Origin: an uncultured Gemmatimonadaceae bacterium
Lineage (GTDB): Bacteria > Gemmatimonadota > Gemmatimonadetes > Gemmatimonadales > GWC2-71-9
NCBI GenBank assembly: GCA_964348385.1
Contig: CAYGCN010000001.1
Location: 537-64,536 of the forward strand
Length of the DNA: 64,000 nt
Direction of reading: 5' to 3'
The notes under the pieces were generated by a model, which saw only the letters and a program-made list of their open reading frames with translations, did no database searches and was not told where the DNA came from. The position numbers and the translations under genes were made by a program. This document shows positions 1 to 64,000 of the stretch, one piece after another (positions within the stretch are counted from its first letter, which is position 1; the number at the start of each line of letters is the position of its first letter).

Positions 1-2307
1 CGGGGCGGAGATCTGTATCGGCAGCGACGCCTGCCCGCCGTACGGCACGTTCAGCGTGCTCGGCATGCTCAGCACCTGCACCGATACGAGCACCGACAGC
101 GTACCCTCGCTGAAGCCGCTCGTGTTGGCGCGGATGAGGGTGGTGCCGGCACCGACACCGAACAGCTTGACCTGTCCCACAGTCTCGCCGAACGGGATGA
201 GGACCCCGCCGCCACCAACGGTATCAACGGCGACGACAGCAGAGTTGTCGGAGCTGACGCTCACGAAGGCGCCACCCGTGGGCGCCGGTGCGGTGAGCGT
301 AACCCGCACGAAGGCCGAGTCACTGAGGCGGATGCGGTTCGCGCCGATCAACTCGAGCAGGATCGTGGGATTCGGGAAGACCGCGGTTGCCGTGAACACC
401 GCGGGCGTGAGACCGTCCACGGCGGCTGTGGCCGTCTGCTCCACGCTGTTTGTGCCGAGCGTCCAGACGGACTGCGCCTGCCCCTCGGAGTCCGTGGTGC
501 TGGCCGACGGCGCGAGTGATCCCGTGAGCGTCGACCACGTTACGTCCGCACCGGGCACGCCGTTCCCCGCGGAATCCCGGACCTGGACCACCAGCGGTTC
601 AGGCAGCGCGGTGCCGGCCTCGGCGGACTGCCCCGATCCGGACACGACGAGCACCGTGTCGGGCTGGCCCACCGTTCCCGTCGCGGTGAACACCACCGGC
701 GGCAGCCCGGTGAGCGTCGCCGTGAGCGAGTTCCCGCCGAGGCCGATGGTCCAAGAGCCGACCCGCGCGATGCCGCTCGCGTCGGTCACCGCGGCGGCAC
801 CGGTGACACTGCCCCCACCGGCAGTGACGGCGAAGTTCACCGTGACACCTGCCACAGGGCTGCTCGCCGCATCACGAACCACGACGGCGGGAGCGACCGG
901 GACGGTCGTACCGGCGAGCGCCGTCTGGCCATCGCCATCACTGATCGCCATGGTCATGGCTCCACCCGGTCCCGTCGCGGTGGCGGTGAACATGACGGGC
1001 GTCAGCGTGTCGGCAGTCGCGGTGAGGGTGTTGAGGCCAATCGTGGGTCCGAGGACCCATGTGCCCACGGCGGCGAGACCTTCCGTGTCGGTCACCACCG
1101 AGTCCCCGGTCACGCTGCCGCCGCCGGATGCCACGGCAAACACGACGTCGACGCCGGGGATCGGGTTCCCCAGCGCGTCGGTGATCCGCACGGCGGGTGC
1201 CGTGGCGACGGCCGTGCCCACCACGGCGCTCTGTCCGTCGCCGGCCACGATCGTGATGCCGCCGACACCTGTCGCCTGCGCGGTAGCGGTGAAGCTCGCA
1301 GTGACACCGGTCAAGCGTGGTGTCGATGCCTGCACCGTCTGCGATCCCACCACGTTGCCGAGTGTCCACGAGACCGATGCTCGGCCGCCCGCATCCGTCA
1401 GCACGGAATCCGCCGAGAGCGATCCACCGCCGCTGGCCACCGTGAACCGCATCCACTGGTCAGCCACGCCGATGCCATCACTTGCCACCGCCCGCGCGAC
1501 CAGGGGATCCAGCAGTGCCGTGCCTGCCGGCGCCGATTGCCCGGATCCTGATTCCGCCACGAGCGTCGCCGGCGGCAAGAGCACCCCCACCGACGTGGTG
1601 TCCGACTGCCCGGTGAGCAGGCGCGCCATGACCCGGGCGCTGCCACGCTGCGGCTTGCCGATGACCCGCCCCGAGTCGGGCCGCGCGACATAGGCGTGTG
1701 CCGTATCCAGACAGACCCATTCGATCGGCGTGCCCGGAATCGGTGCGCCGGCGCTGTCGAGTGCCTGGGCCACGAGCAATGTCGATTCGCCGGCCATGAC
1801 GGTGGTGCCCTCAGTGAGGATCGCGACCGCGGCGGCGTTCGCTCCGATGCCGCAATACCGAAACGTCACGGGGACGAGTGGCGGCGGCCCCGAGGTGGCA
1901 GGCTGCACCGGCACGGGCCCCGCACAAAAGGCGGTGTCACCCGCCGGGGTCACCAGGGCGATCAACAGCTCGAGGGTCTCGTTCGGGTCGAGCATCGGAA
2001 CGGTGAACGTGAAGTCCACCGAATCGGTGCCCGCGGCAAAGGTCAAGACCGTGTCGCGGACGGTCTCGCCGCCGGGAACACGGCGAATCGTGACGCGGCC
2101 CGCGGAGAGCGGCACAATGCCGGCAGCGGCGCTCGCGAAGGAAGGCGCGACGGCCAGTGTGCCGGTGATGGGGAACTGGGGACCCGTCCGATCCGTGCAG
2201 TTGAGCACGATCGCACCCGCGACGGCGGCCCAGAAGAGCGTGCGCTTCAGAGCCGACCGGGGCTCGCGCCTTCCGGAATCGCGATCTGTCTGCGCTACGG
2301 ACTCCAT
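1..2307 (-). CDS. Large exported protein with tandem bacterial Ig-like repeats (first 769 codons; 3' end lies beyond window start)
   Basis: Absent from the ORF track because the frame runs off the window edge. The reverse frame ending at 2307 is open for all 769 codons; I hand-checked it at 1-60, 1228-1242, 1441-1500 and 2161-2307. ATG at 2305-2307 is followed by a basic region and a hydrophobic segment (KRTLFWAAVAGAIVL). Four ~100-aa modules each start G[DS]GQ[ST]A and contain VTD..G.A.V.WTLG....LTAT, which looks Big_1/invasin-like. No other listed minus-strand ORF lies in this frame. Confidence 0.8.
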   Translation of the reverse strand, partial: MESVAQTDRDSGRREPRSALKRTLFWAAVAGAIVLNCTDRTGPQFPITGTLAVAPSFASAAAGIVPLSAGRVTIRRVPGGETVRDTVLTFAAGTDSVDFTFTVPMLDPNETLELLIALVTPAGDTAFCAGPVPVQPATSGPPPLVPVTFRYCGIGANAAAVAILTEGTTVMAGESTLLVAQALDSAGAPIPGTPIEWVCLDTAHAYVARPDSGRVIGKPQRGSARVMARLLTGQSDTTSVGVLLPPATLVAESGSGQSAPAGTALLDPLVARAVASDGIGVADQWMRFTVASGGGSLSADSVLTDAGGRASVSWTLGNVVGSQTVQASTPRLTGVTASFTATAQATGVGGITIVAGDGQSAVVGTAVATAPAVRITDALGNPIPGVDVVFAVASGGGSVTGDSVVTDTEGLAAVGTWVLGPTIGLNTLTATADTLTPVMFTATATGPGGAMTMAISDGDGQTALAGTTVPVAPAVVVRDAASSPVAGVTVNFAVTAGGGSVTGAAAVTDASGIARVGSWTIGLGGNSLTATLTGLPPVVFTATGTVGQPDTVLVVSGSGQSAEAGTALPEPLVVQVRDSAGNGVPGADVTWSTLTGSLAPSASTTDSEGQAQSVWTLGTNSVEQTATAAVDGLTPAVFTATAVFPNPTILLELIGANRIRLSDSAFVRVTLTAPAPTGGAFVSVSSDNSAVVAVDTVGGGGVLIPFGETVGQVKLFGVGAGTTLIRANTSGFSEGTLSVLVSVQVLSMPSTLNVPYGGQASLPIQISAP
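379..1566 (-). repeat. Four tandem ~300-nt (about 100-aa) Ig-like coding repeats inside the 1..2307 gene
   Basis: Module starts GSGQS (aa 254), GDGQS (aa 356), GDGQT (aa 458) and GSGQS (aa 557) are spaced 102, 102 and 99 aa apart. Each ends ...FTATA. The repeats are diverged at the protein level and are not identical DNA copies. Confidence 0.7.
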
Positions 2308-3419
2308 TCGAGAAACAGCGTTCCCCTTGGCCCCCGGAAGTGAATGCGCTCAGTCCCCTGCACGAGGAACCCCGTGATCCCGCTTCCCTGCAGCACGGCC
2401 GCGAGCCCCGTCATGAGCTGGAAGCGGACGTCGCCGCCGTAGCGGAGCGCTTCACCGTTGATGTTGAACCCGGCCTCTCCCCCGGTATCCTCCGACGACC
2501 AGCGATACTCCGCCCGCGGGGTCACGAAGAGGCGTGCCGTCACGCGGAAGTCGTAGTGAAGCCCCGCGGCAAAGAGGTTCCCCCGCGGCAGGACCGCCGT
2601 TCCGATGGACGTCTGTTCCAGCTGCGCGCTCCCCCGATACACGTCGAAGGCATACAAGGTGAGCGAGCCATTCCCGATGCCCTGATTCAATGAGAAGTAG
2701 CCAATCACGCGATTGCCGATGCCGTTCGTCGAGTCACCGAACGCGTCGTTGCTTTGGTGGGCGAAGATACCTGCCACCCGGAGGTACGTGCGTCGAGCAA
2801 GCGGTCCTTCGGCACCGGCGCGGACGCGAACGTCCAGCCCCGGCTTGAGCTTGCGCTCATCGCCCACGATGGGGACGTAGTTGAACGGCTTGCGCACCGT
2901 TCCGCCCACGCCGATCGACCAGCCGGCACCGACGGGCAGGGCACCGCCGAACCCACCGCCCGCACTGCCGCCACTTCCCAGACTCGGCGCCTGGAAACCG
3001 ATGATGTCACTGGAGAGCACACCGAGAATGGCCAGCTCTTGCTCTTCGACCGTCTTGACACCCGTGGGGATTGTCGTCGTCGCGAACGCGATGAGCCGAC
3101 CGGGGATCACGTTCCACGACAGGCGCGCCTGCGTATCCAGCACACCCGAGATCTTGAGCGGCCCGTTTTGGCTCCCACCCCGGCTCCACAACTGGACGTG
3201 CCCGTACCCGGTCGAGAGTGCGAGCTCACCCACCCTCCCCAGTGGCACCGATATACCGACGGGAAACGCGAACTCCTCGACCTTGGAGAACGGCACGCCT
3301 TCGTCGAACCAGTATCCCTCCCCCGACGCCGAAACCGATATCCGAATGGGGAACTGCGCCCCAGCCCGCGACGCGCCTAGTGCCAGGACGATTCCGAGTA
3401 CGAAGGCCGCGCGTCTCAT
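2295..3419 (-). CDS. Outer-membrane beta-barrel protein, family unassigned
   Basis: Only the last 374 codons of track ORF 2295..4799 look real. ATG at 3417-3419 gives the signal peptide MRRAAFVLGIVLALGASRAGAQ. The protein has amphipathic strand-like segments, Gly-rich loops and an aromatic C-terminus (LFLEWSP). Its start overlaps the upstream stop as ATGA (3416-3419). Confidence 0.7.
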   Translation of the reverse strand: MRRAAFVLGIVLALGASRAGAQFPIRISVSASGEGYWFDEGVPFSKVEEFAFPVGISVPLGRVGELALSTGYGHVQLWSRGGSQNGPLKISGVLDTQARLSWNVIPGRLIAFATTTIPTGVKTVEEQELAILGVLSSDIIGFQAPSLGSGGSAGGGFGGALPVGAGWSIGVGGTVRKPFNYVPIVGDERKLKPGLDVRVRAGAEGPLARRTYLRVAGIFAHQSNDAFGDSTNGIGNRVIGYFSLNQGIGNGSLTLYAFDVYRGSAQLEQTSIGTAVLPRGNLFAAGLHYDFRVTARLFVTPRAEYRWSSEDTGGEAGFNINGEALRYGGDVRFQLMTGLAAVLQGSGITGFLVQGTERIHFRGPRGTLFLEWSP

Positions 3420-4774
3420 GGCAGTCGGAAGAAGATCCGAATCACACCCGAAGCCGTCGGTGGTGTCCCCAGGACGCGCACCGTGGTCGGGGGATTGGAC
3501 GAAGTGGTATTGGATCCCGTGCTGGTAGGAGTAATCGTCGGCGCCGTGACTTCGGCTTGCGTTCCCGCAATGTCGATGATCGTGGTGGTCAGGGCGGTCC
3601 CCTGTGGGGCGACGACCATCGGCGCGGGCGCGGGCGCGCTCACGGTCGCGAGCTGCGTAACCGCCGCCGGCGGGGCATCGACCACCTGCTGACCCGCGAC
3701 CGCCGCCTGGTGCGCCTCGCGGGCGGCGCGGAAATTCGGATCCGCCTGAACGGCCTGGGCGAAGTACATCGCTGCCGACCGGTAATCGCCGCGATCCTCG
3801 GCCTCCAGACCGTGGGAATAGGCCAGGAATGCGGCGAGGTCTTGGGTGCCGTTCTCGAGAATGAGACGGAACTCCGCCTGAGAGAGCTGATACCCAAGGA
3901 GGCGCGCAACGTCCACCACCAGTTGCTTCTCCATCCTGAGCAGGTCGCGCAGGTCGCCAGCCTGTCGCGTGGGCGGGCTTACCTCTCCCGTGCCCGCCAC
4001 CACACTCGCCTCCATGCGCGTGGCGCCTCGTGGGGGTATCGTCACCAGTCCCTGCACCAGTCGTCCCGCTCGAACCAGGTGCCCGACGCGAGCAGCTGTG
4101 GCCGGGTCGATTCGGCCCGTCTCGGCGAGCCTGAGCTCCTCGATCAGCACGCCGACCTGCAATCGCTCCACCATGGTGAAGCGGCGCAGCAGCGCGAGAT
4201 CGGTGGAAAGGATCTGCGCCAGTCCCCGTCGCAGCGGGCGGTACATGGAATCTCCCACGATGTCGATCGGCAGCACCGCGACCGTCGCGGGATCGCCCGG
4301 CGTTCGCCCCAGCTCGGCCTCGCGCGCCAGGGCCAGGCGAGCGTTGGTCATCGCGCGGTCGCGCCGGGCAATGCTCTGCCGCGCCCTCACCGACGGGGAT
4401 CCGGCCCGATCGGGGTGATCCTCCAGGTACCGCGCGTAGACGGCGAGGGCCTCGTCGTATTCTTGGACGCGCTCCAGGCAGCCACCCACGACGAGTGGGC
4501 CCAGCGCACGGTCCGGCCGCCGCTCCATGCCCGACCGCGCCACGACTGTCGCAGTGTCGCACCGATCCGCGGCGTACAGCGCGGCCGCATAGCGAAGCAG
4601 CGCGTCGCCATCGTTCGGGTGCGCGGCTAGCCGAGCTTCGAGGTCGGGGATCTCCTCCGGTGAAACCTGCTGCGCCACCCGCGGTGCACAGCCCGACACA
4701 CCGGTCACGAGGCTCACTACTAGCAGGGGGACGAAGGAACGGCGCCAGACGGAAGCGGTACGGATCTCGAACAT
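3416..4774 (-). CDS. Lipoprotein with TPR-like repeats and a CsgG/LpoB-like alpha/beta domain
   Basis: I chose the internal ATG at 4772-4774 (GGAG sits 6 nt upstream). It gives MFEIRTASVWRRSFVPLLVVSLVTGVSGC with the lipobox VSGC. TPR-like helices are present (ALLRYAAALY..., EYDEALAVYARYLEDHPD, YRSAAMYFAQAVQADPN). The segment VAVLPIDIVGDS...FTMVERLQVGVLIEELRL...GRLVQG resembles the CsgG/LpoB fold. The tail is Thr/Pro/Ser-rich. Confidence 0.65.
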   Translation of the reverse strand: MFEIRTASVWRRSFVPLLVVSLVTGVSGCAPRVAQQVSPEEIPDLEARLAAHPNDGDALLRYAAALYAADRCDTATVVARSGMERRPDRALGPLVVGGCLERVQEYDEALAVYARYLEDHPDRAGSPSVRARQSIARRDRAMTNARLALAREAELGRTPGDPATVAVLPIDIVGDSMYRPLRRGLAQILSTDLALLRRFTMVERLQVGVLIEELRLAETGRIDPATAARVGHLVRAGRLVQGLVTIPPRGATRMEASVVAGTGEVSPPTRQAGDLRDLLRMEKQLVVDVARLLGYQLSQAEFRLILENGTQDLAAFLAYSHGLEAEDRGDYRSAAMYFAQAVQADPNFRAAREAHQAAVAGQQVVDAPPAAVTQLATVSAPAPAPMVVAPQGTALTTTIIDIAGTQAEVTAPTITPTSTGSNTTSSNPPTTVRVLGTPPTASGVIRIFFRLP

Positions 4775-4989
4775 ACGACGCTCCGGCGCTCCCACCCACG
4801 ACGACAACAGGGGAAGCGACATCGGGACTGGAGGAGCGAACTTGCGCCGCGGGTCACGACCCGTCAAGACGCGGCGCCCAACCCGGGATCGACCGATTCA
4901 CGGTGCAAGTCCCGCGCCGCGCGCCTGCGTTTCGGTGAGACTACTCGATTACGTGCTGTTGGAGTCGGAGATCAGACGAACGACGAGGG

Positions 4990-5277
4990 CTACTCGCTGA
5001 GGGATCGGTAGAGATCTCGGAGGTGGTGCTCACGAAGATCGTGGACGCACTCCCACAGATCTGCCTCGCTCACGGCGCAGAAGATCTCTGCCGTCGAGGA
5101 CGTGAGGCCTGCCTCCGGCGAACCGAAGTGGAGCCGCCCCCGCCACACACCGTCTTCGGTGCGGCGCATTTCGAGTTGCAACGCCACGAGTCCGCCTTCG
5201 TATCGGAGAGGCGGAAGATCGTGCACGACTGGATCTGAGGGGTTCGGCGCACCGTAGCGGACCGGATTCCCCGCCAT
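4990..5277 (-). CDS. Hypothetical 95-aa protein (orphan)
   Basis: Track ORF 4990..5361 trimmed to the ATG at 5275-5277 (MAGNPVRYG...), because a sigma70-like promoter lies inside the longer ORF. I recognise no motifs. The sequence looks globular (…LRYEGGLVALQLEMRRTEDGVWRGRLHFG…). Confidence 0.5.
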   Translation of the reverse strand: MAGNPVRYGAPNPSDPVVHDLPPLRYEGGLVALQLEMRRTEDGVWRGRLHFGSPEAGLTSSTAEIFCAVSEADLWECVHDLREHHLRDLYRSLSE

Positions 5278-5303
5278 GAGCAACTCGTCGGTCGGTTTGC
5301 GCA

Positions 5304-5331
5304 AATATAAAGGGATTCGGCACTTACGCAA
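5304..5331 (-). promoter_or_regulatory. Sigma70-like promoter for the 95-aa ORF
   Basis: Minus strand reads TTGCGT (5331-5326), a 16-nt spacer, then TATATT (5309-5304). This is an AT-rich island in GC-rich DNA, about 26 nt upstream of the ATG at 5277. Confidence 0.5.
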
Positions 5332-5431
5332 TACAGCGAGGCCGTTGTCCGGCCCGGTCACGGCGGGTGTGAGCGGCTCACGACGTGTTGTGCAGACGCC
5401 TCGTTTGGGCTCGTCCGGCGCTGGCGGGCGT

Positions 5432-6586
5432 TCACCAGATCGGGTAGATGGGAACCGGGCTGAAGGTTGCGATGAACAGCACCATGGTGGCCACGCCCAG
5501 AAGCTTGCGGCCCGCCGGCAGCGGACGGTGAGGCTCGAGCACGCTGGGGTGCACCACTCTGCCCCTGCCGACCATCAGAATCAGGCCGGCCCACAGCCAC
5601 CAGAACCACGCGATCCACGGCGAGACTTCCCGACCCACCACATATCCTAGAACCAGCAGCCCCACGAGCGCCACGGTGCTCACCACCCCCTGGCGCCGTC
5701 CCAGCAGCGCGTAGAGCACGTGGCCACCATCGAGCTGTCCCAGCGGGAGGAGGTTGAGCGTGGTCACGAACAGGCCGAGCCACCCCGCGAAGGCCAGCGG
5801 ATGGAGCAGCACGGTTCCTTCACCTACCAGACGCTCGCGGAGCGCGGCGAAGATCGGGGAGTCACCGAGGTAGACCTGGAGCTCGGCGAGCATCACGAAC
5901 TGGGATGACGGACCGATCTCGGCAACGAGTTGTGAGCGGAGCAGCCCGGCTATCAAGGCGATTACCGCCACGACAAACCCGGCCCAGGGGCCCGCGGCGC
6001 CGACATCCATGAGTTGGCGCCGATCCACCACCTGGCTGCGGAGCCGGATGAACGCGCCGAACGTGCCAATGAAGTTGACGACCGGCGGTGCGGGCAGAAA
6101 GTACGGCGGCGACGCATTGAGGCCGTAGCGCCGGGCCCAGATGTAGTGCCCCGATTCGTGTGCGAGGAGAATAGCCATCAAGGCCATCGCAAACCCGAGC
6201 CCGGCAGGCATGCGGGTGAGCTCGCTCCACATTTCGCCGAGTATCTCCGGTGCGCGAGCGTAGTCGAGGTGAAACGGAAACGCCAACGGCAGCGACGAGC
6301 CGGTGAGCAACGCGCCGCTCATCCATACCGTGAGAAACGTGGCAAGGAACAGCACGCCGTGGAGCCACCAGCGCTCGCGCTGCGGTGCCACGAGCGGCGT
6401 GATGAGCACGAGACGATCGATGCCGTCGATGCGACTCCAGTAGTGCAGCCCGCCCCACGCGCGGAGGGCCGAGCGCAGCTCGGCCGACGGGCCATGGTGC
6501 GCCGGATCTACCAGGGCCTCGACGATCTCCCGATCGCGGGTCCTGATCGTGCGCCACCATGAAAGAAAAGGGATCAGGGCGTTCAC
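5432..6586 (-). CDS. Site-2 protease family (peptidase M50) membrane metalloprotease
   Basis: HExxH motif ([11 protein letters not shown]), multiple TM segments, and [14 protein letters not shown], the second M50 signature. Confidence 0.85.
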
Positions 6587-6594
6587 GGCGCCCC

Positions 6595-6623
6595 TTGACG
6601 CCCCTCGGGGCGACCCGTATCCT
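6595..6623 (+). promoter_or_regulatory. Sigma70-like promoter upstream of rho
   Basis: TTGACG (6595-6600), a 17-nt spacer, then TATCCT (6618-6623). This would give a leader of about 125 nt before the GTG at 6754. Confidence 0.5.
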
Positions 6624-6753
6624 TACGCAACCCACTCATCCAGTAGCTATCCCCAAGAGACGCTCAGCCTCACGACGCGATCCGAATGCGCCCGGCGCAC
6701 GGGCCGCGGCACTCTCACCCGACTCGGGTCACCCGACGGAGACATCCAGCACC

Positions 6754-8007
6754 GTGGATATCGCAGAACTCAAACGGAAATCGGTCGCCGAGCTCCACGC
6801 ACTCGCCGAAGAGTTGAACATCACCAACTACTCAGGCCTCCGCAAGCAGGATCTCATCTTCCGCATCGAACAATCGCTCCTGGATTCGGACACGGTACTC
6901 CGCGGGGAAGGCGTGCTCGAAATCCTTCCGGAAGGCTACGGATTCCTGCGCAGTGCCGACTGGAACTACTTGTACGGTCCCGACGACATCTACGTGAGCC
7001 CAAGCCAGATCAAGCGGTTCGATCTGCGCACCGGCGACACCGTACTCGGCCAGGTCCGTCCCCCCAAGGAAGGCGAGCGCTATCTGGCGCTGCTCAAGGT
7101 CGAGCAGGTCAACGCCGAGGATCCCGAGAAGGCCAAGCATCGCATCGCCTTCGACAACCTCAAGCCGCGCTACGCCGATCGCCGGATCTGGTTGGAGCAG
7201 ACCTCGGGCGACCTGTCCATGCGCGTCATGGACCTGCTGACTCCGGTCGGCTTCGGTCAGCGCGGGCTGATCGTGTCTCCGCCGAAAGCGGGGAAGACCA
7301 TTCTCCTGCAGAAGATGGCGAACTCGATCGCGCAGAATCACCCCGAGGCAGTGCTCATCGTGCTCCTCATCGACGAGCGACCCGAAGAGGTCACGGACAT
7401 GGAGGAGAACGTCGAGGGCGCCGAGGTGATCGCGTCGACCTTCGACGAACCCGCCGATCGTCACGTGCAGGTCGCGGATATGGTGATCGAGAAGGCCCGC
7501 CGGATGGTGGAGCACGGACGCGACGTGGTGATCCTGCTCGACTCGATTACCCGGCTCGCCCGCGCGCACAACGTGGTCATCCCGCACTCGGGGAAGATCC
7601 TCTCGGGTGGCGTCGACGCTAATGCCCTGCAGAAGCCGAAGCGGTTCTTCGGCGCGGCACGGAACATCGACAGCGGCGGCTCGCTCACCATCATCGCGAC
7701 GGCGCTCATCGAGACCGGCAGCCGTATGGACGAGGTGATCTTCGAGGAGTTCAAGGGGACGGGTAACATGGAGTTGGTGCTCGATCGACGCATCGCCGAC
7801 CGACGGATCTATCCCGCCATCGACGTGCAGCGCAGCTCGACGCGGAAAGAGGAACTGCTGCTCGAGCCCAACGCCCTGAACAAGATCTACCTGCTCCGCA
7901 ACTTCCTGGCGGACATGCCGACCGTGGAGGCCACCGAGTTCCTGCTCGAGCGCATGAAGCGCACCAAGACGAACAAGGAATTCTTCGCCACCATGCAGGA
8001 GGGATGA
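6754..8007 (+). CDS. rho: Transcription termination factor Rho
   Basis: Track ORF 6559..8007 trimmed to the in-frame GTG at 6754 ([23 protein letters not shown], a typical Rho N-terminus; 417 aa). The longer form would overlap the divergent M50 gene and the predicted promoter. Walker A is PPKAGKT, and the Rho C-terminus is present ([19 protein letters not shown]). Confidence 0.9.
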
Positions 8008-8489
8008 GCGTCGGGGAATCAACCGCTGGGTCCCACGGGCGATCCAATCACCCGCCCGACGACCTCCCCACCGCTGGTCGCCTGCTCGCGATCGATATCG
8101 GCGACAAGCGGATCGGGCTCGCCCTCACCGACCCGTTGCAGACCGTCGCCCAACCTCTCGCGACCCTGACCCGCCGCATGGGGCGTCGCTTTCCGTTCAA
8201 GCGCCTCAAGGATCACCTGGAGGCCCACCGACCCGTGGGGATCGTCGTGGGGTTGCCGTTGCGTCCGGATGGGACGGAGGGCGGGCGAGCGCGCGAGGCC
8301 CGCGGCATTGCCACCCGCGTCGCCGAGCTCACGGGTCTGCCCGTCGTGTTGCGGGACGAGCGGATGACGACCGCGCGCGCGCTCGACGCGATCCGAGACT
8401 TGGGCGGTGGCCTCAAGGGCCGCAAACAGGAGATCGACCAGCTGGCGGCGACCATCCTGCTGCAGAGCTTCCTCGAGTCGCGCCGATGA
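8004..8489 (+). CDS. ruvX: Holliday-junction-resolvase-like pre-16S rRNA nuclease RuvX/YqgF
   Basis: [17 protein letters not shown] and the DERMTT motif. ATGA overlap with the rho stop. Confidence 0.85.
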
Positions 8490-9478
8490 GCCCGAGACTC
8501 GGGATGGGCCTGCTCGTGGTGGCGATCGCCTGCACCGATGCGCCGCCACCGACGGGGACCGTGGAATTCTCCGTGCCCCGCGGGGCCACCCTCAGCGCGG
8601 TGGCAGAATCGCTCGCCGCCCGGGACCTCGTGCAATCCGCAGCGCTGTTCCGCTTCTATGCGACGCTCAAGGGGCAGGGTCGCGCGGTGCAGGCAGGGAC
8701 GTACGACGTGCCGCGCGGCGGCTCGATGGATGCGGTCCTCCGCATCCTCGTCGCCGGCCGGCCGGCCGAACGCCGGCTGAGCATCGCCGAGGGACTCATG
8801 CTCACCGAGATCGCCGCCGCCATCGAGGCACAACTCGGTATCCCCGCCGAAAGCGTCCTGGTCGCGGCCCGCGACGACTCCCTGCGAGACGCACTGCGCG
8901 TCCCCGGTGCGACCCTGGAAGGGTATCTGTTTCCCAGTTCCTACCTCGTACCGATCGGCGCGCGCGCCCGTGACGTGGTGCGCCAAATGGCAACCGAGTT
9001 CTGGCGACGCTGGACGCCGACGTGGGACGCCCGTCTCGACACGCTGGGGCTGTCGCGTGGCGAGTTGGTGACCCTGGCGAGCATCATCGAGGGGGAAGTG
9101 CGCTACGGGCCCGACCGACGGTACGTGGCATCGGTGTACCACAATCGCCTGGCGCTCGGCATGCGACTCCAGGCGGACCCCACCGTGATCTACGCGCTGG
9201 GGCGCCGCCGGCGCCTGTTCGAGCGGGACTACCAGACGCGGTCGCCGTACAATACGTATGTGATCGACGGGTTGCCGCCCGGCCCGATCGGGTCACCCTC
9301 GACGGCGAGTCTCCAGGCGGCGTTGTATCCCGCCCGCTCCCAGTTCCTCTACTTCGTGGCGCGACCCGATGGCAAGCACATCTTCTCACGCACCTATGCC
9401 GAACACCTCCGCGCCATCCGTGAGGTCCGGGGCTCCACGCCGGCCCGCCGCGAGTCTACCGGAGGGACGCGTCGATGA
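8486..9478 (+). CDS. mltG: Endolytic murein transglycosylase MltG (YceG-like)
   Basis: YceG signatures are present: ASIIEGE, YNTYVIDGLPPGPIGSPS, LYFVARPDGKHIFSRTYAEH. There is an N-terminal hydrophobic anchor. ATGA overlap with ruvX. Confidence 0.85.
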   Translation: MSPRLGMGLLVVAIACTDAPPPTGTVEFSVPRGATLSAVAESLAARDLVQSAALFRFYATLKGQGRAVQAGTYDVPRGGSMDAVLRILVAGRPAERRLSIAEGLMLTEIAAAIEAQLGIPAESVLVAARDDSLRDALRVPGATLEGYLFPSSYLVPIGARARDVVRQMATEFWRRWTPTWDARLDTLGLSRGELVTLASIIEGEVRYGPDRRYVASVYHNRLALGMRLQADPTVIYALGRRRRLFERDYQTRSPYNTYVIDGLPPGPIGSPSTASLQAALYPARSQFLYFVARPDGKHIFSRTYAEHLRAIREVRGSTPARRESTGGTRR

Positions 9479-10085
9479 TCTCGCGAAGCCGACGCGCCGC
9501 AGCGCGCACGTTCGGCGCACCGAACACCGCGCTGCTGACCGCCACCCCGCACGCGCCGGCCGCCAAGACGTCGGCCACGTTTGCCGCGGAGATGCCGCCG
9601 ATCGCGATGACCGGCATCCCGGCCGGTGCCAGGGCGGCGATCGATCGGAAGCCCTCCGGCCCGATCGGCGCGCCGGCATCCGGCTTCGTGCCCGTGCGAT
9701 AGATCGAGCCCACACTCCAGTAGTCGACCGGGGAGGCGAGCGCGAGCTCGGCCTCGGAACGATCGCCGACTGAGATGCCCACCCTGAGCGCATCACCCGC
9801 GAATTCGCGCACGGCGGCGGGAGACAGGTCGTCGGCTCCCACGTGCACACCGCGCGCTCCCGCCAGGAGCGCTACGTCGGCGCGATCGTTGATCCAGACC
9901 GGGATCGGCACCGCCGCACACAGGAGCCGTGCGCTCGCGGTGAGCTCGCCTGCCGGGACGTCCTTGGCCCTGAGCTGCACCGCCGTGGCTCCACCGGCAG
10001 CCGCAGCGCGGCACGCATCGACGACATCCGCCAGGTCCACCACCGGTGGTCCGACGATGACGAGCAACCGCAACTCCGATTGCAC
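9456..10085 (-). CDS. thiE: Thiamine-phosphate synthase
   Basis: Track ORF 9456..10469 trimmed to the GTG at 10083-10085, which is preceded by AAGGAGG 5 nt upstream. Motifs: AVQLRAKD, INDRADVAL, GVHVG, IAIGGI. The 3' end overlaps the convergent mltG by 23 nt. Confidence 0.8.
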   Translation of the reverse strand: MQSELRLLVIVGPPVVDLADVVDACRAAAAGGATAVQLRAKDVPAGELTASARLLCAAVPIPVWINDRADVALLAGARGVHVGADDLSPAAVREFAGDALRVGISVGDRSEAELALASPVDYWSVGSIYRTGTKPDAGAPIGPEGFRSIAALAPAGMPVIAIGGISAANVADVLAAGACGVAVSSAVFGAPNVRAAARRLREIIDASLR

Positions 10086-10169
10086 ACCGGCCTCCTTGTT
10101 TCCCGCCCTCGACTGCCCACAAGATACCCGCGTTCGAACCGCCGGGCTGCCTAGGGAGGCGACGTTCCG

Positions 10170-11327
10170 ATGATTCCATCCGTCGTTGTGTCGCATCGCG
10201 GTGCCCGCCGGCTCCGCGGTGGCCATCCGTGGGTGTACCGGTCGGACACCGATGATCGCGACATCCCGGCGGGGCCGGTGCGGGTCGTGGACGCCAGGGG
10301 GCGCCGGCTGGGCCGTGCCCTGTGGAGTCCGCAGTCGGAAATTCGCCTCCGGCTGCTCACGACCGACGATGTCGCGATCGACGAGGCGTGGTGGGCGGAG
10401 CACGTCGCCCAGGCTGTCGCCCGGAGAGCGCACCTCGCGGCAGACGCCACGGCATACCGGCTGGTGCATGCAGAGGGCGACGGTCTACCCGCCCTGGTTG
10501 TCGATCGCTACGGCGACTACGTCGTCGCACAATTGCTCACCGCCGGGATCGAGGCCGTGCGATCCGACGTGCTTGGTGCCATCAGGACCACCCTCCGGCC
10601 GGCGGGCATCCTGCTGCGCAACGACGCGTCGATACGGCGCCATGAGGGACTGCCACTCGCGATCGAAACCGTCGATGGATCGGTTCCCGAGAGGATCGAA
10701 GTACGAGTCGGCCCGGTGCGATACTGGGCGTTGCCCCGGGAGGGGCAGAAGACGGGGGCGTTCCTGGATCAGCGTGCGAACCACCAACTGATGGGTCGCG
10801 TGGCTCGAGGTCGCGCCCTGGACGTGTTCACGTATCAGGGCCTGTTCGCCGTCCACATGGCGCAGCGCGCCGACTCGGTGCTCGCGATCGATTCGAGCGG
10901 GCCCGCGCTGGACGTGGCTCGGACCAACGCCGCTCTCAACACCGGCGGTCCGATCGAGTGGATGGAAGCCAATGCATTCGACGCCCTGCGATCGCTCGAG
11001 GCCGACGGGGCGCGGTTCGACACGATCGTGCTGGATCCGCCCGCGTTCGCCAAGACCCGCCAGGCGGTGCCGGCGGCGCTACGCGGCTACAAGGAGATCA
11101 ACCTTCGAGCCCTTCGAATGCTCGCACCGGGTGGCCGGCTGCTCACGTGCTCGTGCTCGTTCCACGTGAGTCGAGCCCGTTTCCTCCAGATGCTCGCGGC
11201 GGCGGCCGCCGATTGCGGGCGACGCATCGTGCTGGAGCAGCTGGTGGGACAGAGCGACGACCATCCGGAGGTGCTGACGGTCCCCGAGAGCAGTTACCTC
11301 AAAGGTGCATTGGTGCGGGTCGACTGA
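10170..11327 (+). CDS. rlmI: 23S rRNA m5C methyltransferase RlmI-like (PUA + class I SAM MTase)
   Basis: N-terminal RLRGGHPWVYRSD (PUA-like), QKTGAFLDQR, and the DPPAFAK catalytic motif. Confidence 0.8.
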   Translation: MIPSVVVSHRGARRLRGGHPWVYRSDTDDRDIPAGPVRVVDARGRRLGRALWSPQSEIRLRLLTTDDVAIDEAWWAEHVAQAVARRAHLAADATAYRLVHAEGDGLPALVVDRYGDYVVAQLLTAGIEAVRSDVLGAIRTTLRPAGILLRNDASIRRHEGLPLAIETVDGSVPERIEVRVGPVRYWALPREGQKTGAFLDQRANHQLMGRVARGRALDVFTYQGLFAVHMAQRADSVLAIDSSGPALDVARTNAALNTGGPIEWMEANAFDALRSLEADGARFDTIVLDPPAFAKTRQAVPAALRGYKEINLRALRMLAPGGRLLTCSCSFHVSRARFLQMLAAAAADCGRRIVLEQLVGQSDDHPEVLTVPESSYLKGALVRVD

Positions 11328-11414
11328 CCATCCGGGTCGTGACGCGCGGCCGGGGCGGGCGGCCAAGCCGCCGGCCGTTGACAATCGAAGTTGCGCCGAG
11401 CGAGGTTGCACCTC

Positions 11415-12293
11415 ATGCCGCCGCCGCACTTGGCGCGATCCAGCCGAACCGCACAAGTCCGCCGCGTTCTCATCGGCCTCCTCATCGCAAACCTGGGCGT
11501 CGTGGGGGCCAAGTTCGTCATCGGGCTCCGCACGGGCTCCCTCGGCGTGCTCGGCGATGCCGTGCATTCCTCCGTCGATGCGTTCAACAACGTGCTGGCC
11601 CTCGCCGTCATCCGGGTCGCCGCGCGCGAGCCTGACGAAGACCACCCGTACGGACACGAGAAGTTCGAGACCCTGGGCGCCCTGGCGATCGTGGTGTTTC
11701 TGTCGATCACGGGATTCGAGTTGGTGCAACAGGCGTTCACCCGGTTGCTAGCCGGCGGCATGACCATCGACATCACGGCCGGGGAACTCGGCCTGCTGGT
11801 CAGCACGCTCGTCGTGAACACGGTCGTGACGGTCTACGAAACCCGACGTGGACGTGAACTCAAGAGCGATATCCTGCTGGCCGACGCTGCCCATACCCGT
11901 GCCGACGTGTTCATCACGATCGGTGTGCTGGTCGGCGTGCTTGCCGGTCGCTACGGGTACGCCTACGTCGATCCGATCATGGCGTTGATCATCGCCGCGG
12001 TCATCGTCGTGCTGGCGTACCGAATCGTCGCCCGTTCGGTCCCGGTGCTGGTCGATCAGCTCGTCACGGAGCCGCACGAGATCCAGGATGCTGCCGAGCA
12101 CGTGGGTGGCGTCGTCCGCGCCTACGACATCCGGTCACGGGGGGTGCGGGAGCGTCGCTTCGTCGAGTTGACGATCGCCGTCGATGGCACGGCAACCGTC
12201 GAGGCGGCACACAAGCTGGCCGACTATGTCGAGCGTCGACTTCGGGACGACCTCGGATTCCACGAGGTCATCGTCCACGTCGAGCCGTGCTGA
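11415..12293 (+). CDS. Cation diffusion facilitator (CDF) family metal efflux transporter
   Basis: GDAVHSSVDAFNN, DHPYGHEKFE, and the C-terminal cytoplasmic domain. The track start is a TTG at 11391. I prefer the ATG at 11415, because a perfect TTGACA (11378-11383) sits immediately upstream of 11391. Confidence 0.8.
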   Translation: MPPPHLARSSRTAQVRRVLIGLLIANLGVVGAKFVIGLRTGSLGVLGDAVHSSVDAFNNVLALAVIRVAAREPDEDHPYGHEKFETLGALAIVVFLSITGFELVQQAFTRLLAGGMTIDITAGELGLLVSTLVVNTVVTVYETRRGRELKSDILLADAAHTRADVFITIGVLVGVLAGRYGYAYVDPIMALIIAAVIVVLAYRIVARSVPVLVDQLVTEPHEIQDAAEHVGGVVRAYDIRSRGVRERRFVELTIAVDGTATVEAAHKLADYVERRLRDDLGFHEVIVHVEPC

Positions 12294-13093
12294 CCTCACC
12301 GCAACCTCAGCCTCGACGCGACCGTCGGCCGCGGTCGCTCCGACAGGAGTACAGCGAGTTCATCCTCGAACGGATCGAGGAGTTCAAGCAGCAACTCACT
12401 CGTCGGGAGCTGATGAGCATCGCCGACGACGCGGTGCGCGAGCTCGATGCCGGGACCGAAGACCAGTTGGTGATGACCGAGGTGCTGGTCCTGGAGCACG
12501 TGGATCGCCTGATCATGCGGCGGCTCAACCTGCCGAGCTACCGCCGATGGCGGTCCCGGCATCTCAGGTTGCGGCGCGCGCAGCAGGAACCCACTCACTG
12601 GGGCATCGATCCACACTCCCCCCTCGTGGCGCTCGCTTCGAACCTCGAGCCGGGCGGAGAGGCCCTTGCCGTCGGGACCGGCGCGCAATCGGCGTGCCTC
12701 TACCTCGCCGCCCACCAGTGGTCGGTCGTGTTCATCGGGCCGCAGGTCGCGCAGGTCGAAGCTTTCGAAACCCGGGCGGCCGCGGAGGCGTTGGGAACGA
12801 GGATTCAGGCGTATGTGGTGAGTCTGGGAATGTGGTTTCCGGAAGTGGCACCGTCACTGGTGGTGCTCGACCCGGGGACGCTCGCCGGGCTGGGCGCCGC
12901 CGAGCGGGAGCAGTTCTTTCAGGCGCTGATGGACCGGACTCGGCCGGGCGGCGTGCACCACCTGCTGACGTCGGACAACACGCAGGGCGTCATCACGTTC
13001 GCGCCCGAGATCGTCAAGTCACACTATGCCGGCTGGCGCTTCGACCGCATCCACGACCACGCATCACGCGGCTTCGTCGCGATCAAGCCCTGA
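12287..13093 (+). CDS. Hypothetical protein; helical N-terminal half plus a TehB-like methyltransferase-fold C-terminal half with a degenerate SAM motif
   Basis: GTG start overlaps the CDF gene end by 7 nt. The C-terminal half reads ALAVGTGAQSACLYLAAHQWSVVF ... VVLDPGTL ... RTRPGGVHHLL ... KSHYAGWRF. This follows the order of class I MTase motifs, but GxGxG is reduced to GTG. Confidence 0.5.
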   Translation: MLTSPQPQPRRDRRPRSLRQEYSEFILERIEEFKQQLTRRELMSIADDAVRELDAGTEDQLVMTEVLVLEHVDRLIMRRLNLPSYRRWRSRHLRLRRAQQEPTHWGIDPHSPLVALASNLEPGGEALAVGTGAQSACLYLAAHQWSVVFIGPQVAQVEAFETRAAAEALGTRIQAYVVSLGMWFPEVAPSLVVLDPGTLAGLGAAEREQFFQALMDRTRPGGVHHLLTSDNTQGVITFAPEIVKSHYAGWRFDRIHDHASRGFVAIKP

Positions 13094-13105
13094 GGGCCGC
13101 ACCCG

Positions 13106-14467
13106 CTAGATCGCGTCCGACACCGACGTAAAGCGGAAGCCGTCGACCACGAGCGGGGGGACTGCAATCGAAACACCGGGATCGCCCGCTCCCGAGGGCA
13201 GGGTCCGTCCGGTGACCCCGAGGGCCGTGACCCGATCCAGCATCCCGAGCACACTCTCATTGAACCGCAGATTGGGCACCGCCCCGGTGATTCGCCCACC
13301 CTCGATCAGGAACGTCCCGTCGCGCGTGAGTCCGGTGTAGTGCAGCGTGCGGGCATCGACCGAGCGCACGTACCAGAAGCGTGTGATGAGGAGACCGCGC
13401 GCCACCCCCGCAATCAGCTGATCCAGCGATGCCTCACCTCCGACCATCTTCAGTCCGCCACCCATCGGTGTGGACGGGCGTGCCTGCCGGTTCGCCCAAT
13501 ACCGGGTGGTTGCGAGACTTCGGAGCACGCCACGCTCGATCCACGTCGTGCGCGGAATGGCGGATCCATCCTCCGTGAACGGGGTGGCCAGGAGGTCAGG
13601 GTCGGTCGCATCGGAGAAAATGGTCACGAGCGGGTTCACGACGCGCTCGCCGACCTTGGTACCGCCACCGGGCTTCGCAAACGGCGAGCGCCCCTCGTCG
13701 GCAGCCCGCGCATCCAACCCTTGTGGCAGCAGGCGGACGAGGTCGGCAACCGCGGTCGGCTCGAGGACCACCGTGTACGTGCCGGGCTCGATAGCCCCTG
13801 AAGTGGCGCTGGCACGCGCCTTGTCGGCCGCGACCCGCGCGAGCCGCTGCGCCGGGCCCACTCGCGCCCAATCGTTGTGCGTCGCTCCGGCCCATCCGGA
13901 TCCGCGGCCGTCGGGTGTCCGCACCGTAGTCGAGACGGCGGCGGCAGTCGATCGGTGGTAGGCAAAGAGCCCCGAGGAGTTCGCGATGGCCCGAGCGCTC
14001 GACTCCTGGGACAGATAGCTCGATCCGACGAGATCCGCCTGCTTGGCCTCATTCACCATCGCCACCGTCGCATCGGCACGCATCCCCGCATCGAGCTCCG
14101 CCGTCAACGGGAAAAACGCCTCCACGGCAGCGTAAGACTGGCCGTCGGGCGGCGCCAGGTACTCGGGATCCTCGGGGGCCACCCCCGCAAGGGCCACGAC
14201 CTGCTCGGCGGCGGTGGTAAGCCCCTGATCGTCGGTTCGGTTGGTGACGACCGAGGCCCCACGCGTACCCAGCCACGCCGACAGCGTCACGGACACATCG
14301 GAGGCATCCCCGCCGGTCGTGATCCGGTTCAGCGCCGCCCGGGTATGGCCGGTCATCGTCGCCGATACCCGGACCTCGGAGGCGTCGGCGGCGATGCGCT
14401 GCAGCGCCCGCTCGCAGAGCCGGCGCGCCTGTGCCTCGGTCAGGAGTTCCACCATCGGAGCCGTCAT
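13106..14467 (-). CDS. TldD/PmbA-family metallopeptidase subunit (PmbA/TldE-like), no signal peptide
   Basis: Typical family length and C-terminal region (GLLITRFWY...TGLTRDGTFLIEGG). The N-terminus MTAPMVELLTEAQARR is not signal-like. ATGA overlap with the upstream gene. Confidence 0.8.
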   Translation of the reverse strand: MTAPMVELLTEAQARRLCERALQRIAADASEVRVSATMTGHTRAALNRITTGGDASDVSVTLSAWLGTRGASVVTNRTDDQGLTTAAEQVVALAGVAPEDPEYLAPPDGQSYAAVEAFFPLTAELDAGMRADATVAMVNEAKQADLVGSSYLSQESSARAIANSSGLFAYHRSTAAAVSTTVRTPDGRGSGWAGATHNDWARVGPAQRLARVAADKARASATSGAIEPGTYTVVLEPTAVADLVRLLPQGLDARAADEGRSPFAKPGGGTKVGERVVNPLVTIFSDATDPDLLATPFTEDGSAIPRTTWIERGVLRSLATTRYWANRQARPSTPMGGGLKMVGGEASLDQLIAGVARGLLITRFWYVRSVDARTLHYTGLTRDGTFLIEGGRITGAVPNLRFNESVLGMLDRVTALGVTGRTLPSGAGDPGVSIAVPPLVVDGFRFTSVSDAI

Positions 14468-16065
14468 GCGGCCGCCGTGTTGATCACGCGCACACCGCGG
14501 AACCTGGCGACCGGACAGCCATGGCTCACCGCATTGGACTGCGGCGGCTGCCCCTTGCCGTCACCCAGCGTGCCACCCAACTCGTACGTCCGTGGCCCAC
14601 CCAACATGTCCAGTGAGTTCCAGAAATCGGGCGTACGGCTCTGATACGCCACATCCTTGACCATGCCCACGAGCTTGCCGCCCCGGATCTCGTGGAACAC
14701 CTGTCCACCGAACTGGAAGTTGTACCGCTGCTGGTCGATGCTGTACGAGCCGCGTCCCTTGATCAGGATGCCGCGGTCCGTTGCGGCGATGAGGTCGTCG
14801 AGCCCGTGCCCTTCCTCCCCGGGGAGTAGCGAGATGTTCGGCATTCGCTGGAACGGTGCGTACCGCCATGACTCGGCATGGGCGCAACCGTGTGACCGGT
14901 CGTTGCCGGTGAACTCGGCAATCCACCCGGCCTGCTCACGGGTGGTCTGGTAGTCCACGAACACACCGTCCCTGACGATCGGCCAGCTGTCGGCCGCGAC
15001 GCCTTCGTCGTCCCAGCCCACCGTGGCCAGACCGCCGCGCTGCGTGCGATCACCCTGGACGTTCATGAACTCCGGACCAAACTGAAACGTGCCGAGCACG
15101 GCTCGCGGTGGCGCCAGGAAGGTGGTGCCGGCGAAGCCCGCCTCATACCCCATGGCCCGATCCAGTTCGGTGGCGTGCCCGATGCTCTCGTGAATCGTGA
15201 GGAACAAGTGGCTGGGATGGAGCACCAGATCGTACTCACCGGGCTCGATCGACGGTGCCGTGAGCTTGGCCGCCGCCTCTTCGGCCCACGCGCCCGCACG
15301 CCCTTTGAGATCGGCATGCTCGACGTATTCGTAGCCGAGTCCCATCGGGGCTACCTCCCCGGAGGAGCGGCTCTCGAATCCCGAACGGTCCGGGGCCACC
15401 GCCGTGACCGTCATCGTGGGATAGGTCCGGTAGACGGTCTGCTGGAGCAGGCTTCCGGCGGTTGAGCCGAACGTGGTCTGGACCCGCTCGACCCGAATGG
15501 CGGAGTTCACGAACCGCACCCGGTCGACGCGAAGCGCCTCGGCATTCGCCTCGAGGAGCAGGGCGATCTTGTCATCGACCGGCACCTCGAACGGATCGAT
15601 CTCGATCGGGCTCCGCCACTCGCCATCCGGGTACGCCTCGACCGGTGCCAGCTCGACGCCAGACCCGCCGAGCCTCGCATTCACGCGTGCTTGCGCGACG
15701 GCGGCGCGCGCCACGACCATCGCTTCTGAGCGGGCCAACCGGTGGCTCGCGGAGAAGCCCCAGGCGCCGTCGACCAGCACCCGCACGCCGATCCCGAGGC
15801 TCTCAGATTCCTCGACCCCGCTGACACGCTCCTCGCGGGTGCGAACCGTCTGGCGGCGGAGGCCGACCACGCGCACATCCGCGTACGAGGCACCGGCCGA
15901 TCGCGCCGCATCGAGGGCCAGCATGCAGAGCTGGCGAGGCGGGACATCACCACCCTGCTGAGACGGCACCACGTCCCGGGCAAGCGCACCGGACCCCGTC
16001 GGCGTGGCAAGGGCTGCCACCGCCAGCGACGAGGCCTTGACGAACTCACGTCGGCTCACAGTCAT
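14464..16065 (-). CDS. TldD-family metallopeptidase with twin-arginine (Tat) signal peptide
   Basis: The N-terminus MTVSRREFVKASSLAVAALATP matches S-R-R-x-F-V-K. A TldD-like HExxxH region is present (HESIGHATELD). Confidence 0.8.
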   Translation of the reverse strand: MTVSRREFVKASSLAVAALATPTGSGALARDVVPSQQGGDVPPRQLCMLALDAARSAGASYADVRVVGLRRQTVRTREERVSGVEESESLGIGVRVLVDGAWGFSASHRLARSEAMVVARAAVAQARVNARLGGSGVELAPVEAYPDGEWRSPIEIDPFEVPVDDKIALLLEANAEALRVDRVRFVNSAIRVERVQTTFGSTAGSLLQQTVYRTYPTMTVTAVAPDRSGFESRSSGEVAPMGLGYEYVEHADLKGRAGAWAEEAAAKLTAPSIEPGEYDLVLHPSHLFLTIHESIGHATELDRAMGYEAGFAGTTFLAPPRAVLGTFQFGPEFMNVQGDRTQRGGLATVGWDDEGVAADSWPIVRDGVFVDYQTTREQAGWIAEFTGNDRSHGCAHAESWRYAPFQRMPNISLLPGEEGHGLDDLIAATDRGILIKGRGSYSIDQQRYNFQFGGQVFHEIRGGKLVGMVKDVAYQSRTPDFWNSLDMLGGPRTYELGGTLGDGKGQPPQSNAVSHGCPVARFRGVRVINTAAA

Positions 16066-16243
16066 GCGCTAGGTCTACCCCGAAGCGTCCAAGTGTTCCA
16101 AAGGTGGCCGCGGGGTGCGCGGAAACGCAACGGCTCGGACACCGGGCCTTGCTGCAACACGGTGCCGTTCGCACATTCCCCGCCACGCTCCGACGGACGA
16201 ACTCGTCTCGAACACCACTGTCCCCCGCACACACGAGGGGAAC

Positions 16244-17035
16244 ATGAATCTGAACCTCGACGGCCGAGTGGCGCTGGTCTGTGGATCGTCATCCGGACTC
16301 GGCCTCGCGATCGCCCGGGGCCTGGTGAGCGAGGGATGCGCCGTGGCGATGAACGGCCGTGATCGATCGCGACTGGATCGTGCCGTAGACGCCGTGGCGA
16401 AGGACGGCGCCGGACCGGTCCACGGATTTCAGGCCGACGTGAGCGATGCCCGGCAGGTCACGAACCTGGCGGCCTCGGTGGCCGCCTCGCTCGGCCCCAT
16501 CGACATTCTGCTGTGCAACGCCGGCGGGCCACCCGCCACGGCGTTCGCGGCCGCACCCGCCGGGAGCTGGCAGGCCGCGCTGGAATTGAACCTCTTGTCG
16601 ACGGTCAATCTGTGCCGAGCCGTCGTGCCGGCGATGCGACAGCGTCGGTGGGGCCGGGTCATCTGCCTCACGAGCGTCGCGGCCAAACAGCCCCTGGGTG
16701 ACCTCATCCTGTCCACCACCGCGCGCGCCGGGGTGTTGGGGTTCGCCAAGGCACTCGCCGACGAGGTGGCAGCGGACGGGGTGACCGTCAACGCGGTGTG
16801 CCCGGGCTACATGCGCACCGAGCGCTCGGTGGAGCTGTTTCGCCGCCGGGCCGAGGCGCAAGGGACGTCCGTGGAGCGGGTCACCGAGGGCCTCGTGGCG
16901 ACCATCCCCATGCGGCGGATCGGCGAACCGACCGAGCTGGCCGCCACCGTGGCCTTCCTTGCGTCGGAGGCGGCGGGATACATCACGGGTGTCGCCCTCG
17001 CCGTCGACGGTGGCTTCGTCCGGAGCATCGTGTGA
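16244..17035 (+). CDS. Short-chain dehydrogenase/reductase family protein (FabG-like, atypical active site)
   Basis: Track ORF trimmed to the ATG at 16244 (GAGGGG upstream). GSSSGLG Rossmann motif and NAGG are present. The usual YxxxK position reads S-T-T-A-R by eye, so it may belong to an atypical SDR subgroup. Confidence 0.8.
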   Translation: MNLNLDGRVALVCGSSSGLGLAIARGLVSEGCAVAMNGRDRSRLDRAVDAVAKDGAGPVHGFQADVSDARQVTNLAASVAASLGPIDILLCNAGGPPATAFAAAPAGSWQAALELNLLSTVNLCRAVVPAMRQRRWGRVICLTSVAAKQPLGDLILSTTARAGVLGFAKALADEVAADGVTVNAVCPGYMRTERSVELFRRRAEAQGTSVERVTEGLVATIPMRRIGEPTELAATVAFLASEAAGYITGVALAVDGGFVRSIV

Positions 17036-17064
17036 GGTTTCAGCACACCAACGGGGAGACCGAC

Positions 17065-19650
17065 ATGCCGTACCGTTTGCGATCGATGCGCTGCATCCGA
17101 TGCCTCATCGGTGGCGCGGGACTCACGCTATTCGCACTCGCCACCCCGGCCGGCTCGCTGGTCGCGCAGGACGTCGCCGTCCCCGATCCCCGAACGGTGC
17201 TGGGCCTCGAGATCGGTGCCGACTCGGTGCTGGCGGACTGGTCGCAAATCGGCGCCTATTTCACCGCACTCGCACGCCGATCGGAGGCTGTGCGGCTCGA
17301 CACGATCGGACGTACCACGCTCGGCAAGCCGTTGCTCATGGCGACCATCACGGCACCTAGGCATCAGGGCAACCTCGAGGTCATTCGTCAGCAACGAGCG
17401 CTGCTTGCCGATCCGCGACGCCTGCGCTCGGCACTCGAGGATTCGCTGGTTCGCTCGATGCCTTCCGTCGTGTTCATCAACAACAACATCCACTCCACGG
17501 AGGTCGCTTCCAGCCAGTTCTCGATGCAGCTCGCGCACCGCCTCGTAACCGACCCGCGATATCGACAGGTGCTCGAGAACGTCATCGTCCTGATGACTCC
17601 GTCGGCCAATCCCGATGGGTTGGACACGGTCGTGGCGTGGTATCGCCAGCACAAAGGCAGCCGATTCGAGGCAGGACCGCTTCCCTGGCTGTACCATCCG
17701 TATGTCGGGCACGACAACAATCGTGACTGGTTCATGCTGACGCAGGTCGAGAGCCAGGCCATCGCCCGAGTCCTGTATCGAGAGTGGTTCCCGGAGGTGG
17801 TGTGGGACGTGCATCAGATGGGGAACAGCGGCCCCAGGCTCTTCCTGCCACCATTCAGTGATCCGGTCAATCCGAACCTCGACCCGATCGTCGTCGAAGC
17901 GATCAACCTCGTGGGGACGGCCATGGCCGCGTCCGTGTACGACGCTGGCAAGACCGGTGTGGCGCATCAGACGCGGTTCGATCTGTGGTGGCACGGCGGG
18001 TTCCGTACGATCCCGGCCCGGCACAACATGATCGGCATCCTGTCGGAAGCCGCGAGCGCTCGCCTGGCCTCACCCATCTTTCAATCCCCGGAGGCCCTGC
18101 GGCGCAGCGAACCGGGCGTGAACTACCCGGGGCCGTGGGAGGGTGGCTGGTGGCGCCTCGGGGACATCATCGAGTACGAGTTGCTCGCCGCCGACGGCCT
18201 GCTGCAACTCGTGGCCGCACAGCGTGAGCGTTTCGTCCGGCGGTTCGTTACCCTCGGCCGGCGGGCCATCGCCGCCGGCGAGGCCGGGAACCCCTACGCG
18301 TTCCTTCTGCCGCCGGACCAGCGCGACCGGGGCGCCGAAGCCGCCCTGCTTCAGGCCCTCCTCGGTGCGGGGATCGAGATTCGGCGGGCGACGGAGCCGT
18401 TCACCGCGGACGGCGATCGCCATCCCGCGGGCACGCTCGTCATTCCCATGGCCCAGCCGTTCCGCGCCCACGTCAAGGATCTGCTGGAGCTGCAATCCTA
18501 CCCGGACCGCCGCCAATACCCGGGCGGTCCGCCGGAGACCCCCTACGATGTCGCCGGCTGGACGCTGCCCATGCAACTGGGCCTCGATGTGCGCACCGTC
18601 GCGCAGCCGTTCGAGGTTCGCAGCGAGCTGGTCCGCACGGTGGAGCCGCGACCCGGCTCGGTGATCGGCTCCGGACCACAGTGGGTGCTCACCAACCGGG
18701 CGGCGGCGGAGAGCCGTACCATCGTCGAGGCCTTGCGCTTGGGAGCGCGGGTGTGGGTGTCGGCGACACCCATCGAGGTGAACGGCACGACGGTGCCGGC
18801 GGGGTCGGTCGTGCTCGCGCCGGCGGGACGCCAGGAGCGTCTCGCGGAGCTCGTGAGAGAGCACACCGCGGCCTACGGGTTCGACGCGTGGGGGACACGG
18901 GGCCTGCGCGCTGCGGAGGGTACGATCGCGCGTCTGCCGCGAATCGGCCTCTATAAGCCGTGGGTCGCGAGTATGGACGAAGGGTGGACACGATGGGTGC
19001 TCGAGCAGCACGGTATTCCATACGTGACGGTCACCGACTCCATGGTCCGCGCCGGCCGACTCGACAGGCGGCTCGACGTGCTGCTGCTCCCCGACGTGAG
19101 TGCGAATGCCATCGTCCGCGGCTATCCGGAGTCGATCGTTCCCGCGCCCTACGCCGGGGGAATCGGTGAATCGGGCGTAGCCGCCATGGTCGAGTTCGTG
19201 CGCGGCGGAGGCACATTGGTCACGCTCGACGGATCGAGCGACTTCGCCATCGAGCACCTCGGCTTGCCCGTACGGAACGGATTGGGCCAGCGACGCGGCA
19301 TGCCCGATGCCGAGGACTTCTACGCTCCGGGCTCGGTATTCGCCGTCGAGGTTCGGCCCGGCACACCGCTCACGTCTGGCATGGATTCGACTGCCTTCGT
19401 GTATTTCGCCAATGGTGCTGCGTTCGAGGCGTCGGCGCCCGCCGAGGTGCTGGCGCGGTTTGCCGATGCGCCGCTCCGCTCGGGGTATGCGTTGAACCAG
19501 GAGCAGCTCGCCCACAAGGCGGCGCTCGTGGACGTAAAGGTAGGGGATGGTCGGGCGATCCTGTTCGGCTTCCGCCCGCAGCACCGGGGGCAGACCCACG
19601 GCACGTTCAAACTGCTGTTCAATGCGCTGCTGCTGAGCGGTCCCTCCTAG
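17065..19650 (+). CDS. Secreted peptidase M14 (zinc carboxypeptidase) family protein, 861 aa
   Basis: Track ORF 16798..19650 trimmed to the ATG at 17065, which gives a signal peptide (…LTLFALATPAGSLVAQD). An M14-like HSTE zinc motif is present (NNNIHSTEVAS), and also NPDG and HDNNRDW. Confidence 0.8.
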   Translation: MPYRLRSMRCIRCLIGGAGLTLFALATPAGSLVAQDVAVPDPRTVLGLEIGADSVLADWSQIGAYFTALARRSEAVRLDTIGRTTLGKPLLMATITAPRHQGNLEVIRQQRALLADPRRLRSALEDSLVRSMPSVVFINNNIHSTEVASSQFSMQLAHRLVTDPRYRQVLENVIVLMTPSANPDGLDTVVAWYRQHKGSRFEAGPLPWLYHPYVGHDNNRDWFMLTQVESQAIARVLYREWFPEVVWDVHQMGNSGPRLFLPPFSDPVNPNLDPIVVEAINLVGTAMAASVYDAGKTGVAHQTRFDLWWHGGFRTIPARHNMIGILSEAASARLASPIFQSPEALRRSEPGVNYPGPWEGGWWRLGDIIEYELLAADGLLQLVAAQRERFVRRFVTLGRRAIAAGEAGNPYAFLLPPDQRDRGAEAALLQALLGAGIEIRRATEPFTADGDRHPAGTLVIPMAQPFRAHVKDLLELQSYPDRRQYPGGPPETPYDVAGWTLPMQLGLDVRTVAQPFEVRSELVRTVEPRPGSVIGSGPQWVLTNRAAAESRTIVEALRLGARVWVSATPIEVNGTTVPAGSVVLAPAGRQERLAELVREHTAAYGFDAWGTRGLRAAEGTIARLPRIGLYKPWVASMDEGWTRWVLEQHGIPYVTVTDSMVRAGRLDRRLDVLLLPDVSANAIVRGYPESIVPAPYAGGIGESGVAAMVEFVRGGGTLVTLDGSSDFAIEHLGLPVRNGLGQRRGMPDAEDFYAPGSVFAVEVRPGTPLTSGMDSTAFVYFANGAAFEASAPAEVLARFADAPLRSGYALNQEQLAHKAALVDVKVGDGRAILFGFRPQHRGQTHGTFKLLFNALLLSGPS

Positions 19651-20269
19651 CCGACCCACCCTCGAGGGCAGGGAGTGTCGGCCTCGAGAGCCAACGCCGC
19701 TCCGGCAAACAGAACCGCAGCGGCCAGTCCTTGGCCTGCGAGATGCCGACGCGGGGCCCCGTAAGGATGCGGTGCCGCACGCGCGATCGGCGGGGCAGGA
19801 CGCGCAGCGGGCCATCCACCAACGAGACGCCGTCGTGCGCTCCGGTGATACCCAGGGCCTGACACAGGCGTCCCGGGCCCGAACACAGGAGCCGGGCATC
19901 CGTCATGCCGCGCCGCTCCATCATGATGTCGATCCCCTCGACCGGTTCCAGCGCGCGCAGCAGCACGGCGGTCGGGACACCCGCGCGCTCGGTCACGGCG
20001 TTCGCGCACCAGTGCACACCGTAGCTGCGGAACACGTAGATCGTTCCGGGCACGCCGAACAACGATCGATTGCGGCGGGTCCGCCGATTGCGGTATCCGT
20101 GATCGGCGGGGTCATGGCTTCCGACATAGGCCTCCACTTCCACGATACGCCCCGCGACGACCCGTCCGTCGATAGCGCTCTCGAGGACGCACCCTAACAA
20201 ATCGCGCGCGACACGGGCCGTGTCGCGCGCGAAGAACGACGGACCGAGGGGTGACCCCCTCGCAGTCAC
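19619..20269 (-). CDS. mpg: DNA-3-methyladenine glycosylase (AAG/Mpg family)
   Basis: FFARDTARVARDLLG, GRIVEVEAYVG..D.A.H, YVFRSYGVHWCANAV. GTGA overlap with the upstream gene. The 3' end overlaps the convergent M14 gene by 32 nt. Confidence 0.85.
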   Translation of the reverse strand: MTARGSPLGPSFFARDTARVARDLLGCVLESAIDGRVVAGRIVEVEAYVGSHDPADHGYRNRRTRRNRSLFGVPGTIYVFRSYGVHWCANAVTERAGVPTAVLLRALEPVEGIDIMMERRGMTDARLLCSGPGRLCQALGITGAHDGVSLVDGPLRVLPRRSRVRHRILTGPRVGISQAKDWPLRFCLPERRWLSRPTLPALEGGSARRDRSAAAH

Positions 20270-22098
20270 TCGGCGTCCGGCCCTTTCATCACCCGCTGCA
20301 GCGCCGCCGACATGCGACGCAACAGGCTGTCCTCGTCGGCCACACCGCCCTTGGGAGCGGGAGCTGGTGTCGGTTCCGGCTGGGGCGCCGGTGCGCTGGT
20401 CTCCGGTTGCTCAGCGGCCGAGGACCGAGACCCAGCATCGTCGCCTTTCGCTGCGCCGGAGTCCGGCGAGCTCCCGGAGGACGCGGGCTGCGATCCGGGC
20501 ATCCCCCGCTGACTGCCGACGCGAGGACCGATGGACGGCGCGCCGGGAGTGGCGCGTCGTGCTTCCGGTAACGGGGCCGAGGTCCGGTTCGTGGGCCGAG
20601 CCCGCTCAGTATCGCCGGCGGGCGCTGCCCGCTGAGGGCCCGAGCCACCACCACGTGAACCACGACGAAACCGCGGATTCCGCTTCCTCGGCGCGGGCGC
20701 CGACGCCGCGGTGTCCTTTTCGGGTGCAGCGGCTTTCGGCTCGACTGCCGCCTTGTCACTCTGGGACGTCGGCGTAGCATCACCCTTGGCCCGACGGCCT
20801 CTCCCACGTGTGGACTTGCGGGTGCTGGCGCGGCGCGAGCGCGCAGCCTTCTCGGCCGGCTGGTCATCGGGCGCATCCTCGGGCGACACGTCCGCCGACG
20901 ATCCGTCCTGCGCCTCAGCACCTGCGACCGCTTCAGGAGTGAGCCGAAGGTCGTAGCCATCGCCTTCGGTCTTTGCCAGCTCGATCACGTTCGCGTCGTG
21001 TGCCTGCCGCAACATCCGATGGTACCGAGGTCGCTCGAACAGCGGGTCGCCGTCCTCACCCAACAGCTCGACCATCTTGTCCCGGGCTTCGTCGGCGCCG
21101 ACCGACGTGTCGCCGACGGCCCCGAGCACGAGGAGCGCCTGCTTGAGCAACTCGAACGCTTCGGCGAGGCTCAGGTGACGGCCACGCGCCTCCTGGCGCT
21201 CTGCGGGCTCGGTGTCCCGTCGTCGCGGGGACCGCTTGCGTCGGGACTTGGCGGCCGGTGCGCGATCGCGCGCCACGGGCTCGCGCTTCTTGAACTCCGC
21301 CTCGTCCTCGGGCGAGACGTTCGCGTTCTCGCCGACGTCGATCGCGTACTGGCCGTTCTCCATCTTCTCGATGGTCAACAGGCCACGCTGGGCAGCCTCC
21401 ACCACGAACTTGCTGAACCGACTGAAGCCGGCATCCTTCTCGGTGAAGCTCGCGTCGATGCTCTGCATGACCTGCTTGAGGCGGTCCGAGCGCATGACGT
21501 CGTCCTCGTGCTTCATGTGGGTCACGGCTTCGACCACCAGTTCCCACGGGTCACGACGCATGAGCTCCACGTCGGCCTCCTTGGTGAGGCCCGTCAGCTC
21601 CGTGTAGCTGAAGTACTCGTCGCAGTTCTGGATCAGGAGATCGCTGGACGACTCCCGGATCCCCACGCCGATCACGTATTTCCCGTACTCCTTCAGCTTG
21701 AGCACGAGGCTCGAGAAGTCGGAGTCACCCGAGAGCAGGATGAAGGTCCCGATCTCCGGACGCGTGAAGACCAGCTCCAGTGCATCGATGGCCAGTCGGA
21801 TATCGGTGGCGTTCTTCTTATTCGAGCCGAACGCCGGGGCAAAGATGAGATCGATGGACGACTCGGACAGCGGGACAATGTACTGCGGGTAGCGACGCCA
21901 GTCGGCGTACGCGCGCTGAACGGCGACCTTGCCCTTGATCATCTCCGAATCGAGGAGTCGCCGCAGTTGACTCTGGAGATCCGACCGGATCCCCAAAGTC
22001 ACGTTGTCGAAATCGATGAGCAGAGCCGCATTGGGCGCATGCACCAGCGGCTCACGGGGGGCGGACCGACCGGGTCGCCCTGGACTGAATTCCCTCAC
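20266..22098 (-). CDS. NYN-domain (LabA-like) protein with two OST-HTH/LOTUS-like domains and a long basic, disordered C-terminal tail
   Basis: NYN core: ALLIDFDN...[12 protein letters not shown]...[33 protein letters not shown]-like segments follow ([13 protein letters not shown]...[18 protein letters not shown], and a second around [13 protein letters not shown]). The last ~230 aa are rich in Arg, Pro, Ser and Ala. Confidence 0.8.
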
Positions 22099-23666
22099 GT
22101 CGTACTCAATTCCAGTCCCACGATCTGCGCCAGCTCCTGTCGCATCACCTTGCCGCTCCCGGTCATCGGAAAGGCGTCGAAGAAACGGACGCAGTCTGGG
22201 ACCTTGTAGTCAGCCACTTGCTCGCGGCAGTAGTCCTTGAGTTCGTCCCCCGAAACGATGGCCCCTTCCACTGGAATCACGCACGCGCAGATCATCTCGC
22301 CGAGGACTTCGTTGGGGACCCCGACAACACATGCGGACTCCACGGCCGGGTGCATCCGGAGGACATCTTCCAGTTCCCGCGGAAACACGTTGTAGCCGCC
22401 GCGAATGATCATCTCCTTGCGGCGACCGACGATGCTCACGTAGCCCTGATCGTCGATCATCGCCAGATCACCCGTCAGCAGGAAGCCGTCCGCGGTGAGC
22501 GACTTCTGGGTTGCCGCCGGCATCCGGAGGTACCCCGCCATGACGTTCGGGCCCCGGACCGCCAACTCGCCTACCGCCTCCGACTCATGCAGCGTGCCAG
22601 ATGTCACGTCCACCACCCGTGCCTCCACGTCCGTGATCGGCCGACCGACGGTCCCCTCGCGCCGCTCCGGGGGATCGTCGAAGCGGGTGATGGACACCGT
22701 CGGACCGGTTTCGGTCAGGCCGTAGGCGATCTGTACGTCGTTCCACCGTCGGATCCGGCGCACCAGGTCAACGGATACCGGGCTTCCGGCCACGATGCCG
22801 GTCCGCACGGAGGACAGGTTCCGGCTCCCGAACGAGGCGTCCGCCATCAGGAGCTGGAACATCGTGGGCACACCGCTGAACACGGTGATGTGCTCGCGCT
22901 CGACGACACCCAGGGCGCGTTCGGGATCGAACTCCCCGTCGACGACCAGCGTGCTGCCGGCGAGCAGCGCCGTGATCGCGATCTGCATCCCGAAGACCGT
23001 GAAGAACGGCACGGTCGCCAGGACGCGATCGGTCTCACGCTGCTCGAGCGCCTCGATCACTGCCAGCGCGGTGTGCACCAGGTTCCGATGGGTCAAAACC
23101 GATCCTTTCGGCTTCCCCATCGTCCCGGACGTGTAGATGATGGCCAGCGGGGCCCGCGTGGGATCGAGATCGGCGATCGCGCTGGGCCCGCGTCGCCCGC
23201 GCGTCACGAGATCGCCGAACTGGAACACGCGGTCGTCGTACCAGAAGTCCTCCCGGCCCACCGAGACCAGATACTGGAGATCGGGGAGGTCCCCGATCAG
23301 GTCCTCGAACAGCTCGAGATAGTCCACGTCCCCCAGCGACTCGGAGGCGACCGCCAGCACCGCCTCGGTGTTCCGCAGCTGGTAGCGGACCTCGTGAAAC
23401 CCGAGTGCCGGATGGAGCGGCACGAAGACGGCCCCGAGCCGCGCGGTGGCGAGCAGCGTGACGACCCACTCCGGCAAGTTGGGCAGATCGACGGCGACGC
23501 GATCCCCTCCCTCGATGCCCAAGGCAGCCAGGCCCGACGCAAGTGCGGCCGATTCGGCGCTCACCTGGGCGTAGGTGAGCCGCCGGTTGCCCATGACGAC
23601 ACATTCGTGGTCGGGATGGCGACGGACCTGCTGGTCGAAGCGCTCCGCCAGATGGTACGAACTCAA
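22095..23666 (-). CDS. AMP-dependent synthetase/ligase (acyl-CoA synthetase family)
   Basis: AMP-binding motif [12 protein letters not shown], also YGLTE and [22 protein letters not shown]. Confidence 0.85.
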
Positions 23667-23722
23667 ACCCCCTCCTACACGCCCGAACCCACTAACTTAA
23701 CGGTGGCGGAAACCCTCTACAA

Positions 23723-24142
23723 CTACTCGCCCATCACCTTCACGATTACGCGCTTGCGGCGCTTCCCGTCCCACTCGCCATAGAACACCCGCTGCCACGG
23801 CCCGAGATCCAGGGCGCCATCCGTGATCGGCACGATCACCTCGTGGCCGATCGTCAGACTCCGAAGGTGCGCGGCCCCATTGTCCTCGCCCGTCTCATTG
23901 TGGCGATAGCGATCAGGATCCCAGGGTGCCACGGTCTCCTCGAGCCACTGCAGGATGTCGTGCCACAAGCCCGACTCGTGATCGTTGACGAACACCGACG
24001 CCGTGATGTGCATGGCGGACACGAGCACCATTCCTTCCTGAATGCCGCTCGCCTCCACCTCCTCCGCCACCCGGTCGGTGATGTCGATGATGTCCTGGCG
24101 CTTCTTGGTGTTGAACCAGAGATACTCGGTGTGGGTCTTCAT
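23723..24142 (-). CDS. yjbQ: YjbQ/UPF0047 family protein (secondary thiamine-phosphate synthase family)
   Basis: Highly characteristic sequence: ITDRV...[22 protein letters not shown]...WLE...P......H...[13 protein letters not shown]. Confidence 0.85.
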
Positions 24143-24227
24143 GACGTACGTGTCTCGGGTTGACGCCGCAGGCGGCTCCGGCGTCGCTCACCGCGCAGGC
24201 ATACCTCGTATCAACTGCGCGCGCGTC

Positions 24228-24779
24228 TCAGACCGCCTTCAGCTGCGTGACCGTCTCGCTGCCGTAGAACAGCCGGATGTACTTCTCTTGAATCGGCGTG
24301 AGTCGCCGCACCGCCCACGTGAGGTAGACGAAGTGCGGCACGGCGGGAATCGTCCGGAGATGGAGCCCGCACTCCTCGGGCAACCGGTTGCCCTTGCGGG
24401 TATTGCAGGTGGAGCAGGCCGTCACGACGTTGGTCCAGTCGTTGGTCCCACCTCGTGACAGCGGGACGATGTGATCACGGGTGAGACACTCTCGGAAGCC
24501 CAGACCGGGCTCCGACCGTCCACAAAACTGGCAGGCATATCCGTCGCGGGCGAACAGGAAGGTGTTGGTGACCTGCCGGCGGAACTTCCGGGGCACGTGA
24601 ACGAACCGCACCAATCGGATCACGGCCGGATGCGGAATGCTGAGCCGCTCGCTGCGCACGACGCGGTGTCCATCGGCCTCGACGATCTCCGCCTTACCGT
24701 CGATCACGAGCCGAAGCGCGCGACGGACGGGAACCATCGTAATGGGTTCGAACGAGGCGTTGAGAGTCAGACAGCGCAC
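24228..24779 (-). CDS. HNH endonuclease (stand-alone, 183 aa)
   Basis: Track ORF trimmed to the GTG at 24777-24779 (GGAGG 4 nt upstream), giving VRCLTLNASFEPI... HNH core: RDGYACQFCG...LTRDHIVPLSRGG...WTNVVTACSTCNTRKGNR. Confidence 0.8.
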   Translation of the reverse strand: MRCLTLNASFEPITMVPVRRALRLVIDGKAEIVEADGHRVVRSERLSIPHPAVIRLVRFVHVPRKFRRQVTNTFLFARDGYACQFCGRSEPGLGFRECLTRDHIVPLSRGGTNDWTNVVTACSTCNTRKGNRLPEECGLHLRTIPAVPHFVYLTWAVRRLTPIQEKYIRLFYGSETVTQLKAV

Positions 24780-24804
24780 AGGGCCTCCATTCCTGCTACA
24801 ACAA

Positions 24805-24837
24805 CCCCGCCGCGTCCGGTTCCGGGACGGGCGGGGG
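24805..24837 (-). promoter_or_regulatory. GC-rich hairpin in the predicted 5' leader of the HNH gene, followed by UUGUUGU
   Basis: Minus strand reads CCCCGCC-C-GUCC [CGGAACC] GGAC-GC-GGCGGGG, followed by UUGUUGUAG and then the SD GGAGG. It lies between the predicted TSS (~24846) and the GTG at 24779. Confidence 0.4.
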
Positions 24838-24852
24838 AGGCAGGTTGCCCTA

Positions 24853-24881
24853 ATTGTACGCCGCCTCCTAAAACATTGCAA
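24853..24881 (-). promoter_or_regulatory. Strong sigma70-like promoter reading toward the HNH gene
   Basis: Minus strand reads TTGCAA (24881-24876), a 17-nt spacer (TGTTTTAGGAGGCGGCG), then TACAAT (24858-24853). It is the most AT-rich patch of this intergenic region. Confidence 0.6.
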
Positions 24882-25137
24882 TGGGTGGTGTTACGCACGG
24901 GTGATCGGGGGTCCCGGTCGCCGAGGCCGGCGCACACCCCTGAGCACGGCGACCATTGGGCGATCCCAGGCATCGTTACTGCCGGGCAGCGGCCGCACGA
25001 ACTGAAACCGCTCGGTCGTGTGCCTCGTAGAGAACAGCAGCACGCGGCGTGTCGGCGGCCTTGCTGCCTGGCAAGGCACTCGCGTCGAGGGGACGAGCGG
25101 GACCACGCACAGCCCGGCCCGATGCGCCGAATACCGA

Positions 25138-25164
25138 GGGGGAGGGATACCACGTCCCTCCCCC
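25138..25164 (-). terminator. Hairpin 21 nt downstream of the argH stop (candidate intrinsic terminator, weak U-tract)
   Basis: Minus strand reads GGGGGAGGGA [CGUGGUA] UCCCUCCCCC, a perfect 10-bp stem. The tail UCGGUAUUCGG is only moderately U-rich. Confidence 0.45.
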
Positions 25165-25184
25165 TCCACGTTCCGGACGGGTCG

Positions 25185-26570
25185 TCAGGTATCGAGCAGG
25201 GCGGCTTTCAGCGCTGCGATCTGGCGAGTGACGGAAGCCCGGCTGGATCCCCCCGCGGTGGCCCGCCGCTCCACCGAGTCCTCCCACGACCCGAGCGACG
25301 CCACCAGACCCGGCAACGCCGGATGAACCGCCTCGACGTCGCGAGCCGGCAGCCCGGAGAACGGGACGCCGCGTTCCTCGGCCAGGCGTACCACACGCCC
25401 CACCAGCTCGTGGGCTTGGCGGAACGGGACGCCGCCGGCCACGAGCCCGTCGGCCAGGTCGGTTGCCATCAGGCTTCCATCCAGCGCGGCCGCCATGCGT
25501 TCGGCACACGGCGTCAGCGTCTCGATCGCCCCGCGCACGGCGGGCAGCGTGGCGAGAACGGCGTCCACGGCCCCGAACAGATACGCCTTGTCCTCCTGCA
25601 GGTCCTTGCTGTACCCGGCGGGGAGGCCCCGCAACAGATGCAGCAGGCCCGCGAGGCCGCTCGTCACGCCGGCGCTCTTGGCGCGAGCAAGCTCGAACAC
25701 GTCCGGATTCCGTTTCTGCGGGAGGAGGCTCGACCCGGTGCTGAAGCCGTCGGCCAGGCGCACGAAGCCGTACTCACTCGAGGCGTAGCCGACCAACTCG
25801 CCGCCGAGCCGCGAGACGTGGAGGGCCACCATGACGAGGGCGAACAGCAGGTCGGCGACGAAGTCCCGGTCGCCGGTCACATCGAGGCTGTTGCCTGCCG
25901 TGCGCGCGAATCCCAGAATTTTCCGCAGTTCGTCACGATCCACGGCGATACCGGAGCCGGCAAGGGCGCCGGCACCGAGGGGGAGATCGGACATACGGTC
26001 GGCCACCGATTGCAGGCGCTGCCGATCACGGGCCAGTGGCCACGCGTGCGCCAGGAGCACATACGCCCATCGGACCGGCTGCGCCCGCTGTCCATGCGTG
26101 TAGCCGGGAAGCAGCAGGTCGATGCCCTGCTCCGCCTGCTCGAGGAGGGCGGCCCCGAGCGCCGCGACCTCGCGATCGACCGCGGCCACCGCATCCAGGC
26201 ACCACAGGCGGAGATCCGTCGCCACTTGGTCGTTGCGGGAGCGGCCCGTGTTGAGCTTTCCGGCGAGCTCACCGATCTCCTCGAACAGAAGCCGCTCCAC
26301 CAGCGTATGCACGTCCTCGTCCGGCGCCTCCGCCGCGATCCCGGCTTCCAGCCGTTGGGCCACACGATCGAGCCCGTCAATCGTGGTGCGTGCTTCCGAT
26401 GCCGTCAGGACGCCCGCGTGCCGCAGGGCAGTGGCCCAAGCCTTCGCCGCCCGCACATCCTGCGGCCAGAGGCGCTGATCGATGGGGAGACTCCGGTTCA
26501 GCCGGTCCGCGGCCTCGTCCAGCGAGCCCGCAAACCGCCCACCCCAGAGATGGTGTCGCGGTCCAGGCAT
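25185..26570 (-). CDS. argH: Argininosuccinate lyase
   Basis: Track ORF trimmed to the ATG at 26568-26570 (MPGPRHHLWGGRFAG...). The fumarate-lyase signature GSSLLPQKRNPD is present. The start overlaps the PBP1A stop as TAATG. Confidence 0.9.
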   Translation of the reverse strand: MPGPRHHLWGGRFAGSLDEAADRLNRSLPIDQRLWPQDVRAAKAWATALRHAGVLTASEARTTIDGLDRVAQRLEAGIAAEAPDEDVHTLVERLLFEEIGELAGKLNTGRSRNDQVATDLRLWCLDAVAAVDREVAALGAALLEQAEQGIDLLLPGYTHGQRAQPVRWAYVLLAHAWPLARDRQRLQSVADRMSDLPLGAGALAGSGIAVDRDELRKILGFARTAGNSLDVTGDRDFVADLLFALVMVALHVSRLGGELVGYASSEYGFVRLADGFSTGSSLLPQKRNPDVFELARAKSAGVTSGLAGLLHLLRGLPAGYSKDLQEDKAYLFGAVDAVLATLPAVRGAIETLTPCAERMAAALDGSLMATDLADGLVAGGVPFRQAHELVGRVVRLAEERGVPFSGLPARDVEAVHPALPGLVASLGSWEDSVERRATAGGSSRASVTRQIAALKAALLDT

Positions 26571-28837
26571 TACCGCTGATCGCCGATGCGGCCGTCGTGG
26601 TGCGTGGGACGATGTCCGAGGATGCGACCCAACGGATTGTGGTATGGGCAGAACTCGGTCGGCTGGGTCCCGGGGATGAACCACTCGAAGTAGACGCTTT
26701 GGCGCGGGCAGAAGTCCGTGGCGCGATAGCCCGTGGTGGCGTCGATGCTGAGGAGCACGAGCCCGTTGGGCCGGGGCCAATCTTTCGGGGCCGGCCGACG
26801 CTCATACACTTCGTTCATGAAGGTCGCCCACGCGGGGGCCGCGAGCAGACCGCCCTGCGCATTGGCCTTGATCTTGGCGGGCTGGTCGAACCCGATCCAC
26901 ACGGCCGTGACGAGCTCGGACGTGAACCCGATGAACCACACGTCGGTGCCGTCGTTGGTGGTGCCCGTCTTCCCACCGGCAGGGTGCCTAAAACCGCCAC
27001 GGGCCCGCACTGCGGGTGCCGCCGTACCGCCGTCCACTACGCCTTGCAGCATGTTGGTGACGAGCCACATGTGCTCCGGATCCATGACCGTGGTCCGACG
27101 CACCTGGGGCTCCCACACGATGTTGCCGTCCGCGTCTTCGACCCGGAGAATGCCGAGCGGTGCCACCTGCACGCCGAGCGTGGCAAAGGCGGTGTACGCC
27201 GACGCCATCTCCAACGGGATCACCGACGCCGACCCGATGAAGAGCGACGGGTACCGCGGCAGCGGTGTCGAGAGCCCGTAGCGTGCCGCTTCGCCGATCA
27301 CCGCCTGGACTCCCAGTTCCAGCCCGAGCTTCACGGCCACCAGGTTCCGGGACAGCATCAGGCCGCGTCGCATGGTCATCGGCCCGTAGAACCGCTCGTC
27401 GAAGTTCTGCGGCTCCCACGGCATGGTGTCGTTCTGCATCAGGCTCACCGGGCCGTCTTCGATCATGTGGCTCGATGGCTTGTCGGCCCGAATCGCCGCG
27501 GAGAACACGAACGGCTTGAACGTCGATCCCGCTTGCCGCTGCGCCTGGGCGGCGCGGTTCCACTCGGAATCGGCGAAATCGCGCCCTCCGACCATAGCCC
27601 GCACGTAGCCCGTCCCGGCTTCGAGCGTCACCATGCTCCCCTGGAGGTAGGGCGTGAGGGTGTGCTTCTCTCCCACCCTCTGTTCGGTATCCACATACTG
27701 CTGGTAGGACAGATGTCGAAACGGCCCGTACTCGCCACCCTCGATGCGCTCGAGCTGCTCCGCCATGGCCCGCTCGGCCGCGAGCTGCATGTCGAGGTCC
27801 AGCGTGGTGTACACGCGGTAGCCCCGGTCGTAAATGGCGGTACCAAACCGCGCGTACAGCTGCTGACGCACCCACTCGACGAAATACGGCGCCACATCGC
27901 CGTAGTCCTCGCGAGAGCTGACGCGCAGCGGATAGGCCTTCCAGCGCTCCGCTTCCGCCGCGGTGACATAGCCCTGCGAGCGCATCAGGTTCAGCACGAC
28001 GTTCCGGCGACGAACTGCGCGATCGGGATAGCGCCGGGGATCGTAGGCGTTGGGGCCGGGGAGAATCCCGGCCAGCAGGGCCGCCTCCGCCGGATTCAGA
28101 TCGCGGGCGGACTTGCCGAAGTACCGCCGCGCGCCGGCCTCGACACCATACGCACTGCCGCCAAGGAACACCTGGTTCAGATACAGCTCGAAGAGCCGAT
28201 CCTTGGAGTACGTCCGCTCCAACTCCAGTGCGACCCGCATCTCCCGGATTTTGCGGCGCAGCGACTTCTGGCTCGGCAGCGCCTCGCTCCAGACGTTGCG
28301 GGCGAGCTGCATGGTGATGGTGGAGAAACCCTCGTCGTATTCCATCGCGACGACATTCGCCCGGACGGCACCCAGAATACGGCGAAGGTCGATGCCGCCG
28401 TGATCGTAGAACCGCTTGTCTTCGGCCGCCAGAAAGGCTGCCCGCACGGCTGGCGAGATCTCCTCGGCGCTGAGCACCGTCCGATGCTCCACCCCGAGTT
28501 CCTGGATGAGCCGGCCGTCCGCGGCAAAGACTTTGAGCGCCTGGTCGGGGCGATACGAGTCCAACACGGCGATCGAGGGACACGCGCCGCCCGCGCACGC
28601 GCGGTTCCACGACCCAATCGCGATGCCGGCGCCCAATCCCGTCAGAATGACGAGGATGGCCGCGGTCCACCGCGTGACGGGACTGGCCCACACCTGTCTG
28701 AGACGCTCGCGGGCGTGCCGCAGGTGATCCTGCGGACGAGCCGTCACGGCGCGGGATTCGGTCGAGCGTGGCCGTCCCGGCTGCGTGAACAAGGGTCGGC
28801 GCTCGGGCCGGTCGGCGGAGGGGTGTTCGTTCATCAA
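26570..28837 (-). CDS. mrcA: Bifunctional penicillin-binding protein 1A (glycosyltransferase GT51 + transpeptidase)
   Basis: Trimmed to the ATG at 28835-28837 (MNEHPSADR...). TM anchor WTAAILVILTGLGAGIAIG. GT51 motifs EDKRFYDHGG and RKIREM. Transpeptidase motifs STFKP, SRN and KTGTTND. Confidence 0.9.
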   Translation of the reverse strand: MMNEHPSADRPERRPLFTQPGRPRSTESRAVTARPQDHLRHARERLRQVWASPVTRWTAAILVILTGLGAGIAIGSWNRACAGGACPSIAVLDSYRPDQALKVFAADGRLIQELGVEHRTVLSAEEISPAVRAAFLAAEDKRFYDHGGIDLRRILGAVRANVVAMEYDEGFSTITMQLARNVWSEALPSQKSLRRKIREMRVALELERTYSKDRLFELYLNQVFLGGSAYGVEAGARRYFGKSARDLNPAEAALLAGILPGPNAYDPRRYPDRAVRRRNVVLNLMRSQGYVTAAEAERWKAYPLRVSSREDYGDVAPYFVEWVRQQLYARFGTAIYDRGYRVYTTLDLDMQLAAERAMAEQLERIEGGEYGPFRHLSYQQYVDTEQRVGEKHTLTPYLQGSMVTLEAGTGYVRAMVGGRDFADSEWNRAAQAQRQAGSTFKPFVFSAAIRADKPSSHMIEDGPVSLMQNDTMPWEPQNFDERFYGPMTMRRGLMLSRNLVAVKLGLELGVQAVIGEAARYGLSTPLPRYPSLFIGSASVIPLEMASAYTAFATLGVQVAPLGILRVEDADGNIVWEPQVRRTTVMDPEHMWLVTNMLQGVVDGGTAAPAVRARGGFRHPAGGKTGTTNDGTDVWFIGFTSELVTAVWIGFDQPAKIKANAQGGLLAAPAWATFMNEVYERRPAPKDWPRPNGLVLLSIDATTGYRATDFCPRQSVYFEWFIPGTQPTEFCPYHNPLGRILGHRPTHHDGRIGDQR

Positions 28838-28866
28838 CACTGAAACGTAGTCGGGCCGGGTTTCGC

Positions 28867-28895
28867 TTGCCAGCCGTATCGGGCGCACATAACCT
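28867..28895 (+). promoter_or_regulatory. Candidate promoter ending about 7 nt before the tyrS GTG (possible leaderless transcript)
   Basis: TTGCCA (28867-28872), a 17-nt spacer, then TAACCT (28890-28895). An alternative -10 is CATAAC (28888-28893). There is no Shine-Dalgarno sequence between this and the GTG at 28902. Confidence 0.3.
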
Positions 28896-28901
28896 TCGCG
28901 G

Positions 28902-30164
28902 GTGACGACACTGCTCGACGAACTGACGTGGCGTGGCCTGGTGGAGGACCTTACTCCCGGCCTGGTTGAGCGGCTCGCCGGCGGGCCGATCACCGGCTAT
29001 GTCGGGTTCGATCCCACTGCCCGCAGCCTCCAGATCGGCAACCTGGTGCCGCTCATGCTGCTCGCCCACCTCCAACGGGCGGGTGGCAAGCCACTCGTCG
29101 TGTTGGGTGGCGGGACCGGCCTGATCGGCGACCCCAGTGGAAAGCGCACCGAACGACCGCTGCTCGACGCCGCCATCATCGACGAGCATGTCGCACGTCA
29201 GCGGGTGCAATTCGCGCGGTTCCTGGAATTCGGCGCCGGCCCCTCGGACGCCGAACTCATCGATAACGCCGAATGGCTGACACCACTGCGCCTCGTGGAT
29301 TTCCTGCGCAGCGTCGGGAAGCATTTCACGCTGTCGTACATGCTTCAGAAGGAATCCGTGAAGAGCCGGCTCGAGGAAGGCATTTCGTACACCGAGTTCA
29401 GCTACATGCTGCTCCAGGCATACGACTTCCTCGAGCTGTACCGATCGCACCGCTGCGAGCTGCAGCTCGGGGGGTCCGACCAGTGGGGGAACATCACCGC
29501 AGGTCGCGAGCTGGTACGACGCGTGGAGGGCGTGGAAGTGCACGGCCTCTGCGCTCCGCTGCTCACGACCTCCGGCGGGGGCAAGTTCGGCAAGAGCGAA
29601 GAAGGCGCCGTGTGGCTGGATCCCGAGATGACGTCGCCGTACAAGTTCCACCAGTTCTGGATGAACGTGGACGATCGCGATGTGGAGTCGCAGCTCCGGG
29701 TGTTCACGTTTCGCTCCAAGGACGACATCGCCGCTCTCATGGCGGCGCACGACCGTGAGGCGAGCCGGCGGATCCCCCATCGGGCCCTCGCCCACGACAT
29801 GACGGCCCGGGTGCACGGCGCCGAGACGGCAGACCGCGTGGACCGTGCGTCGAAGATCTTGTTTGGCGAACTCGAGCCTCGGGCAGCGGACGCCGGGACC
29901 TGGAAGCTGCTCGCCGCCGAGCTGCCCTCGGTGGAGGTCGATCTCTCGACACCCCGATCGACCATCGATCTCGCGCTGCTCGCGGGCCTCTGCACGTCCA
30001 AGAGCGATGCCCGGCGATTGATCGCCCAGCGAGGGCTGTACCTCAATGCCGAGCCCGTCACCGAAGACGTATCGGTCGGCGCGGACCGTCTGCTGGATGG
30101 GGGGGTGCTCTGGTTGCGTCGGGGCAAGAAGACCGACGCGATCCTCGTCACATCCGCGTCCTGA
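28902..30164 (+). CDS. tyrS: Tyrosine--tRNA ligase
   Basis: TTLLDELTWRGLV, GFDPTARSL-QIGN-LVPL (the HIGH position), KFGKS (KMSKS-type), and a C-terminal S4-like domain. GTG start. Confidence 0.9.
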   Translation: MTTLLDELTWRGLVEDLTPGLVERLAGGPITGYVGFDPTARSLQIGNLVPLMLLAHLQRAGGKPLVVLGGGTGLIGDPSGKRTERPLLDAAIIDEHVARQRVQFARFLEFGAGPSDAELIDNAEWLTPLRLVDFLRSVGKHFTLSYMLQKESVKSRLEEGISYTEFSYMLLQAYDFLELYRSHRCELQLGGSDQWGNITAGRELVRRVEGVEVHGLCAPLLTTSGGGKFGKSEEGAVWLDPEMTSPYKFHQFWMNVDDRDVESQLRVFTFRSKDDIAALMAAHDREASRRIPHRALAHDMTARVHGAETADRVDRASKILFGELEPRAADAGTWKLLAAELPSVEVDLSTPRSTIDLALLAGLCTSKSDARRLIAQRGLYLNAEPVTEDVSVGADRLLDGGVLWLRRGKKTDAILVTSAS

Positions 30165-30570
30165 GTCTCACCGCCATCGCCTCGAGCTCCTGGCGTGACG
30201 CCTCCTCCGGGTAGGACTCCGGAAAGCGCAGGCCGAAGGTGTCGTCCTCGAAGCGGGGAAGCACGTGGAGGTGGAGGTGAAAGATCTCCTGCCCCGCCGC
30301 GGCACCATTGGCCGTCCACACGTTGAAGCCCGCCGCCCCGACCTCCGCGACGATGTGCGGCGCCACGCGCGCACACACGGCGAACAGATGAGACGCGACG
30401 GCCTCCGGACAGGAACCGAGATCGACGACATGCTGGCGCGGTACCACCAGGGTATGGCCGGCATGCACCGGAAACAGGTCGAGAAACGCGACGGCCCGGT
30501 CGTCTTCGTATACGATGCTCGCCGGCGCCAGGCCGGCAGCGATGTCGCAGAAGATGCAGGACCGGCTCAT
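30148..30570 (-). CDS. HIT-family (histidine triad) nucleotide hydrolase/transferase
   Basis: The last 140 codons of track ORF 30148..31365. The start MSRSCIFCDI fits the HIT N-terminus, and the HLHLHVLP histidine triad is present. ATGA overlap with the upstream gene. The 3' end overlaps the convergent tyrS by 17 nt. Confidence 0.85.
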   Translation of the reverse strand: MSRSCIFCDIAAGLAPASIVYEDDRAVAFLDLFPVHAGHTLVVPRQHVVDLGSCPEAVASHLFAVCARVAPHIVAEVGAAGFNVWTANGAAAGQEIFHLHLHVLPRFEDDTFGLRFPESYPEEASRQELEAMAVRLRTRM

Positions 30571-31751
30571 GCTGTGCGCAGGATCTCCACCACCCGCTCG
30601 ATTTCTTCGATCGTGTTGTAGCAGTGGGGCGACAGCCTGATCGATCCTTCGCGCAGCACACACACGATGCCCGCGTGCTTGAGGGCGCGATAGGTCTCGA
30701 CCACGTGCGGTGTGCGAACGCAGATGATGGAGCAACTGTGAGCCGGGTCGGCCGGAGAGACGAGTTCGAACGCCCCCGCCCGCGCGGCCTCCAGCAGGGG
30801 GCGCCGGATCTCGCACAGGTAGGTGCGAATCCGTTCGATGCCCAAATCGAGTAGCAGGCGCACGCTCTCGGTCATGCCCACCATCGCCTGAAACGGCAGC
30901 GTGCCCACTTCGAACCGCCGGGCGTCGGCCCAGTGGGTTCGACCGTAATCCGTGAGACAGGTGAAGTCGTCCATGCCCTCGAACGCCATCCATCCCGCAA
31001 ACGGCGGCTCCAGCCGCGATATCAAATCCTTCCGCACGTAGAGAAACCCCGATCCCCAGGGAGACAACAGCCACTTCTGTGCACCGCTGGCGAGCACGTC
31101 GATCCCAAGCTCGTGCACGTCCAGCGGGTACTGCCCCAGACCCTGGATGGCATCGACCACGAGGTACGTCCCGTTTGCCCGGCAGGCATCGCGCAGCGCG
31201 GCGAGATCGGCCCGGTAGCCGTTGGAGAACTGCACGAAGGAAATCGCGAGGATACCGACCCGCGCATCCGTCAGCCGCTCGAGCAATCGTGCCTCGTCCG
31301 GCCACCCGTTCGCGGTGGTCGGCACCAACTCGACCTCGACCCCTCGCCGCTGGAGCGCAAGCCATGGGTAGACATTGGCCGGGAACTCGCGATCGGACAG
31401 CAGCACGATCTGGCCGGTCTCGACCGGGAGTGACGCAGCCGCCACGTTCAGTCCGTAGCTCGTGTTGGTGGCGAGCGCCACTTCCTCGACATGGGCGCCG
31501 AGCAAGCGCGCCACGGTGGCCCGGGCCTCCACGAGGATGTCCTGCAGCGTGCGATCCGGCAGCAGGTGCGGTGCCGTTCGCTTTGCCGAGAAGTCGTCGA
31601 TGACCCGTCGAGCCCGCTCGGGTAGTGGCCCGCTGCTCGCGTTGTTGAGATACGTGGTCTCCGCGGTCCAGGGGAACTCCGCGCTGCGGAGGCGGCGCAC
31701 GGTGTCCCGCAGTTCGCCGGAGACGGGAGCCGGGGCCGCTGCGTCGGTCAT
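30567..31751 (-). CDS. Class V aminotransferase (cysteine desulfurase / isopenicillin-N-epimerase-like, PLP-dependent)
   Basis: Trimmed to the ATG at 31749-31751 (MTDAAAP...). YLNNASSGPL, and the PLP-lysine context ASGAQKWLLSPWGSGFLYV. Confidence 0.8.
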   Translation of the reverse strand: MTDAAAPAPVSGELRDTVRRLRSAEFPWTAETTYLNNASSGPLPERARRVIDDFSAKRTAPHLLPDRTLQDILVEARATVARLLGAHVEEVALATNTSYGLNVAAASLPVETGQIVLLSDREFPANVYPWLALQRRGVEVELVPTTANGWPDEARLLERLTDARVGILAISFVQFSNGYRADLAALRDACRANGTYLVVDAIQGLGQYPLDVHELGIDVLASGAQKWLLSPWGSGFLYVRKDLISRLEPPFAGWMAFEGMDDFTCLTDYGRTHWADARRFEVGTLPFQAMVGMTESVRLLLDLGIERIRTYLCEIRRPLLEAARAGAFELVSPADPAHSCSIICVRTPHVVETYRALKHAGIVCVLREGSIRLSPHCYNTIEEIERVVEILRTA

Positions 31752-31755
31752 ACGT

Positions 31756-33585
31756 TCACGAGACGGCGGGCGTGCGAGTCGCCGGTGGCGCGTCCACCGC
31801 CTGGAGCCGGCGATACGGACCTCCGGCCGAGAGCAACTCGTCGTGGCGACCGATCTCCACGATTCGGCCGCCGTCCAGCACGGCGATCCGATCGGCGCGC
31901 TCCAGGGTGGAGGACCGGTGGGCGATGAGCAACACGGTCCGATCACGCAGGAGGCGATCCATGGCGTCCTGCACGAGGCGCTCCGAGTCCGGATCCAGGT
32001 GAGACGTGGCTTCGTCCAGAATGAGAATCGGCGGGTCGCGCAGGAGTGCCCGCGCAATCGCGATCCGCTGGCGCTCGCCTCCCGACAGCCGCATCCCGCG
32101 CTCGCCCAGGATGGTATCGTACCCGCCCGGCAGCCGCTCCACGAAGGCGTGCGCGTTGGCGGCGCGTGCGGCCGCGTGCACCTCCGCGTCCGTCGCACCC
32201 AACTGGTCGCCGTAGGCGATGTTGTTACGCACCGTATCGTTGAAGATCACCGTATGCTGACTCACGATTCCAAGGCTGCGTCGCAGTGACCGACGGGCGT
32301 ACCGCGTGAGCGGCACACCGTCCACGAGCACCCTGCCTCGGGTCGGTTCGACAAATCGCGGCAACAGGTCGGCCAGCGTGGATTTCCCCGCCCCGGATGC
32401 ACCGACCAGCGCCAGGATCTCCCCGCGGCGCAGCTCGAGATCGACGCCCCGAAGAACCCAGTCGTCACCCTCGTAGACCACCCAGACGTCCTCGAGCACG
32501 ATGCGCTCCTGCAGCCCGGGAAACGGGATGGTCGCGTCGGTGTCGACGTCGTCGGGCCGCTCATCGAGCACCTCGAAGATACGCTGTGCCGCTCCAAGCG
32601 CCTGTTCGGCTTGCGCGGGGAACTGCGACAGGCGCTTGACCGGCGGCAGGAGGCGGAGCGAGAGCGTCAGGAACGCGACCAGGATCTCGGGACGCAGGGT
32701 CGCACCCCCGCCGGCCACAGCCCCAATCAGGAGCAGCACCACGAGGACCGTCGCCCCCAGCGTCTCGCTCATGGGACCGGCCAGCAGCGCGGCACGCTGG
32801 ACGCGCAGGACGCCGCGACGGTACCGCTGGACAACCTCCGCGAAGCGTCGCCGCTCGTAGGCCTCGGCCCCGTACGCCTTCACCACCCGCGCCCCCTCGA
32901 GCGTCTCGCTCATGATGGCCGTCATCTCTCCCCGATCGTCGAGCACGGTCACCACCCGCGAGCGGATTCGTCTCAGGATCGGTCGCAGCACGAGCGCCAC
33001 CGTCGGTGCGACGACGAGGGTGACGAGGGCCAGTCGCCAGGACAGCGCGAACAGGATCGCGAGGTAGACGGCGATGAGGATCACGTTCTGCAGCACCGCA
33101 ACCAGCGCCTCGCTGACGGCCCATTTGGCCTGATCGGCGTCGGCGACCATGCGACTCAGGATCTGCCCGCCCTTGGTTCGCCGGAAGAAGCCGAGCCCGA
33201 AGTGCTGGAGACGCCCGTGGAGGTCGATACGGAGATCGCGGGCGACCGACTCCTGCAGATAGTGACTCAGGAGGCCTGCGACGTAGGCCGCGGCATTCTT
33301 GAGAGCGACCGTGACCAGGATGACGAGGACCACGACCCGGAGCGCTCCACGGGGATCGGTCGGGAGCAGTCCACCGACCGTCCAGTCGAGCACCCGCTCC
33401 ACCAGGGTAGGCGACTCGGCCACGGCAGCGCCGGCGCCGAACAGGAGACGGAACAGGGGAATGAGGAGCGTGAGCAGGAACCCGTCGAGCACCGACGCGA
33501 CGACGGCGGCCGCAAACGCGGCGAGGAAGGCGAGTCGGAACGGTCGGGCATACCCGACGAGCCGCCGGAAGCGGCCTGCGGTCAC
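31756..33585 (-). CDS. ABC transporter, fused permease/ATPase, MsbA-like exporter
   Basis: Six-TM exporter domain. Walker A GASGAGKST, signature LSGGERQRIAIARA, Walker B ILILDEATS. GTGA overlap with the upstream gene. Confidence 0.85.
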   Translation of the reverse strand: MTAGRFRRLVGYARPFRLAFLAAFAAAVVASVLDGFLLTLLIPLFRLLFGAGAAVAESPTLVERVLDWTVGGLLPTDPRGALRVVVLVILVTVALKNAAAYVAGLLSHYLQESVARDLRIDLHGRLQHFGLGFFRRTKGGQILSRMVADADQAKWAVSEALVAVLQNVILIAVYLAILFALSWRLALVTLVVAPTVALVLRPILRRIRSRVVTVLDDRGEMTAIMSETLEGARVVKAYGAEAYERRRFAEVVQRYRRGVLRVQRAALLAGPMSETLGATVLVVLLLIGAVAGGGATLRPEILVAFLTLSLRLLPPVKRLSQFPAQAEQALGAAQRIFEVLDERPDDVDTDATIPFPGLQERIVLEDVWVVYEGDDWVLRGVDLELRRGEILALVGASGAGKSTLADLLPRFVEPTRGRVLVDGVPLTRYARRSLRRSLGIVSQHTVIFNDTVRNNIAYGDQLGATDAEVHAAARAANAHAFVERLPGGYDTILGERGMRLSGGERQRIAIARALLRDPPILILDEATSHLDPDSERLVQDAMDRLLRDRTVLLIAHRSSTLERADRIAVLDGGRIVEIGRHDELLSAGGPYRRLQAVDAPPATRTPAVS

Positions 33586-35150
33586 GGGGCTCCCCTTGGC
33601 GTGAGCAGCGCCACGGGCAGAATCACCTCCTCCGGCGTCACCCCACCATGCAGGAAGGAGCCACGATACCGCGCCTGATATTCCCGGAGCTTCGTCGGGT
33701 AGACGAAGAAGTGATCACCGGTGGCGAGCAGCATGCGCACGCCGAGCCGACCCTTTGGGAGACCCCAGGCGGTGAGATCGTCCACAAGGATCGCCGTTGC
33801 CGGCTTCTCGGCCCGCAGATCTTCCCCGAACTTGTACCGGAGATTGGCCGTCGCATCGCGTTTGGCGAACACCGTGGCCGGGGTGTGGCAGTGGATCGAC
33901 CCGTGGTCGGTGGTGAGCAGCACCGGGACACTGCGGCGCTCCGCCTCGCGCAGCGCTCGAAACAAGGCGGAGTCCTCGAACCACGTGCGGGTCACGCTGC
34001 GCAGCGCTCCCGAATCTCTGGCGACCTCATAGAGGATGGCATTCTCGGCGCGCCCATGCGTGAGCTGGTCCACGAAGTTGAACACGAGCGCCGTCACCCC
34101 ATCCTGCGACAGGTATCCCGGGACCCGCTTCAGCAGTTGCTCACCCTCTTGGGACGTCGCGACCTTCTCATACCTGACCGGGACCGATCGACCGGTCAGT
34201 TCGCGAAGCTGCTCTGCCAACAGGGCATCCTCGTGGGCGTTCAGACTCTCGTCGTCGCGCTCCCCCCACCAGTCCGGATGCCGACCCTTTATCTCCATCG
34301 GAAACAGCCCGCTGAAGATGGCATTGCGGGCGAACGGCGTGGCGGTGGGGAAGATGCTGTAGTAGTACGACTCCTCGAGATCGAACAGCGGCGTCACGTG
34401 CGGCTTGAGCAGTTCCCACTGGTCCAGACGCAGGCAGTCCACCACCACGAACATGACCCGACCGTGCGCCTCCAACAGCGGCATGAGAAACTCGCCACAC
34501 ACGTCCACCGACAGCGGGGGTCGGTCCTGGTCGGGATGGGCCAACCACGTCGGGTACTGCGAGCGAATGAACGTCGCGAAATCGTCGTGCAGGCTCAACT
34601 GGAAGCCCCGGAGGGCGTCCTGCAGACCGCGTTCCTCACTCTGCCCGAGCCGGGCCTCCCACTGAAACACCTCGACGACGAGTTCCATCCACTCCCGCCA
34701 CCCCGGTCGGCTCCCCCGTCGCTGCTCGAGATCCCGAAAGCGCGTCACGAAGTCACGAGCCAATCGCTGCTGCCGAATCCGATCCCCCTCGAGCAGCCGC
34801 GTGACCACCGTCAGCACCTGGCGGGGGTTGACCGGCTTCACCAGGTAATCGTCCAGCTCGATGCCGATCGCCTCGTGCATCGTCGTGGACTCTTCGCTCT
34901 TGGTGACCATGACGACGGGGGCAGCGGGATCGATCGCCCGGATCTCCGCGACGAGGTCCAACCCTCGGCGCCCGGGGAGCTGCTCATCGAGCAGCACGAG
35001 CCCGTACGGCCGGCGCTGCAGCAGCGCGACCGCGTCGTCGCCGTGCGCCGCCTGCTCCACCTCATAGCCATGCTCTTTCAGGAACAGGACATGCGCGCCG
35101 AGCGATTCGATCTCGTCGTCCACCCAGAGGATCGTTTTGGGACGGGGCAT
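33582..35150 (-). CDS. Response regulator with PglZ (alkaline-phosphatase superfamily) output domain, PorX-like architecture
   Basis: Trimmed to the ATG at 35148-35150 (MPRPKTILWVDDE; AGGAAAGAAG upstream). The REC residues are intact (DD, LVLLDEQLPG, VTKS, YLVKP). PglZ-like motifs: VVVDCLRLDQW, FPTATPFARNAIFSG, LLTTDHGSIH. Confidence 0.8.
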   Translation of the reverse strand: MPRPKTILWVDDEIESLGAHVLFLKEHGYEVEQAAHGDDAVALLQRRPYGLVLLDEQLPGRRGLDLVAEIRAIDPAAPVVMVTKSEESTTMHEAIGIELDDYLVKPVNPRQVLTVVTRLLEGDRIRQQRLARDFVTRFRDLEQRRGSRPGWREWMELVVEVFQWEARLGQSEERGLQDALRGFQLSLHDDFATFIRSQYPTWLAHPDQDRPPLSVDVCGEFLMPLLEAHGRVMFVVVDCLRLDQWELLKPHVTPLFDLEESYYYSIFPTATPFARNAIFSGLFPMEIKGRHPDWWGERDDESLNAHEDALLAEQLRELTGRSVPVRYEKVATSQEGEQLLKRVPGYLSQDGVTALVFNFVDQLTHGRAENAILYEVARDSGALRSVTRTWFEDSALFRALREAERRSVPVLLTTDHGSIHCHTPATVFAKRDATANLRYKFGEDLRAEKPATAILVDDLTAWGLPKGRLGVRMLLATGDHFFVYPTKLREYQARYRGSFLHGGVTPEEVILPVALLTPRGAP

Positions 35151-35353
35151 GGGGTCGCTTCTTTCCTGAGTGCGGGTTCCGCCGACTTGGACCGTTCGAC
35201 CCGCCCGCTGCCGAGCGGTACCGGACCACACCCGCAAGTTAGGCCCCTCGGGTGACGGCTTCAACGCGTGCTGGCCGTCCACCCCATGCGACCCTACATT
35301 GCGACACGACGCCGACCACCCGGACCCGCTGCCACCTGCTCGCGTGGAGCATC

Positions 35354-35758
35354 ATGGCCGATCACCTCAGCGCGATGGAAGATCACCTGCTTGCCGACCT
35401 GGCCGAGGCGGCGCGTGGGCCCAAGCGCAACGGCTTATTCGCCCTGTGGCTGGTCGTGCGACACTGCGACGGGGCGTTACCCCCTGAGCCGCTCAGCGCA
35501 CACGCTGGCGGTACGCGGCTTGGCGGCCTGGAGCACCGTTTGAGTAGCCTGTCCCTCCCGGCGCCGTTGCGTCGAGCGCTCCCGGCCTGTCTCCGCGAGC
35601 TTCGAGTTGGACAGGTCTCACGGATCCCGATCGCGCTCCAACAGCTCGCGGCACCCGCCCGCGAGGGCGTAGATGGGGGCGCGGCCGATGCGCTCGCTGC
35701 CGCCGCCCGGACGGCCCGACGACTGGTCCGTGAGCACCGCTCGGAGGCGGAGGCATGA
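35354..35758 (+). CDS. Hypothetical 134-aa Ala/Leu/Arg-rich helical protein
   Basis: Track ORF 35252..35758 trimmed to the ATG at 35354 (GTGGAG 4 nt upstream). Codon third positions are GC-rich like neighbouring genes. ATGA overlap with the downstream DnaB-like gene. I recognise no motifs. Confidence 0.45.
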   Translation: MADHLSAMEDHLLADLAEAARGPKRNGLFALWLVVRHCDGALPPEPLSAHAGGTRLGGLEHRLSSLSLPAPLRRALPACLRELRVGQVSRIPIALQQLAAPAREGVDGGAADALAAAARTARRLVREHRSEAEA

Positions 35759-36618
35759 GCGAGGTTCAGCGCCTGCACCGCGATTCGCTGACCGCGCTGG
35801 TCAATCAGGTGGACTCCCTCGCGCCGGGCACGATCCCCACCGATACGATCCCAACCGGCTTCGCTTCCCTGGACCAGGCCCTGGGTGGCGGCGTGCGACG
35901 CCGCGACCTGATCGGGCTGGGTGGCGACGTCGGCTCGGGGAAATCGTCGCTGGCCCTCGCCATCGCCCTTCGGTCGGCTTCGGCGGGATACCGTGTGAGC
36001 TTCTTCTCCGGTGAGATGGACGAGGATCGGCTGATGGAGCGGGCGGTGGCGCTGGAAGCCCGCGTCACCATTGACGAGATGCGCAGCGCCAAGCTGTCGG
36101 AGACCAAGCGCGCTGCCATCGGTGCGGCCGCGCTCAAGTACCGTGACTTGGGCCTCCGCATCCATCCCATCGTGGGCCTCACGTTCGAGGAGGCGCTCGC
36201 GCCGGCGTGGGACGACGAGCCGGTGCTGTTGGTGATCGACTATCTTCAGCTGCTGCCACCCCACACGCCGCGGGCCACTCAGGACGAGGACCTCGCCGCG
36301 ACGGTGCGGGCGTTGAAGACGCTGGCCCTGGAGCGGCGCATCGCCTGTTTCGTGGTGGCCCAACTCCCGCAACACGTCCACGCACGGCCCGATCCCCGGC
36401 CGACGCTCGACGACTTCGGTGCGCTGGGCTCGGTCAAGCAGCACGCCGACGTCGTACTGGCGCTCTACCGAGAGGAGATGTACAAGCCGGGAGGTGGCGT
36501 GGAAGGAGCGACGGAGCTTCGGATCGCCAAGAATCGGAACGGCCCCACCAGCTTCATCGATCTCTACTTCTACCAACAGTGGCTGCGGTTTGAGGACATG
36601 CTCGATCCGGAGCGATGA
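35755..36618 (+). CDS. DnaB-like helicase C-terminal (RecA-fold) domain protein lacking the DnaB N-terminal domain
   Basis: 287 aa. IPTGFASLDQALGGG, Walker A GGDVGSGKSSLAL, Walker B VLLVIDYLQLL, then RALKTLALERRIACFVVAQL, LDDFGALGSVKQHADVVLALYREEMY and ELRIAKNRNGPT. All of these are collinear with DnaB motifs H1 to H4. Confidence 0.75.
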   Translation: MSEVQRLHRDSLTALVNQVDSLAPGTIPTDTIPTGFASLDQALGGGVRRRDLIGLGGDVGSGKSSLALAIALRSASAGYRVSFFSGEMDEDRLMERAVALEARVTIDEMRSAKLSETKRAAIGAAALKYRDLGLRIHPIVGLTFEEALAPAWDDEPVLLVIDYLQLLPPHTPRATQDEDLAATVRALKTLALERRIACFVVAQLPQHVHARPDPRPTLDDFGALGSVKQHADVVLALYREEMYKPGGGVEGATELRIAKNRNGPTSFIDLYFYQQWLRFEDMLDPER

Positions 36619-36630
36619 TCTCAGCCGAGC

Positions 36631-37563
36631 CTATCTCCGCTCCATCGCCGCAGCCGCCAGTCGGGTGCGTTCCGTTTCCCACCGCACCCACACCACTGCG
36701 CCGAGAATCACCCCCATCGCCGCGAAGGTCCGGATCGAGACGTGCTCGTCCAGCACGGCCCACCCGAGGAGTACCGCGACGACGGTGTTCACGTATACCG
36801 ACGTCCCGACGAACGTCGGGGAGGCGTGCCGCAACAAGTACACGTAGCTTGTGAACGCGATGACGGAGCCGAAGACGATCAGATAGAGCACCGCACCGAC
36901 CCCCGCTGCCGACAGCGCCAGGGAGCCTGCCTCCCCCCGCAGGAGGCCCAGCAGTGCCAACACGGCGCCGCCCGCCAGCATCTGGAGCGCCGCGTGCACA
37001 TACGGCGGGGTATCGACCGGATGGCGCTTGGAGTAGATGGACCCCAGGGCCCAGGACGCCGACGCGACGAGGAGCGCGACGGCACCCCACAGGGCGGCGA
37101 CCCCGAACGTCCCGAGCGTATCACCCACGAGGAGAACCGTCCCGGCGAAGCCGACCAGCAGGCCAGTCACCTGTCGCGCCGTCGGGCGAGTCTCGCTCCC
37201 CGGAATCAGCGCATCGAACAGCGCCATCCACAGCGCGCCCGTCACGATCAGGATGGCGGCGAAGCCCGACTCCACCGTCTGCTCCGCCCAGATGACGAGT
37301 CCGTTGCCGATCGTGAGCAGCAGGATCCCGACCACGGCGGCGGTCCGCCAATCGCGGGCGCGCGTCGGGAGGCGGCGTCGGCGCAGTCGTGCAATGGCGA
37401 GGAGAATGGTCCCGGCAGCCACGAACCGGATCCCCCCAAACAGGGCGGGCGGGAGATGCTGCACCCCGATCCGGATCGCCAGGTACGTCGATCCCCAGAT
37501 CAGACTGATGGTGATGTAGGCCGCCAGAACACGGCCGGAGAGCGTGCGCATATTGGCTGGCAT
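36631..37563 (-). CDS. EamA/DMT-family transporter
   Basis: The last 310 codons of track ORF 36631..38442 (MPANMRTLSG...). Ten hydrophobic segments and two EamA-like halves. Confidence 0.8.
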   Translation of the reverse strand: MPANMRTLSGRVLAAYITISLIWGSTYLAIRIGVQHLPPALFGGIRFVAAGTILLAIARLRRRRLPTRARDWRTAAVVGILLLTIGNGLVIWAEQTVESGFAAILIVTGALWMALFDALIPGSETRPTARQVTGLLVGFAGTVLLVGDTLGTFGVAALWGAVALLVASASWALGSIYSKRHPVDTPPYVHAALQMLAGGAVLALLGLLRGEAGSLALSAAGVGAVLYLIVFGSVIAFTSYVYLLRHASPTFVGTSVYVNTVVAVLLGWAVLDEHVSIRTFAAMGVILGAVVWVRWETERTRLAAAAMERR

Positions 37564-37761
37564 CCGGTGCAGCGGTCGTGCGCGGGTGGAGATTCGTGAC
37601 GCGCCAAGCGTAGTGACACCCACTCGGGCCGGCAAGGCGCAGCGCTTCCGCGTCGCTGGCCGCGTATATTTCGGCGGCATCACGTCGTGGCGACGCCGCG
37701 CGGCGGTGCGAGCGGACTTCCGACCGGGCGGCGGCTCGGTGAGCACCACTGGAGGACTGGC

Positions 37762-38511
37762 ATGGCCGGCCACAGCAAGTGGAAGCAGATCAAGCACAAG
37801 AAGGCCGCGGCCGACGCCAAGCGCGGCGCGAAATTCACCAAACTCATCAAGGAGATCACCGTCGCCGCGCGCCAGGGAGGCGGGGACCCCGCCGGTAACG
37901 CGCGGCTGCGGACCGCGATCGCCAACGCTAAGACCGAGAACATGCCGGCCGACAACATCGATCGGGCGATCAAGAAGGGCACCGGCGAGCTGGAGGGCGT
38001 GACCTACGAGGAGGCCAGCTACGAGGGCTACGGACCGGGCGGGGTCGCCGTGTTCGTGCAGGTGACCAGTGACAATCTCAATCGGACCGTGGCGGCCGTC
38101 CGGCACATCTTCTCCAAGAATGGCGGGAGCCTCGGCGAGCCCAACTCGGTGGCCTGGCTGTTCGACAAGCGGGGCCTGATCTACGTCGACGCCGCCCGCT
38201 ATCCCGAAGACGTCGCCATGGAAGCGGCACTCGAGGCCGGCGCCGAGGATCTCACCACCGAAGACGGCCAGCATGTCATCACCACACGGCCGACCACACT
38301 CCACGCCGTGCGGGACGCCCTTGCCGAGCGCGGCATCGAGCCGGACGAGGCCGAGATCGGCATGAGCCCGACCTCGACGGTGCACATCGAGGGGAAGGAG
38401 GCCGAGCAGATGTTGCGGCTGCTGGACGCCTTGGAGGAGCACGACGACGTGTCCAAGGTGTTCAGCAACTTCGATATCGACGCGGAAACCCTCGCGGCGG
38501 TCGAGGGGTGA
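37762..38511 (+). CDS. yebC: YebC/PmpR-family transcriptional regulator
   Basis: Trimmed to the ATG at 37762 (GGAGGA upstream). The hallmark [23 protein letters not shown]-type N-terminus is present. Confidence 0.9.
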
Positions 38512-38996
38512 CCGTTCGGGTCCTCGGCATCGATCCCGGCACGACGGTCACGGGATACGGTGTCGTCGAGCCGGCGGACGGTCGGCTCGGTCACCTCATC
38601 GAGTGCGGCGTGATTCGAACGGCAGCCCGCGAGCCCCTGTGGACGCGGCTCGAGACCCTCCACCAAGGAATCACCGAGCTGATCGCAACCCATCGACCCG
38701 GTGTCCTGGCGCTGGAGAGCGTGTTCTACGCGAAGAACGTGCGAACGACGCTCACGCTGGGGCACGCGCGTGGTGTCATCCTCCTGGCGGCGGCACAGGG
38801 CGGCCTCGAGGTGGCGGAGTTCCCGCCGGCGACGGTCAAGAAGACCATCGTGGGTTCCGGAGGGGCCGCAAAGGCCCAGGTGGGGTTCATGGTGCAGCGG
38901 CTGCTCCAGCTCGCCGCGCCACCCGCCCCGGACGATGCCGCGGACGGCGTGGCGCTGGCCCTCACGTACCTCCTGACCCTGGCGCGCCGCCGATGA
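38508..38996 (+). CDS. ruvC: Crossover junction endodeoxyribonuclease RuvC
   Basis: [40 protein letters not shown] overlap with yebC. Confidence 0.9.
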
Positions 38997-39586
38997 TCGC
39001 GGGGGTGCGCGGCGTGCTTCACGCCAAGACGGGAGACCGCGTGCTGGTCGTGACGGATGGCGGGGTCACGTATGAGATCGCCGTGCCGCTCGGCGTGCTG
39101 GAGACCATGCCGGCGGTCGGCAACCGGGTGGAGCTCAAGACTGTGCTCGTGGTGCGCGATGACGGCTGGCTGCTGTTCGGCTTCGATGAAGATCACGAGC
39201 GGGCGTTGTTCCAACGGCTCCTCGGTGCCACGGGGGTGGGACCCAGGCTGGCGCTGGCCCTCGTCTCCACGTTGGGCGGTGCCCGGGTGGTGCGGTCGAT
39301 CAAGGAAGGCGATCTCGCGGCGCTGTGTACCGTGCCCGGCGTTGGCAAGAAGACGGCCGAGCGCATCGTCGTCGAGTTGAAGGACCGGCTCCGGGACATC
39401 GCGGCGCCGGGCGCGCCGGAAACCGCCGGCGCACCGACCGAGCAGGCCGTCCAGGCGCTCGTGAACCTCGGGTACCCGTCGGTCGAGGCGGAACGGGCCG
39501 TCCGCGCGGTCCTGGCCGAGGGGGAGCAGGCGCAGGCGGTTGACCTGATTCGCGGCGCGCTACATCTGTTAACAAAACGAAAGTGA
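38993..39586 (+). CDS. ruvA: Holliday junction branch migration complex subunit RuvA
   Basis: Within track ORF 38603..39586. ATG at 38993 (MIAGVRGVL...). Helix-hairpin-helix motif PGVGKKTAERIV. ATGA overlap with ruvC. Confidence 0.9.
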   Translation: MIAGVRGVLHAKTGDRVLVVTDGGVTYEIAVPLGVLETMPAVGNRVELKTVLVVRDDGWLLFGFDEDHERALFQRLLGATGVGPRLALALVSTLGGARVVRSIKEGDLAALCTVPGVGKKTAERIVVELKDRLRDIAAPGAPETAGAPTEQAVQALVNLGYPSVEAERAVRAVLAEGEQAQAVDLIRGALHLLTKRK

Positions 39587-39759
39587 TCGAGGCGATGCAG
39601 ACCGCAGAGTGGAATTGCACGAAGTGCGGCGTGACCAACCGGAAGCTGGTAGACGCCGATCAACACGAGGCGACTGATCGGTGTGTGACGTGTCATGCCC
39701 GGCACCGGCTCACCCGAGACGCCAGGCCGGTGCGCTGGAACGCCGTGGCGAAGTCGTGA
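39583..39759 (+). CDS. Unlisted 58-aa zinc-ribbon-like ORF between ruvA and ruvB
   Basis: Below the track's size cut-off. GTG at 39583 overlaps the ruvA stop as GTGA; an alternative ATG lies at 39595. Its TGA (39757-39759) overlaps the ruvB GTG as GTGA. Translation: (MIEA)[54 protein letters not shown], with CxxC...CxxC. About 80 percent of codon third positions are G or C by hand count. Confidence 0.5.
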
Positions 39760-40791
39760 GTCGCGCGCAGATCACCACCCCGGAGATCCTCCCCGAAGAG
39801 GCGTCGGCCGAGCAGTCGTTGCGGCCGTCGCAACTGAGCGAGTTCGTGGGGCAGGCAACCGTCAAGGAAAGCCTGCAGATCGCCATCGACGCGGCGAAGC
39901 AGCGGGGCGAGCCGCTGGACCACATCCTGTTCTTCGGCCCCCCCGGTCTCGGCAAGACCACGCTGGCCATTCTCCTCGCGCGCGAGATGGGGGTGAACAT
40001 CCGCACGACCAGCGGGCCCGTGTTGGAGAAAGCCGGTGATCTCGTGGGCCTGCTCACCACGCTGCGCCGAGGCGACGTCCTGTTTATCGACGAGATTCAC
40101 CGCCTCCGGCCTGCCCTCGAGGAATTCCTCTATCCGGCCATGGAGGACTTCCGGGTCGACGTCCGCATCGCCGAGGGCCCCAACGCGCAGACCATCCCCA
40201 TGAGCATCGAGCCCTTTACCCTGGTGGGCGCCTCGACGCGATACGGGATGCTGACACCGCCGATGCGGGCACGCTTCGGGATGGTCGAGCGGCTCGGGTA
40301 CTACCCAGCCGAGGATCTGGAGACGATCGTCGTGCGCTCGGCTGCCATTCTGGACGTGGGTGTCGATGCGGATGGGGCGCGCGAGATCGCCAAGCGGAGC
40401 CGCGGCACGCCCCGCGTCGCCAACCGGCTCCTCCGCCGCGTACGCGACTACGCACAAGTGCGCGCCGACGGGGCCATCACCCAGGCGGTGGCCGTGGCGG
40501 CGCTCAGCCGACTGAATGTCGACGAGTACGGGCTCGATGACATGGACGCCCGCATCCTGCAGATCATCATCGAGAAGTTCGACGGGGGTCCGGTGGGCCT
40601 GAACACCATCGCCGTGGCGGTCGGCGAAGACCCGGGAACGGTGGAGGAGGTGTACGAGCCGTTTCTCATCCAACAAGGCTTCCTGCACCGCACGCCGCGG
40701 GGCCGGACGGCGAGTCCGGGCGCGTACCGGCACTTCGGCTACACCCCGCCGTCCTCCGCGGGCGGCCAAGCGTCGATGTTCGACGGGGCCG

Positions 40792-40799
<8 letters not shown>
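39756..40799 (+). CDS. ruvB: Holliday junction branch migration DNA helicase RuvB
   Basis: Trimmed to the GTG at 39756. [12 protein letters not shown], Walker [21 protein letters not shown]. Confidence 0.9.
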
Positions 40800-43274
<2,475 letters not shown>

Positions 43275-43278
<4 letters not shown>

Positions 43279-43820
43279 CCCTGCTTCCGATTCACCTCCT
43301 GGGTTCACCAATCCTGCGTCAGCGCGCAACTGAGGTCGAGGACGTGGATGATGAGGTCAGAGAACTGGTGCAGAACCTGTTCGACACCATGCATGCCGAC
43401 AGCGGGATCGGCCTGGCGGCCAATCAAGTCGGCATCGCCCGGCGGGTCGCGGTGGTCCAGACGGAGGAAGACGACCCCGTCGTGCTGATCGATCCGGTCA
43501 TTCTCGAGCGGGAGGGGAAAGTCCGTGGGGAGGAGGGCTGCCTGTCGATCCCCGATATCTTCGCCGATGTCGATCGGTCGCAGCGGGTCGTCGTCGAGAC
43601 GGCCTCCCTCGACGGTGAGCGGGTGCAGGTCGAGGCCACGGACCTCCTCGCCCGCGTGATCCAACACGAGATCGACCATCTGGACGGCGTCCTGTTCCTG
43701 GACCACCTGAGTCCGTTGAAGCGTCGCATGCTGCTGCAGAAGTGGCGCCGCCTGCGAAAGGGCCAGGAGGGGTACCTGAAGCACGTGTCGACCCCGAGCG
43801 AGTCCCCGTCGAGGATCTGA
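43275..43820 (+). CDS. def: Peptide deformylase
   Basis: GIGLAANQVG, EGCLSIP, HEIDHLDG. ATGA overlap with yajC. Confidence 0.9.
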
Positions 43821-43822
43821 TC

Positions 43823-44752
43823 GTGCGGATCGTCTTCTTCGGCACTCCGGAGTTCGCCGTTCCATCGCTGCGGGCCCTGCTCGGCGAGGGGTTCGACGTC
43901 GCCGGGGTCATCACCCAACCGGACCGCCCAAAGGGACGCTCCCGTTCGCGCACCGTGCCCTCGGCCGTGCATGTGGCGGCCAAGGAAGCGGACATCCCGG
44001 TCTTTCAGCCCGACACCCCAAATACGCCCGAGACCGTCGACCTGCTCCGGCGCCTCGAGCCCCACGTCGGCGTCGTGGTGGCCTACGGGCACATCCTGAA
44101 GCAGGACCTGCTGGACGTGCCGACGACGGGGATGCTCAACGTCCATGCCTCACTCTTGCCGGCGCTGCGCGGCGCCGCCCCGATCGAGCATGCGATTCTC
44201 ACCGGTCTCGACACAACGGGGATCTCGGTGATGCGCATGGTCGCGCGCATGGATGCCGGCCCGGTCGCCATCCAGGTGCCTACCCCCATCGCGCCCGACG
44301 AAACGGGCGGTGAGCTCACCGTTCGGTTGGCAGAGCTCGGAGCGCTCGCCTTGGTCGAGGCCCTGGCCCTCATCGACACCGACGCCGCCGTCTGGCACGA
44401 GCAGGATCACGAGCATGCCACGTTCGCACCGAAGATCACGCGAGAGATGGCGTCCATTCGGTGGGAAGAGCCGGCCACGCGCATTGCGCGGCAGGCTCGC
44501 GCGTTCGACCCGCGACCGGGCGCCTGGACCACGCTCGGCGATCGCGAAGTGAAGCTCTTCGGACCCGTCCTGGGCGTCGAGCCGACTCACGGCGCGCCCG
44601 GGGAGATCGTCGAGACGGACCCGGCACTCATCGTGGCCACGGGCGAGGGCGCCGTCCAGTTTCTGGACGTCCAGCCCGCGGGCAGGCCGCGGATGGCCGC
44701 CGCCGACTGGATCCGCGGACGGGGCGCGGCGAAGGGAGATAGGTTCGCCTGA
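43823..44752 (+). CDS. fmt: Methionyl-tRNA formyltransferase
   Basis: Trimmed to the GTG at 43823 (VRIVFFGTPEFAVPSL). NVHASLLPALRGAAPI. Confidence 0.9.
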   Translation: MRIVFFGTPEFAVPSLRALLGEGFDVAGVITQPDRPKGRSRSRTVPSAVHVAAKEADIPVFQPDTPNTPETVDLLRRLEPHVGVVVAYGHILKQDLLDVPTTGMLNVHASLLPALRGAAPIEHAILTGLDTTGISVMRMVARMDAGPVAIQVPTPIAPDETGGELTVRLAELGALALVEALALIDTDAAVWHEQDHEHATFAPKITREMASIRWEEPATRIARQARAFDPRPGAWTTLGDREVKLFGPVLGVEPTHGAPGEIVETDPALIVATGEGAVQFLDVQPAGRPRMAAADWIRGRGAAKGDRFA

Positions 44753-45369
44753 CTCGGGAGCCCCCACGCCTGCACGCGGTCACCAACGATCAGATCCTGG
44801 CTCTCCCCGATCTTCTCGATCGCGCAGCACACATCAGGGCTGCGGGACCGGTGGCGCTTCAGCTTCGATCACGCGCCACCGCCGCCGGGCCGCTGGTGCG
44901 ATTGGCGCGAGCGCTACGCTGGCCTGCCACATTGCTCTTCGTGAACGACCGCGCCGATCTCGCTCGCGCCCTTGGCGCTGCCGGCGTGCATCTCCCAAGT
45001 CGCGGCTTGTCTGTCGCCGACGCTCGCCGACTGCTCGGGTCCGACGCCGTCATCGGTCGTTCCACCCACTCCGCCGCGGAGGCGCGGACCGCGTGGAACG
45101 AAGGCGCAGACTACGTGTTCCTGGGCCCGATCTGGGAAACGAGCTCGCACCCGGGGCGACCCGCGCTCGGCCCCGCCGTCATCGAGCGCGCGGCACCGGC
45201 GCGCGTCATTGCCATCGGCGGCGTGACCCCTGCACGCGTGGAGCAGTGCCTGAACGCGGGGGCGTGGGGTGTGGCAGCCATTTCGGCGCTGTGGATGGCA
45301 GCCGATCCCGCTGCGATGGCCGAGCACATGTTGCTATGTTTATCGAGAGGGACGAACGACCCAGACTGA
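44749..45369 (+). CDS. Thiamine-phosphate synthase family protein (ThiE/TenI-like), probable CTG start
   Basis: The track starts at GTG 44851. The 34 in-frame codons upstream (stop at 44740-44742) encode (L)TREPPRLHAVTNDQILALPDLLDRAAHIRAAGP, which looks like a typical ThiE/TenI N-terminus. They contain no ATG, GTG or TTG. CTG at 44749 overlaps the fmt TGA as CTGA. VNDRADLA and IAIGGV motifs are present. Confidence 0.7.
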   Translation: MTREPPRLHAVTNDQILALPDLLDRAAHIRAAGPVALQLRSRATAAGPLVRLARALRWPATLLFVNDRADLARALGAAGVHLPSRGLSVADARRLLGSDAVIGRSTHSAAEARTAWNEGADYVFLGPIWETSSHPGRPALGPAVIERAAPARVIAIGGVTPARVEQCLNAGAWGVAAISALWMAADPAAMAEHMLLCLSRGTNDPD

Positions 45370-45421
45370 CACGAGAACCGACACGGCAGCTACCCGATCC
45401 GGCAGCACAGACCCCTTCGAC

Positions 45422-45634
45422 ATGACGGACGCCATCACCCTCACGGTCAACGGCAAGGAGCAGAGCATCGGCGCGAATGCGTCGCTCGGAGATCTCTTGG
45501 AGCAGCTCGACCTCGACCCGCGGGCCGTGGTGGTGGAACTGAATCGCGCGATCGTGCGACGGCCGGACCTCGACACCACGCGTCTCGAGAACGGCGACCG
45601 GGTGGAGGTGGTGCATTTCGTCGGCGGCGGCTGA
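45422..45634 (+). CDS. thiS: Sulfur-carrier protein ThiS
   Basis: ATG at 45422 within track ORF 45269..45634. 70 aa ending ...VEVVHFVGGG (C-terminal Gly-Gly). Confidence 0.85.
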   Translation: MTDAITLTVNGKEQSIGANASLGDLLEQLDLDPRAVVVELNRAIVRRPDLDTTRLENGDRVEVVHFVGGG

Positions 45635-45668
45635 GTCTTACGCCACCGTCGGCGCGGAAGGAACTTCG

Positions 45669-46466
45669 ATGAGCAAGCACGTCCTGGCGGCGAAAGACGA
45701 GCAACTCCGTATCGGCGATCGGACCTTTCGATCCCGGCTCATGGTCGGCACCGGGAAGTACCGTGACAATGCTACCATGGTGCGCGCCATCGAGGCGTCC
45801 GGAGCCGAAGTGGTCACGGTGGCCGTGCGGCGCGTCGACCTCGATCGAACGAAGGAAGAGGGAGTCCTCCACCACCTGGACCCGAGCCACTATTTCCTGC
45901 TCGCCAACACGGCCGGCTGCTACACCGCGGAGGACGCGATCCGGTACGCGCGTCTCGCCCGCGAGGCCGGGTTCAACGAGTTCATCAAGCTCGAAGTGAT
46001 CGGCGACGAGGAAACACTCCTGCCCGACGTCGCTGGCCTGCTGCAGGCCGCCGAGATTCTCACGCGCGAGGGGTTCAAGGTGATGGCCTACACCAATGAA
46101 GACCTTGTGACCGCGTTGCGTCTCGAGGACGTGGGTTGCGCCGCGATCATGCCGCTCGCCTCGCCCATCGGAAGCGGCCTCGGCCTCATCAACCCCTACA
46201 CCATCCGAACGATCAAGCGGCGGGTGACCGCTCCGGTGATCGTGGATGCGGGCGTCGGCACCGCATCCGACGCGTGCATCACCATGGAGCAGGGTGTGGA
46301 TGGCATTCTCATGAACACCGCGCTCGCCGCGGCACAGCACCCGGTGACGATGGCCACGGCGATGCGCCATGCCGTGGAGGCCGGACGCCTGGCGTTCCTC
46401 GCGGGGCGAATGCCGACCCGCGACATCGCGGTACCTTCGAGCCCCGCGTCCGGCATGCTGGATTGA
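45669..46466 (+). CDS. thiG: Thiazole synthase ThiG
   Basis: SRLMVGTGKY, KLEVIGD, MPLASPIGSGLG, VIVDAGVGTASDA. Confidence 0.9.
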   Translation: MSKHVLAAKDEQLRIGDRTFRSRLMVGTGKYRDNATMVRAIEASGAEVVTVAVRRVDLDRTKEEGVLHHLDPSHYFLLANTAGCYTAEDAIRYARLAREAGFNEFIKLEVIGDEETLLPDVAGLLQAAEILTREGFKVMAYTNEDLVTALRLEDVGCAAIMPLASPIGSGLGLINPYTIRTIKRRVTAPVIVDAGVGTASDACITMEQGVDGILMNTALAAAQHPVTMATAMRHAVEAGRLAFLAGRMPTRDIAVPSSPASGMLD

Positions 46467-46469
46467 GTC

Positions 46470-47729
46470 GTGCCGTCGGGAGAGGCGGCACGGATCGCGG
46501 CGCTGTCGGTGCTGCGGCACGTCCGTGAGGGCCGCCGCTTCGACGACGCGCTGGACGAGGCCGTCACCGGATTGTCGGCGGCAGATCGGCGTCTGGCACA
46601 CGAAGTGGCGGCCGGCGTCCTGCGGCATCGGCACGAACTCGATCACCGCCTCCGCCCGCTCACCAGCTCGGCTTGGAAACGCGTGAACCCCGATGTGAAG
46701 GATCTGCTTCGCATCGGTGCGTACCAGCTGACCCACTTGGATCGGATCCCCGCCTACGCCGCGCTGTCCGCGACAGTGGAGGCGGCAAAGACCGCCGTCG
46801 GCCGCCGGCCGGCCGGCATGGTGAACGCGGTACTGCGCCGTCTGACCGCCAGCCATGAGCAGCCGGTCGCCCACGAGAGCACTCCCGATCTGGCCGAGCA
46901 GTACTCCCATCCTCGGTGGTTGGTCGCCCGCTGGCTCAGGCGCTACGGCACCGAGCGCACCGAGGCGCTGCTGCGTCACAACAATGTCCGGCCCGAGCTC
47001 ACTATCCGGCCGCTTCGCTGGGAGCGGGATCGCTTGCGTGCCGCGCTGGTCGCCGCCGCCGTGGACTTCGACGATGCGCCCTTCAATGCGGGGTTCGTGG
47101 TGCGCGCGTCCCCCGTGCGGTCGATTCCGGGGTTCGCCGATGGGGCATTCGTGGTGCAGGATCCGGCGCAGGCCGAACTCCTCCGGTTCGCGCGGCTCTC
47201 GGGCTCCGTCGACGTCTGGGACGCCTGTGCAGCACCGGGTGGCAAGGCGGCGGTGCTCGCGGCTGCGGGGTGCCGAGTCATCGCCTCGGACCGGGGACGG
47301 GCGCGTCTCACGCTCCTGCGCGAAACGCTGGGGCGCGGGGCGGAGCGCGTGCCGGTGCTGGCGGCGGACGCGTGCCGCCCCCCGTTCGCCCCCCTGAGTC
47401 TCGAGGCCGTGCTCATCGACGCGCCGTGCAGTGCCACGGGGACCCTGCGGCGCCACCCTGACGCCCGATGGCGACTCAGCGAGCGCCGCATCCACGAGTC
47501 GGCCCGGCGCCAGCGAGCCATCCTGGATGCCGCTGCCGAGGTGGTGGCCGACGGCGGACGTCTGGTGTACCTCACGTGTTCACTGGAACCGGAGGAGAAC
47601 GAGGCACAGGTGGACGGCTTTCTGCGGCGTCACGCGGGGTTCTATCGTGAAGGCGACGACCTGTCGATATTTCCTCCCGACTCCGGGACCGACGGTGGCT
47701 ACGGTGCACGTATGAGGCGACGCAAGTGA
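46470..47729 (+). CDS. rsmB: 16S rRNA (cytosine967-C5)-methyltransferase RsmB/Sun
   Basis: NusB-like N-terminal half, then DACAAPGGK, DAPCSATGTLRRHPD and YLTCSLEPEENE. Confidence 0.85.
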   Translation: MPSGEAARIAALSVLRHVREGRRFDDALDEAVTGLSAADRRLAHEVAAGVLRHRHELDHRLRPLTSSAWKRVNPDVKDLLRIGAYQLTHLDRIPAYAALSATVEAAKTAVGRRPAGMVNAVLRRLTASHEQPVAHESTPDLAEQYSHPRWLVARWLRRYGTERTEALLRHNNVRPELTIRPLRWERDRLRAALVAAAVDFDDAPFNAGFVVRASPVRSIPGFADGAFVVQDPAQAELLRFARLSGSVDVWDACAAPGGKAAVLAAAGCRVIASDRGRARLTLLRETLGRGAERVPVLAADACRPPFAPLSLEAVLIDAPCSATGTLRRHPDARWRLSERRIHESARRQRAILDAAAEVVADGGRLVYLTCSLEPEENEAQVDGFLRRHAGFYREGDDLSIFPPDSGTDGGYGARMRRRK

Positions 47730-48559
47730 AGTTCCGACGACACAGCGGAGGAGGCGGGCGACCCACCATCTCGCAGTGGGTGGAAGGTGGCAGGGCCTGG
47801 GTAGCCACGTGGCTCCCGGTGCTCGTGCGCCGAACGCCCGGAGGGAGCCGAACCTGGTTCCTCGTTGGTGGAACGCTCGGCGCGGTCGCGGTGGGATACG
47901 TGATCGCGGCGCTCGTCTTCTTCCCCGCGCCGATCTTCGCCACGACCATCTCGGTTCCTCGGGTCCTCGGCTTGTCGCAAGACGGGGCCGCAACGAGCCT
48001 CGCCGATGCCGGATTGCGCCTCGGACAGGTCGGCATGGAGAGCCACCCGACGGCCCAGCAGGGCCACGTCGTGTGGCAGGATCCTCCATCCGGCACATCC
48101 GTGACACGGGGGCAGACCGTGACCTTGGTGGTCAGCAGTGGGCCGCAGCGGATTCCGGTTCCCGACCTGAACGGCTACGATGCCGCCCTCGCAGAGCAGA
48201 TTCTCTCTGCCGCCGGCCTCGCGGTGGGACGGACGGAGGCGACCCAGGCACCGGCGCCGAAAGACGTCGTGATCAACTCTCGACCCCCGGCTGGTACGAG
48301 TCTTTTGCCCGGCGCGTCCGTGACCCTGGTCGTGAGCGTGGGTGCACCCACGATTCCTGTGCCCGACCTCACCGGACTGACCCCGCTCGAAGCCGACTCC
48401 GCGTTGGGCCGAGTGGGCCTCCAGCTCGGAACATCGGTGCGGCGTACCATGCCCACGGCCCCGGAGGGCACCATCATCGATCAGGATCCCGCACCCGGCA
48501 CCCTGAGCGCGCCCGGAACGCCCATCAATGTGACGCTGGCCCGGGGGAGCACACCATGA
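47726..48559 (+). CDS. Membrane-anchored protein with three PASTA domains and no kinase or PBP domain
   Basis: GTGA overlap with rsmB. It has a ~45-aa basic N-terminal tail, a TM segment (WFLVGGTLGAVAVGYVIAALVFF), then three ~65-aa repeats starting (I)(S/P)VP(R/D)(V/L).G and ending G..V.LVVS.G / VTLARG. Confidence 0.8.
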   Translation: MKFRRHSGGGGRPTISQWVEGGRAWVATWLPVLVRRTPGGSRTWFLVGGTLGAVAVGYVIAALVFFPAPIFATTISVPRVLGLSQDGAATSLADAGLRLGQVGMESHPTAQQGHVVWQDPPSGTSVTRGQTVTLVVSSGPQRIPVPDLNGYDAALAEQILSAAGLAVGRTEATQAPAPKDVVINSRPPAGTSLLPGASVTLVVSVGAPTIPVPDLTGLTPLEADSALGRVGLQLGTSVRRTMPTAPEGTIIDQDPAPGTLSAPGTPINVTLARGSTP

Positions 48560-49224
48560 GCGGCATCCGGATCGCACCGAGTGTCCTCAGTGCCGACCTG
48601 CTGCGGCTCGAAGAGCAGATCCGGCTCGTCGAGGATGCGGGCGCCGACTGGATCCACGTGGACGTCATGGACGGGCATTTCGTACCGAATCTGACCTTCG
48701 GCGCGGGCATGATTGCCGCCGTCCGCCGGGTGACGACGCTCCCCGTGGATGTCCATCTCATGGTCGAGCGACCGGAAAGCTTCATCGAGGCGTTTGCCGA
48801 TGCCGGCGCATCCGTGTTTACCTTTCATCCGGAAGCGACGCGCCACGTGCAACGGCAGCTCGAAGCGGTGCGTCAACGAGGCATGCTCGCGGGACTGGCG
48901 CTGAATCCTGGGACGCCCCTCGGCTTGGCAGCGGAAGTCCTCGATGACGTGGACCTGCTGCTCCTGATGACGGTGAATCCGGGATACGCCGCCCAGGACT
49001 TCATCCCCGCGTCGCTCGCCAAGATCGGGCGGGTGCGCAGTCTATTGGACGAGCGGGCAAGTAGGGCCTACCTCGAAGTGGATGGTGGGATCTCGAGCGA
49101 CACGATCTTCGCAGCCCGGTCGGCGGGCGCCGATACCTTTGTGGCGGGGTCGGCGATCTTCGCCGCGAAGGATCCCGCCCGGGAGGTCCGGGAACTGCGC
49201 AAACGGTGCATGACGGTGACGTGA
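48556..49224 (+). CDS. rpe: Ribulose-phosphate 3-epimerase
   Basis: ATG at 48556 (ATGA overlap with the PASTA gene). IAPSVLSAD, HVDVMDGHFVPN, MTVNPGYAAQ, EVDGGI. Confidence 0.9.
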   Translation: MSGIRIAPSVLSADLLRLEEQIRLVEDAGADWIHVDVMDGHFVPNLTFGAGMIAAVRRVTTLPVDVHLMVERPESFIEAFADAGASVFTFHPEATRHVQRQLEAVRQRGMLAGLALNPGTPLGLAAEVLDDVDLLLLMTVNPGYAAQDFIPASLAKIGRVRSLLDERASRAYLEVDGGISSDTIFAARSAGADTFVAGSAIFAAKDPAREVRELRKRCMTVT

Positions 49225-49225
49225 T

Positions 49226-49786
49226 ATGACGCAACGCGGTCAGTGGATCTTCGTCCTTGCGATCATCGGCATCCTGGGTGCCGGCTTGGTCGGCGGGCTC
49301 ATGCTCACTCCGTCGTTGCAGCCGGTGGGCGTGGAGAGCGAGGCACCCGACTTCTCGGCGGTGGACATCGCGACCGGCGACACCGTCATGTTCGGCAGTT
49401 ACCGCGGCGACGTCGTGTTGCTCAACGTGTGGGCGACCTGGTGCCTGCCGTGCGTGACGGAGATGCCGTCCATGCAGCGTCTCTACGACGAGCTGCGCGA
49501 CGCCGGATTGCGCGTCGTGGCCGTCAGCGTGGACGCGGCGGGAACCGACGACGTGCGCGAGTGGGTCACGGCGCGACAACTGACGTTCGACGTCCTGCAC
49601 GACCGCTCCGGCCGCATCGAGCGAATCTATCAGACGACGGGGGTGCCGGAGAGTTTCGTGATCGACCGTGACGGCGTGATCGTGAAAAAGGTCATCGGCC
49701 CTGCTGAGTGGGATCACCCCACCCAAATCCAACTCATGAGCCGGCTACTCGGCGCGCCCAATGCAGTGGCAAACCGCGCTCAGTAA
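49226..49786 (+). CDS. TlpA/ResA-like thiol-disulfide oxidoreductase (thioredoxin fold, membrane-anchored)
   Basis: N-terminal TM segment and the WATWCLPC active site (CxxC). Confidence 0.8.
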   Translation: MTQRGQWIFVLAIIGILGAGLVGGLMLTPSLQPVGVESEAPDFSAVDIATGDTVMFGSYRGDVVLLNVWATWCLPCVTEMPSMQRLYDELRDAGLRVVAVSVDAAGTDDVREWVTARQLTFDVLHDRSGRIERIYQTTGVPESFVIDRDGVIVKKVIGPAEWDHPTQIQLMSRLLGAPNAVANRAQ

Positions 49787-50705
49787 GCTCCGCACCAGCC
49801 TCCTCGACAACTGGCCGATCAAGGTCACGGCGCTGGTCTTGGCAGCGATTCTCTGGGCGGCCGTCGCGGCCGAAGAGCCGTCCACCCAGCTGGTCCCGGT
49901 GCGGTTGGAGCTCGAGCCGCCGGCCGGCCGGTCGATCGTGAGCAGTGAACATCCCCCCGTGCAGGCCCTCTACACCGGAACGGCGCGTGAGCTGATCAAG
50001 CTCTACGGGCAACCGCCGGTGATCCGGAAGGCACTACCCGACAGCATCACGGGGTCCGAGTATCAGGTCCAGCTCAGCATAGCGGACCTCGGCACCATCG
50101 AAGGGGCAGCCGTCAAGGCACAGCAGATCGAACCGCGCATGGTGACGGTGCTGCTCGACGACGTGGCCCAGAAGACGGTGCCCGTCGTCGCGCGGGTCGC
50201 GCTCGAGCCGGATTCCGGGTACCAACTGTTCGGGACCATCCTCGTGACCCCCAACGACGTCGTGATTCGCGGCCCGCAACCTCGTGTGGCCGACGTCGAT
50301 TCCGTGGTGACCGAGCCGCTGGAATTGCGCGGGGTCACGAGCCCCGTGAGCCAGCGCCTGGCCATCGACACGACGGGGCTCGGCGGCCTCCGGGTGTCAC
50401 ACCTGGATGTACTCGTCGAGGCGGATGTCGGCGGGTTCGCCGAAAAGGTCCTGATGGGGATTCCGGTGGTGATCGAGGCGACGCCGCCCGGCGGGTGGGT
50501 GAGCGATCCGCGCCTGGTGAGCGTCACCATTCGCGGGAGGCGGATCCGATTGCCGGCACTCACACGCGACAGCGTGCGGGTCCGGGCGCGGCTCCAGGGC
50601 ACGGCCCGGGAGACGATCGTCGGGCTCGAAGTGACGGCGCCGTCCGGCATCACCGCCTGGGTCACCCCCGATTCGGTCGTCGTCCGCCGGGCCATCCGTG
50701 ATTGA
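49761..50705 (+). CDS. YbbR-domain-containing protein
   Basis: The N-terminus DNWPIKVTALVLAAILWAAV is typical of YbbR/CdaR proteins. It is followed by repeated beta-rich ~80-aa modules. The start overlaps the tlpA-like gene by 26 nt, so the start is uncertain. Confidence 0.7.
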   Translation: MQWQTALSKLRTSLLDNWPIKVTALVLAAILWAAVAAEEPSTQLVPVRLELEPPAGRSIVSSEHPPVQALYTGTARELIKLYGQPPVIRKALPDSITGSEYQVQLSIADLGTIEGAAVKAQQIEPRMVTVLLDDVAQKTVPVVARVALEPDSGYQLFGTILVTPNDVVIRGPQPRVADVDSVVTEPLELRGVTSPVSQRLAIDTTGLGGLRVSHLDVLVEADVGGFAEKVLMGIPVVIEATPPGGWVSDPRLVSVTIRGRRIRLPALTRDSVRVRARLQGTARETIVGLEVTAPSGITAWVTPDSVVVRRAIRD

Positions 50706-51744
50706 CGTCGTCCTCGGCATCGAAACCTCGTGCGACGAGACGTCCGCCGCGGTACTGGTTCGGGACGGCCAGCACATCGAGCTTGCGAGCCTCGTCATCT
50801 TGTCGCAGGACATCCATGCCGTGTTCGGCGGGGTGGTGCCGGAGTTGGCCTCGCGGGCGCACGTGCGCACGATCGGTCCCGTGGTGCGACAGGCGCTCAA
50901 TGTGGCCGGCGTGAGCCTCGACGCGATCGACGCCATTGCCGTCACTGCCGGACCTGGTCTGGTCGGATCCCTCCTGGTCGGCGTGTGTTACGCCAAGGCA
51001 TTGGCCGCGACCGCACACCGGGCCCTCATCGGCGTCCACCACCTCGAGGGTCACGTGTTTGCCCCGACCCTTCAGTATCCGGATTGCGCTCCCCCCTTCG
51101 TCGCCCTCGTGGTCTCGGGTGGGCATACGCTGCTCCTCGACGTGCCCGAGTGGGGTCGCTACCGCGTGTTGGGCGAGACGCGGGATGACGCGGCGGGCGA
51201 GGCGTTCGACAAAGTGGCCGGCCTCCTGGAACTCGGCTATCCCGGCGGGCCCGATATCGAGCGCGAGGCGCGCCGGGGCAGAGATCGCTTCGCGTTGCCG
51301 CGACCGATGCTGGGAGACGGCTTCGACTTCTCGTTCAGCGGACTCAAGACCGCGGTACTGCACACCGTACGTCAATCGATCGACCTCGCGGGTGATCGGG
51401 CCGATCTCGCTGCATCGTTTCAGGCGGCGGTGTTCGACGTGCTCGCCGACAAGGTCGGCCGAGCCGTCGATCGGACGGGGTACCACACGGTCGTGCTGGG
51501 CGGCGGCGTGGCGTGCAGCCGTACACTCACTACGGTGATGACGGATCAGTTGCGCGGACGGGCCCGCGTGGTGGTCGCCGAGCCACGGCTCAACGCGGAC
51601 AACGCCGCCATGATCGCTCGCGCCGGGTGGTTTCGCCTCGAACGCGGCGAGCGCAGCGATGCCTATCTGGACGCCGACCCACGACTGCCGTGGCCGGGTC
51701 TCGAGCGGGGGCCGGTCCCCGTCCCTGCCGGAGGACCGTCATGA
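50698..51744 (+). CDS. tsaD: tRNA N6-adenosine threonylcarbamoyltransferase TsaD
   Basis: VLGIETSCDETSAAV, GVHHLEGH, GETRDDAAGEAFDKVA. Confidence 0.9.
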   Translation: MIDVVLGIETSCDETSAAVLVRDGQHIELASLVILSQDIHAVFGGVVPELASRAHVRTIGPVVRQALNVAGVSLDAIDAIAVTAGPGLVGSLLVGVCYAKALAATAHRALIGVHHLEGHVFAPTLQYPDCAPPFVALVVSGGHTLLLDVPEWGRYRVLGETRDDAAGEAFDKVAGLLELGYPGGPDIEREARRGRDRFALPRPMLGDGFDFSFSGLKTAVLHTVRQSIDLAGDRADLAASFQAAVFDVLADKVGRAVDRTGYHTVVLGGGVACSRTLTTVMTDQLRGRARVVVAEPRLNADNAAMIARAGWFRLERGERSDAYLDADPRLPWPGLERGPVPVPAGGPS

Positions 51745-52586
51745 CCGTCTACCCGTTCGTCATCCGGCTCGGCCCCCTGGAGATCACCGGGTTCGGCATC
51801 ATGGTCATGATGGGCTTCTTCATGGCCGGATGGGTCATGCAGCAGCGCCTGCGAGAACTTCACCGGAGCGACCACTACGCGTGGGACATCGTCGTGGCCG
51901 CCGTGATCGGCGGTCTGGTCGGGGCGAAACTCTGGTATGCGGGCCTGTACGGTCCGCGTACCCTGTTTGAACGGGCGGGACTGGTCTGGTACGGCGGCCT
52001 CCTCGGAGGCGCGGCTGCGGTGCTGCTCAGTGGCTGGTGGCGCCGCGTGCCCACACGCTTCACCCTCGATCTGGCAGCGCCGGCCTTGGCCGTCGGTCAG
52101 GCGCTCGGCCGCGTGGGCTGCTTCCTGGTGCAGGACGACTACGGCGTACCTACGTCATTGCCGTGGGGCATGAAGTTTCCGGAAGGACTCCCGCCGTCCA
52201 CCGCGCAGAACCTCGCTGCCTGGGGTGTGCAGGCTCCACCTGACGTGAGCCCGTTCGAGGTGCTCGCGGTGCACCCCACACAGCTCTACGAGGCCGCGGC
52301 CCTGCTGTTGGCCTTCTGGCTGTTGTGGCGTCTCCGTACCCATCCGCGGGGAACGGGATGGCTGTTCGGGCTGTACCTCATGCTCGCCGGGACGGAGCGC
52401 TTTCTGGTCGAGTTCATCCGGGCCAAGGACGACCGGTTCTTCGGCACCTTCTCCCTGGCTCAGCTCACGAGCCTCGCCGCCGTCGCGGTGGGCTCGGTTC
52501 TGGCGGCCCACTTCCAGAACAAACCGGCCGTCGAGCTGGACCGCGTGGACGCCTTGAAGCCGCCGTCCGGATCGTCAGGCCGCTAG
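51741..52586 (+). CDS. lgt: Phosphatidylglycerol--prolipoprotein diacylglyceryl transferase
   Basis: ATG at 51741 (ATGA overlap with tsaD). GFGIMVMMGF, WYGGLLGG, GRVGCFL, HPTQLYEA. Confidence 0.85.
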   Translation: MTVYPFVIRLGPLEITGFGIMVMMGFFMAGWVMQQRLRELHRSDHYAWDIVVAAVIGGLVGAKLWYAGLYGPRTLFERAGLVWYGGLLGGAAAVLLSGWWRRVPTRFTLDLAAPALAVGQALGRVGCFLVQDDYGVPTSLPWGMKFPEGLPPSTAQNLAAWGVQAPPDVSPFEVLAVHPTQLYEAAALLLAFWLLWRLRTHPRGTGWLFGLYLMLAGTERFLVEFIRAKDDRFFGTFSLAQLTSLAAVAVGSVLAAHFQNKPAVELDRVDALKPPSGSSGR

Positions 52587-52619
52587 CGACCCGCTTCGAA
52601 CAGGGGCATCCTCAGCGGC

Positions 52620-53468
52620 TCATCGGTCGGACGCCGGCGATTCGGCAAGCGCCACGCGCATCTCGTTGGCTGACTGCCATCGGTCGGCCGGCGCGCTCTT
52701 GAGGGCCTTCTCGATGACCAGCGCGAGCGGCTCGGGCGTATCACGCCGGAACCCGCGAATGTCCGGTGCCGGAGTCTCGAGATGCATCCGCAACACCACC
52801 TCCTCCCGCTGTGCCGTGTGCGGCGGTCGCCCGGCGAGACATTCGAACAGGACGCAGCCGAGCGAGTAGATGTCGCTGCGCTCGTCGATATCGACCTGCC
52901 CCTGCACCTGCTCGGGGCTCATGTAGCACGACGTGCCGATCGCGAACCCGGACCGCGTAATGCGATCGGTGCCGGCCTGCAGGATGGCACGCGCGATCCC
53001 GAAATCGAGGAGGACGGCGCCCCGCGGGGTCAGCATGATGTTCTCCGGTTTGACGTCCCGATGCACGATCCCCTTGGCGTGCGCGTACTCGAGCGCATCG
53101 AGCATGTCGACCGCAATGCGCTGGGTATCCGAGATGGAGACCTGGCGGACATGCGTCAGATGCTGCTTCAAGTTGGGGCCGTCGATGAACGGCATGACGT
53201 AGTAGATCAGCCAGTCATTCTCACCGCAGTCGATCAGCCTACCGATGTGCGGATGCTCGATATCGGAGAGGATGGAGATTTCCCGCAGAAAACGGTCCGC
53301 CACAACCGAAACGGCCAGTTGCGGATGGAGAACCTTGAGGGCGACCGGTCGCTGGTCCTTGTCGTGCGCGAGAAACACTCTTGCGGCACCGCCGCGCGCA
53401 ATCTCGCGATCGACGACGTAGCGACCCTCGAGTGCGCGGCGGACGATGGGAAGGAAGTCGCGGCGAAT
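52620..53468 (-). CDS. Minimal Ser/Thr protein kinase (catalytic domain only), probable non-canonical ATT start
   Basis: HRDVKPENIM, DFGIA, YMSPEQ. The track starts at GTG 53378. The 32 in-frame codons upstream (stop at 53475-53477) encode GTIRRDFLPIVRRALEGRYVVDREIARGGAAR, which includes the Gly-rich ATP loop, and contain no ATG, GTG or TTG. ATT at 53466-53468 has GAGGGA just upstream. The 5' boundary is uncertain. Confidence 0.7.
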   Translation of the reverse strand: MRRDFLPIVRRALEGRYVVDREIARGGAARVFLAHDKDQRPVALKVLHPQLAVSVVADRFLREISILSDIEHPHIGRLIDCGENDWLIYYVMPFIDGPNLKQHLTHVRQVSISDTQRIAVDMLDALEYAHAKGIVHRDVKPENIMLTPRGAVLLDFGIARAILQAGTDRITRSGFAIGTSCYMSPEQVQGQVDIDERSDIYSLGCVLFECLAGRPPHTAQREEVVLRMHLETPAPDIRGFRRDTPEPLALVIEKALKSAPADRWQSANEMRVALAESPASDR

Positions 53469-53583
53469 GGTCCCTCACTCGTTGGGCTGTTCTATAGTGC
53501 GCGACCCACACAACCGGTGCAAGGCGATTGCAATGGGCATCACATGGCGGCGATGTGCCGGTGGCGCTCGCTCCGGAACGGCG

Positions 53584-53967
53584 TCACCCGAGCAGGATGA
53601 CGACGGCTGCGGCGTGCCCGTGTTCGTGGGTGAGCGACACCATGGAGGAGCGGACGCCGAGTCGCTCGGCGTGCAGGCGCGCTCTGCCGTGCAGGTGCAG
53701 GATGGGCCGGCCGTCGGTCTCCCGTCGTACTTCGAGCTCCGTCCACCAGATGCGGCGCGCATCGGCCTCGCCGGCCAGCGCCTTGAACGCGGCTTCCTTG
53801 GCCGCCAGACGGGCGGCGATGTGAATGGCAGGAACGGCGCGGGTCGTGCAGTACTCACGCTCGTCCGGTGTCAGCAGTCGGTCCAGCGCTCGGTCCCCAT
53901 AGCGCTCGAGCAATCGGCGCACACGGGACACGTCGACCAGATCGATGCCGAGACCGAGCACCGTCAT
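53584..53967 (-). CDS. acpS: Holo-[acyl-carrier-protein] synthase
   Basis: GLGIDLVDVSRV, AARLAAKEAAFKA, SLTHE. Confidence 0.85.
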   Translation of the reverse strand: MTVLGLGIDLVDVSRVRRLLERYGDRALDRLLTPDEREYCTTRAVPAIHIAARLAAKEAAFKALAGEADARRIWWTELEVRRETDGRPILHLHGRARLHAERLGVRSSMVSLTHEHGHAAAVVILLG

Positions 53968-53968
53968 G

Positions 53969-54706
53969 TCAGAAGACCCGTTGCCATAGGGATGTGAGCC
54001 ACTCGGGCGATGCCACGTACCCGCCGAGAACGAGCCCGAACCACGTCGCCCCGGTGAGAGCCAGCACGCCGACGAGCACGACCGGCCAGAGCGAACGACG
54101 CCACTGAGCCACGTCGGACGCGACGAGTTCCCACCGCACAGATTCGCGCTCGATCGTCTCCTCCAGGGCGAGCCAGGCGGCCTCGAGCCGTCGACCGGTC
54201 GTGGTGAGGGCTTCTTGCCATGCCGTCAAAGCCATCGGCTCGGTTCCCGTGGCCAACACGAGCGCAGCGGCGCTCCGCTCCACGGCGTCGAGGGCCGCGA
54301 CGAGCCCTGCCCCGGCGGAGCCCAGCCGCGCAGTGACCGCCCGTCGGTCCACCGTCCCCGGGCCAAGCCGGCGACGACGTCGGCGCGGCATGCGAACCGC
54401 CTGCGCCTCGGCCTGAATGCGCCGGGAAGCTCGGCCAACGAGCAGGTCTGCCGCGCCCCGAACCGCTTCCTCCCACGCTTCCAGCCAGGCTGCTCGGCCG
54501 AGCGCGCCGACGGCCTCCTGGCGTTGCTCCCTTGCGGCAAGCCGTCTCGATTCGCCGGCACGCTCGAACAGGCGCGTGACCAAGCGAATGCGCACGGCAT
54601 CGAGCCGCAGCCCTCCGGGCGTGCGTCCGGTTCCGGTCACGAGCTTGCCCAGGTGTGGGCCCAGCTCCGGAACCCTGAGGGGTTGGAGCGCTCTCGAGAT
54701 GGTCAC
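53969..54706 (-). CDS. Hypothetical helical protein with a C-terminal transmembrane anchor
   Basis: Track ORF 53969..54844 trimmed to the GTG at 54704-54706 (GTGA overlap with the HAD gene stop). It is Ala/Arg/Glu-rich with helical character. C-terminal TM segment LWPVVLVGVLALTGATWFGLVLGG. The stop lies 1 nt before the acpS ATG. Confidence 0.5.
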   Translation of the reverse strand: MTISRALQPLRVPELGPHLGKLVTGTGRTPGGLRLDAVRIRLVTRLFERAGESRRLAAREQRQEAVGALGRAAWLEAWEEAVRGAADLLVGRASRRIQAEAQAVRMPRRRRRRLGPGTVDRRAVTARLGSAGAGLVAALDAVERSAAALVLATGTEPMALTAWQEALTTTGRRLEAAWLALEETIERESVRWELVASDVAQWRRSLWPVVLVGVLALTGATWFGLVLGGYVASPEWLTSLWQRVF

Positions 54707-55410
54707 GCGTAGATGGCGTTGATGACCGCGTCCGTGTGGCTGAGATCCTCGAAGGCGACGTCCGCGCCTGCCGCGAGCAGATCCACCACCGAATGGCGTC
54801 CGGTCGCAACGCCAAGGGCGCGGGCGCCGACGCCCTGGCCGCACGTCATGTCCGCCGGCGTATCCCCGATGATGACGATCTCACGACCCTGCGGCACGCG
54901 CCCCATGAGCGGGGCGGCCCGGGCCGCCGCGATGGCCGGTAGCTCCGCCCGCATGGCCGAGTCGGATCCGAAGGCCCCCACCCGGAAGCGTGCGGGATCC
55001 ACACCGGCCGCGACGAGCTTTAGCTCGGCTCCCATCGCGAGGTTCCCGGTCAAGAGACCCAATAGCGCATCGTGGCGCTGTTCCACGGCAGCAAGCAGGT
55101 CGGCGATTCCGGGATAGAGACGGATGCCAGTCTTGCGGCTGCTCAGCTCGACCCTCAACAACTCCAAATAGCGGCGACACACGGCCGAAATGCGCGACTC
55201 GCTCTCGGCATCCGGGTGGCCGGCTGCGGACATCAGTTCGACCACGATTTGAGGATCGGTCTTGCCGTCGAACCGGTACCCCTCGATCGGGCCGGTGGCA
55301 CCGATCTCGTCCATCAGGGCTCGCCCGATAGCGGACCGGCCCGCGCCGGCCGACCACAGCAGCGTACCGTCGATGTCGAACAGTACGAGTCTGCTGTATG
55401 CGCTACCCAT
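54703..55410 (-). CDS. HAD-superfamily hydrolase (phosphoglycolate-phosphatase-like)
   Basis: Motif I LVLFDIDGTLL, motif II LLTGN, motif IV IIGDTPADM. Confidence 0.8.
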   Translation of the reverse strand: MGSAYSRLVLFDIDGTLLWSAGAGRSAIGRALMDEIGATGPIEGYRFDGKTDPQIVVELMSAAGHPDAESESRISAVCRRYLELLRVELSSRKTGIRLYPGIADLLAAVEQRHDALLGLLTGNLAMGAELKLVAAGVDPARFRVGAFGSDSAMRAELPAIAAARAAPLMGRVPQGREIVIIGDTPADMTCGQGVGARALGVATGRHSVVDLLAAGADVAFEDLSHTDAVINAIYA

Positions 55411-55585
55411 CGTGCTGTGCCGTGCCCCCTTGCGCGGTCGCTTGGCAGGTCTTGCACAGCATCACACCGCGCATGTTGCAAATGACGCAGATGAACGCGC
55501 CACACTCGGCGCACGGATAGCCTTCGGACGCACGCTCCTCGTTGCCGCAGGCGCGGCAGATCATGATATCGGTTTCTTGACCCAT
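55403..55585 (-). CDS. 60-aa cysteine-rich protein with four CxxC pairs (double zinc-ribbon-like)
   Basis: The C-terminal 60 codons of the otherwise spurious 331-aa track ORF 55403..56398. ATG at 55583-55585 with GGGAG 5 nt upstream. Translation: MGQETDIMICRACGNEERASEGYPCAECGAFICVICNMRGVMLCKTCQATAQGGTAQHDG. It exactly fills the gap between the lipid-kinase stop (55597) and the HAD start (55410). Confidence 0.5.
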   Translation of the reverse strand: MGQETDIMICRACGNEERASEGYPCAECGAFICVICNMRGVMLCKTCQATAQGGTAQHDG

Positions 55586-55596
55586 GACGACTCCCA

Positions 55597-56490
55597 CTAG
55601 GTCCGCGGCACCATCACGCTGATCGCGTGCGGCACGATGCGGGCGGTGAACGGGGTCCACCCGGCCGCCTCGCCGTCGTACTGCACCGGCAACGGCTCCT
55701 CCGGTTCGACAACGACCTCGCGACCCCGGGCGAACTTGATACGGAAATTGTCCTCGGCCAGACCGCTGGCCAAGCGCCACAACGCGTGCGCACCTTCCGT
55801 CACGCTCTTGGCATTGACAATGAAGACGTCGAACACCCCGTCGTCGGGGACCACGCCCTTCCGCAGGCGCAGAAACGGCGGGACGATTTCCCCACAGTTC
55901 GCGACGAGCACCATCGCGGCATCCGCATGGATCGGCGTCCCGTCGACCGTGAGCCGATGCGGGACGGCCTTGAGTCGTGCGATCGCCCCGAGACCGGTGG
56001 CGACGTACGCCGCCATGCGCCATCGTCGCTTGGCCGCCCCGGTCGTCTCCGTCATGAGCACGGCGTCGAACCCGGCCCCGGCGCCCACGGCGAAGTAGTG
56101 GGGTCCGTCGTCCCTCGGGAGTATCCCGAGGTCGATCGGGCGAGGCCGACCGCGAATCGCCACCCGCGCGGCGGCCGCGGGCCGCCGTGGCAGCCGCAGG
56201 TTCCCGGCAAGGAGATTCCCCGTCCCGCCAGGGATGAGGGCCACCGGCACTTCGTAGTGGACCATGCCGGCCACCGCCTGCATGGTCGTGCCGTCGCCGC
56301 CGTACACGGCCACGAGATCGACACCGCCGTCGACCCCCGCGCGCGCCAGGTCCTTGGCATGGCCGATGCGCGACGTCCCCTCGACCTCCACATTCCATCC
56401 GTCGCGCTTGAACACCTTTACCACGGTGTCCACCACCTTGAGGTTCGCTCGGGCGGCGACGGGATTGAAGATCAAGAGCGCTCGCGCCAC
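55597..56490 (-). CDS. Diacylglycerol/lipid kinase catalytic-domain protein (YegS/BmrU/LCB5 family)
   Basis: Trimmed to the GTG at 56488-56490 (TAGTG overlap with the tamB stop). LLIFNPVAAR, VAVYGGDGT, LIPGGTGN. Confidence 0.8.
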   Translation of the reverse strand: MARALLIFNPVAARANLKVVDTVVKVFKRDGWNVEVEGTSRIGHAKDLARAGVDGGVDLVAVYGGDGTTMQAVAGMVHYEVPVALIPGGTGNLLAGNLRLPRRPAAAARVAIRGRPRPIDLGILPRDDGPHYFAVGAGAGFDAVLMTETTGAAKRRWRMAAYVATGLGAIARLKAVPHRLTVDGTPIHADAAMVLVANCGEIVPPFLRLRKGVVPDDGVFDVFIVNAKSVTEGAHALWRLASGLAEDNFRIKFARGREVVVEPEEPLPVQYDGEAAGWTPFTARIVPHAISVMVPRT

Positions 56491-59400
56491 TAGTAGTGCT
56501 TCTCCCAGAACAAGTCGGCCCCGAATTGGTAGTTCGCCGCGGACTGCGCGGACGGGTTCTCGCAGCTGGTCAGCGGATCCACGCTCGCCGCGACCAGCCA
56601 CTGCCGGCTCAAGCGAAACTCGAGGCTCGCCCCGACACCAAACGACGTAGCCTGCCGCCGGCACCACCGTGGGCTGGCAGTGAGAAACGCCGTGGTGCCC
56701 AACACCTGAAACTGCTTGCCCACGGCGACCTCCGCACCACTCAGCCCGCTCACCGTGGTGGTCGGCCGAATCTGAAGGTAGTCGAGCGGGATGCCCAAGT
56801 CCGAGATCAACGCGTACTCGATCTGTCCCGAGAACGCCGTGGTGAGCCACTGGGTGAACAGCCGCGACTCCAGGCCACCGCCGGGGCCTTCTCTGAGCGT
56901 CGGGGCACCGAACACCAGGTAGTTGATGATCTCGGGCTCCGACAGCGGGGGCTGGAAGTCACTGGACAGGGTGAGCCGAGGATCGTATAGGGTTCCGCCG
57001 ATGTGCACATCCACGTTCACGTCTTCGCCGGTCGTCCCGCGTACGACGTGACGGGCGTCGATATCCAGGTCCGCGTTCAGATCGGAGGTGCCGAGATACC
57101 GGATCTGTCCCCGCGTGACGGTGAAGTCGCGGTTGGTCCCCAGGCCCAGCTGCAATCGATAGACGCCGCGCGGCGCCTCGAGCACCCCGTCGAGCCGATA
57201 CTGCCGCCGTCGCTTGCTGACGAACACGTTCCCGGCCAGCTGAACGTTCGCCTCCGTCGAGCGCAGCCAGAAATCCCGCCCCATGTCTACGCGGAGACTG
57301 TCGATGCGCAGGCTGTCCAGAAAGCGACTCTGGAACTCGGCGCCGAGCCCTTGCTGGCGCACGAGCGCCGTGTCCACGAACTGCGCGTACAGGGAATCCT
57401 CGAGGTTGATGATCTCCTTGGTCACGAGGTCGGCGAAGTACAGGACACCGCGGGTGGTGGTGGCGTTGCCGCTCAGGCGGGCCTGGTACAGCGGACCGTC
57501 GAGCTGCACCCGCGCCGTCGTGGAGAGCGTGAGGTACCCCCGCACGTCGATGGTACGGAAGTTCGCCGACGTGATACTCAGCGCCAGAATGGGCTTGCTC
57601 AGCTCCTCGAAACGAACGTAGCCTCCCACCGTTGCGGTCCCCGATCCGCTTTGGAGTGAAAGGGCGTCCACCCAGACGGTGTCGCCCGAGAGAGAGAGCC
57701 GTCCGTCCACGGCCTCATGCCGGACCCCGAGGGCCGGGAACGTCGCGCCGCCGTTCCTGATTGCGAGTTGTCCCGTGAGGCGTGGACGTTCCCACGTGCC
57801 CTCGATGCCGAAGTCGGCATCGAAGCTTCCACTGGTCTCTCGAACCTGTGGCAGGGTGGTTTCGAGCAGGGCGAGATCCACATCCTCCGCCCTCGCGCGC
57901 ACGAGGACCGGGCCCGGCAGCCGCCGTTGCTCCACACCGGTCAGCGCGAGATCGAGCGGAAGCTCGACCGCAACGGTCAGAATGGGGACAGCGAGCCTCC
58001 GCAACTCGAAATCGCCGCGTAGCCGCTGGTCGCGATAGTCGAACACGCCCTGCGTGTAGGGAGCGCTGAAGTTCCGGTAGCGGACGTCCCGCAGGTTGGC
58101 GGCGAGCGTCAACACCGGCGAGCGAGCCGTGCCACCGAGCGTGAACGTGCCGCTCAGCTCACCGGTCGCATCTTCCGGATCGCGAAATGCCAGCACCATG
58201 ACGTCGGCGAACTGCAACGCGTCAATCGATCCTTCCAACACCCCTTCGCCCCGGAACGGCCAGCGGCCACGGACGGACACCACGCCCGGGCCGAGGGTAT
58301 TCCGCAGCACGACCTCGGTGAAGGTGAGTCCGCTGTCGTCCATCGCGATCGCGGCGCCGGGATCCAGGAACCAGGGTCCCGAGGCCAGACTCAATCCGAG
58401 CGAATCGAATACCAACTGGGTAGCCGTCGAATCGCGGAGCCAACGCCCACCGCCGATCCACGCACCGTGTCCCAGTCGCGATTGTGCCTGCCATCCCAGT
58501 GCCTCGAGCTGCCCGTGCAGGGCCACCCGCAGGTCGCCGAGGGCGACGGCCCCAACCGCCACCGAATCGATCGACGCATCCAGTCGGAGGCTGCGGGTCG
58601 CGGATACCCAGCTGAAGACGCCGCCCGCGCGGGAGACGTACGCGTCAGCTCGGCGCAGCTGTGCAAAGCCGAGGTCCGCCACCACCTGGAAGCCACCGAC
58701 GGATCCTACCATCCGGCCGGCGGCCTGTGCGGTCCCCGAGGGCCGCGCTACCGTCTCCTCCGCAGTCTCCAGCGAGCCGAGCAGCCGTTCGAGCACGGGC
58801 TCGAAGATCCCGATCGAATCCGTGACGGCCGTGAACCGCAGGGTGTCCCGCACTGCGGTGTCGAGGCCCACCCCGCCAGCGGCGTGGATGCGGAGGGCGT
58901 AGGCCTCGATGCTCAACGTGTCGAAGTTCACCCGCGAGGGAGCGAGCACCGCCACGGCCGTCGCGGTGTCGAGGTCGATACGCTGCACGGATGACCGGCC
59001 GAGCGAGACGGCCGCACGAAACGGGTACGCCTCACCCGCCGCGAACCCCCCCGATCCGACCATCGCCCCGCTCAGCACCGTGTTGGGAAATGCCGGCGAC
59101 AGCCGCTCGAGGTCGAGACGCTCCGTGCGGACATCCAATTGGTGCGCCCCCGAGGCATCCTCGAGGAAGAACAACGCGCCTTCGGCCTCGAGCACCCCGG
59201 CATCGCCCTCGACCCTCCCCCTGAGCGCCAGAGAGTCAACGAACCCCGCGAGGGCGACCGTCCCGTGCCACGCCCCTCTGAGGTCGAGCCCCTCGAAGCT
59301 CGAGTGCAATCCCTCGAGACGCAGGGAATCGAAAGCAAGTTCGGTCCACACGCCCAGCCTGTCGCCACGTGCGTCGAGGGTGAGCCGACCCGTCGCCGCG

Positions 59401-60824
59401 CTCTCCGGCAGCGGGGCATCGCGGTGTGTGAGCCGTCCTTCATACGTCGCATTCAGCCACGGCCCGTTCAGCACTCCTGATCCGGCCAGTCGCCCGCGGA
59501 GCAGCATGGCAGGGACCAGACGCTGCACGGTCGCCAGGCTGATGTCCGCCTCCCGAATCGTGAAGCCGCGAAACACGAAATCCTCCTCGCTCACCGTGAC
59601 GATGCCGGTGCCACGGGCCCGCGAGACAGGTTCTCCCTCCACCAGGAGGTCGCGAAAGGCGGCGTCCAACTCGAGGGTGACTCGTTCCGCCGGTCCGTCG
59701 GCCGACACACGGCCCGTCACGCGTCCCACGAACGGCAGCGTGTCCAGGTAGCCGCGCACGTACTCGAGATCGAAGTCGTCCAGATCGAGGGCGGTTTCCC
59801 GGAATGCCCAGCGCGCGCCCGGTCCGACCACCATGCCGAGGCGTCCCCGCAACCGGCCGCCGTCACGGCCCCGAACATCGAGGTCGTATCCGGCGAAGGC
59901 CACTGCGTCGTTTCCCTGCGTCCGGGTCTGGAATCGCGCCTGACCTCGAAGGCCAGCCGGCAGCGCTGGCACCAGCCCCAGAACGTCGTCGGTCTCGGCC
60001 GGCGACACCCGACCCTCGAGATCGATACCGAGCGCGCCCGCGATCCACGTCACCGTGCCCTCGAGATCTCCCTCGGTGTGCGGCAGCTCGATCCGGTCCA
60101 ACGCGAGCCCCAACGAATCGCGCCACACCCGCGCCGTCCCACGCAGATCCCACACGCTCAGCACGGGATCCGACACGTCGGTGCGCAGCCGAGCCACCTC
60201 GACCAGGATGGGGTCGTCCCGCCTGGGCGACGAGACCCGGAGATAGTCCAACCGGGCGTCCAGACGCTCGAAGCGACGCACCTGAAGCGGGCCGTCGGGG
60301 CCGGGCTCCCGCTCGCGTACCGCCACGGTCGTGTCGGGCGCAGGTGTCTTCACGACGATCCTACCGTCGGAAATCGTGACGTCGCCGAAGGCGATGAGCC
60401 TCCCCGGCGTGGGTTCGGCGCCGGAGTCGCTCGGAAGCAGCGTCTCGAAGTTGAACGGGGTGCCCGACCGTGTCTGCACGACCGTGATCTCGGGTCGGAA
60501 CAGGCGCAGCTCACCGAACACGATCCGCCCGCGCAGGAACTCCCGAACGCCGTAGCCGATCCCGACCAGCTCCGCGCGCAGCACGGGAGATCCGTCTTCC
60601 GTGCTGACCGTGACGTCACGAAGCTCGAGCCCCCGCAGGAACGAGCCGCCGACGTCGCCCACCTCGACCGATCCCATGACGGCGCGATTCGCCGCCTCGA
60701 GCGCCCACGCCACCACCGCGAGTCGGCCGCCCTGCGTCCGCAGCGCCGCACCGGCGAAGCCGAGCGTCACGCCGGCGACCCACGCCGCCATCACCGCAAG
60801 CGCGACGGCCAAACGACGGCCCAT
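56490..60824 (-). CDS. tamB: Translocation and assembly module subunit TamB-like protein (AsmA-like/DUF490), 1444 aa
   Basis: N-terminal TM anchor MGRRLAVALAVMAAWVAGVTLGF, a very long beta-rich repetitive body, and a conserved DUF490-like C-terminus (...GKQFQVLGTTAFLTASPRW...FGADLFWEKHY). It sits immediately downstream of an Omp85 gene. Confidence 0.8.
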   Translation of the reverse strand: MGRRLAVALAVMAAWVAGVTLGFAGAALRTQGGRLAVVAWALEAANRAVMGSVEVGDVGGSFLRGLELRDVTVSTEDGSPVLRAELVGIGYGVREFLRGRIVFGELRLFRPEITVVQTRSGTPFNFETLLPSDSGAEPTPGRLIAFGDVTISDGRIVVKTPAPDTTVAVREREPGPDGPLQVRRFERLDARLDYLRVSSPRRDDPILVEVARLRTDVSDPVLSVWDLRGTARVWRDSLGLALDRIELPHTEGDLEGTVTWIAGALGIDLEGRVSPAETDDVLGLVPALPAGLRGQARFQTRTQGNDAVAFAGYDLDVRGRDGGRLRGRLGMVVGPGARWAFRETALDLDDFDLEYVRGYLDTLPFVGRVTGRVSADGPAERVTLELDAAFRDLLVEGEPVSRARGTGIVTVSEEDFVFRGFTIREADISLATVQRLVPAMLLRGRLAGSGVLNGPWLNATYEGRLTHRDAPLPESAATGRLTLDARGDRLGVWTELAFDSLRLEGLHSSFEGLDLRGAWHGTVALAGFVDSLALRGRVEGDAGVLEAEGALFFLEDASGAHQLDVRTERLDLERLSPAFPNTVLSGAMVGSGGFAAGEAYPFRAAVSLGRSSVQRIDLDTATAVAVLAPSRVNFDTLSIEAYALRIHAAGGVGLDTAVRDTLRFTAVTDSIGIFEPVLERLLGSLETAEETVARPSGTAQAAGRMVGSVGGFQVVADLGFAQLRRADAYVSRAGGVFSWVSATRSLRLDASIDSVAVGAVALGDLRVALHGQLEALGWQAQSRLGHGAWIGGGRWLRDSTATQLVFDSLGLSLASGPWFLDPGAAIAMDDSGLTFTEVVLRNTLGPGVVSVRGRWPFRGEGVLEGSIDALQFADVMVLAFRDPEDATGELSGTFTLGGTARSPVLTLAANLRDVRYRNFSAPYTQGVFDYRDQRLRGDFELRRLAVPILTVAVELPLDLALTGVEQRRLPGPVLVRARAEDVDLALLETTLPQVRETSGSFDADFGIEGTWERPRLTGQLAIRNGGATFPALGVRHEAVDGRLSLSGDTVWVDALSLQSGSGTATVGGYVRFEELSKPILALSITSANFRTIDVRGYLTLSTTARVQLDGPLYQARLSGNATTTRGVLYFADLVTKEIINLEDSLYAQFVDTALVRQQGLGAEFQSRFLDSLRIDSLRVDMGRDFWLRSTEANVQLAGNVFVSKRRRQYRLDGVLEAPRGVYRLQLGLGTNRDFTVTRGQIRYLGTSDLNADLDIDARHVVRGTTGEDVNVDVHIGGTLYDPRLTLSSDFQPPLSEPEIINYLVFGAPTLREGPGGGLESRLFTQWLTTAFSGQIEYALISDLGIPLDYLQIRPTTTVSGLSGAEVAVGKQFQVLGTTAFLTASPRWCRRQATSFGVGASLEFRLSRQWLVAASVDPLTSCENPSAQSAANYQFGADLFWEKHY

Positions 60825-62914
60825 CAGAACGGCTGCCCCACCGAGAAGTGCAACCGCCAGCGACCCAGAAACGAGCGGGTCGGCCGATAGGTCTGCGTCA
60901 CCAGCACCAGATCGGGACCTTCCTTTTTATAGAGTGGCGTCTCGTCCGTGGGATACGGATTGAACGCGACGTCCAGGCGGATCGGCCCGAGTGGGGAGGC
61001 GAGCCGCAGTCCGACCCCGGGTGTGATTCGCAGCGCACTTCCTCGAGCCACGTCGCTGGTCCGATCCACCACTCGGCCCGCGTCCACGAAGACGGCGGCC
61101 GCGAGCCGGTTGGCAAACGCCGCGAGCGGGACCCGGTATTCCGCATTCAGGATGATCAACTCGTTCCCGCCGATCGGCGAGGTGCGAATGACGCTGTCCG
61201 TATCCAACACGCGGACCTTGGGCCCCAACTCGTTCTGGCCGTAGCCGCGGACCGTGCTGGCCCCGCCCGCGTAGAACCGCTCGTCCGGCGGCACCAGCCG
61301 CAGATCCTGTGCGCCTGACCCCAGAGTAGCCGGGAAGATGCGGCCGACTTTGGCGCGGACGCTCAGCACACTGTGGCGGCCGGTGCGCCGGTACACCGAG
61401 TACTCCAGTGTGCCCTTGGCGAAGCGGATCAGCGAATCGGAGCCGATGACCGGCGACGCCCACCGAATCTCCGATCCCAGCCAACTCCCGCCGGTGGGGT
61501 TGAGCACCGAGTTCCGCACATCGCGTACCGCCGACAGCGACAGCGTGGCACGCAGACGATCCTCCGTGAACACCCTGGTGTCCTCGGCGCGGCAGACGTT
61601 CAGAAAGGTGCACAGGGCCGCCGGGTCGGCTCTCGTGCTCCCGTACGAGAGCCCGTACGACAAGGTCACCGGAATCCGTGGCTCGGGACGGTGGGTGATG
61701 CTGACCTCACCGCCGACGGCCTCGCGGAGATAGGCCCGGTACTCAGTGTGGCGTTCTCCATACACGGAGACGTTCGCATTCGTCCGGCGCGAGAACACGT
61801 AAGGCTCGTGCCACGTGAGGGTGAGGTTGTAGTTCAGTTTCAAGCGACTCGTGTCCTCATCGGCCAGCGCGCCGCAAACGGAGTTCTGGAACCCGGCGTC
61901 GAGCGGTGTGCCGGCGCCGATCTGCGATGCCTGTCCGCGAAGCTGCAGCGATCGGCCATTGCCGAGGAAGTCGAGGAGGGTCCAACTCCCCAGTGACCGA
62001 AAGCAGTCGATGGTCCCGTAGCCACCCCCAAGGCGAAGACGCTGTCGTGGTCCCTCGGCGAGGCGGATCCGGACGGTCACGGTGGAGTCCACCGGACTCA
62101 CGGCACGCGCCGAATCGACGAGCCCCACGCTCACATAGTTGAACAGGTCGGTGCGGTACAGGTCGAGCTGGCTCTGATACAGGTCACGCAGCCGGAACGT
62201 GCTCCCGGGCTCCACGGAGATCACGCGTCGCACCACCTGCTCATCCACCTCGCGGAGCCCCATGATCTCCACTCGCCCCACCGTGGTCTGCGGACCCGGA
62301 TCCACCTCGAAGTCCACGGTCCCGGTGCGGCTCTCGAGATCGATGTCGAAGTTCCGGAACACCTCGGCGAACGGGTAGCCGCGGTTCGCGAGCCGAACAC
62401 GCACGGTGTCGGCGGACGCCAACATCAGCACGCGGTTGAACGGATCGCCGACGCGGAGCGGAAACGTGCTCATGAGCTCCCGCGTCGCGATGATGTCATC
62501 CTGACCACGCACCGTGAACCGCGCGAGCCGGATGGGTTCCCCCTCCGTGATGACGAACCGCAGCCTGACCGCGTCGTCGGATCGGTGCACCACCGTGTCG
62601 ACCGTGGCATCCGCGTACCCACTCTGTCGATACAGGGCCAGGATCCGCAAAACATCTCGCTGGAATTCCACCTCGTCGAAGTAGCGCCGCTCGCCGAACC
62701 CCATCCAGCGCACCAGGGACGAGCGCGCGAAGAAGCTCGAGACCGAGGTGGCGATGGAGATGGCGAGCGTGTTGTCGTCGATGGCCCTGTTGCCCTGGAA
62801 CGCGAGCCCTCGGACCACCGGTCCGCGAACGTCACGAGTCTGCCCGGTCACGCCGCCGGGCAGCGAGATCATCACGAACCCCCAAAGAAGGCAGGCGGCA
62901 CGAATTGACCTCAT
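60824..62914 (-). CDS. tamA: Omp85-family outer-membrane protein assembly factor (TamA/BamA-like; POTRA repeats + D15 barrel)
   Basis: Signal peptide MRSIRAACLLWGFVMISLPGGVTGQ. POTRA-like modules (VRGLAFQGNRAIDDNTL, FVITEGEPIRLARFTVRG). Barrel motifs RFYAGGASTVRGY and FVDAG. C-terminus LHFSVGQPF. Confidence 0.8.
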   Translation of the reverse strand: MRSIRAACLLWGFVMISLPGGVTGQTRDVRGPVVRGLAFQGNRAIDDNTLAISIATSVSSFFARSSLVRWMGFGERRYFDEVEFQRDVLRILALYRQSGYADATVDTVVHRSDDAVRLRFVITEGEPIRLARFTVRGQDDIIATRELMSTFPLRVGDPFNRVLMLASADTVRVRLANRGYPFAEVFRNFDIDLESRTGTVDFEVDPGPQTTVGRVEIMGLREVDEQVVRRVISVEPGSTFRLRDLYQSQLDLYRTDLFNYVSVGLVDSARAVSPVDSTVTVRIRLAEGPRQRLRLGGGYGTIDCFRSLGSWTLLDFLGNGRSLQLRGQASQIGAGTPLDAGFQNSVCGALADEDTSRLKLNYNLTLTWHEPYVFSRRTNANVSVYGERHTEYRAYLREAVGGEVSITHRPEPRIPVTLSYGLSYGSTRADPAALCTFLNVCRAEDTRVFTEDRLRATLSLSAVRDVRNSVLNPTGGSWLGSEIRWASPVIGSDSLIRFAKGTLEYSVYRRTGRHSVLSVRAKVGRIFPATLGSGAQDLRLVPPDERFYAGGASTVRGYGQNELGPKVRVLDTDSVIRTSPIGGNELIILNAEYRVPLAAFANRLAAAVFVDAGRVVDRTSDVARGSALRITPGVGLRLASPLGPIRLDVAFNPYPTDETPLYKKEGPDLVLVTQTYRPTRSFLGRWRLHFSVGQPF

Positions 62915-62968
62915 GTGCGGGCCTCAATAGCTTGCCGCATCCCTCGACCGTCGATCCCCGAGTTTCCC

Positions 62969-64000
62969 ATGCACAACTGTAACCTACGCCGCAACCTGTG
63001 GTTCCTGGGAGCGTGCGCCGTCCTGGCCGGCGCCGCCGTTCCGCCGGCCCATGCCCAGTCCGCTGTGGCGCGACGCATCGAGCGCCGACTGACGACGCCG
63101 CCGCTGAACCGTGCGCATTGGGGCATCCTCGTGATCGACGACCGTGGTCGCACGGTGTTCGAGCACAACGCCGACCGGCTCTTCGTGCCGGCATCGACCG
63201 CGAAGCTCGTCGTTGCCGCGGCCGCCAGCGCGTTGCTACCAGCCGACTTTCGCGTCGTCACGAACGTGTATGCATCCGGTCCGATCGTGGAAGGCGTGCT
63301 CCAGGGCGACCTCGTCATCTACGGTCGGGGCGATCCAACGTTCTCGACGCGATGCTACGGTGCCGACACCCTTGCCGCCGGTGCATGCGACTCCTCGTGG
63401 GCTCGGATCGACACACTGGCCACCCGGCTCGCCGACCGTGGCTTTCGGCGGGTAGCAGGGGCCATCGTGGGAGACGGGAGTCATTTCGACTCCGAGCTGA
63501 CCCACCCCGGGTGGGAAAGTTACGACTTGAACTGGTGGTACGCCGCACCGGTGTCGGGTCTGGGGTTCAACGACAACAGCCTCGACATCACCTACGCCCC
63601 CGGTCCGAGCGTCGGCGCCCCCGTCGAGGTGCGATTCTGGCCGGACCTCGGTCTGTTCGTGTTCGAGAACCGGACGCGCACGCTGGCCGCCGGGGAACGT
63701 CGCACCATCGATTTCTTCCGAGCGCCCGGCACGAACCGAATCTGGGCGGAAGGTGGTGTTCCTTCGGGTGCGCGTCCCCGCACGGAGTATTTTGCGATTC
63801 CCGATCCGCCGTTGTTTTTCGCCGCCGCGCTCCGCGAGGCGCTGGCCCGACGTGGCGTGAGTGTCGAAGGGCCAACCCGATCGACGGTCGACTCGACCCT
63901 CTATGCATCCCTGCGCGAGACCGCCCCGATCGCCGAGGCGGCATCCCGCCCGCTGACCGACCTGCTCTATCCGGTGCTGAACTCCAGCCAGAACTGGTTT
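62969..64000 (+). CDS. dacB: D-alanyl-D-alanine carboxypeptidase/endopeptidase, PBP4 family (peptidase S13); 5' part, continues past the window end
   Basis: Absent from the ORF track (no stop in the window). ATG at 62969, and the frame is open for 344 codons to nt 64000. Signal peptide ...GACAVLAGAAVPPAHAQ. Active-site SxxK in FVPASTAKL. YGRGDPTF, and SQNWF at the very end. Confidence 0.85.
   Translation, partial: MHNCNLRRNLWFLGACAVLAGAAVPPAHAQSAVARRIERRLTTPPLNRAHWGILVIDDRGRTVFEHNADRLFVPASTAKLVVAAAASALLPADFRVVTNVYASGPIVEGVLQGDLVIYGRGDPTFSTRCYGADTLAAGACDSSWARIDTLATRLADRGFRRVAGAIVGDGSHFDSELTHPGWESYDLNWWYAAPVSGLGFNDNSLDITYAPGPSVGAPVEVRFWPDLGLFVFENRTRTLAAGERRTIDFFRAPGTNRIWAEGGVPSGARPRTEYFAIPDPPLFFAAALREALARRGVSVEGPTRSTVDSTLYASLRETAPIAEAASRPLTDLLYPVLNSSQNWF

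Follow-up and report, generated by a model that had tools for sequence, protein, structure and literature searches.

At one end of the analysed window, a stretch of 64,000 nucleotides from an uncultured Gemmatimonadaceae bacterium, three open reading frames (ORFs) lie stacked on the minus strand (Table 1). What we establish here is how these genes are structured and coupled, the folds and family sizes of their products, and their synteny. The third ORF (769 codons) is open at the window edge. The TGA stop of gene 1 sits on the ATG of gene 2 (ATGA, 3416-3419), and genes 2 and 3 share 13 nt (ATG...TAG, 2295-2307); both overlaps were read directly, and every item of the stack described in the first-pass annotation is found in place. 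Among 38 related loci, the junction between genes 1 and 2 (LIPO and BARREL) reads ATGA in 33 cases and TGATG in the other five, i.e., start and stop are coupled in all 38, and the same 13-nt overlap between barrel and Ig genes is present in relatives (public gene calls). Because the coupling is universal in these loci and the 13-nt overlap is repeated, the overlaps are more than chance.

Table 1. Features of the three-gene locus and of the small ORF upstream (window coordinates)
Feature	Position	Strand	Description and basis
Gene 1 (LIPO)	3416..4774	-	Outer-membrane lipoprotein, 452 aa; ORF and translation
LIPO signal peptide and lipobox	4688..4774	-	aa 1-29, VSGC, Cys29; sequence read
LIPO N-terminal TPR-like helical block	4304..4660	-	aa 39-157; Pfam TPR_14, TPR_19, TPR_6; AF2 helices
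LIPO alpha/beta domain, TolB-N/LpoB/CsgG-core type	3899..4294	-	aa 161-292; Pfam CsgG and Foldseek
LIPO C-terminal TPR block	3650..3880	-	aa 299-375; weak Pfam TPR_16, TPR_8, TPR_Slam; AF2 helices 299-375
LIPO disordered Thr/Pro/Ser/Gln-rich linker and terminal strand	3419..3622	-	aa 385-452
Gene 2 (BARREL)	2295..3419	-	374-aa outer-membrane beta-barrel, family without a name; translation
BARREL long loop, strands 5-6	2967..3068	-	aa 118-151; helix and invariant Gly-rich motif; DSSP of model, conservation
Gene 3 (cargo/anchor)	1..2307	-	N-terminal 769 aa of giant Ig-repeat lipoprotein; continues past window; ATG at 2307
Gene 3 signal peptide and lipobox-like VLNC	2197..2307	-	Cys37, then T-D-R-T-G-P; sequence read
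Gene 3 conserved N-terminal domain	1858..2196	-	~aa 38-150; phmmer and jackhmmer on locus ORFs; alignment A4
Gene 3 Big_2-like Ig domain	1573..1857	-	~aa 151-245; profile aligns with Big_2 regions in relatives
Gene 3 four tandem ~100-aa Big_1-type Ig modules	358..1560	-	~aa 250-650; Pfam and internal repeat scan
Small conserved ORF, 95 aa	4990..5277	-	Upstream of LIPO; public gene calls L004-L007; own cluster c10; translation

The lipobox, TPR-like helices and Thr/Pro/Ser-rich tail described at first pass for LIPO are confirmed in the sequence. Cys29 is at least 90% conserved (alignment A3). The AF2 model has an overall pLDDT of 76.9, with mostly 85-98 in the helices of residues 39-157 and less than 50 in residues 385-446. 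The central domain had been likened to the CsgG/LpoB fold, and as a TolB-N/LpoB/CsgG-core fold this stands: Pfam CsgG matches LIPO (26.8 bits against a gathering score of 20.8) and all 51 LIPO family members, while Foldseek finds the TolB N-domain (rmsd 3.5-4 Å, approximately 140 columns), LpoB (4q6l; rmsd 3.0, TMt 0.64) and GNA1162. A CsgG channel, on the other hand, is rejected: residues 181-245 cover profile positions 36-99 (approximately 64 of 210), the domain is only approximately 130 amino acids long, and the CsgG structure is absent from the top Foldseek matches. TPR_Slam is matched by 39 of the 51 family members. Two motifs are visible in approximately 38 loci, “(V/I)xDIAxTQAE” within the linker and an amphipathic strand “GxIRIxFRLP” at the C-terminus; the latter, which the first-pass annotation lacked, has conserved residues G443, R446, I447, F449, L451 and P452 (alignment A3). 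LIPO homologues form more than 783 clusters in Gemmatimonadota, under the names “TPR repeat protein” or “CsgG/HfaB family protein.”

BARREL starts with a signal peptide (residues 1-21, AGA|Q), and its confident AF2 model (pLDDT 87.2, pTM 0.79) is a barrel of 16 long strands, in agreement with the signal-peptide barrel seen earlier. Its placement outside the named porin and transporter families also holds up, as no Pfam, NCBIfam or PDB sequence family was matched. Its relatives comprise 91 close clusters, with 1,281 representatives at 50% identity. Foldseek returns generic barrels only, AlgE among them, the best being the BcsC barrel (TMq 0.56; 9b8a, 6tzk). Of 33 strand residues with a conservation of at least 90%, 27 fall on the polar face, including eight Arg, four Asp/Glu and three Tyr, and the predicted interior of the model is highly conserved and rich in Arg. 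The Gly-rich motif of the long loop has four invariant residues (F142, G148, G150 and G151), and the loop is possibly a constriction or gate inside the barrel.

Gene 3 had been described as a protein of more than 769 amino acids built from Ig-like modules of approximately 100 amino acids, and four tandem modules are indeed present (Pfam Big_1, E-value 5.7e-22 over four stretches; internal repeat period approximately 100 amino acids). It had also been called a “passenger,” which does not fit: the product is itself a lipoprotein and has a conserved N-terminal anchor domain of its own, neither the signal peptide with Cys37 nor this non-Ig-repeat domain having been noted before. The domain (approximately 115 amino acids) has a beta-sandwich-like sequence pattern and is a signature common to otherwise unrelated cargo proteins. 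It has no Pfam family, and in the comparison with the PDB the A4 profile finds nothing beyond its Big_2 part, positions 110-170, which match LigA. As counted over 57 distinct proteins (23 + 34), members of this N-domain family have a Cys after the hydrophobic segment, usually in a canonical lipobox, followed by Asp or Glu at +3 or +4 and by “GP” at approximately +6 to +8. In close relatives the lipobox is VLSC or LLSC, as opposed to VLNC here. Behind the common head, the tails include Big_1 arrays, a PD40 propeller, BACON/CarboxypepD_reg and cohesin. Relatives of gene 3 reach at least 1,129 amino acids in public gene calls, their contigs breaking within the gene; at one locus (L010), two ORF fragments of 1,190 and 549 amino acids from our own ORF calling suggest approximately 1,800 or more, the former being without approximately 105 N-terminal residues as judged by the N-domain alignment.

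The LIPO/BARREL pair adjoins Rho and an M50 protease gene in most Gemmatimonadota loci, within a core-genome block with MltG/YceG and RuvX, and the gene after the barrel varies. An N-domain gene lies directly downstream of the barrel on the same strand in 21 of approximately 35 evaluable species-level loci, and within three genes in 23 (approximately two thirds). The trio also occurs in distant relatives whose flanks are unrelated: L054/L055 (barrel 26% identical), L098, and L056, where the third protein is a minimal 330 amino acids and the overlap is ATGA. L001 and L003 have their N-domain gene on the opposite strand at a distance of three genes. As to the earlier question of gene order in relatives, the trio is conserved and inherited together, and its stacking is not due to chance. 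Unrelated housekeeping or metabolic genes, or a transposase, follow the barrel in approximately one third of loci, and L097 has a different lipoprotein there. N-domain lipoproteins form a multi-copy family, mostly encoded away from BARREL. In the reverse test, which started from the N-domain, the barrel is found upstream in only seven of the 27 metagenome loci that could be evaluated; therefore many Gemmatimonadota lipoproteins have the N-domain as a common head, and the adjacency is not obligatory. A 95 amino acid ORF with no Pfam match and no known family separates the M50 protease gene from LIPO in approximately 21 loci; its membership in the module is uncertain.

Cohesin-dockerin systems are extracellular. 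Five loci have a third protein with a cohesin at its end; next come a small cohesin lipoprotein and cohesin-dockerin-beta-helix giants of 1,100-1,400 amino acids, which is the arrangement of an anchoring scaffoldin. A cohesin-bearing third protein beside dockerin-bearing giants favors a role in surface display.

These findings suggest a pathway of surface display or export with constant machinery and variable cargo, a tentative reading that we place a little short of an even chance; judging from the genomic evidence, the trio is probably an undescribed Gemmatimonadota machine that puts large lipoproteins on the cell surface. The first-pass annotation had proposed a dedicated display or export module; the conserved unit stands and, with the cohesin variants, favors display, while the export step itself is suggested by gene neighborhoods. 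The machinery would consist of the 16-stranded barrel with its Arg-rich interior and a periplasmic lipoprotein anchored in the outer membrane (TPR, TolB-N/LpoB-like, TPR), made in a fixed ratio through the strictly conserved start/stop overlap. The long flexible tail of LIPO ends in an amphipathic strand that resembles the beta-signal of outer-membrane proteins. The third component combines a conserved head (lipidated Cys, acidic residue at +3/+4, “GP,” N-domain, Big_2) with a freely exchangeable distal part: a giant Ig array here, and elsewhere beta-propeller or beta-helix arrays, or a cohesin to which dockerin-bearing giants would bind. Once the cargo has been exported by Sec and lipidated, the TPR/alpha-beta lipoprotein might receive its head in the periplasm, with the barrel as route or socket across the outer membrane; the distal array, whose length far exceeds what the periplasm could hold, would end up on the cell surface, tethered by the N-terminal head. 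From the above we infer the physical interaction, topology and surface exposure of the three products.

In favor of display are the coupling in 38 of 38 loci, the constant pair with a variable third gene, the downstream N-domain synteny, the trio in distant relatives with unrelated flanks, the common head with unrelated tails, the cohesin variant, the sorting-like acidic motif, the conserved barrel interior and the Slam precedent. Against it are the reverse test (7/27) and the housekeeping genes after the barrel, a best barrel structure match to a polysaccharide channel (BcsC), and the fact that 16 strands and an in-folded loop would suit a plain porin too. The module shows no evident energy source or periplasmic chaperone, which counts against display as well, and the outer-membrane crossing of the dockerin-bearing giants, which are non-lipidated, is unaccounted for.

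The barrel topology, like that of a 16-stranded porin with an L3-type loop, also fits a complex that structures the envelope or regulates the cell wall, with LIPO contacting peptidoglycan synthases, hydrolases or Tol-Pal-like machinery through its alpha/beta domain, TPRs and tail, the barrel as anchor or porin, and the Ig lipoprotein a neighbor by inherited synteny only. We consider this unlikely, even if the LIPO domain superposes best on the TolB N-domain and LpoB, and the core-genome block is consistent with a housekeeping role. LpoA and LpoB are outer-membrane lipoproteins whose TPR-like domains or disordered linkers allow them to reach peptidoglycan synthases. However, LpoB has its linker between lipid anchor and domain, whereas in the AF2 model of LIPO the domain is beside the anchor and the linker is C-terminal; moreover, the trio travels together to unrelated contexts away from MltG and Rho (L054, L056, L098, L001/L003), and a generic porin would not be expected to have a highly conserved interior and a partner to which it is strictly coupled in translation. 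Rather doubtful, in our judgment, is a conduit of the synthase-dependent exopolysaccharide type for an anionic polysaccharide or other polymer, in which an AlgK-like TPR scaffold lipoprotein with a PelC-like alpha/beta domain would sit under a BcsC/PelB/PgaA-like 16-stranded channel, the Ig/Big_2 lipoprotein being a polymer-binding or -modifying accessory. The structural matches to BcsC and AlgE point this way, the Arg-rich lumen would suit an anionic polymer, one BARREL family member has a faint Pfam PelB-barrel match, some neighboring giants contain pectate-lyase-like beta-helix/NosD domains, and TPR, lipoprotein and barrel are the architecture of AlgK/AlgE and PelB/PelC (PMC9734138, PMC12141448). 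Yet the TM-score of 0.56 to BcsC is what any two 16-stranded barrels give, and BARREL has no sequence-level relation to BcsC, AlgE, PgaA or PelB. PelC is absent from the top 50 Foldseek matches of LIPO, no conserved synthase, glycosyltransferase, c-di-GMP receptor or polymer-modifying gene lies beside the pair in approximately 50 loci, and a conduit would leave unexplained why N-domain lipoproteins with exchangeable tails lie next to the pair so often.

An envelope sensor, in which the TolB-N-like and TPR unit would sense a ligand or partner and the barrel and surface Ig lipoprotein would relay an outside signal to kinases or proteases, seems improbable to us. Such a unit also occurs in many Gemmatimonadota Ser/Thr kinases, and LIPO matches TIGR04510. 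At L046 a Ser/Thr kinase gene directly follows the barrel, its C-terminal part having the same alpha/beta and TPR arrangement; kinases of this cluster, some shorter, are the only other recurrent neighbor seen, but the similarity to LIPO is weak (E-value 0.012, 19% identity) and they occur near the pair in only approximately eight loci. A 62 amino acid HisKA-only ORF precedes LIPO in approximately 12 loci, and the M50 site-2 protease gene is its usual upstream neighbor. In L001 and L003 the pair is inside a type VI secretion (T6SS) cluster and the N-domain protein is encoded in the same gene string as a Ser/Thr kinase and an FHA-trypsin protein, a setting that we take to recall the TagQRST-PpkA-Fha pathway; this T6SS adjacency is seen only in these two related metagenome contigs, however, and no kinase, HisKA or T6SS gene is near the trio in the window. 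Giant, exchangeable adhesin-like tails are also atypical of sensors. The variable slot after the barrel and the many N-domain lipoproteins encoded elsewhere would agree with LIPO and BARREL cooperating beside an unrelated surface protein, which we find very improbable: if a genome has between a few and a few dozen N-domain genes, one would lie directly after the barrel by chance in approximately 1% of cases or less, against approximately 60% observed, and the adjacency is kept in lineages with different flanks, including the overlaps (13 nt here, ATGA in L056).

The set does not resemble the curli, intimin or usher gene sets, as was remarked at first pass: no CsgE/F, curlin, IAT barrel or usher matches were seen. 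The Cys with D/E at +3/+4 in the N-domain family is similar to the acidic export signal found on surface lipoproteins in Bacteroidetes (PMC5080379), although that signal needs at least two acidic residues and only one is conserved here, which speaks against display; LIPO itself has no such motif after its lipobox Cys (sequence read). Slam combines a TPR domain and a barrel, and approximately 52% of Slam genes adjoin a lipobox gene (PMC5449769). We propose that the trio and the Slam/TPR-barrel exporters, which are not homologous, may be alike in their working pattern.

At the left edge of the window (~68% G+C) lie three minus-strand genes, referred to here as the trio: LIPO, which encodes a lipoprotein with TPR and alpha/beta parts; BARREL, which encodes a predicted outer-membrane barrel; and gene 3, which encodes an Ig-repeat lipoprotein and runs off the window. 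The ORFs and both junctions, read directly from the DNA, agree with the positions and overlaps given by the first-pass annotation. The LIPO stop codon overlaps the BARREL start codon in CC-ATG-A at 3416-3419. BARREL and gene 3 share the 13-nt overlap ATGGAGTCCGTAG at 2295-2307, which is also present in public gene calls of close relatives. The LIPO/BARREL overlap is not due to chance, because it is kept in all 38 related loci, as ATGA in 33 and as TGATG in 5. Scans for promoters and terminators gave counts at the chance level, and Rfam has no match within window positions 1-7000. Taken at its longest (482 aa, ATG at 6559), the Rho ORF shares 28 nt (6559-6586) with the start of the divergent M50 protease ORF; since Rho is annotated as 417 aa in relatives, its true start is probably further downstream. 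The remaining genes of the window belong to the core genome (ruvABC, tgt, yajC, def/fmt).

Features of the window and segments of the LIPO model (positions in nucleotides unless marked aa)
Feature	Position	Strand	Remarks
Gene 3 ORF	1-2307	minus	769 codons, open at the window edge
BARREL ORF	2295-3419	minus	374 aa
LIPO ORF	3416-4774	minus	452 aa
LIPO, TPR helices (AF2)	aa 39-157		
LIPO, alpha/beta domain (AF2)	aa 161-292		
LIPO, TPR helices (AF2)	aa 299-375		
LIPO, disordered (AF2)	aa 385-446		
Conserved 95-aa ORF, no known family	4990-5277	minus	Between the M50 protease gene and LIPO; ~21 related loci
M50 protease gene	5432-6586		
TamB-like gene (1,440 aa) and TamA/Omp85-like gene	56490-62875	minus	
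TamA-like/Omp85 gene	60824-62875		683 aa, 2 POTRA matches; separate from the trio
S13 D-Ala-D-Ala carboxypeptidase gene	62969-64000	plus	Adjoins the TamA/TamB-like genes

LIPO begins with a signal peptide and the lipobox VSGC, whose cysteine (Cys29) is conserved at 90% or more. It matches the Pfam family CsgG (PF03783) at 26.8 bits (gathering score 20.8), over profile positions 36-99 of 210 only, and TPR matches flank this segment on both sides. All 51 homologues tested exceed the CsgG gathering score (best E 9e-10), and 39 of the 51 show weak matches to TPR_Slam; some are named “CsgG/HfaB family protein” by NCBI. The CsgG pore is 36-stranded and is built by two hairpins. In the AF2 monomer model of LIPO (pLDDT 76.9), the alpha/beta domain (approximately 130 aa) has short strands and no segment for the two transmembrane hairpins. 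With Foldseek, this domain matches the TolB N-terminal domain (rmsd 3.5-4 A; 1c5k, 3.5 over 143 columns), LpoB (4q6l; rmsd 3.0, TMt 0.64) and GNA1162, and no CsgG chain is among the top 50 matches of LIPO. A sequence profile search of the PDB retrieved TPR proteins only, and no CsgG, LpoB or TolB. As modeled, then, LIPO has a TolB-N/LpoB-type fold and no pore-forming CsgG channel: the “CsgG/LpoB alpha/beta fold” read from the sequence at first holds at the level of the fold, while the partial profile match and the missing hairpins speak against a CsgG pore. The TolB-N-like and TPR module of LIPO gives a weak match to TIGR04510 (“peptide modification system cyclase”) as well.

The Thr/Pro/Ser-rich tail of LIPO, recognized from the start, proves to have conserved motifs at either end of its linker. 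It runs from “(V/I)xDIAxTQAE” through a Thr/Gln/Ser/Pro-rich linker to an amphipathic terminal strand, “TGTIRIxFRLP”. Both motifs are conserved throughout the family, and the terminal strands can be recognized even in its most distant members; the few tail variants all come from closely related genomes. With its alternating hydrophobic and polar residues, the terminal strand seems to us to resemble the beta-signal of outer-membrane proteins.

In BARREL, the barrel follows directly on a type I signal peptide (AGA|Q), with aa 22-374 taken as the mature protein. It belongs to no Pfam or NCBIfam family. Among 58 homologues, DUF560 is matched by none at E<=1, the generic OMP_b-brl is the sole match of 10, and faint single matches to a PelB barrel (E 0.064) and to PorV occur in one each. 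Neither NCBIfam nor Pfam supports an assignment to BamD, LptD/E, PorP/SprF, PorV, FadL or the T9SS C-terminal domain, and a profile of the family matches no PDB sequence, including AlgE, BcsC, PelB and PgaA. The initial view that this barrel fits no named porin or transporter family is therefore upheld at the sequence level. The AF2 monomer model (pLDDT 87.2, pTM 0.79) has 16 long strands; the turns on one side are short, and one long loop (aa 118-151) contains a helix and an invariant Gly-rich motif. Foldseek against the PDB finds generic barrels only, with at most 13% identity; the best is the 16-stranded BcsC barrel (TMq 0.56), and AlgE gives TMq 0.48-0.49. When strand faces are assigned by alternation and hydrophobicity, the polar face holds 27 of the 33 strand residues conserved at 90% or more, among them 8 Arg, 4 acidic residues and 3 Tyr. 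In the model, this face is presumably lumenal, and R198, R200, R214, R237, R262, R306 and R326 are among the arginines that would line the lumen.

The BARREL family comprises 1,281 representatives at 50% identity (881 at E<=1e-10). The named members among those looked up are all “hypothetical protein”, and the top 150 representatives have the amino-acid composition of high-G+C organisms. Named relatives of the trio proteins all come from Gemmatimonadota MAGs. One database entry, P0296, looks like a LIPO-BARREL fusion, which we considered as Rosetta-stone evidence and set aside; a signal peptide persists inside it, behind an unusual “RHRHRH” read-through, and a frameshift artefact is the probable cause. 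P0251 is another apparent fusion of this kind.

Gene 3 matches Pfam Big_1 in four stretches (E 5.7e-22), and an internal repeat scan finds four modules of approximately 100 aa at about aa 250-650; both results substantiate the proposed Ig protein of at least 769 aa built from such modules. The first-pass annotation missed that gene 3 also starts with a signal peptide and the cysteine of a VLNC motif; the sequence from this cysteine on is C-T-D-R-T-G-P, with Asp at +3. The residue before this cysteine is Asn (window 2197-2205, minus strand), where close relatives have Ser (VLSC, LLSC); the atypical lipobox may affect lipidation. A domain of approximately 115 aa without a Pfam family (the N-domain) comes next, followed by a Big_2-like domain. 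Gene 3 encodes at least 1,129 aa in close relatives, and every contig breaks inside it (the ends of L004-L009, and the window at nt 1). We therefore used the related locus L010 as a stand-in for the length beyond window nt 1. There, our ORF caller gives two fragments (1,190 and 549 aa), the first without about 105 N-terminal residues, with the frame broken at 14988-15000, at a near-identical repeat of approximately 250 aa; the split is probably a frameshift or misassembly. From these fragments and the residues missing by N-domain alignment, we estimate the full protein at ~1,800 aa or more. The end of the L010 homologue has no recognized sorting domain.

The N-domain defines a family of lipoproteins. 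A word-indexed homologue search with it gave one fragment only, and the family was defined by jackhmmer on the fetched loci and a metagenome pattern scan. In 57 distinct proteins, the N-terminus has a common layout, which we call the head: a cysteine, usually within a canonical lipobox, that follows a hydrophobic stretch; an acidic residue; GP a few residues after the cysteine; and the N-domain. Asp or Glu stands at +3 or +4 in all 57, and some have two acidic residues (CSDD, CDDA, CTED); a single acidic position is conserved. Big_2 follows the head. The distal parts are unrelated to one another: Big_1 arrays (as in the window), PD40 propellers, repetitive beta-helix-like arrays, or BACON/CarboxypepD_reg/SdrD_B domains. 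Both the BARREL family and the domain of this cargo head are unannotated.

To examine the neighborhood of the trio, we fetched 44 species-level Gemmatimonadota loci and several metagenome contigs, and called and clustered their ORFs; the caller is a simple GC3-based one, and the counts are approximate. In most loci, the M50 protease gene, divergent from rho, is followed on its own strand by small ORFs (where present), LIPO and BARREL, and then by a variable gene. An N-domain gene lies directly downstream of BARREL on the same strand in 21 of ~35 evaluable species, and within three genes in 23; the trio does recur in related genomes, a question that the first-pass annotation had raised. It is also found with entirely different flanks at L054/L055, L056 and L098. 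At L054/L055, BARREL is 26% identical and the third protein (at least 1,220 aa) has a lipobox and the N-domain (E 7e-13), while L056 has an ATGA overlap and a minimal third protein of 330 aa with lipobox, N-domain and Ig domains. Counter-examples are L052/L053, L097, and about a dozen genomes in which housekeeping genes or a transposase come after BARREL. At L097 (9237-10133), BARREL is followed by a different lipoprotein of 298 aa with a faint TonB_C-like C-terminus and no N-domain. The trio can be interrupted, since L047 (10772-11872) carries a transposase-like gene between BARREL and the gene of an N-domain giant.

Several signaling-type genes occur near the pair of LIPO and BARREL. A 62-aa ORF consisting of HisKA only (the phospho-acceptor helix pair) lies directly upstream of LIPO at L023:8231-8419, L052:4640-4828 and ~12 other loci, and in P0193 (543 aa) it is apparently fused to LIPO; it is absent from the window, where 4775-4989 is a 215-nt non-coding gap. 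At L046 (11327-13663), the C-terminal part of a Ser/Thr kinase repeats the TolB-N-like and TPR arrangement of LIPO, and kinase genes of this ORF cluster (c15), not all of them as long, are found near the pair in ~8 loci.

The reverse comparison gives a different picture. Forty metagenome loci were fetched by the conserved N-domain pattern, 27 of them with enough upstream DNA, and BARREL (with LIPO where visible) is immediately upstream of the N-domain gene in only 7 of the 27. In the others, the N-domain gene stands at an unrelated site and encodes a giant lipoprotein (up to 2,260 aa). A gene of ~600 aa upstream of the non-adjacent N-domain genes was considered as a new partner and rejected; it encodes an acyl-CoA dehydrogenase that marks one orthologous locus. 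Because of the 7 of 27, we conclude that the head defines a multi-copy family and that the pair adjoins one member only; adjacency by itself therefore cannot prove dedication. By analogy, this distribution would fit “one machine, many cargoes”, since Slam genes, too, adjoin the gene of a lipobox-bearing surface lipoprotein in only about half of cases (~52%; PMC5449769).

A variant of the trio bears on where the head might act. In at least five loci (L040:11032-21031, L011, L014, L030 and L049), the third protein ends in a cohesin, and a small cohesin lipoprotein and tandem giants of 1,100-1,400 aa come next. Most giants combine cohesin, dockerin, Ig and right-handed beta-helix/NosD domains, and most of these matches are above the Pfam gathering scores. 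By analogy with known systems, these loci are arranged like an anchoring scaffoldin whose cargo is borne by dockerins. Cohesin-dockerin systems are known only outside the cell, and for this reason the layout is our strongest hint that the head anchors proteins at the surface. We found no literature on a cohesin-dockerin system in Gemmatimonadota. Cellulosome-type scaffoldins are similar in that a cohesin-ending protein is encoded beside dockerin giants; however, they are anchored by SLH domains or sortase, whereas here an N-terminal lipid and the N-domain would serve in a diderm envelope, and gene 3 of the window lacks a cohesin, its Ig array being part of the protein itself.

The reading that we find best supported, with somewhat less than even confidence, is that BARREL and LIPO form an outer-membrane machine that takes up the heads of a certain group of lipoproteins and either translocates them or serves as their socket. 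We base this on the gene anatomy, the folds, the coupling of the two genes, their co-inheritance with N-domain genes, the conserved head and the cohesin/dockerin variants. LIPO and BARREL would be made in fixed proportion and would together contact the cargo through its conserved head. The head would be translocated through, or docked in, the Arg-lined BARREL, and the very long distal arrays would thereby be displayed outside the cell. The acidic motif after the cysteine might play a role in this, resembling the Bacteroidetes export signal without being equal to it. A bolder version, possible in our opinion and nonetheless doubtful, is that the pair is an unrecognized translocon for surface lipoproteins: the head would be threaded or flipped via the Arg-lined BARREL with the help of LIPO and its C-terminal strand, for many cargoes per genome, including the cohesin scaffoldins. 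If true, the translocon would be the means by which Gemmatimonadota bring lipoproteins with an acidic N-terminal signal to the cell surface, and the scaffoldin cargoes would build a cellulosome-like surface layer.

Other explanations start from parts of the same evidence. It is unlikely that the pair is a complex that regulates the envelope or cell wall by means of the LpoB/TolB-like domain. The functions known for the LpoB and TolB-N superfamily are PBP1B activation and Pal/TolA binding. LpoB, too, is a lipoprotein of the outer membrane and has a long disordered linker, and LIPO shares its fold (rmsd 3-4 A); yet the LIPO domain has TPR blocks on both sides, the linker stands at the C-terminus with a conserved strand at its end, and LIPO and BARREL are strictly coupled genes. 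We regard a polymer exporter of the AlgK/AlgE-PelBC-BcsC type as quite unlikely: it would account for the best fold match of BARREL and the cationic lumen, but synthase genes were found at no locus. No synthase, glycosyltransferase or polymer-modifying gene is conserved in the flanks of the loci examined, and one glycosyltransferase, 6 kb off on the other strand, occurs in L097 only. A sensing module linked to kinases, type VI secretion or the M50 protease is very unlikely. The M50 protease gene precedes the pair in most loci, and on two metagenome contigs (624 kb, L001:1-14700; 604 kb, L003:1-15600) a distant pair lies inside type VI secretion clusters (TssK, DotU, IcmF, VgrG), preceded by an extra small CsgG/LpoB-like protein. 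The N-domain Ig protein is three genes off there, at the head of a convergent string with a Ser/Thr kinase and an FHA-trypsin gene, a layout that we take to recall the TagQRST-PpkA-Fha control pathway; elsewhere, the trio occurs in other surroundings. Finally, gene 3 might have no functional link to the pair. The many N-domain genes at unrelated sites would suit such a view, and the recurrence of the trio tells against it; we give it hardly any credence.

How lipoproteins and very large adhesins are transported to the surface is little understood in diderms outside Proteobacteria. The proposed machine of BARREL and LIPO is a concrete export candidate, apparently widespread in Gemmatimonadota, with two tightly coupled genes, confident structural models and a recognizable cargo signature, so that predictions can be tested in cultured Gemmatimonas. 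Added to this is a possible surface assembly of the cohesin-dockerin type in a diderm phylum, for which our searches found no earlier description. Even if the export idea is wrong, three large families that were unannotated or misleadingly annotated are now defined: the BARREL family is unannotated, the “CsgG/HfaB family” annotation of LIPO is misleading, and the family of N-domain lipoproteins was not recognized before.

Several known systems share features with the trio. Curli and HfaB systems have a lipoprotein and the CsgG profile match in common with LIPO, but LIPO lacks the pore hairpins and has a separate barrel gene. No csgE/csgF, curlin-type or HfaA/HfaD gene appears in the Pfam annotations of ~15 loci or in our ORF clusters. 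Intimin/invasin and FhaC/FHA resemble the trio in associating a barrel with a long Big_1-type Ig array and, in the logic of two-partner and inverse autotransporter systems, a dedicated transporter with one large adhesin; a 16-stranded barrel gene beside genes for giant beta-helix or Ig proteins is likewise reminiscent of FhaC/FHA. In intimin/invasin, however, a 12-stranded IAT barrel is fused to the Big_1 passenger, whereas here the two are separate polypeptides and gene 3 has its own signal peptide and lipobox. The NCBIfam model “intimin_all” matches gene 3 weakly and in part (aa 273-415, 18 bits versus a cut-off of 1400), and none of the three proteins matches IAT_beta, Omp85, POTRA or TPS domains. 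The original impression that the trio departs from the curli and autotransporter/intimin gene sets (no csgE/F, curlin or IAT_beta) was thus correct.

Gemmatimonadota are frequently placed close to the FCB superphylum, and to our knowledge the exporter of Bacteroidota surface lipoproteins has not been identified. In the export signal of these lipoproteins, a polar residue precedes two or more acidic ones, within positions +2 to +5 from the lipidated cysteine (PMC5080379). Conserved acidic residues closely follow the lipidated cysteine in both groups, but N-domain proteins conserve one acidic position plus the GP motif.

AlgK is a separate TPR lipoprotein encoded beside AlgE. The exopolysaccharide exporters (AlgK/AlgE, PelB/PelC, BcsC, PgaA) combine a TPR scaffold with a 16-18-stranded barrel, as here, and PelC, a small lipoprotein, forms a ring beneath the PelB barrel (PMC12141448). 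BcsC, the best structural match of BARREL (TMq 0.56), has no recognizable sequence relationship to it, and the conserved partner here is an Ig-domain lipoprotein rather than a polymer pathway. In Slam/T11SS (Neisseria Slam1/2, DUF560; described, as far as we know, only in Proteobacteria), an outer-membrane barrel likewise acts together with a TPR module. In both, cargoes differ while the machinery stays the same, and adjacency to a lipobox-lipoprotein gene is frequent (~52% in Slam versus ~60-65% here, where surface location is a prediction). Display by Slam has been reconstituted in E. coli (PMC5449769). The Slam barrel, however, is DUF560 with 14 predicted strands (BARREL: 0/58 DUF560, 16 strands in the model); its TPR is fused N-terminally to the barrel, whereas the TPR here is in a separate lipoprotein with a TolB-N/LpoB-like domain and a C-terminal tail; and its cargo is TbpB-like rather than Ig-like. 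We found no published description of such a module in the literature on Gemmatimonadetes CsgG, envelope and secretion, cohesin/dockerin, or PelC-TolB; we see it as an outer-membrane barrel with a TPR accessory, putatively for display or export. Lacking DUF560, a fused TPR, POTRA and a synthase operon, it would fall outside the Slam, Omp85/TPS, IAT, curli and exopolysaccharide classes as judged by sequence; in its presumed mode of action, it is most like Slam/T11SS or a split TPR-barrel exporter.

Follow-up and report, generated by a model that had tools for sequence, protein, structure and literature searches.

In the 64-kb stretch of DNA analysed here (the window), a gene for a PorX-type response regulator is translationally coupled to a gene for an MsbA-type ABC exporter. 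These two genes probably constitute a bicistron that is tied to outer-membrane and LPS biogenesis, with the aminotransferase and HIT-family genes that follow them riding along as passengers. The features on which this reading is based are as follows:

33582-35150, minus strand: porX, 522 aa, REC-PglZ response regulator with receiver, helical-bundle and PglZ/alkaline-phosphatase-like phosphodiesterase parts
34803..35132, minus strand: receiver (CheY-like) domain of PorX, residues 7-116 (Pfam Response_reg, E 5e-24)
33594..34523, minus strand: PglZ/alkaline-phosphatase-superfamily output domain of PorX, about residues 210-519 (Pfam PglZ, E 5e-18)
31756-33585, minus strand: MsbA-like ABC half-transporter, 609 aa, transmembrane domain plus nucleotide-binding domain
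30567-31751, minus strand: class V (fold type I) PLP enzyme/aminotransferase, 394 aa
30148-30570, minus strand: HIT-family nucleotide hydrolase/transferase, 140 aa
28902..30164, plus strand: tyrS, tyrosyl-tRNA synthetase (Pfam tRNA-synt_1b, E 6e-72)
35151..35353, no strand: divergent intergenic region 5' of porX, 203 nt

On profile and alignment evidence, the 522-aa regulator, from a soil-type Gemmatimonadales bacterium, is a full-length PorX orthologue and a true member of that family of response regulators. Pfam places Response_reg and PglZ domains in it, and the likeness to PorX noted in the original prediction holds in an HMM comparison, in which the protein scores 524.5 bits against the NCBIfam equivalog NF052313 (T9SS_RR_PorX; cut-off 300) over positions 2-513 of 513. 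With phmmer, its residues 3-519 match Porphyromonas gingivalis PorX (7PV7; E 5e-111), and the match to Flavobacterium johnsoniae PorX (8TED; E 3e-103) likewise runs from end to end. Identity to P. gingivalis PorX (7PV7/7PVA/7PVK) is 36% over the whole chain, and the two proteins belong to the same length class (518 and 522 aa) and have the same three-part architecture. The F. johnsoniae protein (8TED, 8P6F) is of like architecture; it and P. gingivalis PorX are both response regulators associated with T9SS whose output is a PglZ phosphodiesterase. PorX has been reported to be limited to the FCB group (PMC9757075), of which Gemmatimonadota is a phylum; the closest homologues and loci of the regulator are indeed from Gemmatimonadales/Gemmatimonadota.

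The residues expected of a working PorX are present in both domains. The receiver, as predicted, is intact, with D11, D12, the phospho-acceptor D55, T83 and K105 all invariant in the alignment with P. gingivalis PorX, whose own phosphorylation site is D58 (PMC9757075). In the output domain, the corresponding set comprises D238, T271 (the nucleophile), R275, N358, D361, H365, D415, H416 and H501; all metal ligands and the nucleophile named for the P. gingivalis protein (D239, T272, D361, H365, D415, H416 and H500), along with R276 and N358 (PMC9757075), are identical in the window regulator. The three motifs from which preserved catalytic residues had been proposed (VVVDCLRLD, TATPF and TTDHGS) are all found in the regulator, and the alignment bears that proposal out. 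The PglZ proteins of BREX systems, such as that of BREX-3, have the PglZ fold and metal-binding residues in common with the regulator. However, NCBIfam BREX_PglZ_3 matches it weakly (75.7 bits, far under the cut-off of 250), a receiver takes the place of the BREX N-terminal region, the window contains no BREX partner genes, and the 522 residues of the regulator compare with more than 600 in BREX PglZ (PMC9757075).

All four minus-strand genes between 30148 and 35150 were placed correctly in the original prediction, and their identities are borne out by Pfam. The ORFs are long, show the GC3 pattern of coding DNA at a genomic GC of 68% and match their families strongly, so that chance need not be considered. 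The same four genes appear in an independent public annotation of the identical contig (NCBI GCA_012974985.1, JABAOH010163898.1), which puts the exporter start 84 codons further downstream. The GTG at 33585 is preferable, because E. coli MsbA and all the homologues can be aligned to the longer form from about its residue 5 onwards. The porX start (ATG at 35150) is supported by the typical length of its homologues, 522 aa. The overlaps and the short gap that had been described were each seen again when the junctions were read base by base: the porX stop overlaps the exporter GTG start ('ccGTGAcc'), a 4-nt gap separates exporter and aminotransferase ('tcgTGAacgtATG'), and the HIT ATG lies over the aminotransferase stop ('gcATGAgc', an ATGA overlap).

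The gene string led by porX ends at tyrS, as tyrS and the HIT gene converge, their 3' ends overlapping by 17 nt; a weak terminator-like stem is located at 30154-30135 on the minus strand. Inside the string there are 4 terminator-like matches, compared with 1.8 +/- 1.3 in shuffled sequence, a difference counted as no excess. With codons that overlap or nearly abut and no terminator excess, the four genes make a plausible operon and would be co-transcribed. At the other end, the 203 nt between the porX ATG (35150, minus strand) and the start at 35354 of a plus-strand, 134-aa ORF oriented opposite to porX presumably serve both the porX-led transcript and this divergent ORF as promoter/5' region; neither a sigma-70 consensus site nor an Rfam match was found in 35151..35353. 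The wider block yebC-ruvCAB ... tyrS-PBP1A is also largely syntenic within Gemmatimonadia.

The coupling of porX to the exporter gene is a feature of the phylum. The exporter gene lies directly downstream of porX, on the same strand and less than 500 nt away, in 50 of 52 Gemmatimonadota species loci covering both classes, with a gap that is mostly -4 to +35 nt, and the identity levels of PorX and the exporter rise and fall together (Spearman 0.70, n=50). By contrast, the pair is absent from 21 of 21 loci of other FCB phyla and from P. gingivalis and Parabacteroides, with no exporter gene in the vicinity; there, porX is followed by tsaE, which encodes a tRNA t6A enzyme, in 16 of the 21 loci as well as in P. 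gingivalis and Parabacteroides. The position downstream of porX that tsaE holds in those 16 loci, in P. gingivalis and in Parabacteroides is held in Gemmatimonadota by the MsbA-like exporter gene, often accompanied by LPS genes. In relatives, the pair heads lipid A/LPS-core genes, namely those for an LpxL-type acyltransferase, a heptosyltransferase (132.5 bits against 134.6) and GT4/GT2 glycosyltransferases, and genes for LpxL-family acyltransferase, heptosyltransferase and GT4/GT2 enzymes occur within 9 kb in 35 of the 52 related loci. No LPS genes flank the pair in the window. A full-text literature search for papers naming both PorX and MsbA did not find a coupling of a response-regulator gene to msbA.

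Conserved adjacency by itself is no proof of a functional link, and an ancestral porX-exporter junction that was never broken is a possible, if somewhat doubtful, explanation of the pair: PorX would then act on targets unrelated to LPS (for instance, a T9SS elsewhere), and the exporter would be a housekeeping MsbA that neither binds PorX nor shares regulation with it. Such inertia would be in keeping with porX-tsaE, which is equally conserved in several other phyla with no known functional link, with the synteny of the yebC-ruvCAB ... tyrS-PBP1A block, and with the loss of the adjacency in one species (L009) and a 2.2-kb insertion in another (L041). It accounts less readily for the persistence of the pair in Longimicrobiia-class loci and unclassified lineages, whose gene neighbourhoods are otherwise entirely different, or for the fact that msbA has taken the place of the ancestral partner tsaE throughout the phylum and has stayed fixed there. 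Moreover, the junction is usually an overlap or a gap of a few nucleotides, which suggests selected translational coupling.

The exporter resembles the lipid A-core flippase MsbA (E. coli b0914; 5TV4, 3B5X, 9BD6) in being a half-transporter whose six-helix ABC_membrane domain is followed by a nucleotide-binding domain at the C-terminus (Pfam ABC_membrane 48-310, ABC_tran 378-528), with 35% identity to the E. coli protein, and its best matches among solved half-transporters are MsbA proteins (9BD6, 3B5X, 5TV4). The ATPase site is kept, including the Walker A lysine, the catalytic glutamate equivalent to E506 and the H-loop histidine equivalent to H537. Although MsbA_lipidA (TIGR02203) is its best NCBIfam match, the score of 501.2 bits is under the cut-off of 602, as are those against PRK11176 (408, cut-off 867) and HepA_fam_ABC (491.6, cut-off 725) under theirs; since the curated MsbA cut-offs are not reached, the protein is named MsbA-like or probable MsbA rather than a certified member of the family. 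In E. coli MsbA, as seen by cryo-EM with LPS, residues R78, R148 and K299 form a basic ring touching the lipid A glucosamine phosphates. Lysines at the R78 and K299 positions are invariant across 16 Gemmatimonadota exporter sequences, in which the R148-equivalent position is variable.

A dedicated exporter linked to PorX that carries something other than lipid A, be it another envelope glycolipid or polysaccharide (HepA-like) or a peptide, with the neighbouring glycosyltransferases building the substrate, strikes us as improbable. The closeness of the HepA_fam_ABC and MsbA_lipidA scores, both under their cut-offs, would fit such a protein, as would the variable lipid A contact at R148, a first periplasmic loop that an insertion makes some 25 residues longer than in E. 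coli MsbA, and the generic nature of many of the neighbouring GT4/GT2 enzymes. However, the genes that recur most often nearby include those for an LpxL-family lipid A late acyltransferase and an LPS heptosyltransferase, every one of the leading matches among solved half-transporters is an MsbA protein, and the R78 and K299 positions carry a basic residue in every lineage examined. Together, the MsbA-like structure matches and the LPS-core genes nearby in relatives make the exporter most likely a lipid A-core flippase. The earlier description of an MsbA-type lipid/drug exporter was apt as to type; as a partner of PorX the protein is not exotic, and its gene sits among lipid A/LPS-core genes in relatives. 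In this respect it parallels E. coli msbA, which is associated with lpxK; what sets it apart from E. coli msbA is the translational coupling to a response-regulator gene.

A histidine kinase gene, the expected partner of such a regulator, was said to be missing from the window, and this is confirmed: a Pfam scan of every called ORF in the 64 kb detected none, and tblastn with histidine kinase queries returned the REC domain of the regulator itself as the sole match. Likewise, none was found within 10 kb of porX in 59 Gemmatimonadota loci. The term 'orphan' is thus correct in that no kinase gene is nearby, but it denotes nothing unusual: PorX and PorY are both described as orphans in P. gingivalis, where PorY is unlinked (PMC9757075), and porX of P. 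gingivalis and porX of the window are alike in lacking an adjacent kinase gene.

For PorX of P. gingivalis and F. johnsoniae, phosphorylation-dependent dimerization, oligonucleotide phosphodiesterase activity and binding to PorL/GldL have been described (PMC9757075; PMC10951265). By analogy with the solved PorX proteins, D55 of the window regulator would be phosphorylated by an unlinked kinase or acetyl phosphate, leading to dimerization; this would switch on the di-zinc phosphodiesterase, with T271 as the nucleophile, to cut linear and cyclic oligonucleotides, and protein-protein outputs may ensue as well. In the bicistron that we favour, porX would be the first cistron of an old arrangement specific to Gemmatimonadota, and the second, GTGA-coupled in translation, would encode the MsbA-type lipid A-core flippase of the phylum. 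Given that the porX-msbA pair heads, or sits inside, a lipid A/LPS-core gene cluster in most relatives, PorX would be produced alongside the proteins that export and assemble LPS, and is probably tied in function to outer-membrane/LPS biogenesis. In the sub-lineage of the window, the glycosyltransferase genes would have left the locus, the aminotransferase gene, usually beside tyrS, would have come to abut msbA, and the HIT gene would have been added, both as co-transcribed passengers.

The known biology of PorX is T9SS control, whereas neither the window nor 1.04 Mb of Gemmatimonadota loci show a T9SS gene or cargo signal. No genes for PorK/L/M/N, Sov/SprA, PorV or PorU and no CTD cargo were found in the 64-kb window, and a local HMM for the type A CTD gave 0 matches in the 1.04 Mb of Gemmatimonadota loci, a small syntenic sample, compared with 6 in 0.33 Mb of outgroup loci. 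On the distribution of T9SS the literature is divided: TXSScan (2016) reported it in Bacteroidetes only (PMC4793230), and PMC11285876 is at odds with this.

It is conceivable, though we would call it unlikely, that Gemmatimonadota have no conventional T9SS while PorX is universal among them and hard-wired to msbA/LPS-core genes, and that PorX is not intrinsically a T9SS regulator but an oligonucleotide phosphodiesterase, switched by phosphorylation, with control over the export of LPS and the assembly of the outer membrane. If so, its LPS role in Bacteroidota would be visible only indirectly, via the A-LPS-dependent anchoring of cargo and T9SS-dependent lipid A remodelling. A lead from PorX to LPS fits two facts from that group, where anionic LPS serves as the anchor for T9SS cargo (PMC8545088) and the lipid A 1-phosphatase LpxE requires a working T9SS (PMC12704123). 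Despite crystal structures and in-vitro substrates, the biology tied to the PorX PglZ domain has so far come from two Bacteroidota models only; a sister phylum in which porX is translationally coupled to a probable lipid A flippase gene and surrounded by LPS-core genes offers a testable lead connecting PorX signalling with LPS supply or outer-membrane assembly. The locus also calls for caution in annotation, because the name 'T9SS response regulator PorX' is passed on to organisms in which no T9SS has been demonstrated.

The remaining two genes behave differently from the pair. The survey of genes co-occurring with REC-PglZ that had been suggested yields a consistent partner in the exporter (50 of 52 loci) but not in the other two, which come and go independently of each other: among 41 informative Gemmatimonadota loci, the aminotransferase gene abuts the exporter gene in 4, and a HIT gene occurs in 3, the closest ones (L001-L003). 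Of two close relatives, L003 has the HIT gene without the aminotransferase gene, and L006 the reverse. The four-gene order is repeated in the close relative L002, and also in L001 with ~1.2 kb between exporter and aminotransferase; in most relatives, the aminotransferase gene is found beside tyrS, several kb from the exporter gene and behind LPS glycosyltransferase genes. Judged from this pattern, the aminotransferase and HIT genes are recent passengers rather than conserved partners of the pair, an instance of ordinary gene-order noise. The single uncharacterised pathway originally envisaged, one that modifies the envelope or handles signalling nucleotides and would here have all four products act on a common metabolite, is highly improbable and largely refuted by comparative genomics, two of the three downstream genes not being syntenic elsewhere, even though the genes are physically coupled in the window, their order recurs in those two relatives, and nucleotides are substrates of PorX and HIT enzymes alike (PMC9757075; Pfam HIT).

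As for their products, the aminotransferase matches Pfam Aminotran_5 over its full length (E 3e-43), which defines the general fold only, and its translation contains the PLP motifs 'DAIQ' and 'SGAQKW'. All 26 NCBIfam matches are under their cut-offs; the protein is not assigned as a cysteine desulfurase of SufS type, as SufS, the best of them, scores 113 bits against a cut-off of 475. For the HIT protein, a HinT-type NCBIfam match is likewise under its cut-off, and no NCBIfam equivalog cut-off is reached; membership of the family itself is clear from the HLHLHVLP motif and from Pfam HIT (PF01230; E 9e-26, 90.8 bits, cut-off 21.5).

The 522-aa REC-PglZ regulator belongs, as a new member, to the known PorX family, and its porX-msbA gene setting is new and specific to the phylum. 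At the sequence level the original description as 'PorX-like' was an understatement: comparison with PorX, along the lines proposed as a check, gave 524.5 bits over the whole of NCBIfam model NF052313 ('T9SS response regulator signal transducer PorX', an equivalog with a cut-off of 300), and end-to-end sequence alignments with crystallised PorX, both 7PV7 from P. gingivalis (E = 5e-111) and 8TED from F. johnsoniae (E = 3e-103). Residues D55, D238, T271, D361, H365, D415, H416, H501, R275 and N358 are identical in the alignment with the P. gingivalis protein. The closest database relatives (73–94% identity) are labelled Gemmatimonadales or Gemmatimonadota, a phylum within the FCB group; PorX is reported not to occur outside that group (PMC9757075). 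Membership of the PglZ domain in a BREX system was rejected, since the match reaches 75.7 bits where the cut-off is 250 and no BREX genes lie nearby.

The regulator gene heads a string of four genes in a window of 68% GC:

33582–35150, minus strand, REC-PglZ regulator (porX), 522 aa
31756–33585, minus strand, ABC exporter, 609 aa
30567–31751, minus strand, class V PLP enzyme (aminotransferase), 394 aa
30148–30570, minus strand, HIT protein, 140 aa

The coupling of these genes, as first described, is confirmed by the gene calls and by the junctions read directly in the sequence: a GTGA overlap between porX and the exporter gene, a 4-nt gap between the exporter and aminotransferase genes, and an ATGA overlap between the latter and the HIT gene. 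On its 5' side the string is bordered by a 203-nt divergent intergenic region (35151–35353), and on its 3' side by the convergent tyrS, which overlaps the 3' end of the HIT gene by 17 nt (30148–30164), so that a bidirectional terminator common to both would have to fall within coding sequence. An identical contig in NCBI assembly GCA_012974985.1 carries calls for the same genes. Two other start sites were rejected: a GTG at 35282, which would give a 566-aa regulator, its homologues being 522 aa long, and the start of the 525-aa public call for the exporter, since the N-terminal 84 residues are conserved in homologues and in E. coli MsbA. That call begins 84 codons too late (window 33334–33585; locus L082 6298–6450); it drops the conserved N-terminus with the first transmembrane helix and masks the overlap with porX. 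No sigma-70-like promoter was found at the operon, internal terminator-like matches did not exceed the expectation from shuffled sequence, and the repeats in and around it are short and ordinary, none of them an obvious element. An Rfam scan of the operon and its surroundings gave nothing above threshold; a match to the RT-5 RNA inside the aminotransferase coding region (30729–30824, minus strand; 27.3 bits, gathering score 45.7, E = 0.044) is most likely due to chance.

Conservation of the string was studied in the best 80 of ~600 PorX loci, at one genome per species, by tblastn with the window proteins and by de novo gene clustering. These comprised 59 Gemmatimonadota loci from both classes (PorX 50–85% identical) and 21 outgroup loci from other FCB lineages (38–44%), namely Balneolaceae, Ignavibacteria, KSB1, Zixibacteria, Calditrichota and one Bacteroidetes MAG. 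Of the 52 Gemmatimonadota loci with enough downstream sequence, 50 have an exporter gene on the same strand within 500 nt downstream of porX, usually at a gap of −4 to +35 nt. Two loci deviate: L009 has no exporter gene there, and L041 carries a 2.2-kb insertion. The pair is kept even in Longimicrobiia and unclassified lineages where all other neighbours differ, and the identities of PorX and exporter co-vary (Spearman 0.70, n = 50). By contrast, the aminotransferase gene is found downstream in 17/41 loci and abuts the exporter gene in only four of them, its usual place in relatives being beside tyrS, several kb from the exporter gene. The HIT gene is confined to the three closest loci, and the two vary independently, with HIT alone in L003 and the aminotransferase alone in L006. 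Because only the exporter gene stays with porX, the four-gene unit is a recent local juxtaposition, to which the aminotransferase and HIT genes belong only incidentally. The original interpretation is partly supported: the PorX identity and the porX-exporter pair stand, and a pathway formed by all four products is not supported. A locus of the Gemmatimonadota type (heptosyltransferase-porX-msbA ... lpxL-GT2; 66% GC) lies on a contig labelled Akkermansiaceae (L053, CAXMRU010000073.1), with PorX 50% and exporter 46% identical to those in the window; this is probably a mis-binned contig and less likely a case of transfer.

Judged from its sequence and neighbourhood, the exporter is most probably the lipid A-core flippase of Gemmatimonadota. 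Its best NCBIfam model is MsbA_lipidA, at 501 bits; this is below the curated cut-off of 602, for which reason it is not filed as a certified MsbA, and HepA_fam scores nearly as high (492 bits). MsbA proteins take all the top places among its matches to half-transporters of known structure, and the protein is 35% identical to E. coli MsbA, with the ATPase residues kept. At the positions of R78, R148 and K299 of the E. coli protein, which we take to be lipid A contacts, a basic residue is kept at the first and third and the second is variable. In relatives the pair repeatedly has as neighbours genes for a lipid A acyltransferase of the LpxL/HtrB family, for an LPS heptosyltransferase (132.5 bits; cut-off 134.6) and for several GT4 and GT2 glycosyltransferases; at least one gene of this set lies within 9 kb in 35/52 loci.

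The outgroup loci are arranged differently. An MsbA-like gene is absent within 10 kb of porX in all 21; in 16 of them tsaE follows porX directly (L059–L080; for example L068 10001–11991), as it does, at a gap of 9–11 nt, in P. gingivalis and a Parabacteroides (L083 8001–9985 and L084 8001–9986), neither of which has an ABC exporter gene near porX. In seven outgroup loci (L061, L067, L068, L070, L073, L074 and L076) porX is preceded on its own strand by a histidine kinase gene, whereas no kinase gene lies within 10 kb of porX in any Gemmatimonadota locus. In Ignavibacteria, Zixibacteria and related loci this kinase is ~418 aa long (HisKA + HATPase_c) and its gene lies after serS and directly upstream of porX (for example L076 8604–9860); it is a candidate cognate kinase of the PorY type for lineages whose PorX is no orphan. 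From this contrast, porX-tsaE appears to be the ancestral FCB arrangement, which in Gemmatimonadota appears to have been replaced by porX-msbA with loss of any linked kinase. The pair of porX with tsaE, the gene for the tRNA t6A ATPase, is very old, and we know of no explanation for it. The contrast also advises caution: porX can hold a downstream partner over very long periods even without a known functional link.

By homology, phosphorylation of D55 would drive dimerisation of PorX, and the dimer would be an active di-zinc phosphodiesterase acting on linear and cyclic oligonucleotides; docking of the phosphorylated receiver onto partner proteins would provide a second output (PMC9757075, PMC10951265). 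The genes porX and msbA are probably co-transcribed and translationally coupled, so that regulator and LPS flippase would be made together, and a functional tie of PorX to LPS and outer-membrane biogenesis is inferred. Precedent for coupling between type IX secretion (the T9SS) and LPS comes from Bacteroidota, where T9SS cargo is anchored to A-LPS (PMC8545088) and LpxE activity depends on a working T9SS (PMC12704123). In a full-text literature search, the papers naming both PorX and MsbA did not describe the genomic link.

If the T9SS is truly absent from Gemmatimonadota, the PorX-MsbA-LPS linkage could reflect a T9SS-independent, envelope-centred role of PorX, which we consider unlikely. No type IX secretion gene is present among the called ORFs of the 64-kb window. 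Type A C-terminal sorting domains (CTDs) of T9SS cargo were found by regex and a local HMM neither in the window nor in the Gemmatimonadota loci, and positive controls in outgroup loci were detected; the HMM picked up six tails of the cargo type in the outgroup loci (0.33 Mb) and none in the Gemmatimonadota loci (1.04 Mb), a small and largely syntenic sample. Among the best 120 matches of a CTD profile database search, all names are from Balneolaceae, Ignavibacteria, Rhodothermales or Bacteroidota, which has no bearing on absence elsewhere. TXSScan placed the T9SS in Bacteroidetes only, with Gemmatimonadetes in the data set (PMC4793230), a later paper states that it 'may' occur in Gemmatimonadota (PMC11285876), and PMC5837995, a reference given for the T9SS in further FCB phyla, does not mention Gemmatimonadota. 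In Balneolaceae-type loci and one Bacteroidetes locus, canonical type A CTD proteins (NYPNPFNPST ... KMxLLK) are encoded 3–5 kb upstream of porX:

L065 4796–6613, minus strand, type A CTD protein
L069 4835–6592, minus strand, type A CTD protein
L077 1233–3032, minus strand, type A CTD protein
L075 3197–6979, minus strand, type A CTD protein

None of the called ORFs of the 64-kb window encodes a histidine kinase, which bears out the original statement. The remaining ORFs are housekeeping genes, including rho, ruvX, yceG, tldD/pmbA, yebC-ruvCAB, tgt, yajC, def, fmt, thiG, rsmB, tsaD, lgt, tamB and those for PBP1A, argininosuccinate lyase and an Omp85-family (BamA/TamA-like) protein. Between a UPF0047 gene and the argininosuccinate lyase gene, in otherwise housekeeping surroundings, lies an ORF of ~220 aa for an HNH endonuclease (24228–24890, minus strand). 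Divergent from porX on the plus strand, a 134-aa ORF without family match (35354–35758) overlaps by ATGA a 287-aa ORF (35755–36618) whose product is nothing more than a RecA-type ATPase domain like the C-terminal one of DnaB; a DnaB_C-type gene upstream of porX, beside yebC-ruvCAB, recurs in 24 Gemmatimonadia loci.

Follow-up and report, generated by a model that had tools for sequence, protein, structure and literature searches.

A vertically inherited gene pair of the Gemmatimonadota encodes a DnaB-derived ATPase without an N-terminal domain and a small, predicted helical partner

The closest described relative of the ATPase considered here is the replicative helicase DnaB, whose linker helix docks on the neighbouring subunit. 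Helicases of the DnaB superfamily can also work without the N-terminal domain, for example RepA of RSF1010, and a RepA-type RecA core can function as a hexameric helicase on its own. RadA (Sms), another RecA-fold ring ATPase, carries a zinc finger, a Lon-like domain and a KNRFG motif. In their gene order, the closest systems are the loader-helicase pairs of phages and plasmids (SPP1 G39P-G40P, lambda P-DnaB) and PriC, a helical restart loader; the present locus resembles them in having a small all-helical protein encoded directly 5' of a DnaB-type ATPase. DnaB ranks among the bacterial motors that have been studied most closely, yet to our knowledge next to nothing has been described of chromosomal DnaB paralogues that serve a separate function and are conserved throughout a phylum.

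The gene pair lies in a 64-kb stretch of DNA, referred to below as the window, which comprises the whole sequence analysed. It is organised as follows.

35354-35758, plus strand: partner gene, encoding a protein of 134 aa that is rich in Arg, Ala and Leu, with six predicted helices.
35755-36618, plus strand: ATPase gene, encoding a DnaB paralogue of 287 aa that lacks the N-terminal domain and consists of the linker helix and the RecA-fold C-terminal domain.
35743-35758, plus strand: coupling junction, read from the sequence, with the Shine-Dalgarno-like tract GGAGGCGGAGG followed by the ATGA stop/start overlap at 35755-35758.

Both ORFs and their ATGA overlap had been described by a first-pass annotation of this DNA and are present as described. 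According to the window sequence, GGAG stands 4 nt ahead of the partner ATG, and the GGAGGCGGAGG tract is located immediately 5' of the ATPase ATG. The survey of the conservation of the pair that the same annotation had proposed covered 88 loci (87 of the ATPase family and one unrelated control) and came out in its favour. In 80 of them, the partner immediately precedes the ATPase, with conserved ORF lengths and a conserved junction. The two genes overlap by 4 nt in 42 of these 80 loci, and most of the remaining junctions fall between -1 and +4 nt. Partner and ATPase are separate ORFs in all 80 loci, with zero fusions. P0269, a representative of 416 aa that has the appearance of a "fusion", is a multi-frameshift artefact. 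A frameshifted or misassembled dnaB was rejected as an explanation of the pair: the ORF sizes and the junction are kept across the 80 loci with both genes, at least 494 species genomes carry the ATPase, and N-domain-like sequence occurs upstream in no frame (tblastn, window and orthologous loci).

The first-pass annotation regarded the ATPase as collinear with the RecA-fold C-terminal domain of DnaB, with its motifs intact, and profile comparisons bear this out. The protein matches Pfam DnaB_C (PF03796) with residues 32-281 (E=2.6e-46, 158.5 bits, profile positions 2-255 of 255) and the DnaB profile TIGR00665 at positions 156-433 of 435. The latter match reaches 168.5 bits, less than half of the 385.25-bit cut-off, and the ATPase likewise stays far under the cut-offs of the other DnaB equivalogs. 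An hhalign comparison of the ATPase family with 46 canonical DnaBs gave a probability of 100% over columns 163-443 of 453. The top structural matches of the AF2 model are G40P (3BH0, at the top) and DnaB C-terminal domains, with a TM of about 0.8; with canonical DnaBs, the ATPase shares no more than 39% identity. The lack of the N-terminal domain, also claimed earlier, was confirmed, as a Pfam search found PF00772, which represents this domain and in DnaB builds the collar and the site for primase binding, in neither the partner nor the ATPase ORF. With canonical DnaB N-terminal segments (170 aa), tblastn gave no match for either the window or the orthologous loci (0.97 Mb), and in the positive control the canonical N-domains detected the control locus L004. 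The start of the protein, which had been placed at an IPTGF motif, has to be revised, since a linker-helix segment (residues 9-20) is also included. The following elements can be recognised.

35779-35814, plus strand: predicted linker helix RDSLTALVNQVD, residues 9-20, which aligns with the canonical linker region, is a helix at residues 11-20 of the AF2 model and is conserved in the family.
35923-35946, plus strand: Walker A motif GDVGSGKS, residues 57-64 (G57-S64), invariant in 35 close relatives.
36007-36018, plus strand: SGEM with the catalytic Glu87, invariant, with the degenerate clade described below included.
36232-36252, plus strand: Walker B region VIDYLQL, with Asp162 and Gln165 invariant in the active clade.
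36412-36429, plus strand: altered H4 loop DFGALG, opposite the ssDNA-contact loop DLRESG of DnaB in the alignment to solved DnaB structures.
36529-36549, plus strand: arginine-finger region KNRNGPT (Lys259, Arg261), invariant, with the Lys and Arg retained in the degenerate clade.
36586-36609, plus strand: family-specific C-terminal motif RFEDMLDP, invariant in the family and used as the pattern for the genome scan.

Motif invariance was judged over 35 members of the ATPase family. In comparison with DnaB (TIGR00665; PDB 4ESV, 6QEL, 2Q6T), the linker helix and the RecA-fold C-terminal domain are thus collinear, and Walker A/B, the catalytic Glu, the Gln and the Arg finger are kept. Unlike DnaB, the ATPase has no N-terminal domain, ends in RFEDMLDP, is accompanied by a small partner and, in some orthologues, lacks the P-loop lysine. 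A further difference concerns the ssDNA-contact loop, and here the earlier inventory of motifs was incomplete: the intact motifs stand, but the alteration of the loop had been overlooked. In every family member examined, this loop reads [FL]G..G, the Arg and Glu of the R-E-x-G of DnaB being replaced; in the window's ATPase, R-E-S-G has become G-A-L-G. Residues R381, E382 and G384 of the G. stearothermophilus DnaB contact ssDNA phosphates (PMC6391071). Losing some of the ssDNA contacts need not eliminate unwinding of the DnaB type (PMC3236778). Judged from the alignment, the nucleic-acid contacts of the pair must differ from those of DnaB, because the R-E-x-G loop is replaced.

Like the RSF1010 RepA-type proteins (Pfam AAA_25), the ATPase is a RecA core of about 280 aa without an N-terminal domain. 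The AAA_25 match is marginal (28.8 bits versus a 27-bit cut-off, E=1.2e-06), and the same residues reach 158.5 bits with DnaB_C. In contrast to the RepA type, the ATPase is chromosomal, belongs to the core genome, comes with a partner gene and is far closer to DnaB_C (2.6e-46 versus 1.2e-06). The likeness to RadA/Sms is one of function only, that is, a putatively ring-forming RecA-fold ATPase in a genomic context suggesting recombination. The RadA profile TIGR00416 gives 33.8 bits versus a 403-bit cut-off and covers only residues 32-124, the P-loop region. The flanking domains of RadA can be excluded, because a protein of 287 aa that is nearly all DnaB_C leaves no room for them.

The partner, which had been described as a 134-aa ORF of no recognisable family, keeps this status. 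Pfam matches are lacking for the partner and also for its longer upstream ORF; for the partner, NCBIfam, PHROGs and PADLOC were negative as well. It is conserved, with 268 homologues; among the matches listed, the lengths range from about 115 to 200 aa, most of them being 125-135 aa. The conserved motifs are RGPKRNGLFALWL, LSSLSLPAPLRRAL and LxAPAR. Between close relatives, 63 changes fall on the third codon position versus 26 and 14 on the others, and 54 codon changes are synonymous versus 28 non-synonymous. The partner is a real gene under purifying selection. Its AF2 model has a pLDDT of 94.9 and a pTM of 0.89. Foldseek found nothing with E<0.3 for this fold in the PDB and BFVD (best PDB E-value 0.37), and an hmmsearch of the PDB sequences produced a single chance match (E=5.7). 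To judge from the model, the fold is apparently new and without a detectable relative. The conserved arginines are candidate contacts for the substrate.

The first-pass annotation also considered a split DnaB whose N-domain is supplied by a detached polypeptide. This idea did not survive, and the partner was rejected as a DnaB N-domain: the partner profile aligns with full-length DnaB with a probability of 0.2% in hhalign, no DnaB chain is present among the best 50 of 219 Foldseek PDB matches, none has E<=0.001, and the tblastn search mentioned above was negative. The rejection holds at the sensitivity of hhalign and Foldseek as used. A comparison of the 134-aa protein with the DnaB N-domain and with loaders by profile HMMs and Foldseek, which had been recommended as a check, matched nothing. 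Neither in sequence nor in fold does the partner resemble the helicase-loader families DnaC/DnaI, DciA, lambda P, G39P and PriC (Pfam, NCBIfam, PHROGs, PDB, BFVD). Unlike the loader-helicase pairs, the locus thus has a partner without similarity to any solved protein or PHROG and an ATPase without the N-domain, and it is situated outside a mobile element.

Relatives of the ATPase were detected in at least 494 GTDB species genomes by a scan with the RFEDMLDP pattern, and the best 80 of these genomes are all Gemmatimonadota. No relatives of the partner were found in the phage or plasmid collections, and no members of the ATPase family in the plasmid, phage or IMG/VR collections. The identity of the ATPase matches does not exceed 35% in plasmids, where they are annotated as dnaB, and 38% in IMG/VR. 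The two-protein module is vertically inherited and part of the core genome of the Gemmatimonadota. The literature on DnaB-like proteins without the N-domain yielded nothing on the ATPase family.

A degenerate form of the pair occurs at the same locus in Gemmatimonas-type orthologues, in which C, T, S, V or A stands in place of the Walker A lysine. Among these orthologues are one source-labelled Gemmatimonas aurantiaca, several Gemmatimonas sp. and a Gemmatimonadaceae sequence. In every case in which the P-loop lysine is lost, the partner lacks RGPKRNG, PLRRAL and APAR. The first-pass annotation had not picked up these P-loop-dead orthologues.

The genes and elements surrounding the pair are listed below.

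33582-35150, minus strand: REC-PglZ response regulator of 522 aa (Pfam Response_reg and PglZ), the divergent neighbour.
35271-35300, plus strand: promoter-like element CTGGCC-N18-TACATT, putative promoter heading the partner-ATPase unit.
36631-37551, minus strand: EamA gene, located between the pair and yebC in the window's lineage.
37762-40799, plus strand: yebC-ruvC-ruvA-ruvB, downstream on the same strand, in conserved linkage with the pair.

The element CTGGCC-N18-TACATT has its sole match in the 64-kb window at this position, versus 0.01 expected by chance. Of the 48 strict matches in the orthologous loci, 47 stand at the head of the partner-ATPase unit, 28 of them directly 5' of the partner and 19 of them 5' of a GT9-like gene inserted in one clade. 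A scan for standard sigma-70 promoters and terminators around the pair detected nothing, and an Rfam scan of the whole window gave no match.

Downstream, the pair precedes yebC-ruvC-ruvA-ruvB in all lineages examined, and synteny is seen in 72-80 of the 88 loci. The order partner-ATPase-yebC-ruvC-ruvA-ruvB is retained even in members that are 38-50% identical. The gap between the ATPase and yebC measures 161 nt or less in 30 of 80 loci, and more than 1 kb of other genes is found there in 29 of 80, the window among them. This linkage had been overlooked in the first-pass annotation. Conserved synteny alone could account for it, given these insertions and the collinearity of the whole tyrS-fmt stretch throughout the phylum. 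The pair has its own promoter-like element, and a promoter shared with ruv is not evident.

Among the readings proposed earlier, recruitment of a DnaB-derived ATPase to another function agrees best with the data. The protein is a genuine DnaB paralogue lacking the N-domain, and its gene is tightly coupled to that of a conserved helical protein outside the known families. More specifically, the pair may constitute a DnaB-derived, ring-forming accessory ATPase whose partner is obligate, possibly acting in recombination or stalled-fork processing alongside RuvABC; we put the probability of this reading at about 0.45. The ATPase would assemble into a ring via its linker helix, with the ATP sites between subunits, which we infer because Walker A/B, the catalytic Glu and the Arg finger are retained. 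The partner would bind as an obligate cofactor in a roughly one-to-one ratio, as suggested by the conserved stop/start overlap and by the joint degeneration of both proteins. The complex would serve as an accessory ATPase rather than as the replicative helicase. Its most likely field would be DNA recombination or stalled-fork processing with RuvABC, the genes of which are co-oriented with and adjacent to the pair in all lineages examined. An extended form of this proposal is unlikely to be correct in full: a new DNA motor, in which a DnaB-derived hexamer has its collar replaced by a non-homologous six-helix protein contacting nucleic acid, and which would process forks or Holliday junctions with RuvABC. 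The Gemmatimonas-type form would then be an ATP-independent scaffold.

The accessory-ATPase reading competes with the possibility that the pair is a regulator or decoy of the true DnaB. The paralogue would join or cap DnaB rings, or titrate the DnaB loader DciA or other clients, by means of the linker helix and the surface of the C-terminal domain, with the partner as a modulator and ATP turnover of lesser importance. Both the linker helix and the overall surface of the C-terminal domain are retained, and DciA has been reported in the phylum. In addition, a large clade dispenses with the P-loop lysine and still keeps both genes at the same locus, which is more in keeping with binding or scaffolding than with a motor function. 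However, all catalytic residues are invariant in the window's clade, which argues for real ATP turnover, and nothing in the analysis ties the pair to dnaA, dciA or oriC. We therefore consider this explanation doubtful.

The divergent orientation of the pair relative to the REC-PglZ gene, already noted in the first-pass annotation, is correct, and it raises the question of a three-gene signalling module in which a PorX-type REC-PglZ protein operates with the pair, the ATPase being an effector or sensor. REC-PglZ is present in 81 of the 88 loci as the divergent neighbour, the most distant members included, and the conserved cis-element lies within the shared intergenic region. The adjacency is nevertheless weak evidence because the whole region is collinear, and in one clade the GT9-like gene stands between REC-PglZ and the pair. 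The PADLOC matches of the ATPase are weak, and we know of no PglZ system with a DnaB-like protein. Such a module has a small chance of being real.

A poorer prospect is that the pair is the decaying remnant of a mobile-element loader-helicase module of the SPP1 G39P-G40P type. The gene order, with a DnaB-like ATPase behind a small helical protein, recalls the phage pairs, the G40P ATPase domain is the top fold match, PHROG 19 scores as high as TIGR00665 for the ATPase, and one clade is degenerate. Against this, the chromosomal position is fixed among housekeeping genes in all lineages examined, both genes are strongly conserved under purifying selection, and the partner fits no solved loader fold. 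Partner relatives are, moreover, absent from the phage and plasmid collections, and the family has no member in IMG/VR, which makes this origin very improbable.

The least probable of these alternatives is a two-piece replicative helicase, in which these genomes would have no DnaB other than the ATPase and the partner would take over the function of the N-terminal collar. It would suit a core gene of at least 494 species with intact ATPase motifs and linker helix, and the known activity of N-domain-less helicases such as RSF1010 RepA. Yet same-locus orthologues, the one labelled G. aurantiaca among them, are without the Walker A lysine, the Arg and Glu of the ssDNA loop are lost, the score is under half of the DnaB equivalog cut-off, and the partner shows no relationship to the N-domain. 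DnaB inteins and DciA loaders have been described for the Gemmatimonadota in published surveys; among roughly 240 family proteins, none has a length that would accommodate an intein. The full-length DnaB representatives nearest to the ATPase are plasmid- or phage-like, or belong to Chloroflexi or Desulfobaccales; none is tied to the Gemmatimonadota. On sequence grounds, a replicative role of the ATPase family appears very unlikely because of the altered ssDNA loop and the loss of the Walker A lysine and of the partner arginine motifs in the Gemmatimonas orthologues.

Anti-phage defence (BREX, PglZ-associated or other), which the first-pass annotation had mentioned as an option, was not supported: in PADLOC, the partner has no match and the ATPase a best match to mad8 at an unconvincing 23.9 bits, the PglZ protein is the REC-PglZ response regulator, the surroundings are housekeeping genes, and the phage, plasmid and IMG/VR collections hold no family member.

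The pair represents a natural case of a DnaB motor domain without the collar, alongside a partner whose fold is apparently new. Its active and P-loop-dead forms amount to a natural experiment on the same unit, with the partner changing in step with the ATPase. Gemmatimonas aurantiaca can be cultivated, and the pair is directly testable because one orthologue of the dead form bears the source label of this species. If the link to RuvABC is functional, the pair would be a new component of bacterial recombination or fork repair; if it regulates the replicative helicase, it would constitute a new kind of replication control. The label "replicative DNA helicase", which many members of the ATPase family carry in IMG and which would agree with the two-piece helicase, is probably wrong, and such mislabelled members could mislead pathway reconstructions for the Gemmatimonadota.

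The 287-aa DnaB-like protein (the ATPase) represents a subfamily of DnaB that is so far uncharacterised, and its partner, a 134-aa helical protein encoded directly upstream, apparently has a novel fold. The features of the locus, with positions in the window, are as follows.

33582-35150, minus strand: REC-PglZ, a response regulator of 522 aa whose output domain is PglZ (PorX-like architecture)
35271-35300, plus strand: promoter-like element CTGGCC-N18-TACATT, found once in the window (chance expectation 0.01)
35354-35758, plus strand: partner ORF, 134 aa, with GGAG 4 nt before the ATG, as read from the sequence
35755-36618, plus strand: ATPase ORF, 287 aa, likewise read from the sequence
35755-35758, plus strand: ATGA junction, at which the partner stop overlaps the ATPase start
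36631-37551, minus strand: gene for an EamA-family transporter, convergent with the ATPase gene

The tract GGAGGCGGAGG lies directly 5' of the ATPase ATG. A mechanical ORF list also offered a 168-aa version of the partner, starting at GTG 35252. This start was rejected because most homologues listed are 125-135 aa long and align from the ATG, and because the conserved promoter-like element would fall within the supposed extension. The window comes from a GC-rich part of the core chromosome, and its products include Rho, RuvX, MltG, TldD/PmbA, PBP1, TyrS, RuvCAB, QueA, Tgt, YajC, Fmt and TamA/B. An Rfam scan of all 64 kb (1-64000, both strands) returned no family at the gathering score, which means that the window has neither tRNAs nor riboswitches nor any further RNA of a known type. 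Elsewhere in the window, on the minus strand, lies a pair of ORFs with a 4-nt overlap (together 19619-22098): the gene for a 610-aa protein in which an NYN nuclease domain at the N-terminus is the sole one recognised (20266-22098) and, directly downstream of it, a methylpurine-DNA glycosylase gene (19619-20269). Two plus-strand ORFs, at 12287-13093 (268 aa) and 54215-54712 (165 aa), have gene-like codon statistics and no Pfam match at E<=1e-5.

The ATPase matches Pfam DnaB_C over its whole length (E=2.6e-46). Against the DnaB equivalog TIGR00665 it covers only profile positions 156-433 of 435, and its 168.5 bits stay below the curated cut-off (385); in a profile-profile comparison with 46 canonical DnaBs it aligns at 100% probability to columns 163-443 of 453, which correspond to the linker helix and the C-terminal domain. 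The best superpositions of its AlphaFold model (pLDDT 75.7) are with the ATPase domain of G40P and with the C-terminal domains of DnaB from E. coli, G. stearothermophilus and Aquifex (TM about 0.8). The first-pass annotation, made from the sequence alone, had listed the motifs of this domain correctly, and the catalytic positions do not vary among 35 relatives of 66-92% identity (Walker A G62-K63-S64, Glu87, Asp162, Gln165, Lys259 and Arg261). Its description of a DnaB C-terminal domain devoid of the N-domain also holds, but the protein begins before the linker helix and not at IPTGF. Two features set the family apart from DnaB. The C-terminal motif RFEDMLDP is invariant in the family, whereas canonical DnaBs lack it. 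The loop L-S-D-L-R-E-S-G of solved DnaBs aligns with L-D-D-F-G-A-L-G in the ATPase and reads [FL]-G-x-x-G in all family members examined; in DnaB, the phosphates of ssDNA are touched by residues of this loop, namely R381/E382/G384 in G. stearothermophilus, which correspond to R403/E404/G406 in E. coli (PMC6391071). The first-pass annotation had overlooked this change. Among 50%-clustered proteins, members of the family measure about 255-295 aa, and below it scores fall sharply to full-length DnaBs (at most 39% identity and 145 bits).

The partner has no match in Pfam, NCBIfam, PHROGs or PADLOC, in agreement with the earlier view of an ORF of no recognisable family overlapping the ATPase gene. 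It is a real gene, since 268 homologues share the strongly conserved motifs RGPKRNGLFALWL, LSSLSLPAPLRRAL and LxAPAR, and since codon changes among close relatives are mostly synonymous (54 vs 28) and in the third position (63 vs 26 and 14). The worry that the upstream ORF might not be conserved is thereby contradicted, and a sequencing or frameshift artefact is not supported. AlphaFold models the partner confidently as six helices (pLDDT 94.9, pTM 0.89). Foldseek gave best hits of E=0.37 in the PDB and E=0.58 in a viral set, a profile search of PDB sequences returned nothing relevant, and hhalign against full-length DnaB gave a probability of 0.2%, which leaves the proposal of a detached DnaB N-domain without support.

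The family was surveyed in one genome per GTDB species with the patterns RFEDMLDP and SGEMDEDR. At least 494 genomes encode a relative; the best 80 all belong to Gemmatimonadota, with metagenome-assembled genomes as the closest relatives. The protein of the window is itself present in a public NCBI assembly. No family member was found in plasmid, phage and IMG/VR collections. Gene order was compared in 88 loci, 87 from the family and, as an unrelated control, one of plasmid- or phage-like character (L004). The partner gene is directly upstream of the ATPase gene in 80 of the 88. REC-PglZ, correctly described in the first-pass annotation as divergent to the pair, has that place in 81 loci and in all lineages examined. 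Further genes on the strand of the pair, downstream of it, are yebC (80/88), ruvC (75/88), ruvA (74/88) and ruvB (72/88), and the arrangement is kept in members only 38-50% identical. In 42 of 80 loci the partner and ATPase genes overlap by 4 nt, and in most others their junction lies between -1 and +4 nt; fusions are absent. Between the ATPase gene and yebC, 30 of 80 loci have a gap of 161 nt or less; in 21 it measures 258-601 nt and in 29 it exceeds 1 kb, the last group including the window, where the transporter gene is inserted. In one clade a GT9-like gene separates REC-PglZ from the partner gene. Given this variable gap and this insertion, the partner and ATPase genes are the sole core that is never split. 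The inserted gene was read in one locus, L065 (4613-5602, plus strand), where it encodes 329 aa, lies 3' of the conserved motif and appears GT9/heptosyltransferase-like by eye; the insertion is apparently common to 19 Gemmatimonadales loci in which the motif precedes the partner gene by about 1 kb, including L064-L066 and L068-L073. The surroundings of REC-PglZ do not resemble BREX defence. An ORF of 54-58 aa, with no recorded Pfam match, lies between ruvA and ruvB in several relatives (L002 4774-4938, L006 10552-10725, L008 8542-8718).

The promoter-like element, in the form TGGC[CG]-N18-TACATT, stands at the head of the partner-ATPase transcription unit in 47 of 48 strict matches across orthologous loci. 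Where the GT9-like gene is inserted, the element stands in front of it. In the window there is also an imperfect palindrome at 35254-35279. A generic sigma-70 scan of this region found nothing. The element probably serves the unit as its own promoter or operator.

Several divergent representatives carry C, T or S in place of the Walker A lysine. Hundreds of further sequences were retrieved with a profile built from seven of this kind; in nine that were read, among them one labelled Gemmatimonas aurantiaca (GGDDGVGCS) and others labelled Gemmatimonas sp. and Gemmatimonadaceae, this position is C, V or A. The G. aurantiaca-labelled locus (L091 9589-10894), in which the lysine is lost as in L089, L090 and L093, has the order tyrS, REC-PglZ, 135-aa partner, ATPase, yebC, ruvC and ruvA, with ruvB, queA and tgt further on, and the most divergent family member has the same context. 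In the degenerate ATPases the catalytic Glu is retained, as are the Asp of Walker B and, in the arginine-finger region, the Lys and Arg. Their partners are still detectably homologous (hhalign 80% probability, E=1.3e-5), but RGPKRNGLFALWL has become LGGGREVALAAL, LPAPLRRAL has become LPPATRSPF, and the arginine motifs, kept in lineages with an intact P-loop, are lost. On these alignments, the two-protein unit exists in two co-evolving forms. That partner and ATPase change state together is the best evidence here that they work as one unit.

The favoured reading, already raised in the first-pass annotation, is a DnaB-derived ATPase recruited to another function. Since the linker helix and arginine finger are retained and the catalytic set is complete, the ATPase of the window's clade would form a ring like that of DnaB, with its ATP sites at the subunit interfaces, and conserved translational coupling and co-degeneration suggest that it would form a stoichiometric complex with the partner. 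Its substrate contacts would have to differ from those of DnaB; the seven or eight conserved arginines of the partner are candidates for binding nucleic acid or the acidic RFEDMLDP end of the ATPase. The leading guess for the function is recombination or the processing of stalled forks, because the unit lies directly upstream of, and co-oriented with, yebC-ruvCAB in all examined lineages, an argument weakened by the conserved collinearity of the whole region. Instead, the pair may regulate the replicative DnaB or its loader or act as a decoy for either, may work with the PorX-type regulator REC-PglZ, or may be a loader-helicase module that has been domesticated. Gemmatimonas aurantiaca is cultivable, and the pair can be tested in cultivable Gemmatimonas species.

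On indirect but strong evidence, it is very improbable that the pair is the sole, two-piece replicative helicase: a P-loop-dead orthologue could not drive replication in the lineages carrying it, the ssDNA-contact loop is lost in all family members examined, the ATPase scores less than half of the TIGR00665 cut-off, and published surveys report DciA loaders and DnaB inteins for Gemmatimonadota, while none of approximately 240 family proteins examined (about 200-360 aa) could hold an intein. No canonical Gemmatimonadota DnaB was identified among the nearest full-length matches to the ATPase. The most family-like full-length DnaB (P0276, 38% identity) is encoded on the control locus L004 (ENA contig c_000000040168), which is unrelated to Gemmatimonadota chromosomes and where its neighbours are ParA/ParB, ArdC, a DnaN-like gene and Rad52.

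Follow-up and report, generated by a model that had tools for sequence, protein, structure and literature searches.

The RuvABC machine is regarded as complete with its three proteins, and the ruv operon is known for carrying unrelated genes. In the full-text literature searched, no description was found of a small accessory subunit of RuvABC, of a gene located in the ruvA-ruvB interval or of a RuvAB partner with a zinc ribbon. In other systems, LysW/ArgW and Tim15/Zim17 are zinc ribbons of about 50 residues which dock on partner enzymes, and YacG-type regulators act by binding a large DNA-processing ATPase. Here, a ruv operon is described which contains a conserved fourth, uncharacterised zinc-ribbon gene, designated gene X. 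Homologues of X have already been deposited in the databases, but as unnamed predictions only.

The operon is located in a stretch of 64,000 nucleotides from an uncultured Gemmatimonadaceae bacterium (contig CAYGCN010000001.1), which is referred to as the window and to which all coordinates refer; the genes are encoded on the plus strand unless stated otherwise. The first gene of the coupled run codes for a protein of the YebC/TACO1 family (37762 to 38511, 249 amino acids; PF20772 and PF01709 were identified in the orthologous loci). It is followed by ruvC (38508 to 38996, 162 amino acids, with the Pfam domain RuvC), by ruvA (38993 to 39586, 197 amino acids, with RuvA_N, HHH_5 and RuvA_C) and by ruvB (39756 to 40799, 347 amino acids, with RuvB_N, AAA_lid_4 and RuvB_C). 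The queA gene (40792 to 41823) and then tgt are functionally unrelated members of the operon, after which yajC follows. The locus thus resembles the canonical yebC-ruvC-ruvA-ruvB arrangement, with all standard domains present in RuvC, RuvA and RuvB and with translational coupling of the genes, and differs from it by the fourth conserved gene between ruvA and ruvB.

Gene X codes for a Cys4 zinc-ribbon protein of 58 amino acids and extends from a GTG at 39583 to a TGA at 39757 to 39759, the range 39583 to 39759 including the stop codon. An earlier note on this DNA had described an open reading frame of this length, joined to both neighbours by GTGA overlaps, and the frame is present as described; the spacer between ruvA and ruvB, given there as 170 nucleotides, is 169 nucleotides long. 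At the upstream overlap (39583 to 39586), the candidate start codon GTG (39583 to 39585) is interleaved with the ruvA stop codon TGA (39584 to 39586), and at the downstream overlap (39756 to 39759), the stop codon of X is interleaved with the true ruvB start codon GTG (39756 to 39758). Overlaps of four nucleotides also join yebC to ruvC (GTGA at 38508) and ruvC to ruvA (ATGA at 38993), so that the coupling which had been proposed for the whole operon holds for these four junctions, while ruvB and queA overlap by eight nucleotides. Signal scans revealed neither promoter-like nor terminator-like sites within yebC-ruvC-ruvA-X-ruvB, and the absence of both is consistent with a single transcript. 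A match to an Rfam family was also not obtained in this region. Upstream of yebC and on the opposite strand, a gene for an EamA-family transporter and a small gene with a weak match to PF27226 (AF_1845) were identified (together about 36631 to 37620 of the window, minus strand; 647 to 2090 of locus L001); the position of both genes is kept in close relatives and in several of the distant ones.

An open frame of this size is by itself little proof of a gene, since such lengths are common in DNA with a GC content of 68%: in the window, 614 stretches of 58 or more codons are free of stops, and a run of 58 codons is open with a probability of about 0.28 per frame. The composition is coding-like, as the earlier note had also stated, with a third-position GC content of 0.80 in the frame of X and of 0.82 to 0.88 in the adjoining genes, compared to 0.60 and 0.52 in the two alternative frames of X. 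Two CxxC pairs are present (C12-x2-C15 and C34-x2-C37), separated by 18 residues rather than by the 20 first counted, and the pattern CxxC-x(10-30)-CxxC occurs just eight times in the 126,194 residues of the six-frame translation of the window. In the same scan, the sole other protein-like stretch with multiple CxxC motifs was a dense cysteine cluster (CRACGNEERASEGYPCAECGAFICVICNMRGVMLCKTC) in a 388-codon open frame around position 55558 on the minus strand. The case for X beyond chance is its conservation and not its open frame.

Two start codons are possible for X, and the protein accordingly has either 54 or 58 amino acids. The GTG at 39583, from which the frame was first read, is one in-frame candidate; an ATG at 39595 to 39597, which would give the 54-residue form beginning with MQTAEW, is better conserved among close relatives. 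In the window, GAGG is located two nucleotides upstream of this ATG, and in the clade to which the window belongs, an ATG two codons before the T-A-E-W motif was identified in every member, being the sole start in L015, L031, L034, L035, L038, L048, L050, L061 and L087. In L001, L014 and many distant relatives, ATGA replaces GTGA at the junction of the ruvA stop and the X start, and many distant relatives contain GGAGG as a ribosome-binding site 8 to 10 nucleotides before the ATG of X, inside the last codons of ruvA.

For ruvB, comparison with its relatives confirmed the start at 39756. The homology of ruvB begins exactly at this GTG, most relatives have an ATG or GTG at the corresponding position, and in six loci (L058, L078, L085, L056, L082 and L018) an in-frame stop codon is located zero to two codons upstream of the homologous ATG. 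In two public assemblies with an identical RuvA, by comparison, ruvB was called as a protein of 372 amino acids from a GTG at 39681, and X was not called (the loci behind these over-long calls are L090, 1719 to 2837, and L091, 3689 to 3886, and the added part corresponds to 39681 to 39755 of the window). This extension of ruvB overlies the final 25 codons of X, the invariant RPVRW motif among them, and is the reason why X is absent from the annotation of the two assemblies. The gene had been thought to be too short for annotation; the real cause is that gene callers extended ruvB to the GTG at 39681. It had also been regarded as unannotated, which is the case for these two assemblies but not for related metagenome-assembled genomes (MAGs), where X is called and labelled "hypothetical protein", "uncharacterized Zn finger protein" or, in IMG, "RPC12/RpoP". 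The over-extension of a downstream gene which erases a short real gene is a common annotation failure in GC-rich genomes, and X is recovered when ruvB is called again at its conserved start.

The conservation of X was analysed on 83 distinct nucleotide sequences. The frame is unbroken in all of them, so that the frameshifts or stop codons in relatives which would have spoken against a gene were not found. The purifying selection for which the earlier note had proposed a dN/dS analysis was also detected: for common genome pairs, dN/dS values by the Nei-Gojobori method were 0.14 to 0.35 for X, similar to those for RuvA (0.10 to 0.38), and 0.04 to 0.24 for RuvB. In the alignment of X, column entropy peaks at the third codon positions. 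Fourteen residues are invariant in 83 of 83 sequences, namely E9, W10, C12, C15, G16, T18, N19, R20, D32, C34, C37, H41, V50 and W52, and T7, A8, T13, K21, L22, V35, R48, P49, R51 and A54 are nearly invariant. The first zinc knuckle, C12-T-K-C15 (39616 to 39627), is part of the invariant motif E-W-x-C-x2-C-G-x-T-N-R, and the second, C34-V-T-C37 (39682 to 39693), of the motif D-x-C-V-x-C-x3-H. Conserved across the 83 sequences is also the C-terminal motif R48-P-V-R-W52 (39724 to 39738), which forms strand 5 in the structural model described below; V50 and W52 are present in all 83 sequences, P49 and R51 in 82, and R48 in 80. Conservation, intact frame, low dN/dS and the synteny described below together rule out a chance open frame or a spacer with an irrelevant product, and on this comparative evidence X is almost certainly a functional gene.

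A word-indexed search, which covered 5.8 billion proteins, identified homologues of X in 17 clusters of proteins with 54 to 61 amino acids and 55 to 89% identity. When 1.84 billion cluster representatives were searched exhaustively with a profile, 41 matches at E <= 0.001 and 20 at E <= 1e-10 were obtained, and with just 41 matches at the former threshold the family is narrow. With one genome scanned for each GTDB species, relatives of X were identified in at least 159 species genomes; the scan of viral contigs gave none. The labels of 79 of the 80 retained loci are Gemmatimonadota, Gemmatimonadales, Gemmatimonadaceae or Gemmatimonas sp. The exception is L018 (JBLMWC010000041.1), named "Bacillota bacterium MAG294", which contains a typical Gemmatimonadota ruvC-ruvA-X-ruvB locus with an X 66% identical to that of the window; this MAG is probably mis-binned. 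No cultured strain carrying X was found, the cluster names being those of MAGs or metagenomes only, and no Gemmatimonadota genome without X was found by the searches with RuvA, which returned close, uncultured relatives alone.

The gene order ruvC-ruvA-X-ruvB is present in all loci fetched, including those with a RuvA of as low as 47-50% identity, and no copy of X was seen in any other genomic context. The order is also kept for P0035 and for the most divergent X, P0041 (35% identity). In the P0041 locus (L092, JABAOE010035709.1, X at 1200 to 1364), which contains masked runs of N inside ruvC and ruvA, H41 is lost and RPVRW is changed to REPW, with X still between ruvA and ruvB; these changes could reflect a relaxed constraint in that lineage. 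X is fixed at the ruvA-ruvB junction across the Gemmatimonadales-type Gemmatimonadota. A true fusion of RuvA to X or of X to RuvB was not present among the 41 profile matches at E <= 0.001. The apparent fusions P0046, P0049, P0051 and P0053 contain garbled RuvA or RuvB segments and look like frameshifted metagenome assemblies, and the long profile match P0052 is an unrelated repeat protein.

The distances between the genes differ on the two sides of X. The gap from ruvA to X is -4 to +13 nucleotides in 70 of the 72 complete loci, while the gap from X to ruvB is -4 in 31 of the 72 and reaches up to 182 nucleotides elsewhere. Since X and ruvB are 32 to 182 nucleotides apart in about a quarter of the relatives, their coupling is not universal. 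In one Gemmatimonadales MAG (L083, 3175 to 5028), X directly follows ruvA and is separated from ruvB by two inserted genes; the insert of 1.85 kb codes for a GT2-like glycosyltransferase and an FkbM-like methyltransferase, as judged by eye from the sequences. Because X stays with ruvA despite the insert before ruvB, its tie to ruvA is the tighter of the two.

In one sub-clade, the spacer from X to ruvB is made of heptamer repeats. The sequence GAGAGGTGAGAGGTGAG is located at the stop codon of X, and its complement CCTCTCACTTCTCACCTCTCACCTCTTAC ends about 12 nucleotides before the ATG of ruvB. Spacers of this type were identified in L005 (3520 to 3613), L032 (3175 to 3241), L039 (3178 to 3271), L042 (3175 to 3244) and L059 (3176 to 3325), and also in L029, L054, L056, L066, L082 and L084. 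The five spacers which were folded gave a long RNA hairpin with a dG of -23 to -64 kcal/mol and a z of -2.7 to -6.0, and this hairpin is not followed by a T-run. Among the fetched loci the motif is nearly confined to the X-ruvB spacer, and it is absent from the window.

The AlphaFold2 model of X, based on an alignment of 18 sequences, has a pLDDT of 89.8 and a pTM of 0.69. Five strands are predicted, comprising residues 5-11, 18-24, 29-33, 40-45 and 51-56; the turn between strands 1 and 2 contains the first CxxC motif and that between strands 3 and 4 the second. The arrangement which defines the zinc-ribbon class, two beta-hairpin knuckles which each provide two Cys ligands and a small sheet, was found in this predicted structure, the cysteines of X being putative metal ligands. 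An all-beta zinc ribbon with an extra C-terminal strand is therefore a well-supported prediction for X, and the zinc-ribbon reading which had been drawn from the cysteine pattern agrees with the model. Presumably, the four invariant cysteines hold one metal ion. The C-terminal part of the protein is Arg-rich, with a net charge of about +5, and its last residues are A-V-A-K-S. A basic tail had been described at this position; its charge stands, but AlphaFold places strands 4 and 5 here and no loose tail, so that the Arg-rich C-terminal third belongs to the fold. The predicted pI of X is 8.9, with a family median of 9.4 and a family minimum of 6.0.

Scans of X and 27 members of the family against Pfam, NCBIfam and PHROGs gave sub-threshold generic zinc-ribbon matches alone. 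The top scores of X were obtained for Vps36-NZF-N in Pfam (17.6 bits), the FmdB family model TIGR02605 in NCBIfam (17.6), Zn_ribbon_8 (16.6) and RanBP2-type (14.4), and among the 27 members the commonest sub-threshold Pfam matches were Vps36-NZF (20), Zn_ribbon_8/FmdB (19) and RanBP2-type (13). In a profile search of PDB sequences, the best match was kinetoplastid mS66 with an E of 0.016, below significance, and Foldseek searches with the model against PDB and BFVD returned generic zinc ribbons, none at E <= 0.001. The nearest solved folds are LysW, with TM scores of 0.55-0.60 (0.58 for 3vpb_E), and Tim15 (2e2z, TM 0.61, rmsd 2.0 over 47 columns). X thus represents an unclassified zinc-ribbon family. 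No RuvA, RuvB or RuvC domain was found in it by the Pfam scan, in agreement with the view of the earlier note that such a protein is not part of the canonical resolvasome.

Several known families were considered and rejected for X. To the FmdB proteins of the Zn_ribbon_8 family, X is similar in being small and stand-alone, in its aromatic-x-C-x2-C-G knuckle, in the approximately 17-18 residues to the second C-x2-C and in being all-beta. However, the scores for PF09723 (16.6 against a cut-off of 34.4 bits) and TIGR02605 (17.6 against 31.3) are too low, and X has invariant or nearly invariant motifs of its own, namely TNRKL, RPVRW and H41; FmdB proteins, themselves of poorly defined function, have no known link to ruv genes. 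The first half of X fits the W-x-C-x2-C-x3-N pattern of RanBP2/NZF fingers (PF00641, PF16988) exactly, with W10, C12, C15 and N19 invariant. These fingers are eukaryotic modules which bind ubiquitin or RNA, and X differs from them by 14 residues instead of about 6 from the Asn to the second C-x2-C and by two extra strands; its scores of 14.4 and 17.6 bits are below the cut-off of 27. For RPC12/RpoP (COG1996, PF03604), 5 of 27 members match PF03604 with a best E of 0.031, and the corresponding IMG name is a generic automatic label. A rubredoxin was rejected on the second knuckle, which is CVTCH and not CPxCG, and on 13.9 against 45 bits for the rubredoxin-like NCBIfam family; rubredoxins in the PDB match X at E values of 0.1-3. 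Carriers of the LysW/ArgW type have an acidic C-terminus of the EDWGE type and are encoded in a cluster for lysine or arginine biosynthesis, whereas X, with its A-V-A-K-S terminus and its ruvA/ruvB context, has neither, and the Foldseek E is about 1. For Tim15/Zim17 (DNL-type), the likeness of the fold is not significant, and a DNL-type match was not obtained in the Pfam scan. YacG shares the four cysteines and a size of about 60 residues, but neither a sequence nor a fold match was obtained for X, and yacG is located outside the gyrase operon, unlike X inside the ruv operon.

For the role of X, the most likely reading from genomic context is that of a lineage-specific small partner of RuvAB, to which we assign a probability of about 0.5. 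We infer both the expression of X in this organism and any link of its product to RuvAB. In this model, X would be transcribed together with yebC-ruvC-ruvA-ruvB, and ribosomes would either reinitiate on it at the stop codon of ruvA or enter at a ribosome-binding site of its own. In the clade of the window, synthesis of RuvB likely depends on translation of X, as the stop codon of X overlaps the start of ruvB; by inspection, no obvious Shine-Dalgarno motif is located just upstream of the ruvB start in the window. X would then be made in a fixed proportion with RuvAB and may contact RuvA, RuvB or junction DNA by an invariant polar and basic surface, with E9, T18, N19, R20, K21, D32, H41, R48 and R51 as the proposed contact residues. 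In a more specific and tentative version, the resolvasome of the Gemmatimonadales would have X as a true fourth subunit, a zinc-ribbon adaptor which docks either on the AAA+ motor RuvB or on domain III of RuvA. As such a subunit, X might tune loading, ATPase cycling or the hand-off to RuvC.

Since the operon also carries the unrelated genes yebC, queA and tgt, a shared function is not provable by position alone, and for the same reason a serious rival is that X is a real zinc-ribbon protein which is carried along in the operon, with a function unrelated to Holliday junctions. It might act in translation or in the biology of tRNA, as do its neighbours yebC, queA and tgt, which belong to the same coupled run and have no known role at junctions, or it might be a generic small regulator of the FmdB type, as the generic nature of its top sub-threshold profiles would allow. 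Neither a fusion nor covariation ties X to RuvA or RuvB: partial correlations of distance matrices in a mirror-tree analysis were 0.26 for X-RuvB, 0.12 for X-RuvA and 0.04 for X-RuvC, values which are weak and provisional. However, X is located inside the ruvA-ruvB pair rather than at an operon edge, all fetched loci down to a RuvA identity of 47% keep it there, X stays attached to ruvA where the operon is interrupted, and no copy was seen in another context. An unrelated passenger is less probable than a partner of RuvAB, but more plausible than the readings which follow.

A further possibility, which corresponds to the nucleic-acid-binding accessory of the earlier note, is that X is a basic zinc ribbon which binds branched or single-stranded junction DNA directly, as Fpg or topoisomerase I do with their zinc fingers, and does not dock on RuvA or RuvB. 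The net positive charge, the basic pI both here and in the family median, and the conserved residues R20, K21, R48 and R51 would suit such a role, and DNA-binding zinc ribbons typically have a knuckle spacing like that of X. However, neither sequence nor fold searches gave a significant match to DNA-binding zinc fingers, the pI within the family extends down to 6.0, and the Arg-rich C-terminal part is modelled as strands and not as a flexible tail. Binding of nucleic acid by X is therefore possible, but direct DNA binding as its sole mode of action is improbable.

It is very improbable that the peptide is irrelevant and that the frame is either a translated spacer which hands ribosomes from ruvA to ruvB or a chance product of GC-rich DNA. 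The four-nucleotide overlaps at both ends and the number of open frames of this length in the window would be in line with it, but dN/dS is far below 1 and equal to that of RuvA, the 14 invariant residues include all four cysteines, the predicted fold is confident, X is kept where the overlap with ruvB is lost to spacers or to the 1.85-kb insertion, and no sign of an overlapping element was found in another frame or strand. Least probable of all is that 39681 to 39755 represents an N-terminal extension of RuvB and X is no separate gene, as the 372-residue calls in the two assemblies would have it, since the evidence for the start at 39756 argues against it, the Pfam match gains nothing from the added residues, and the RPVRW motif, invariant in X, is encoded by the codons in the overlap.

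X is a small protein which is constrained like RuvA, and its gene is fixed between ruvA and ruvB over a large part of the phylum. Should X be unrelated to RuvAB, it would represent one more uncharacterised zinc-ribbon family. If X is a true fourth subunit, bacterial RuvAB would have its first known small accessory factor, and the gene provides a cheap and testable lead for a lineage-specific control of branch migration.
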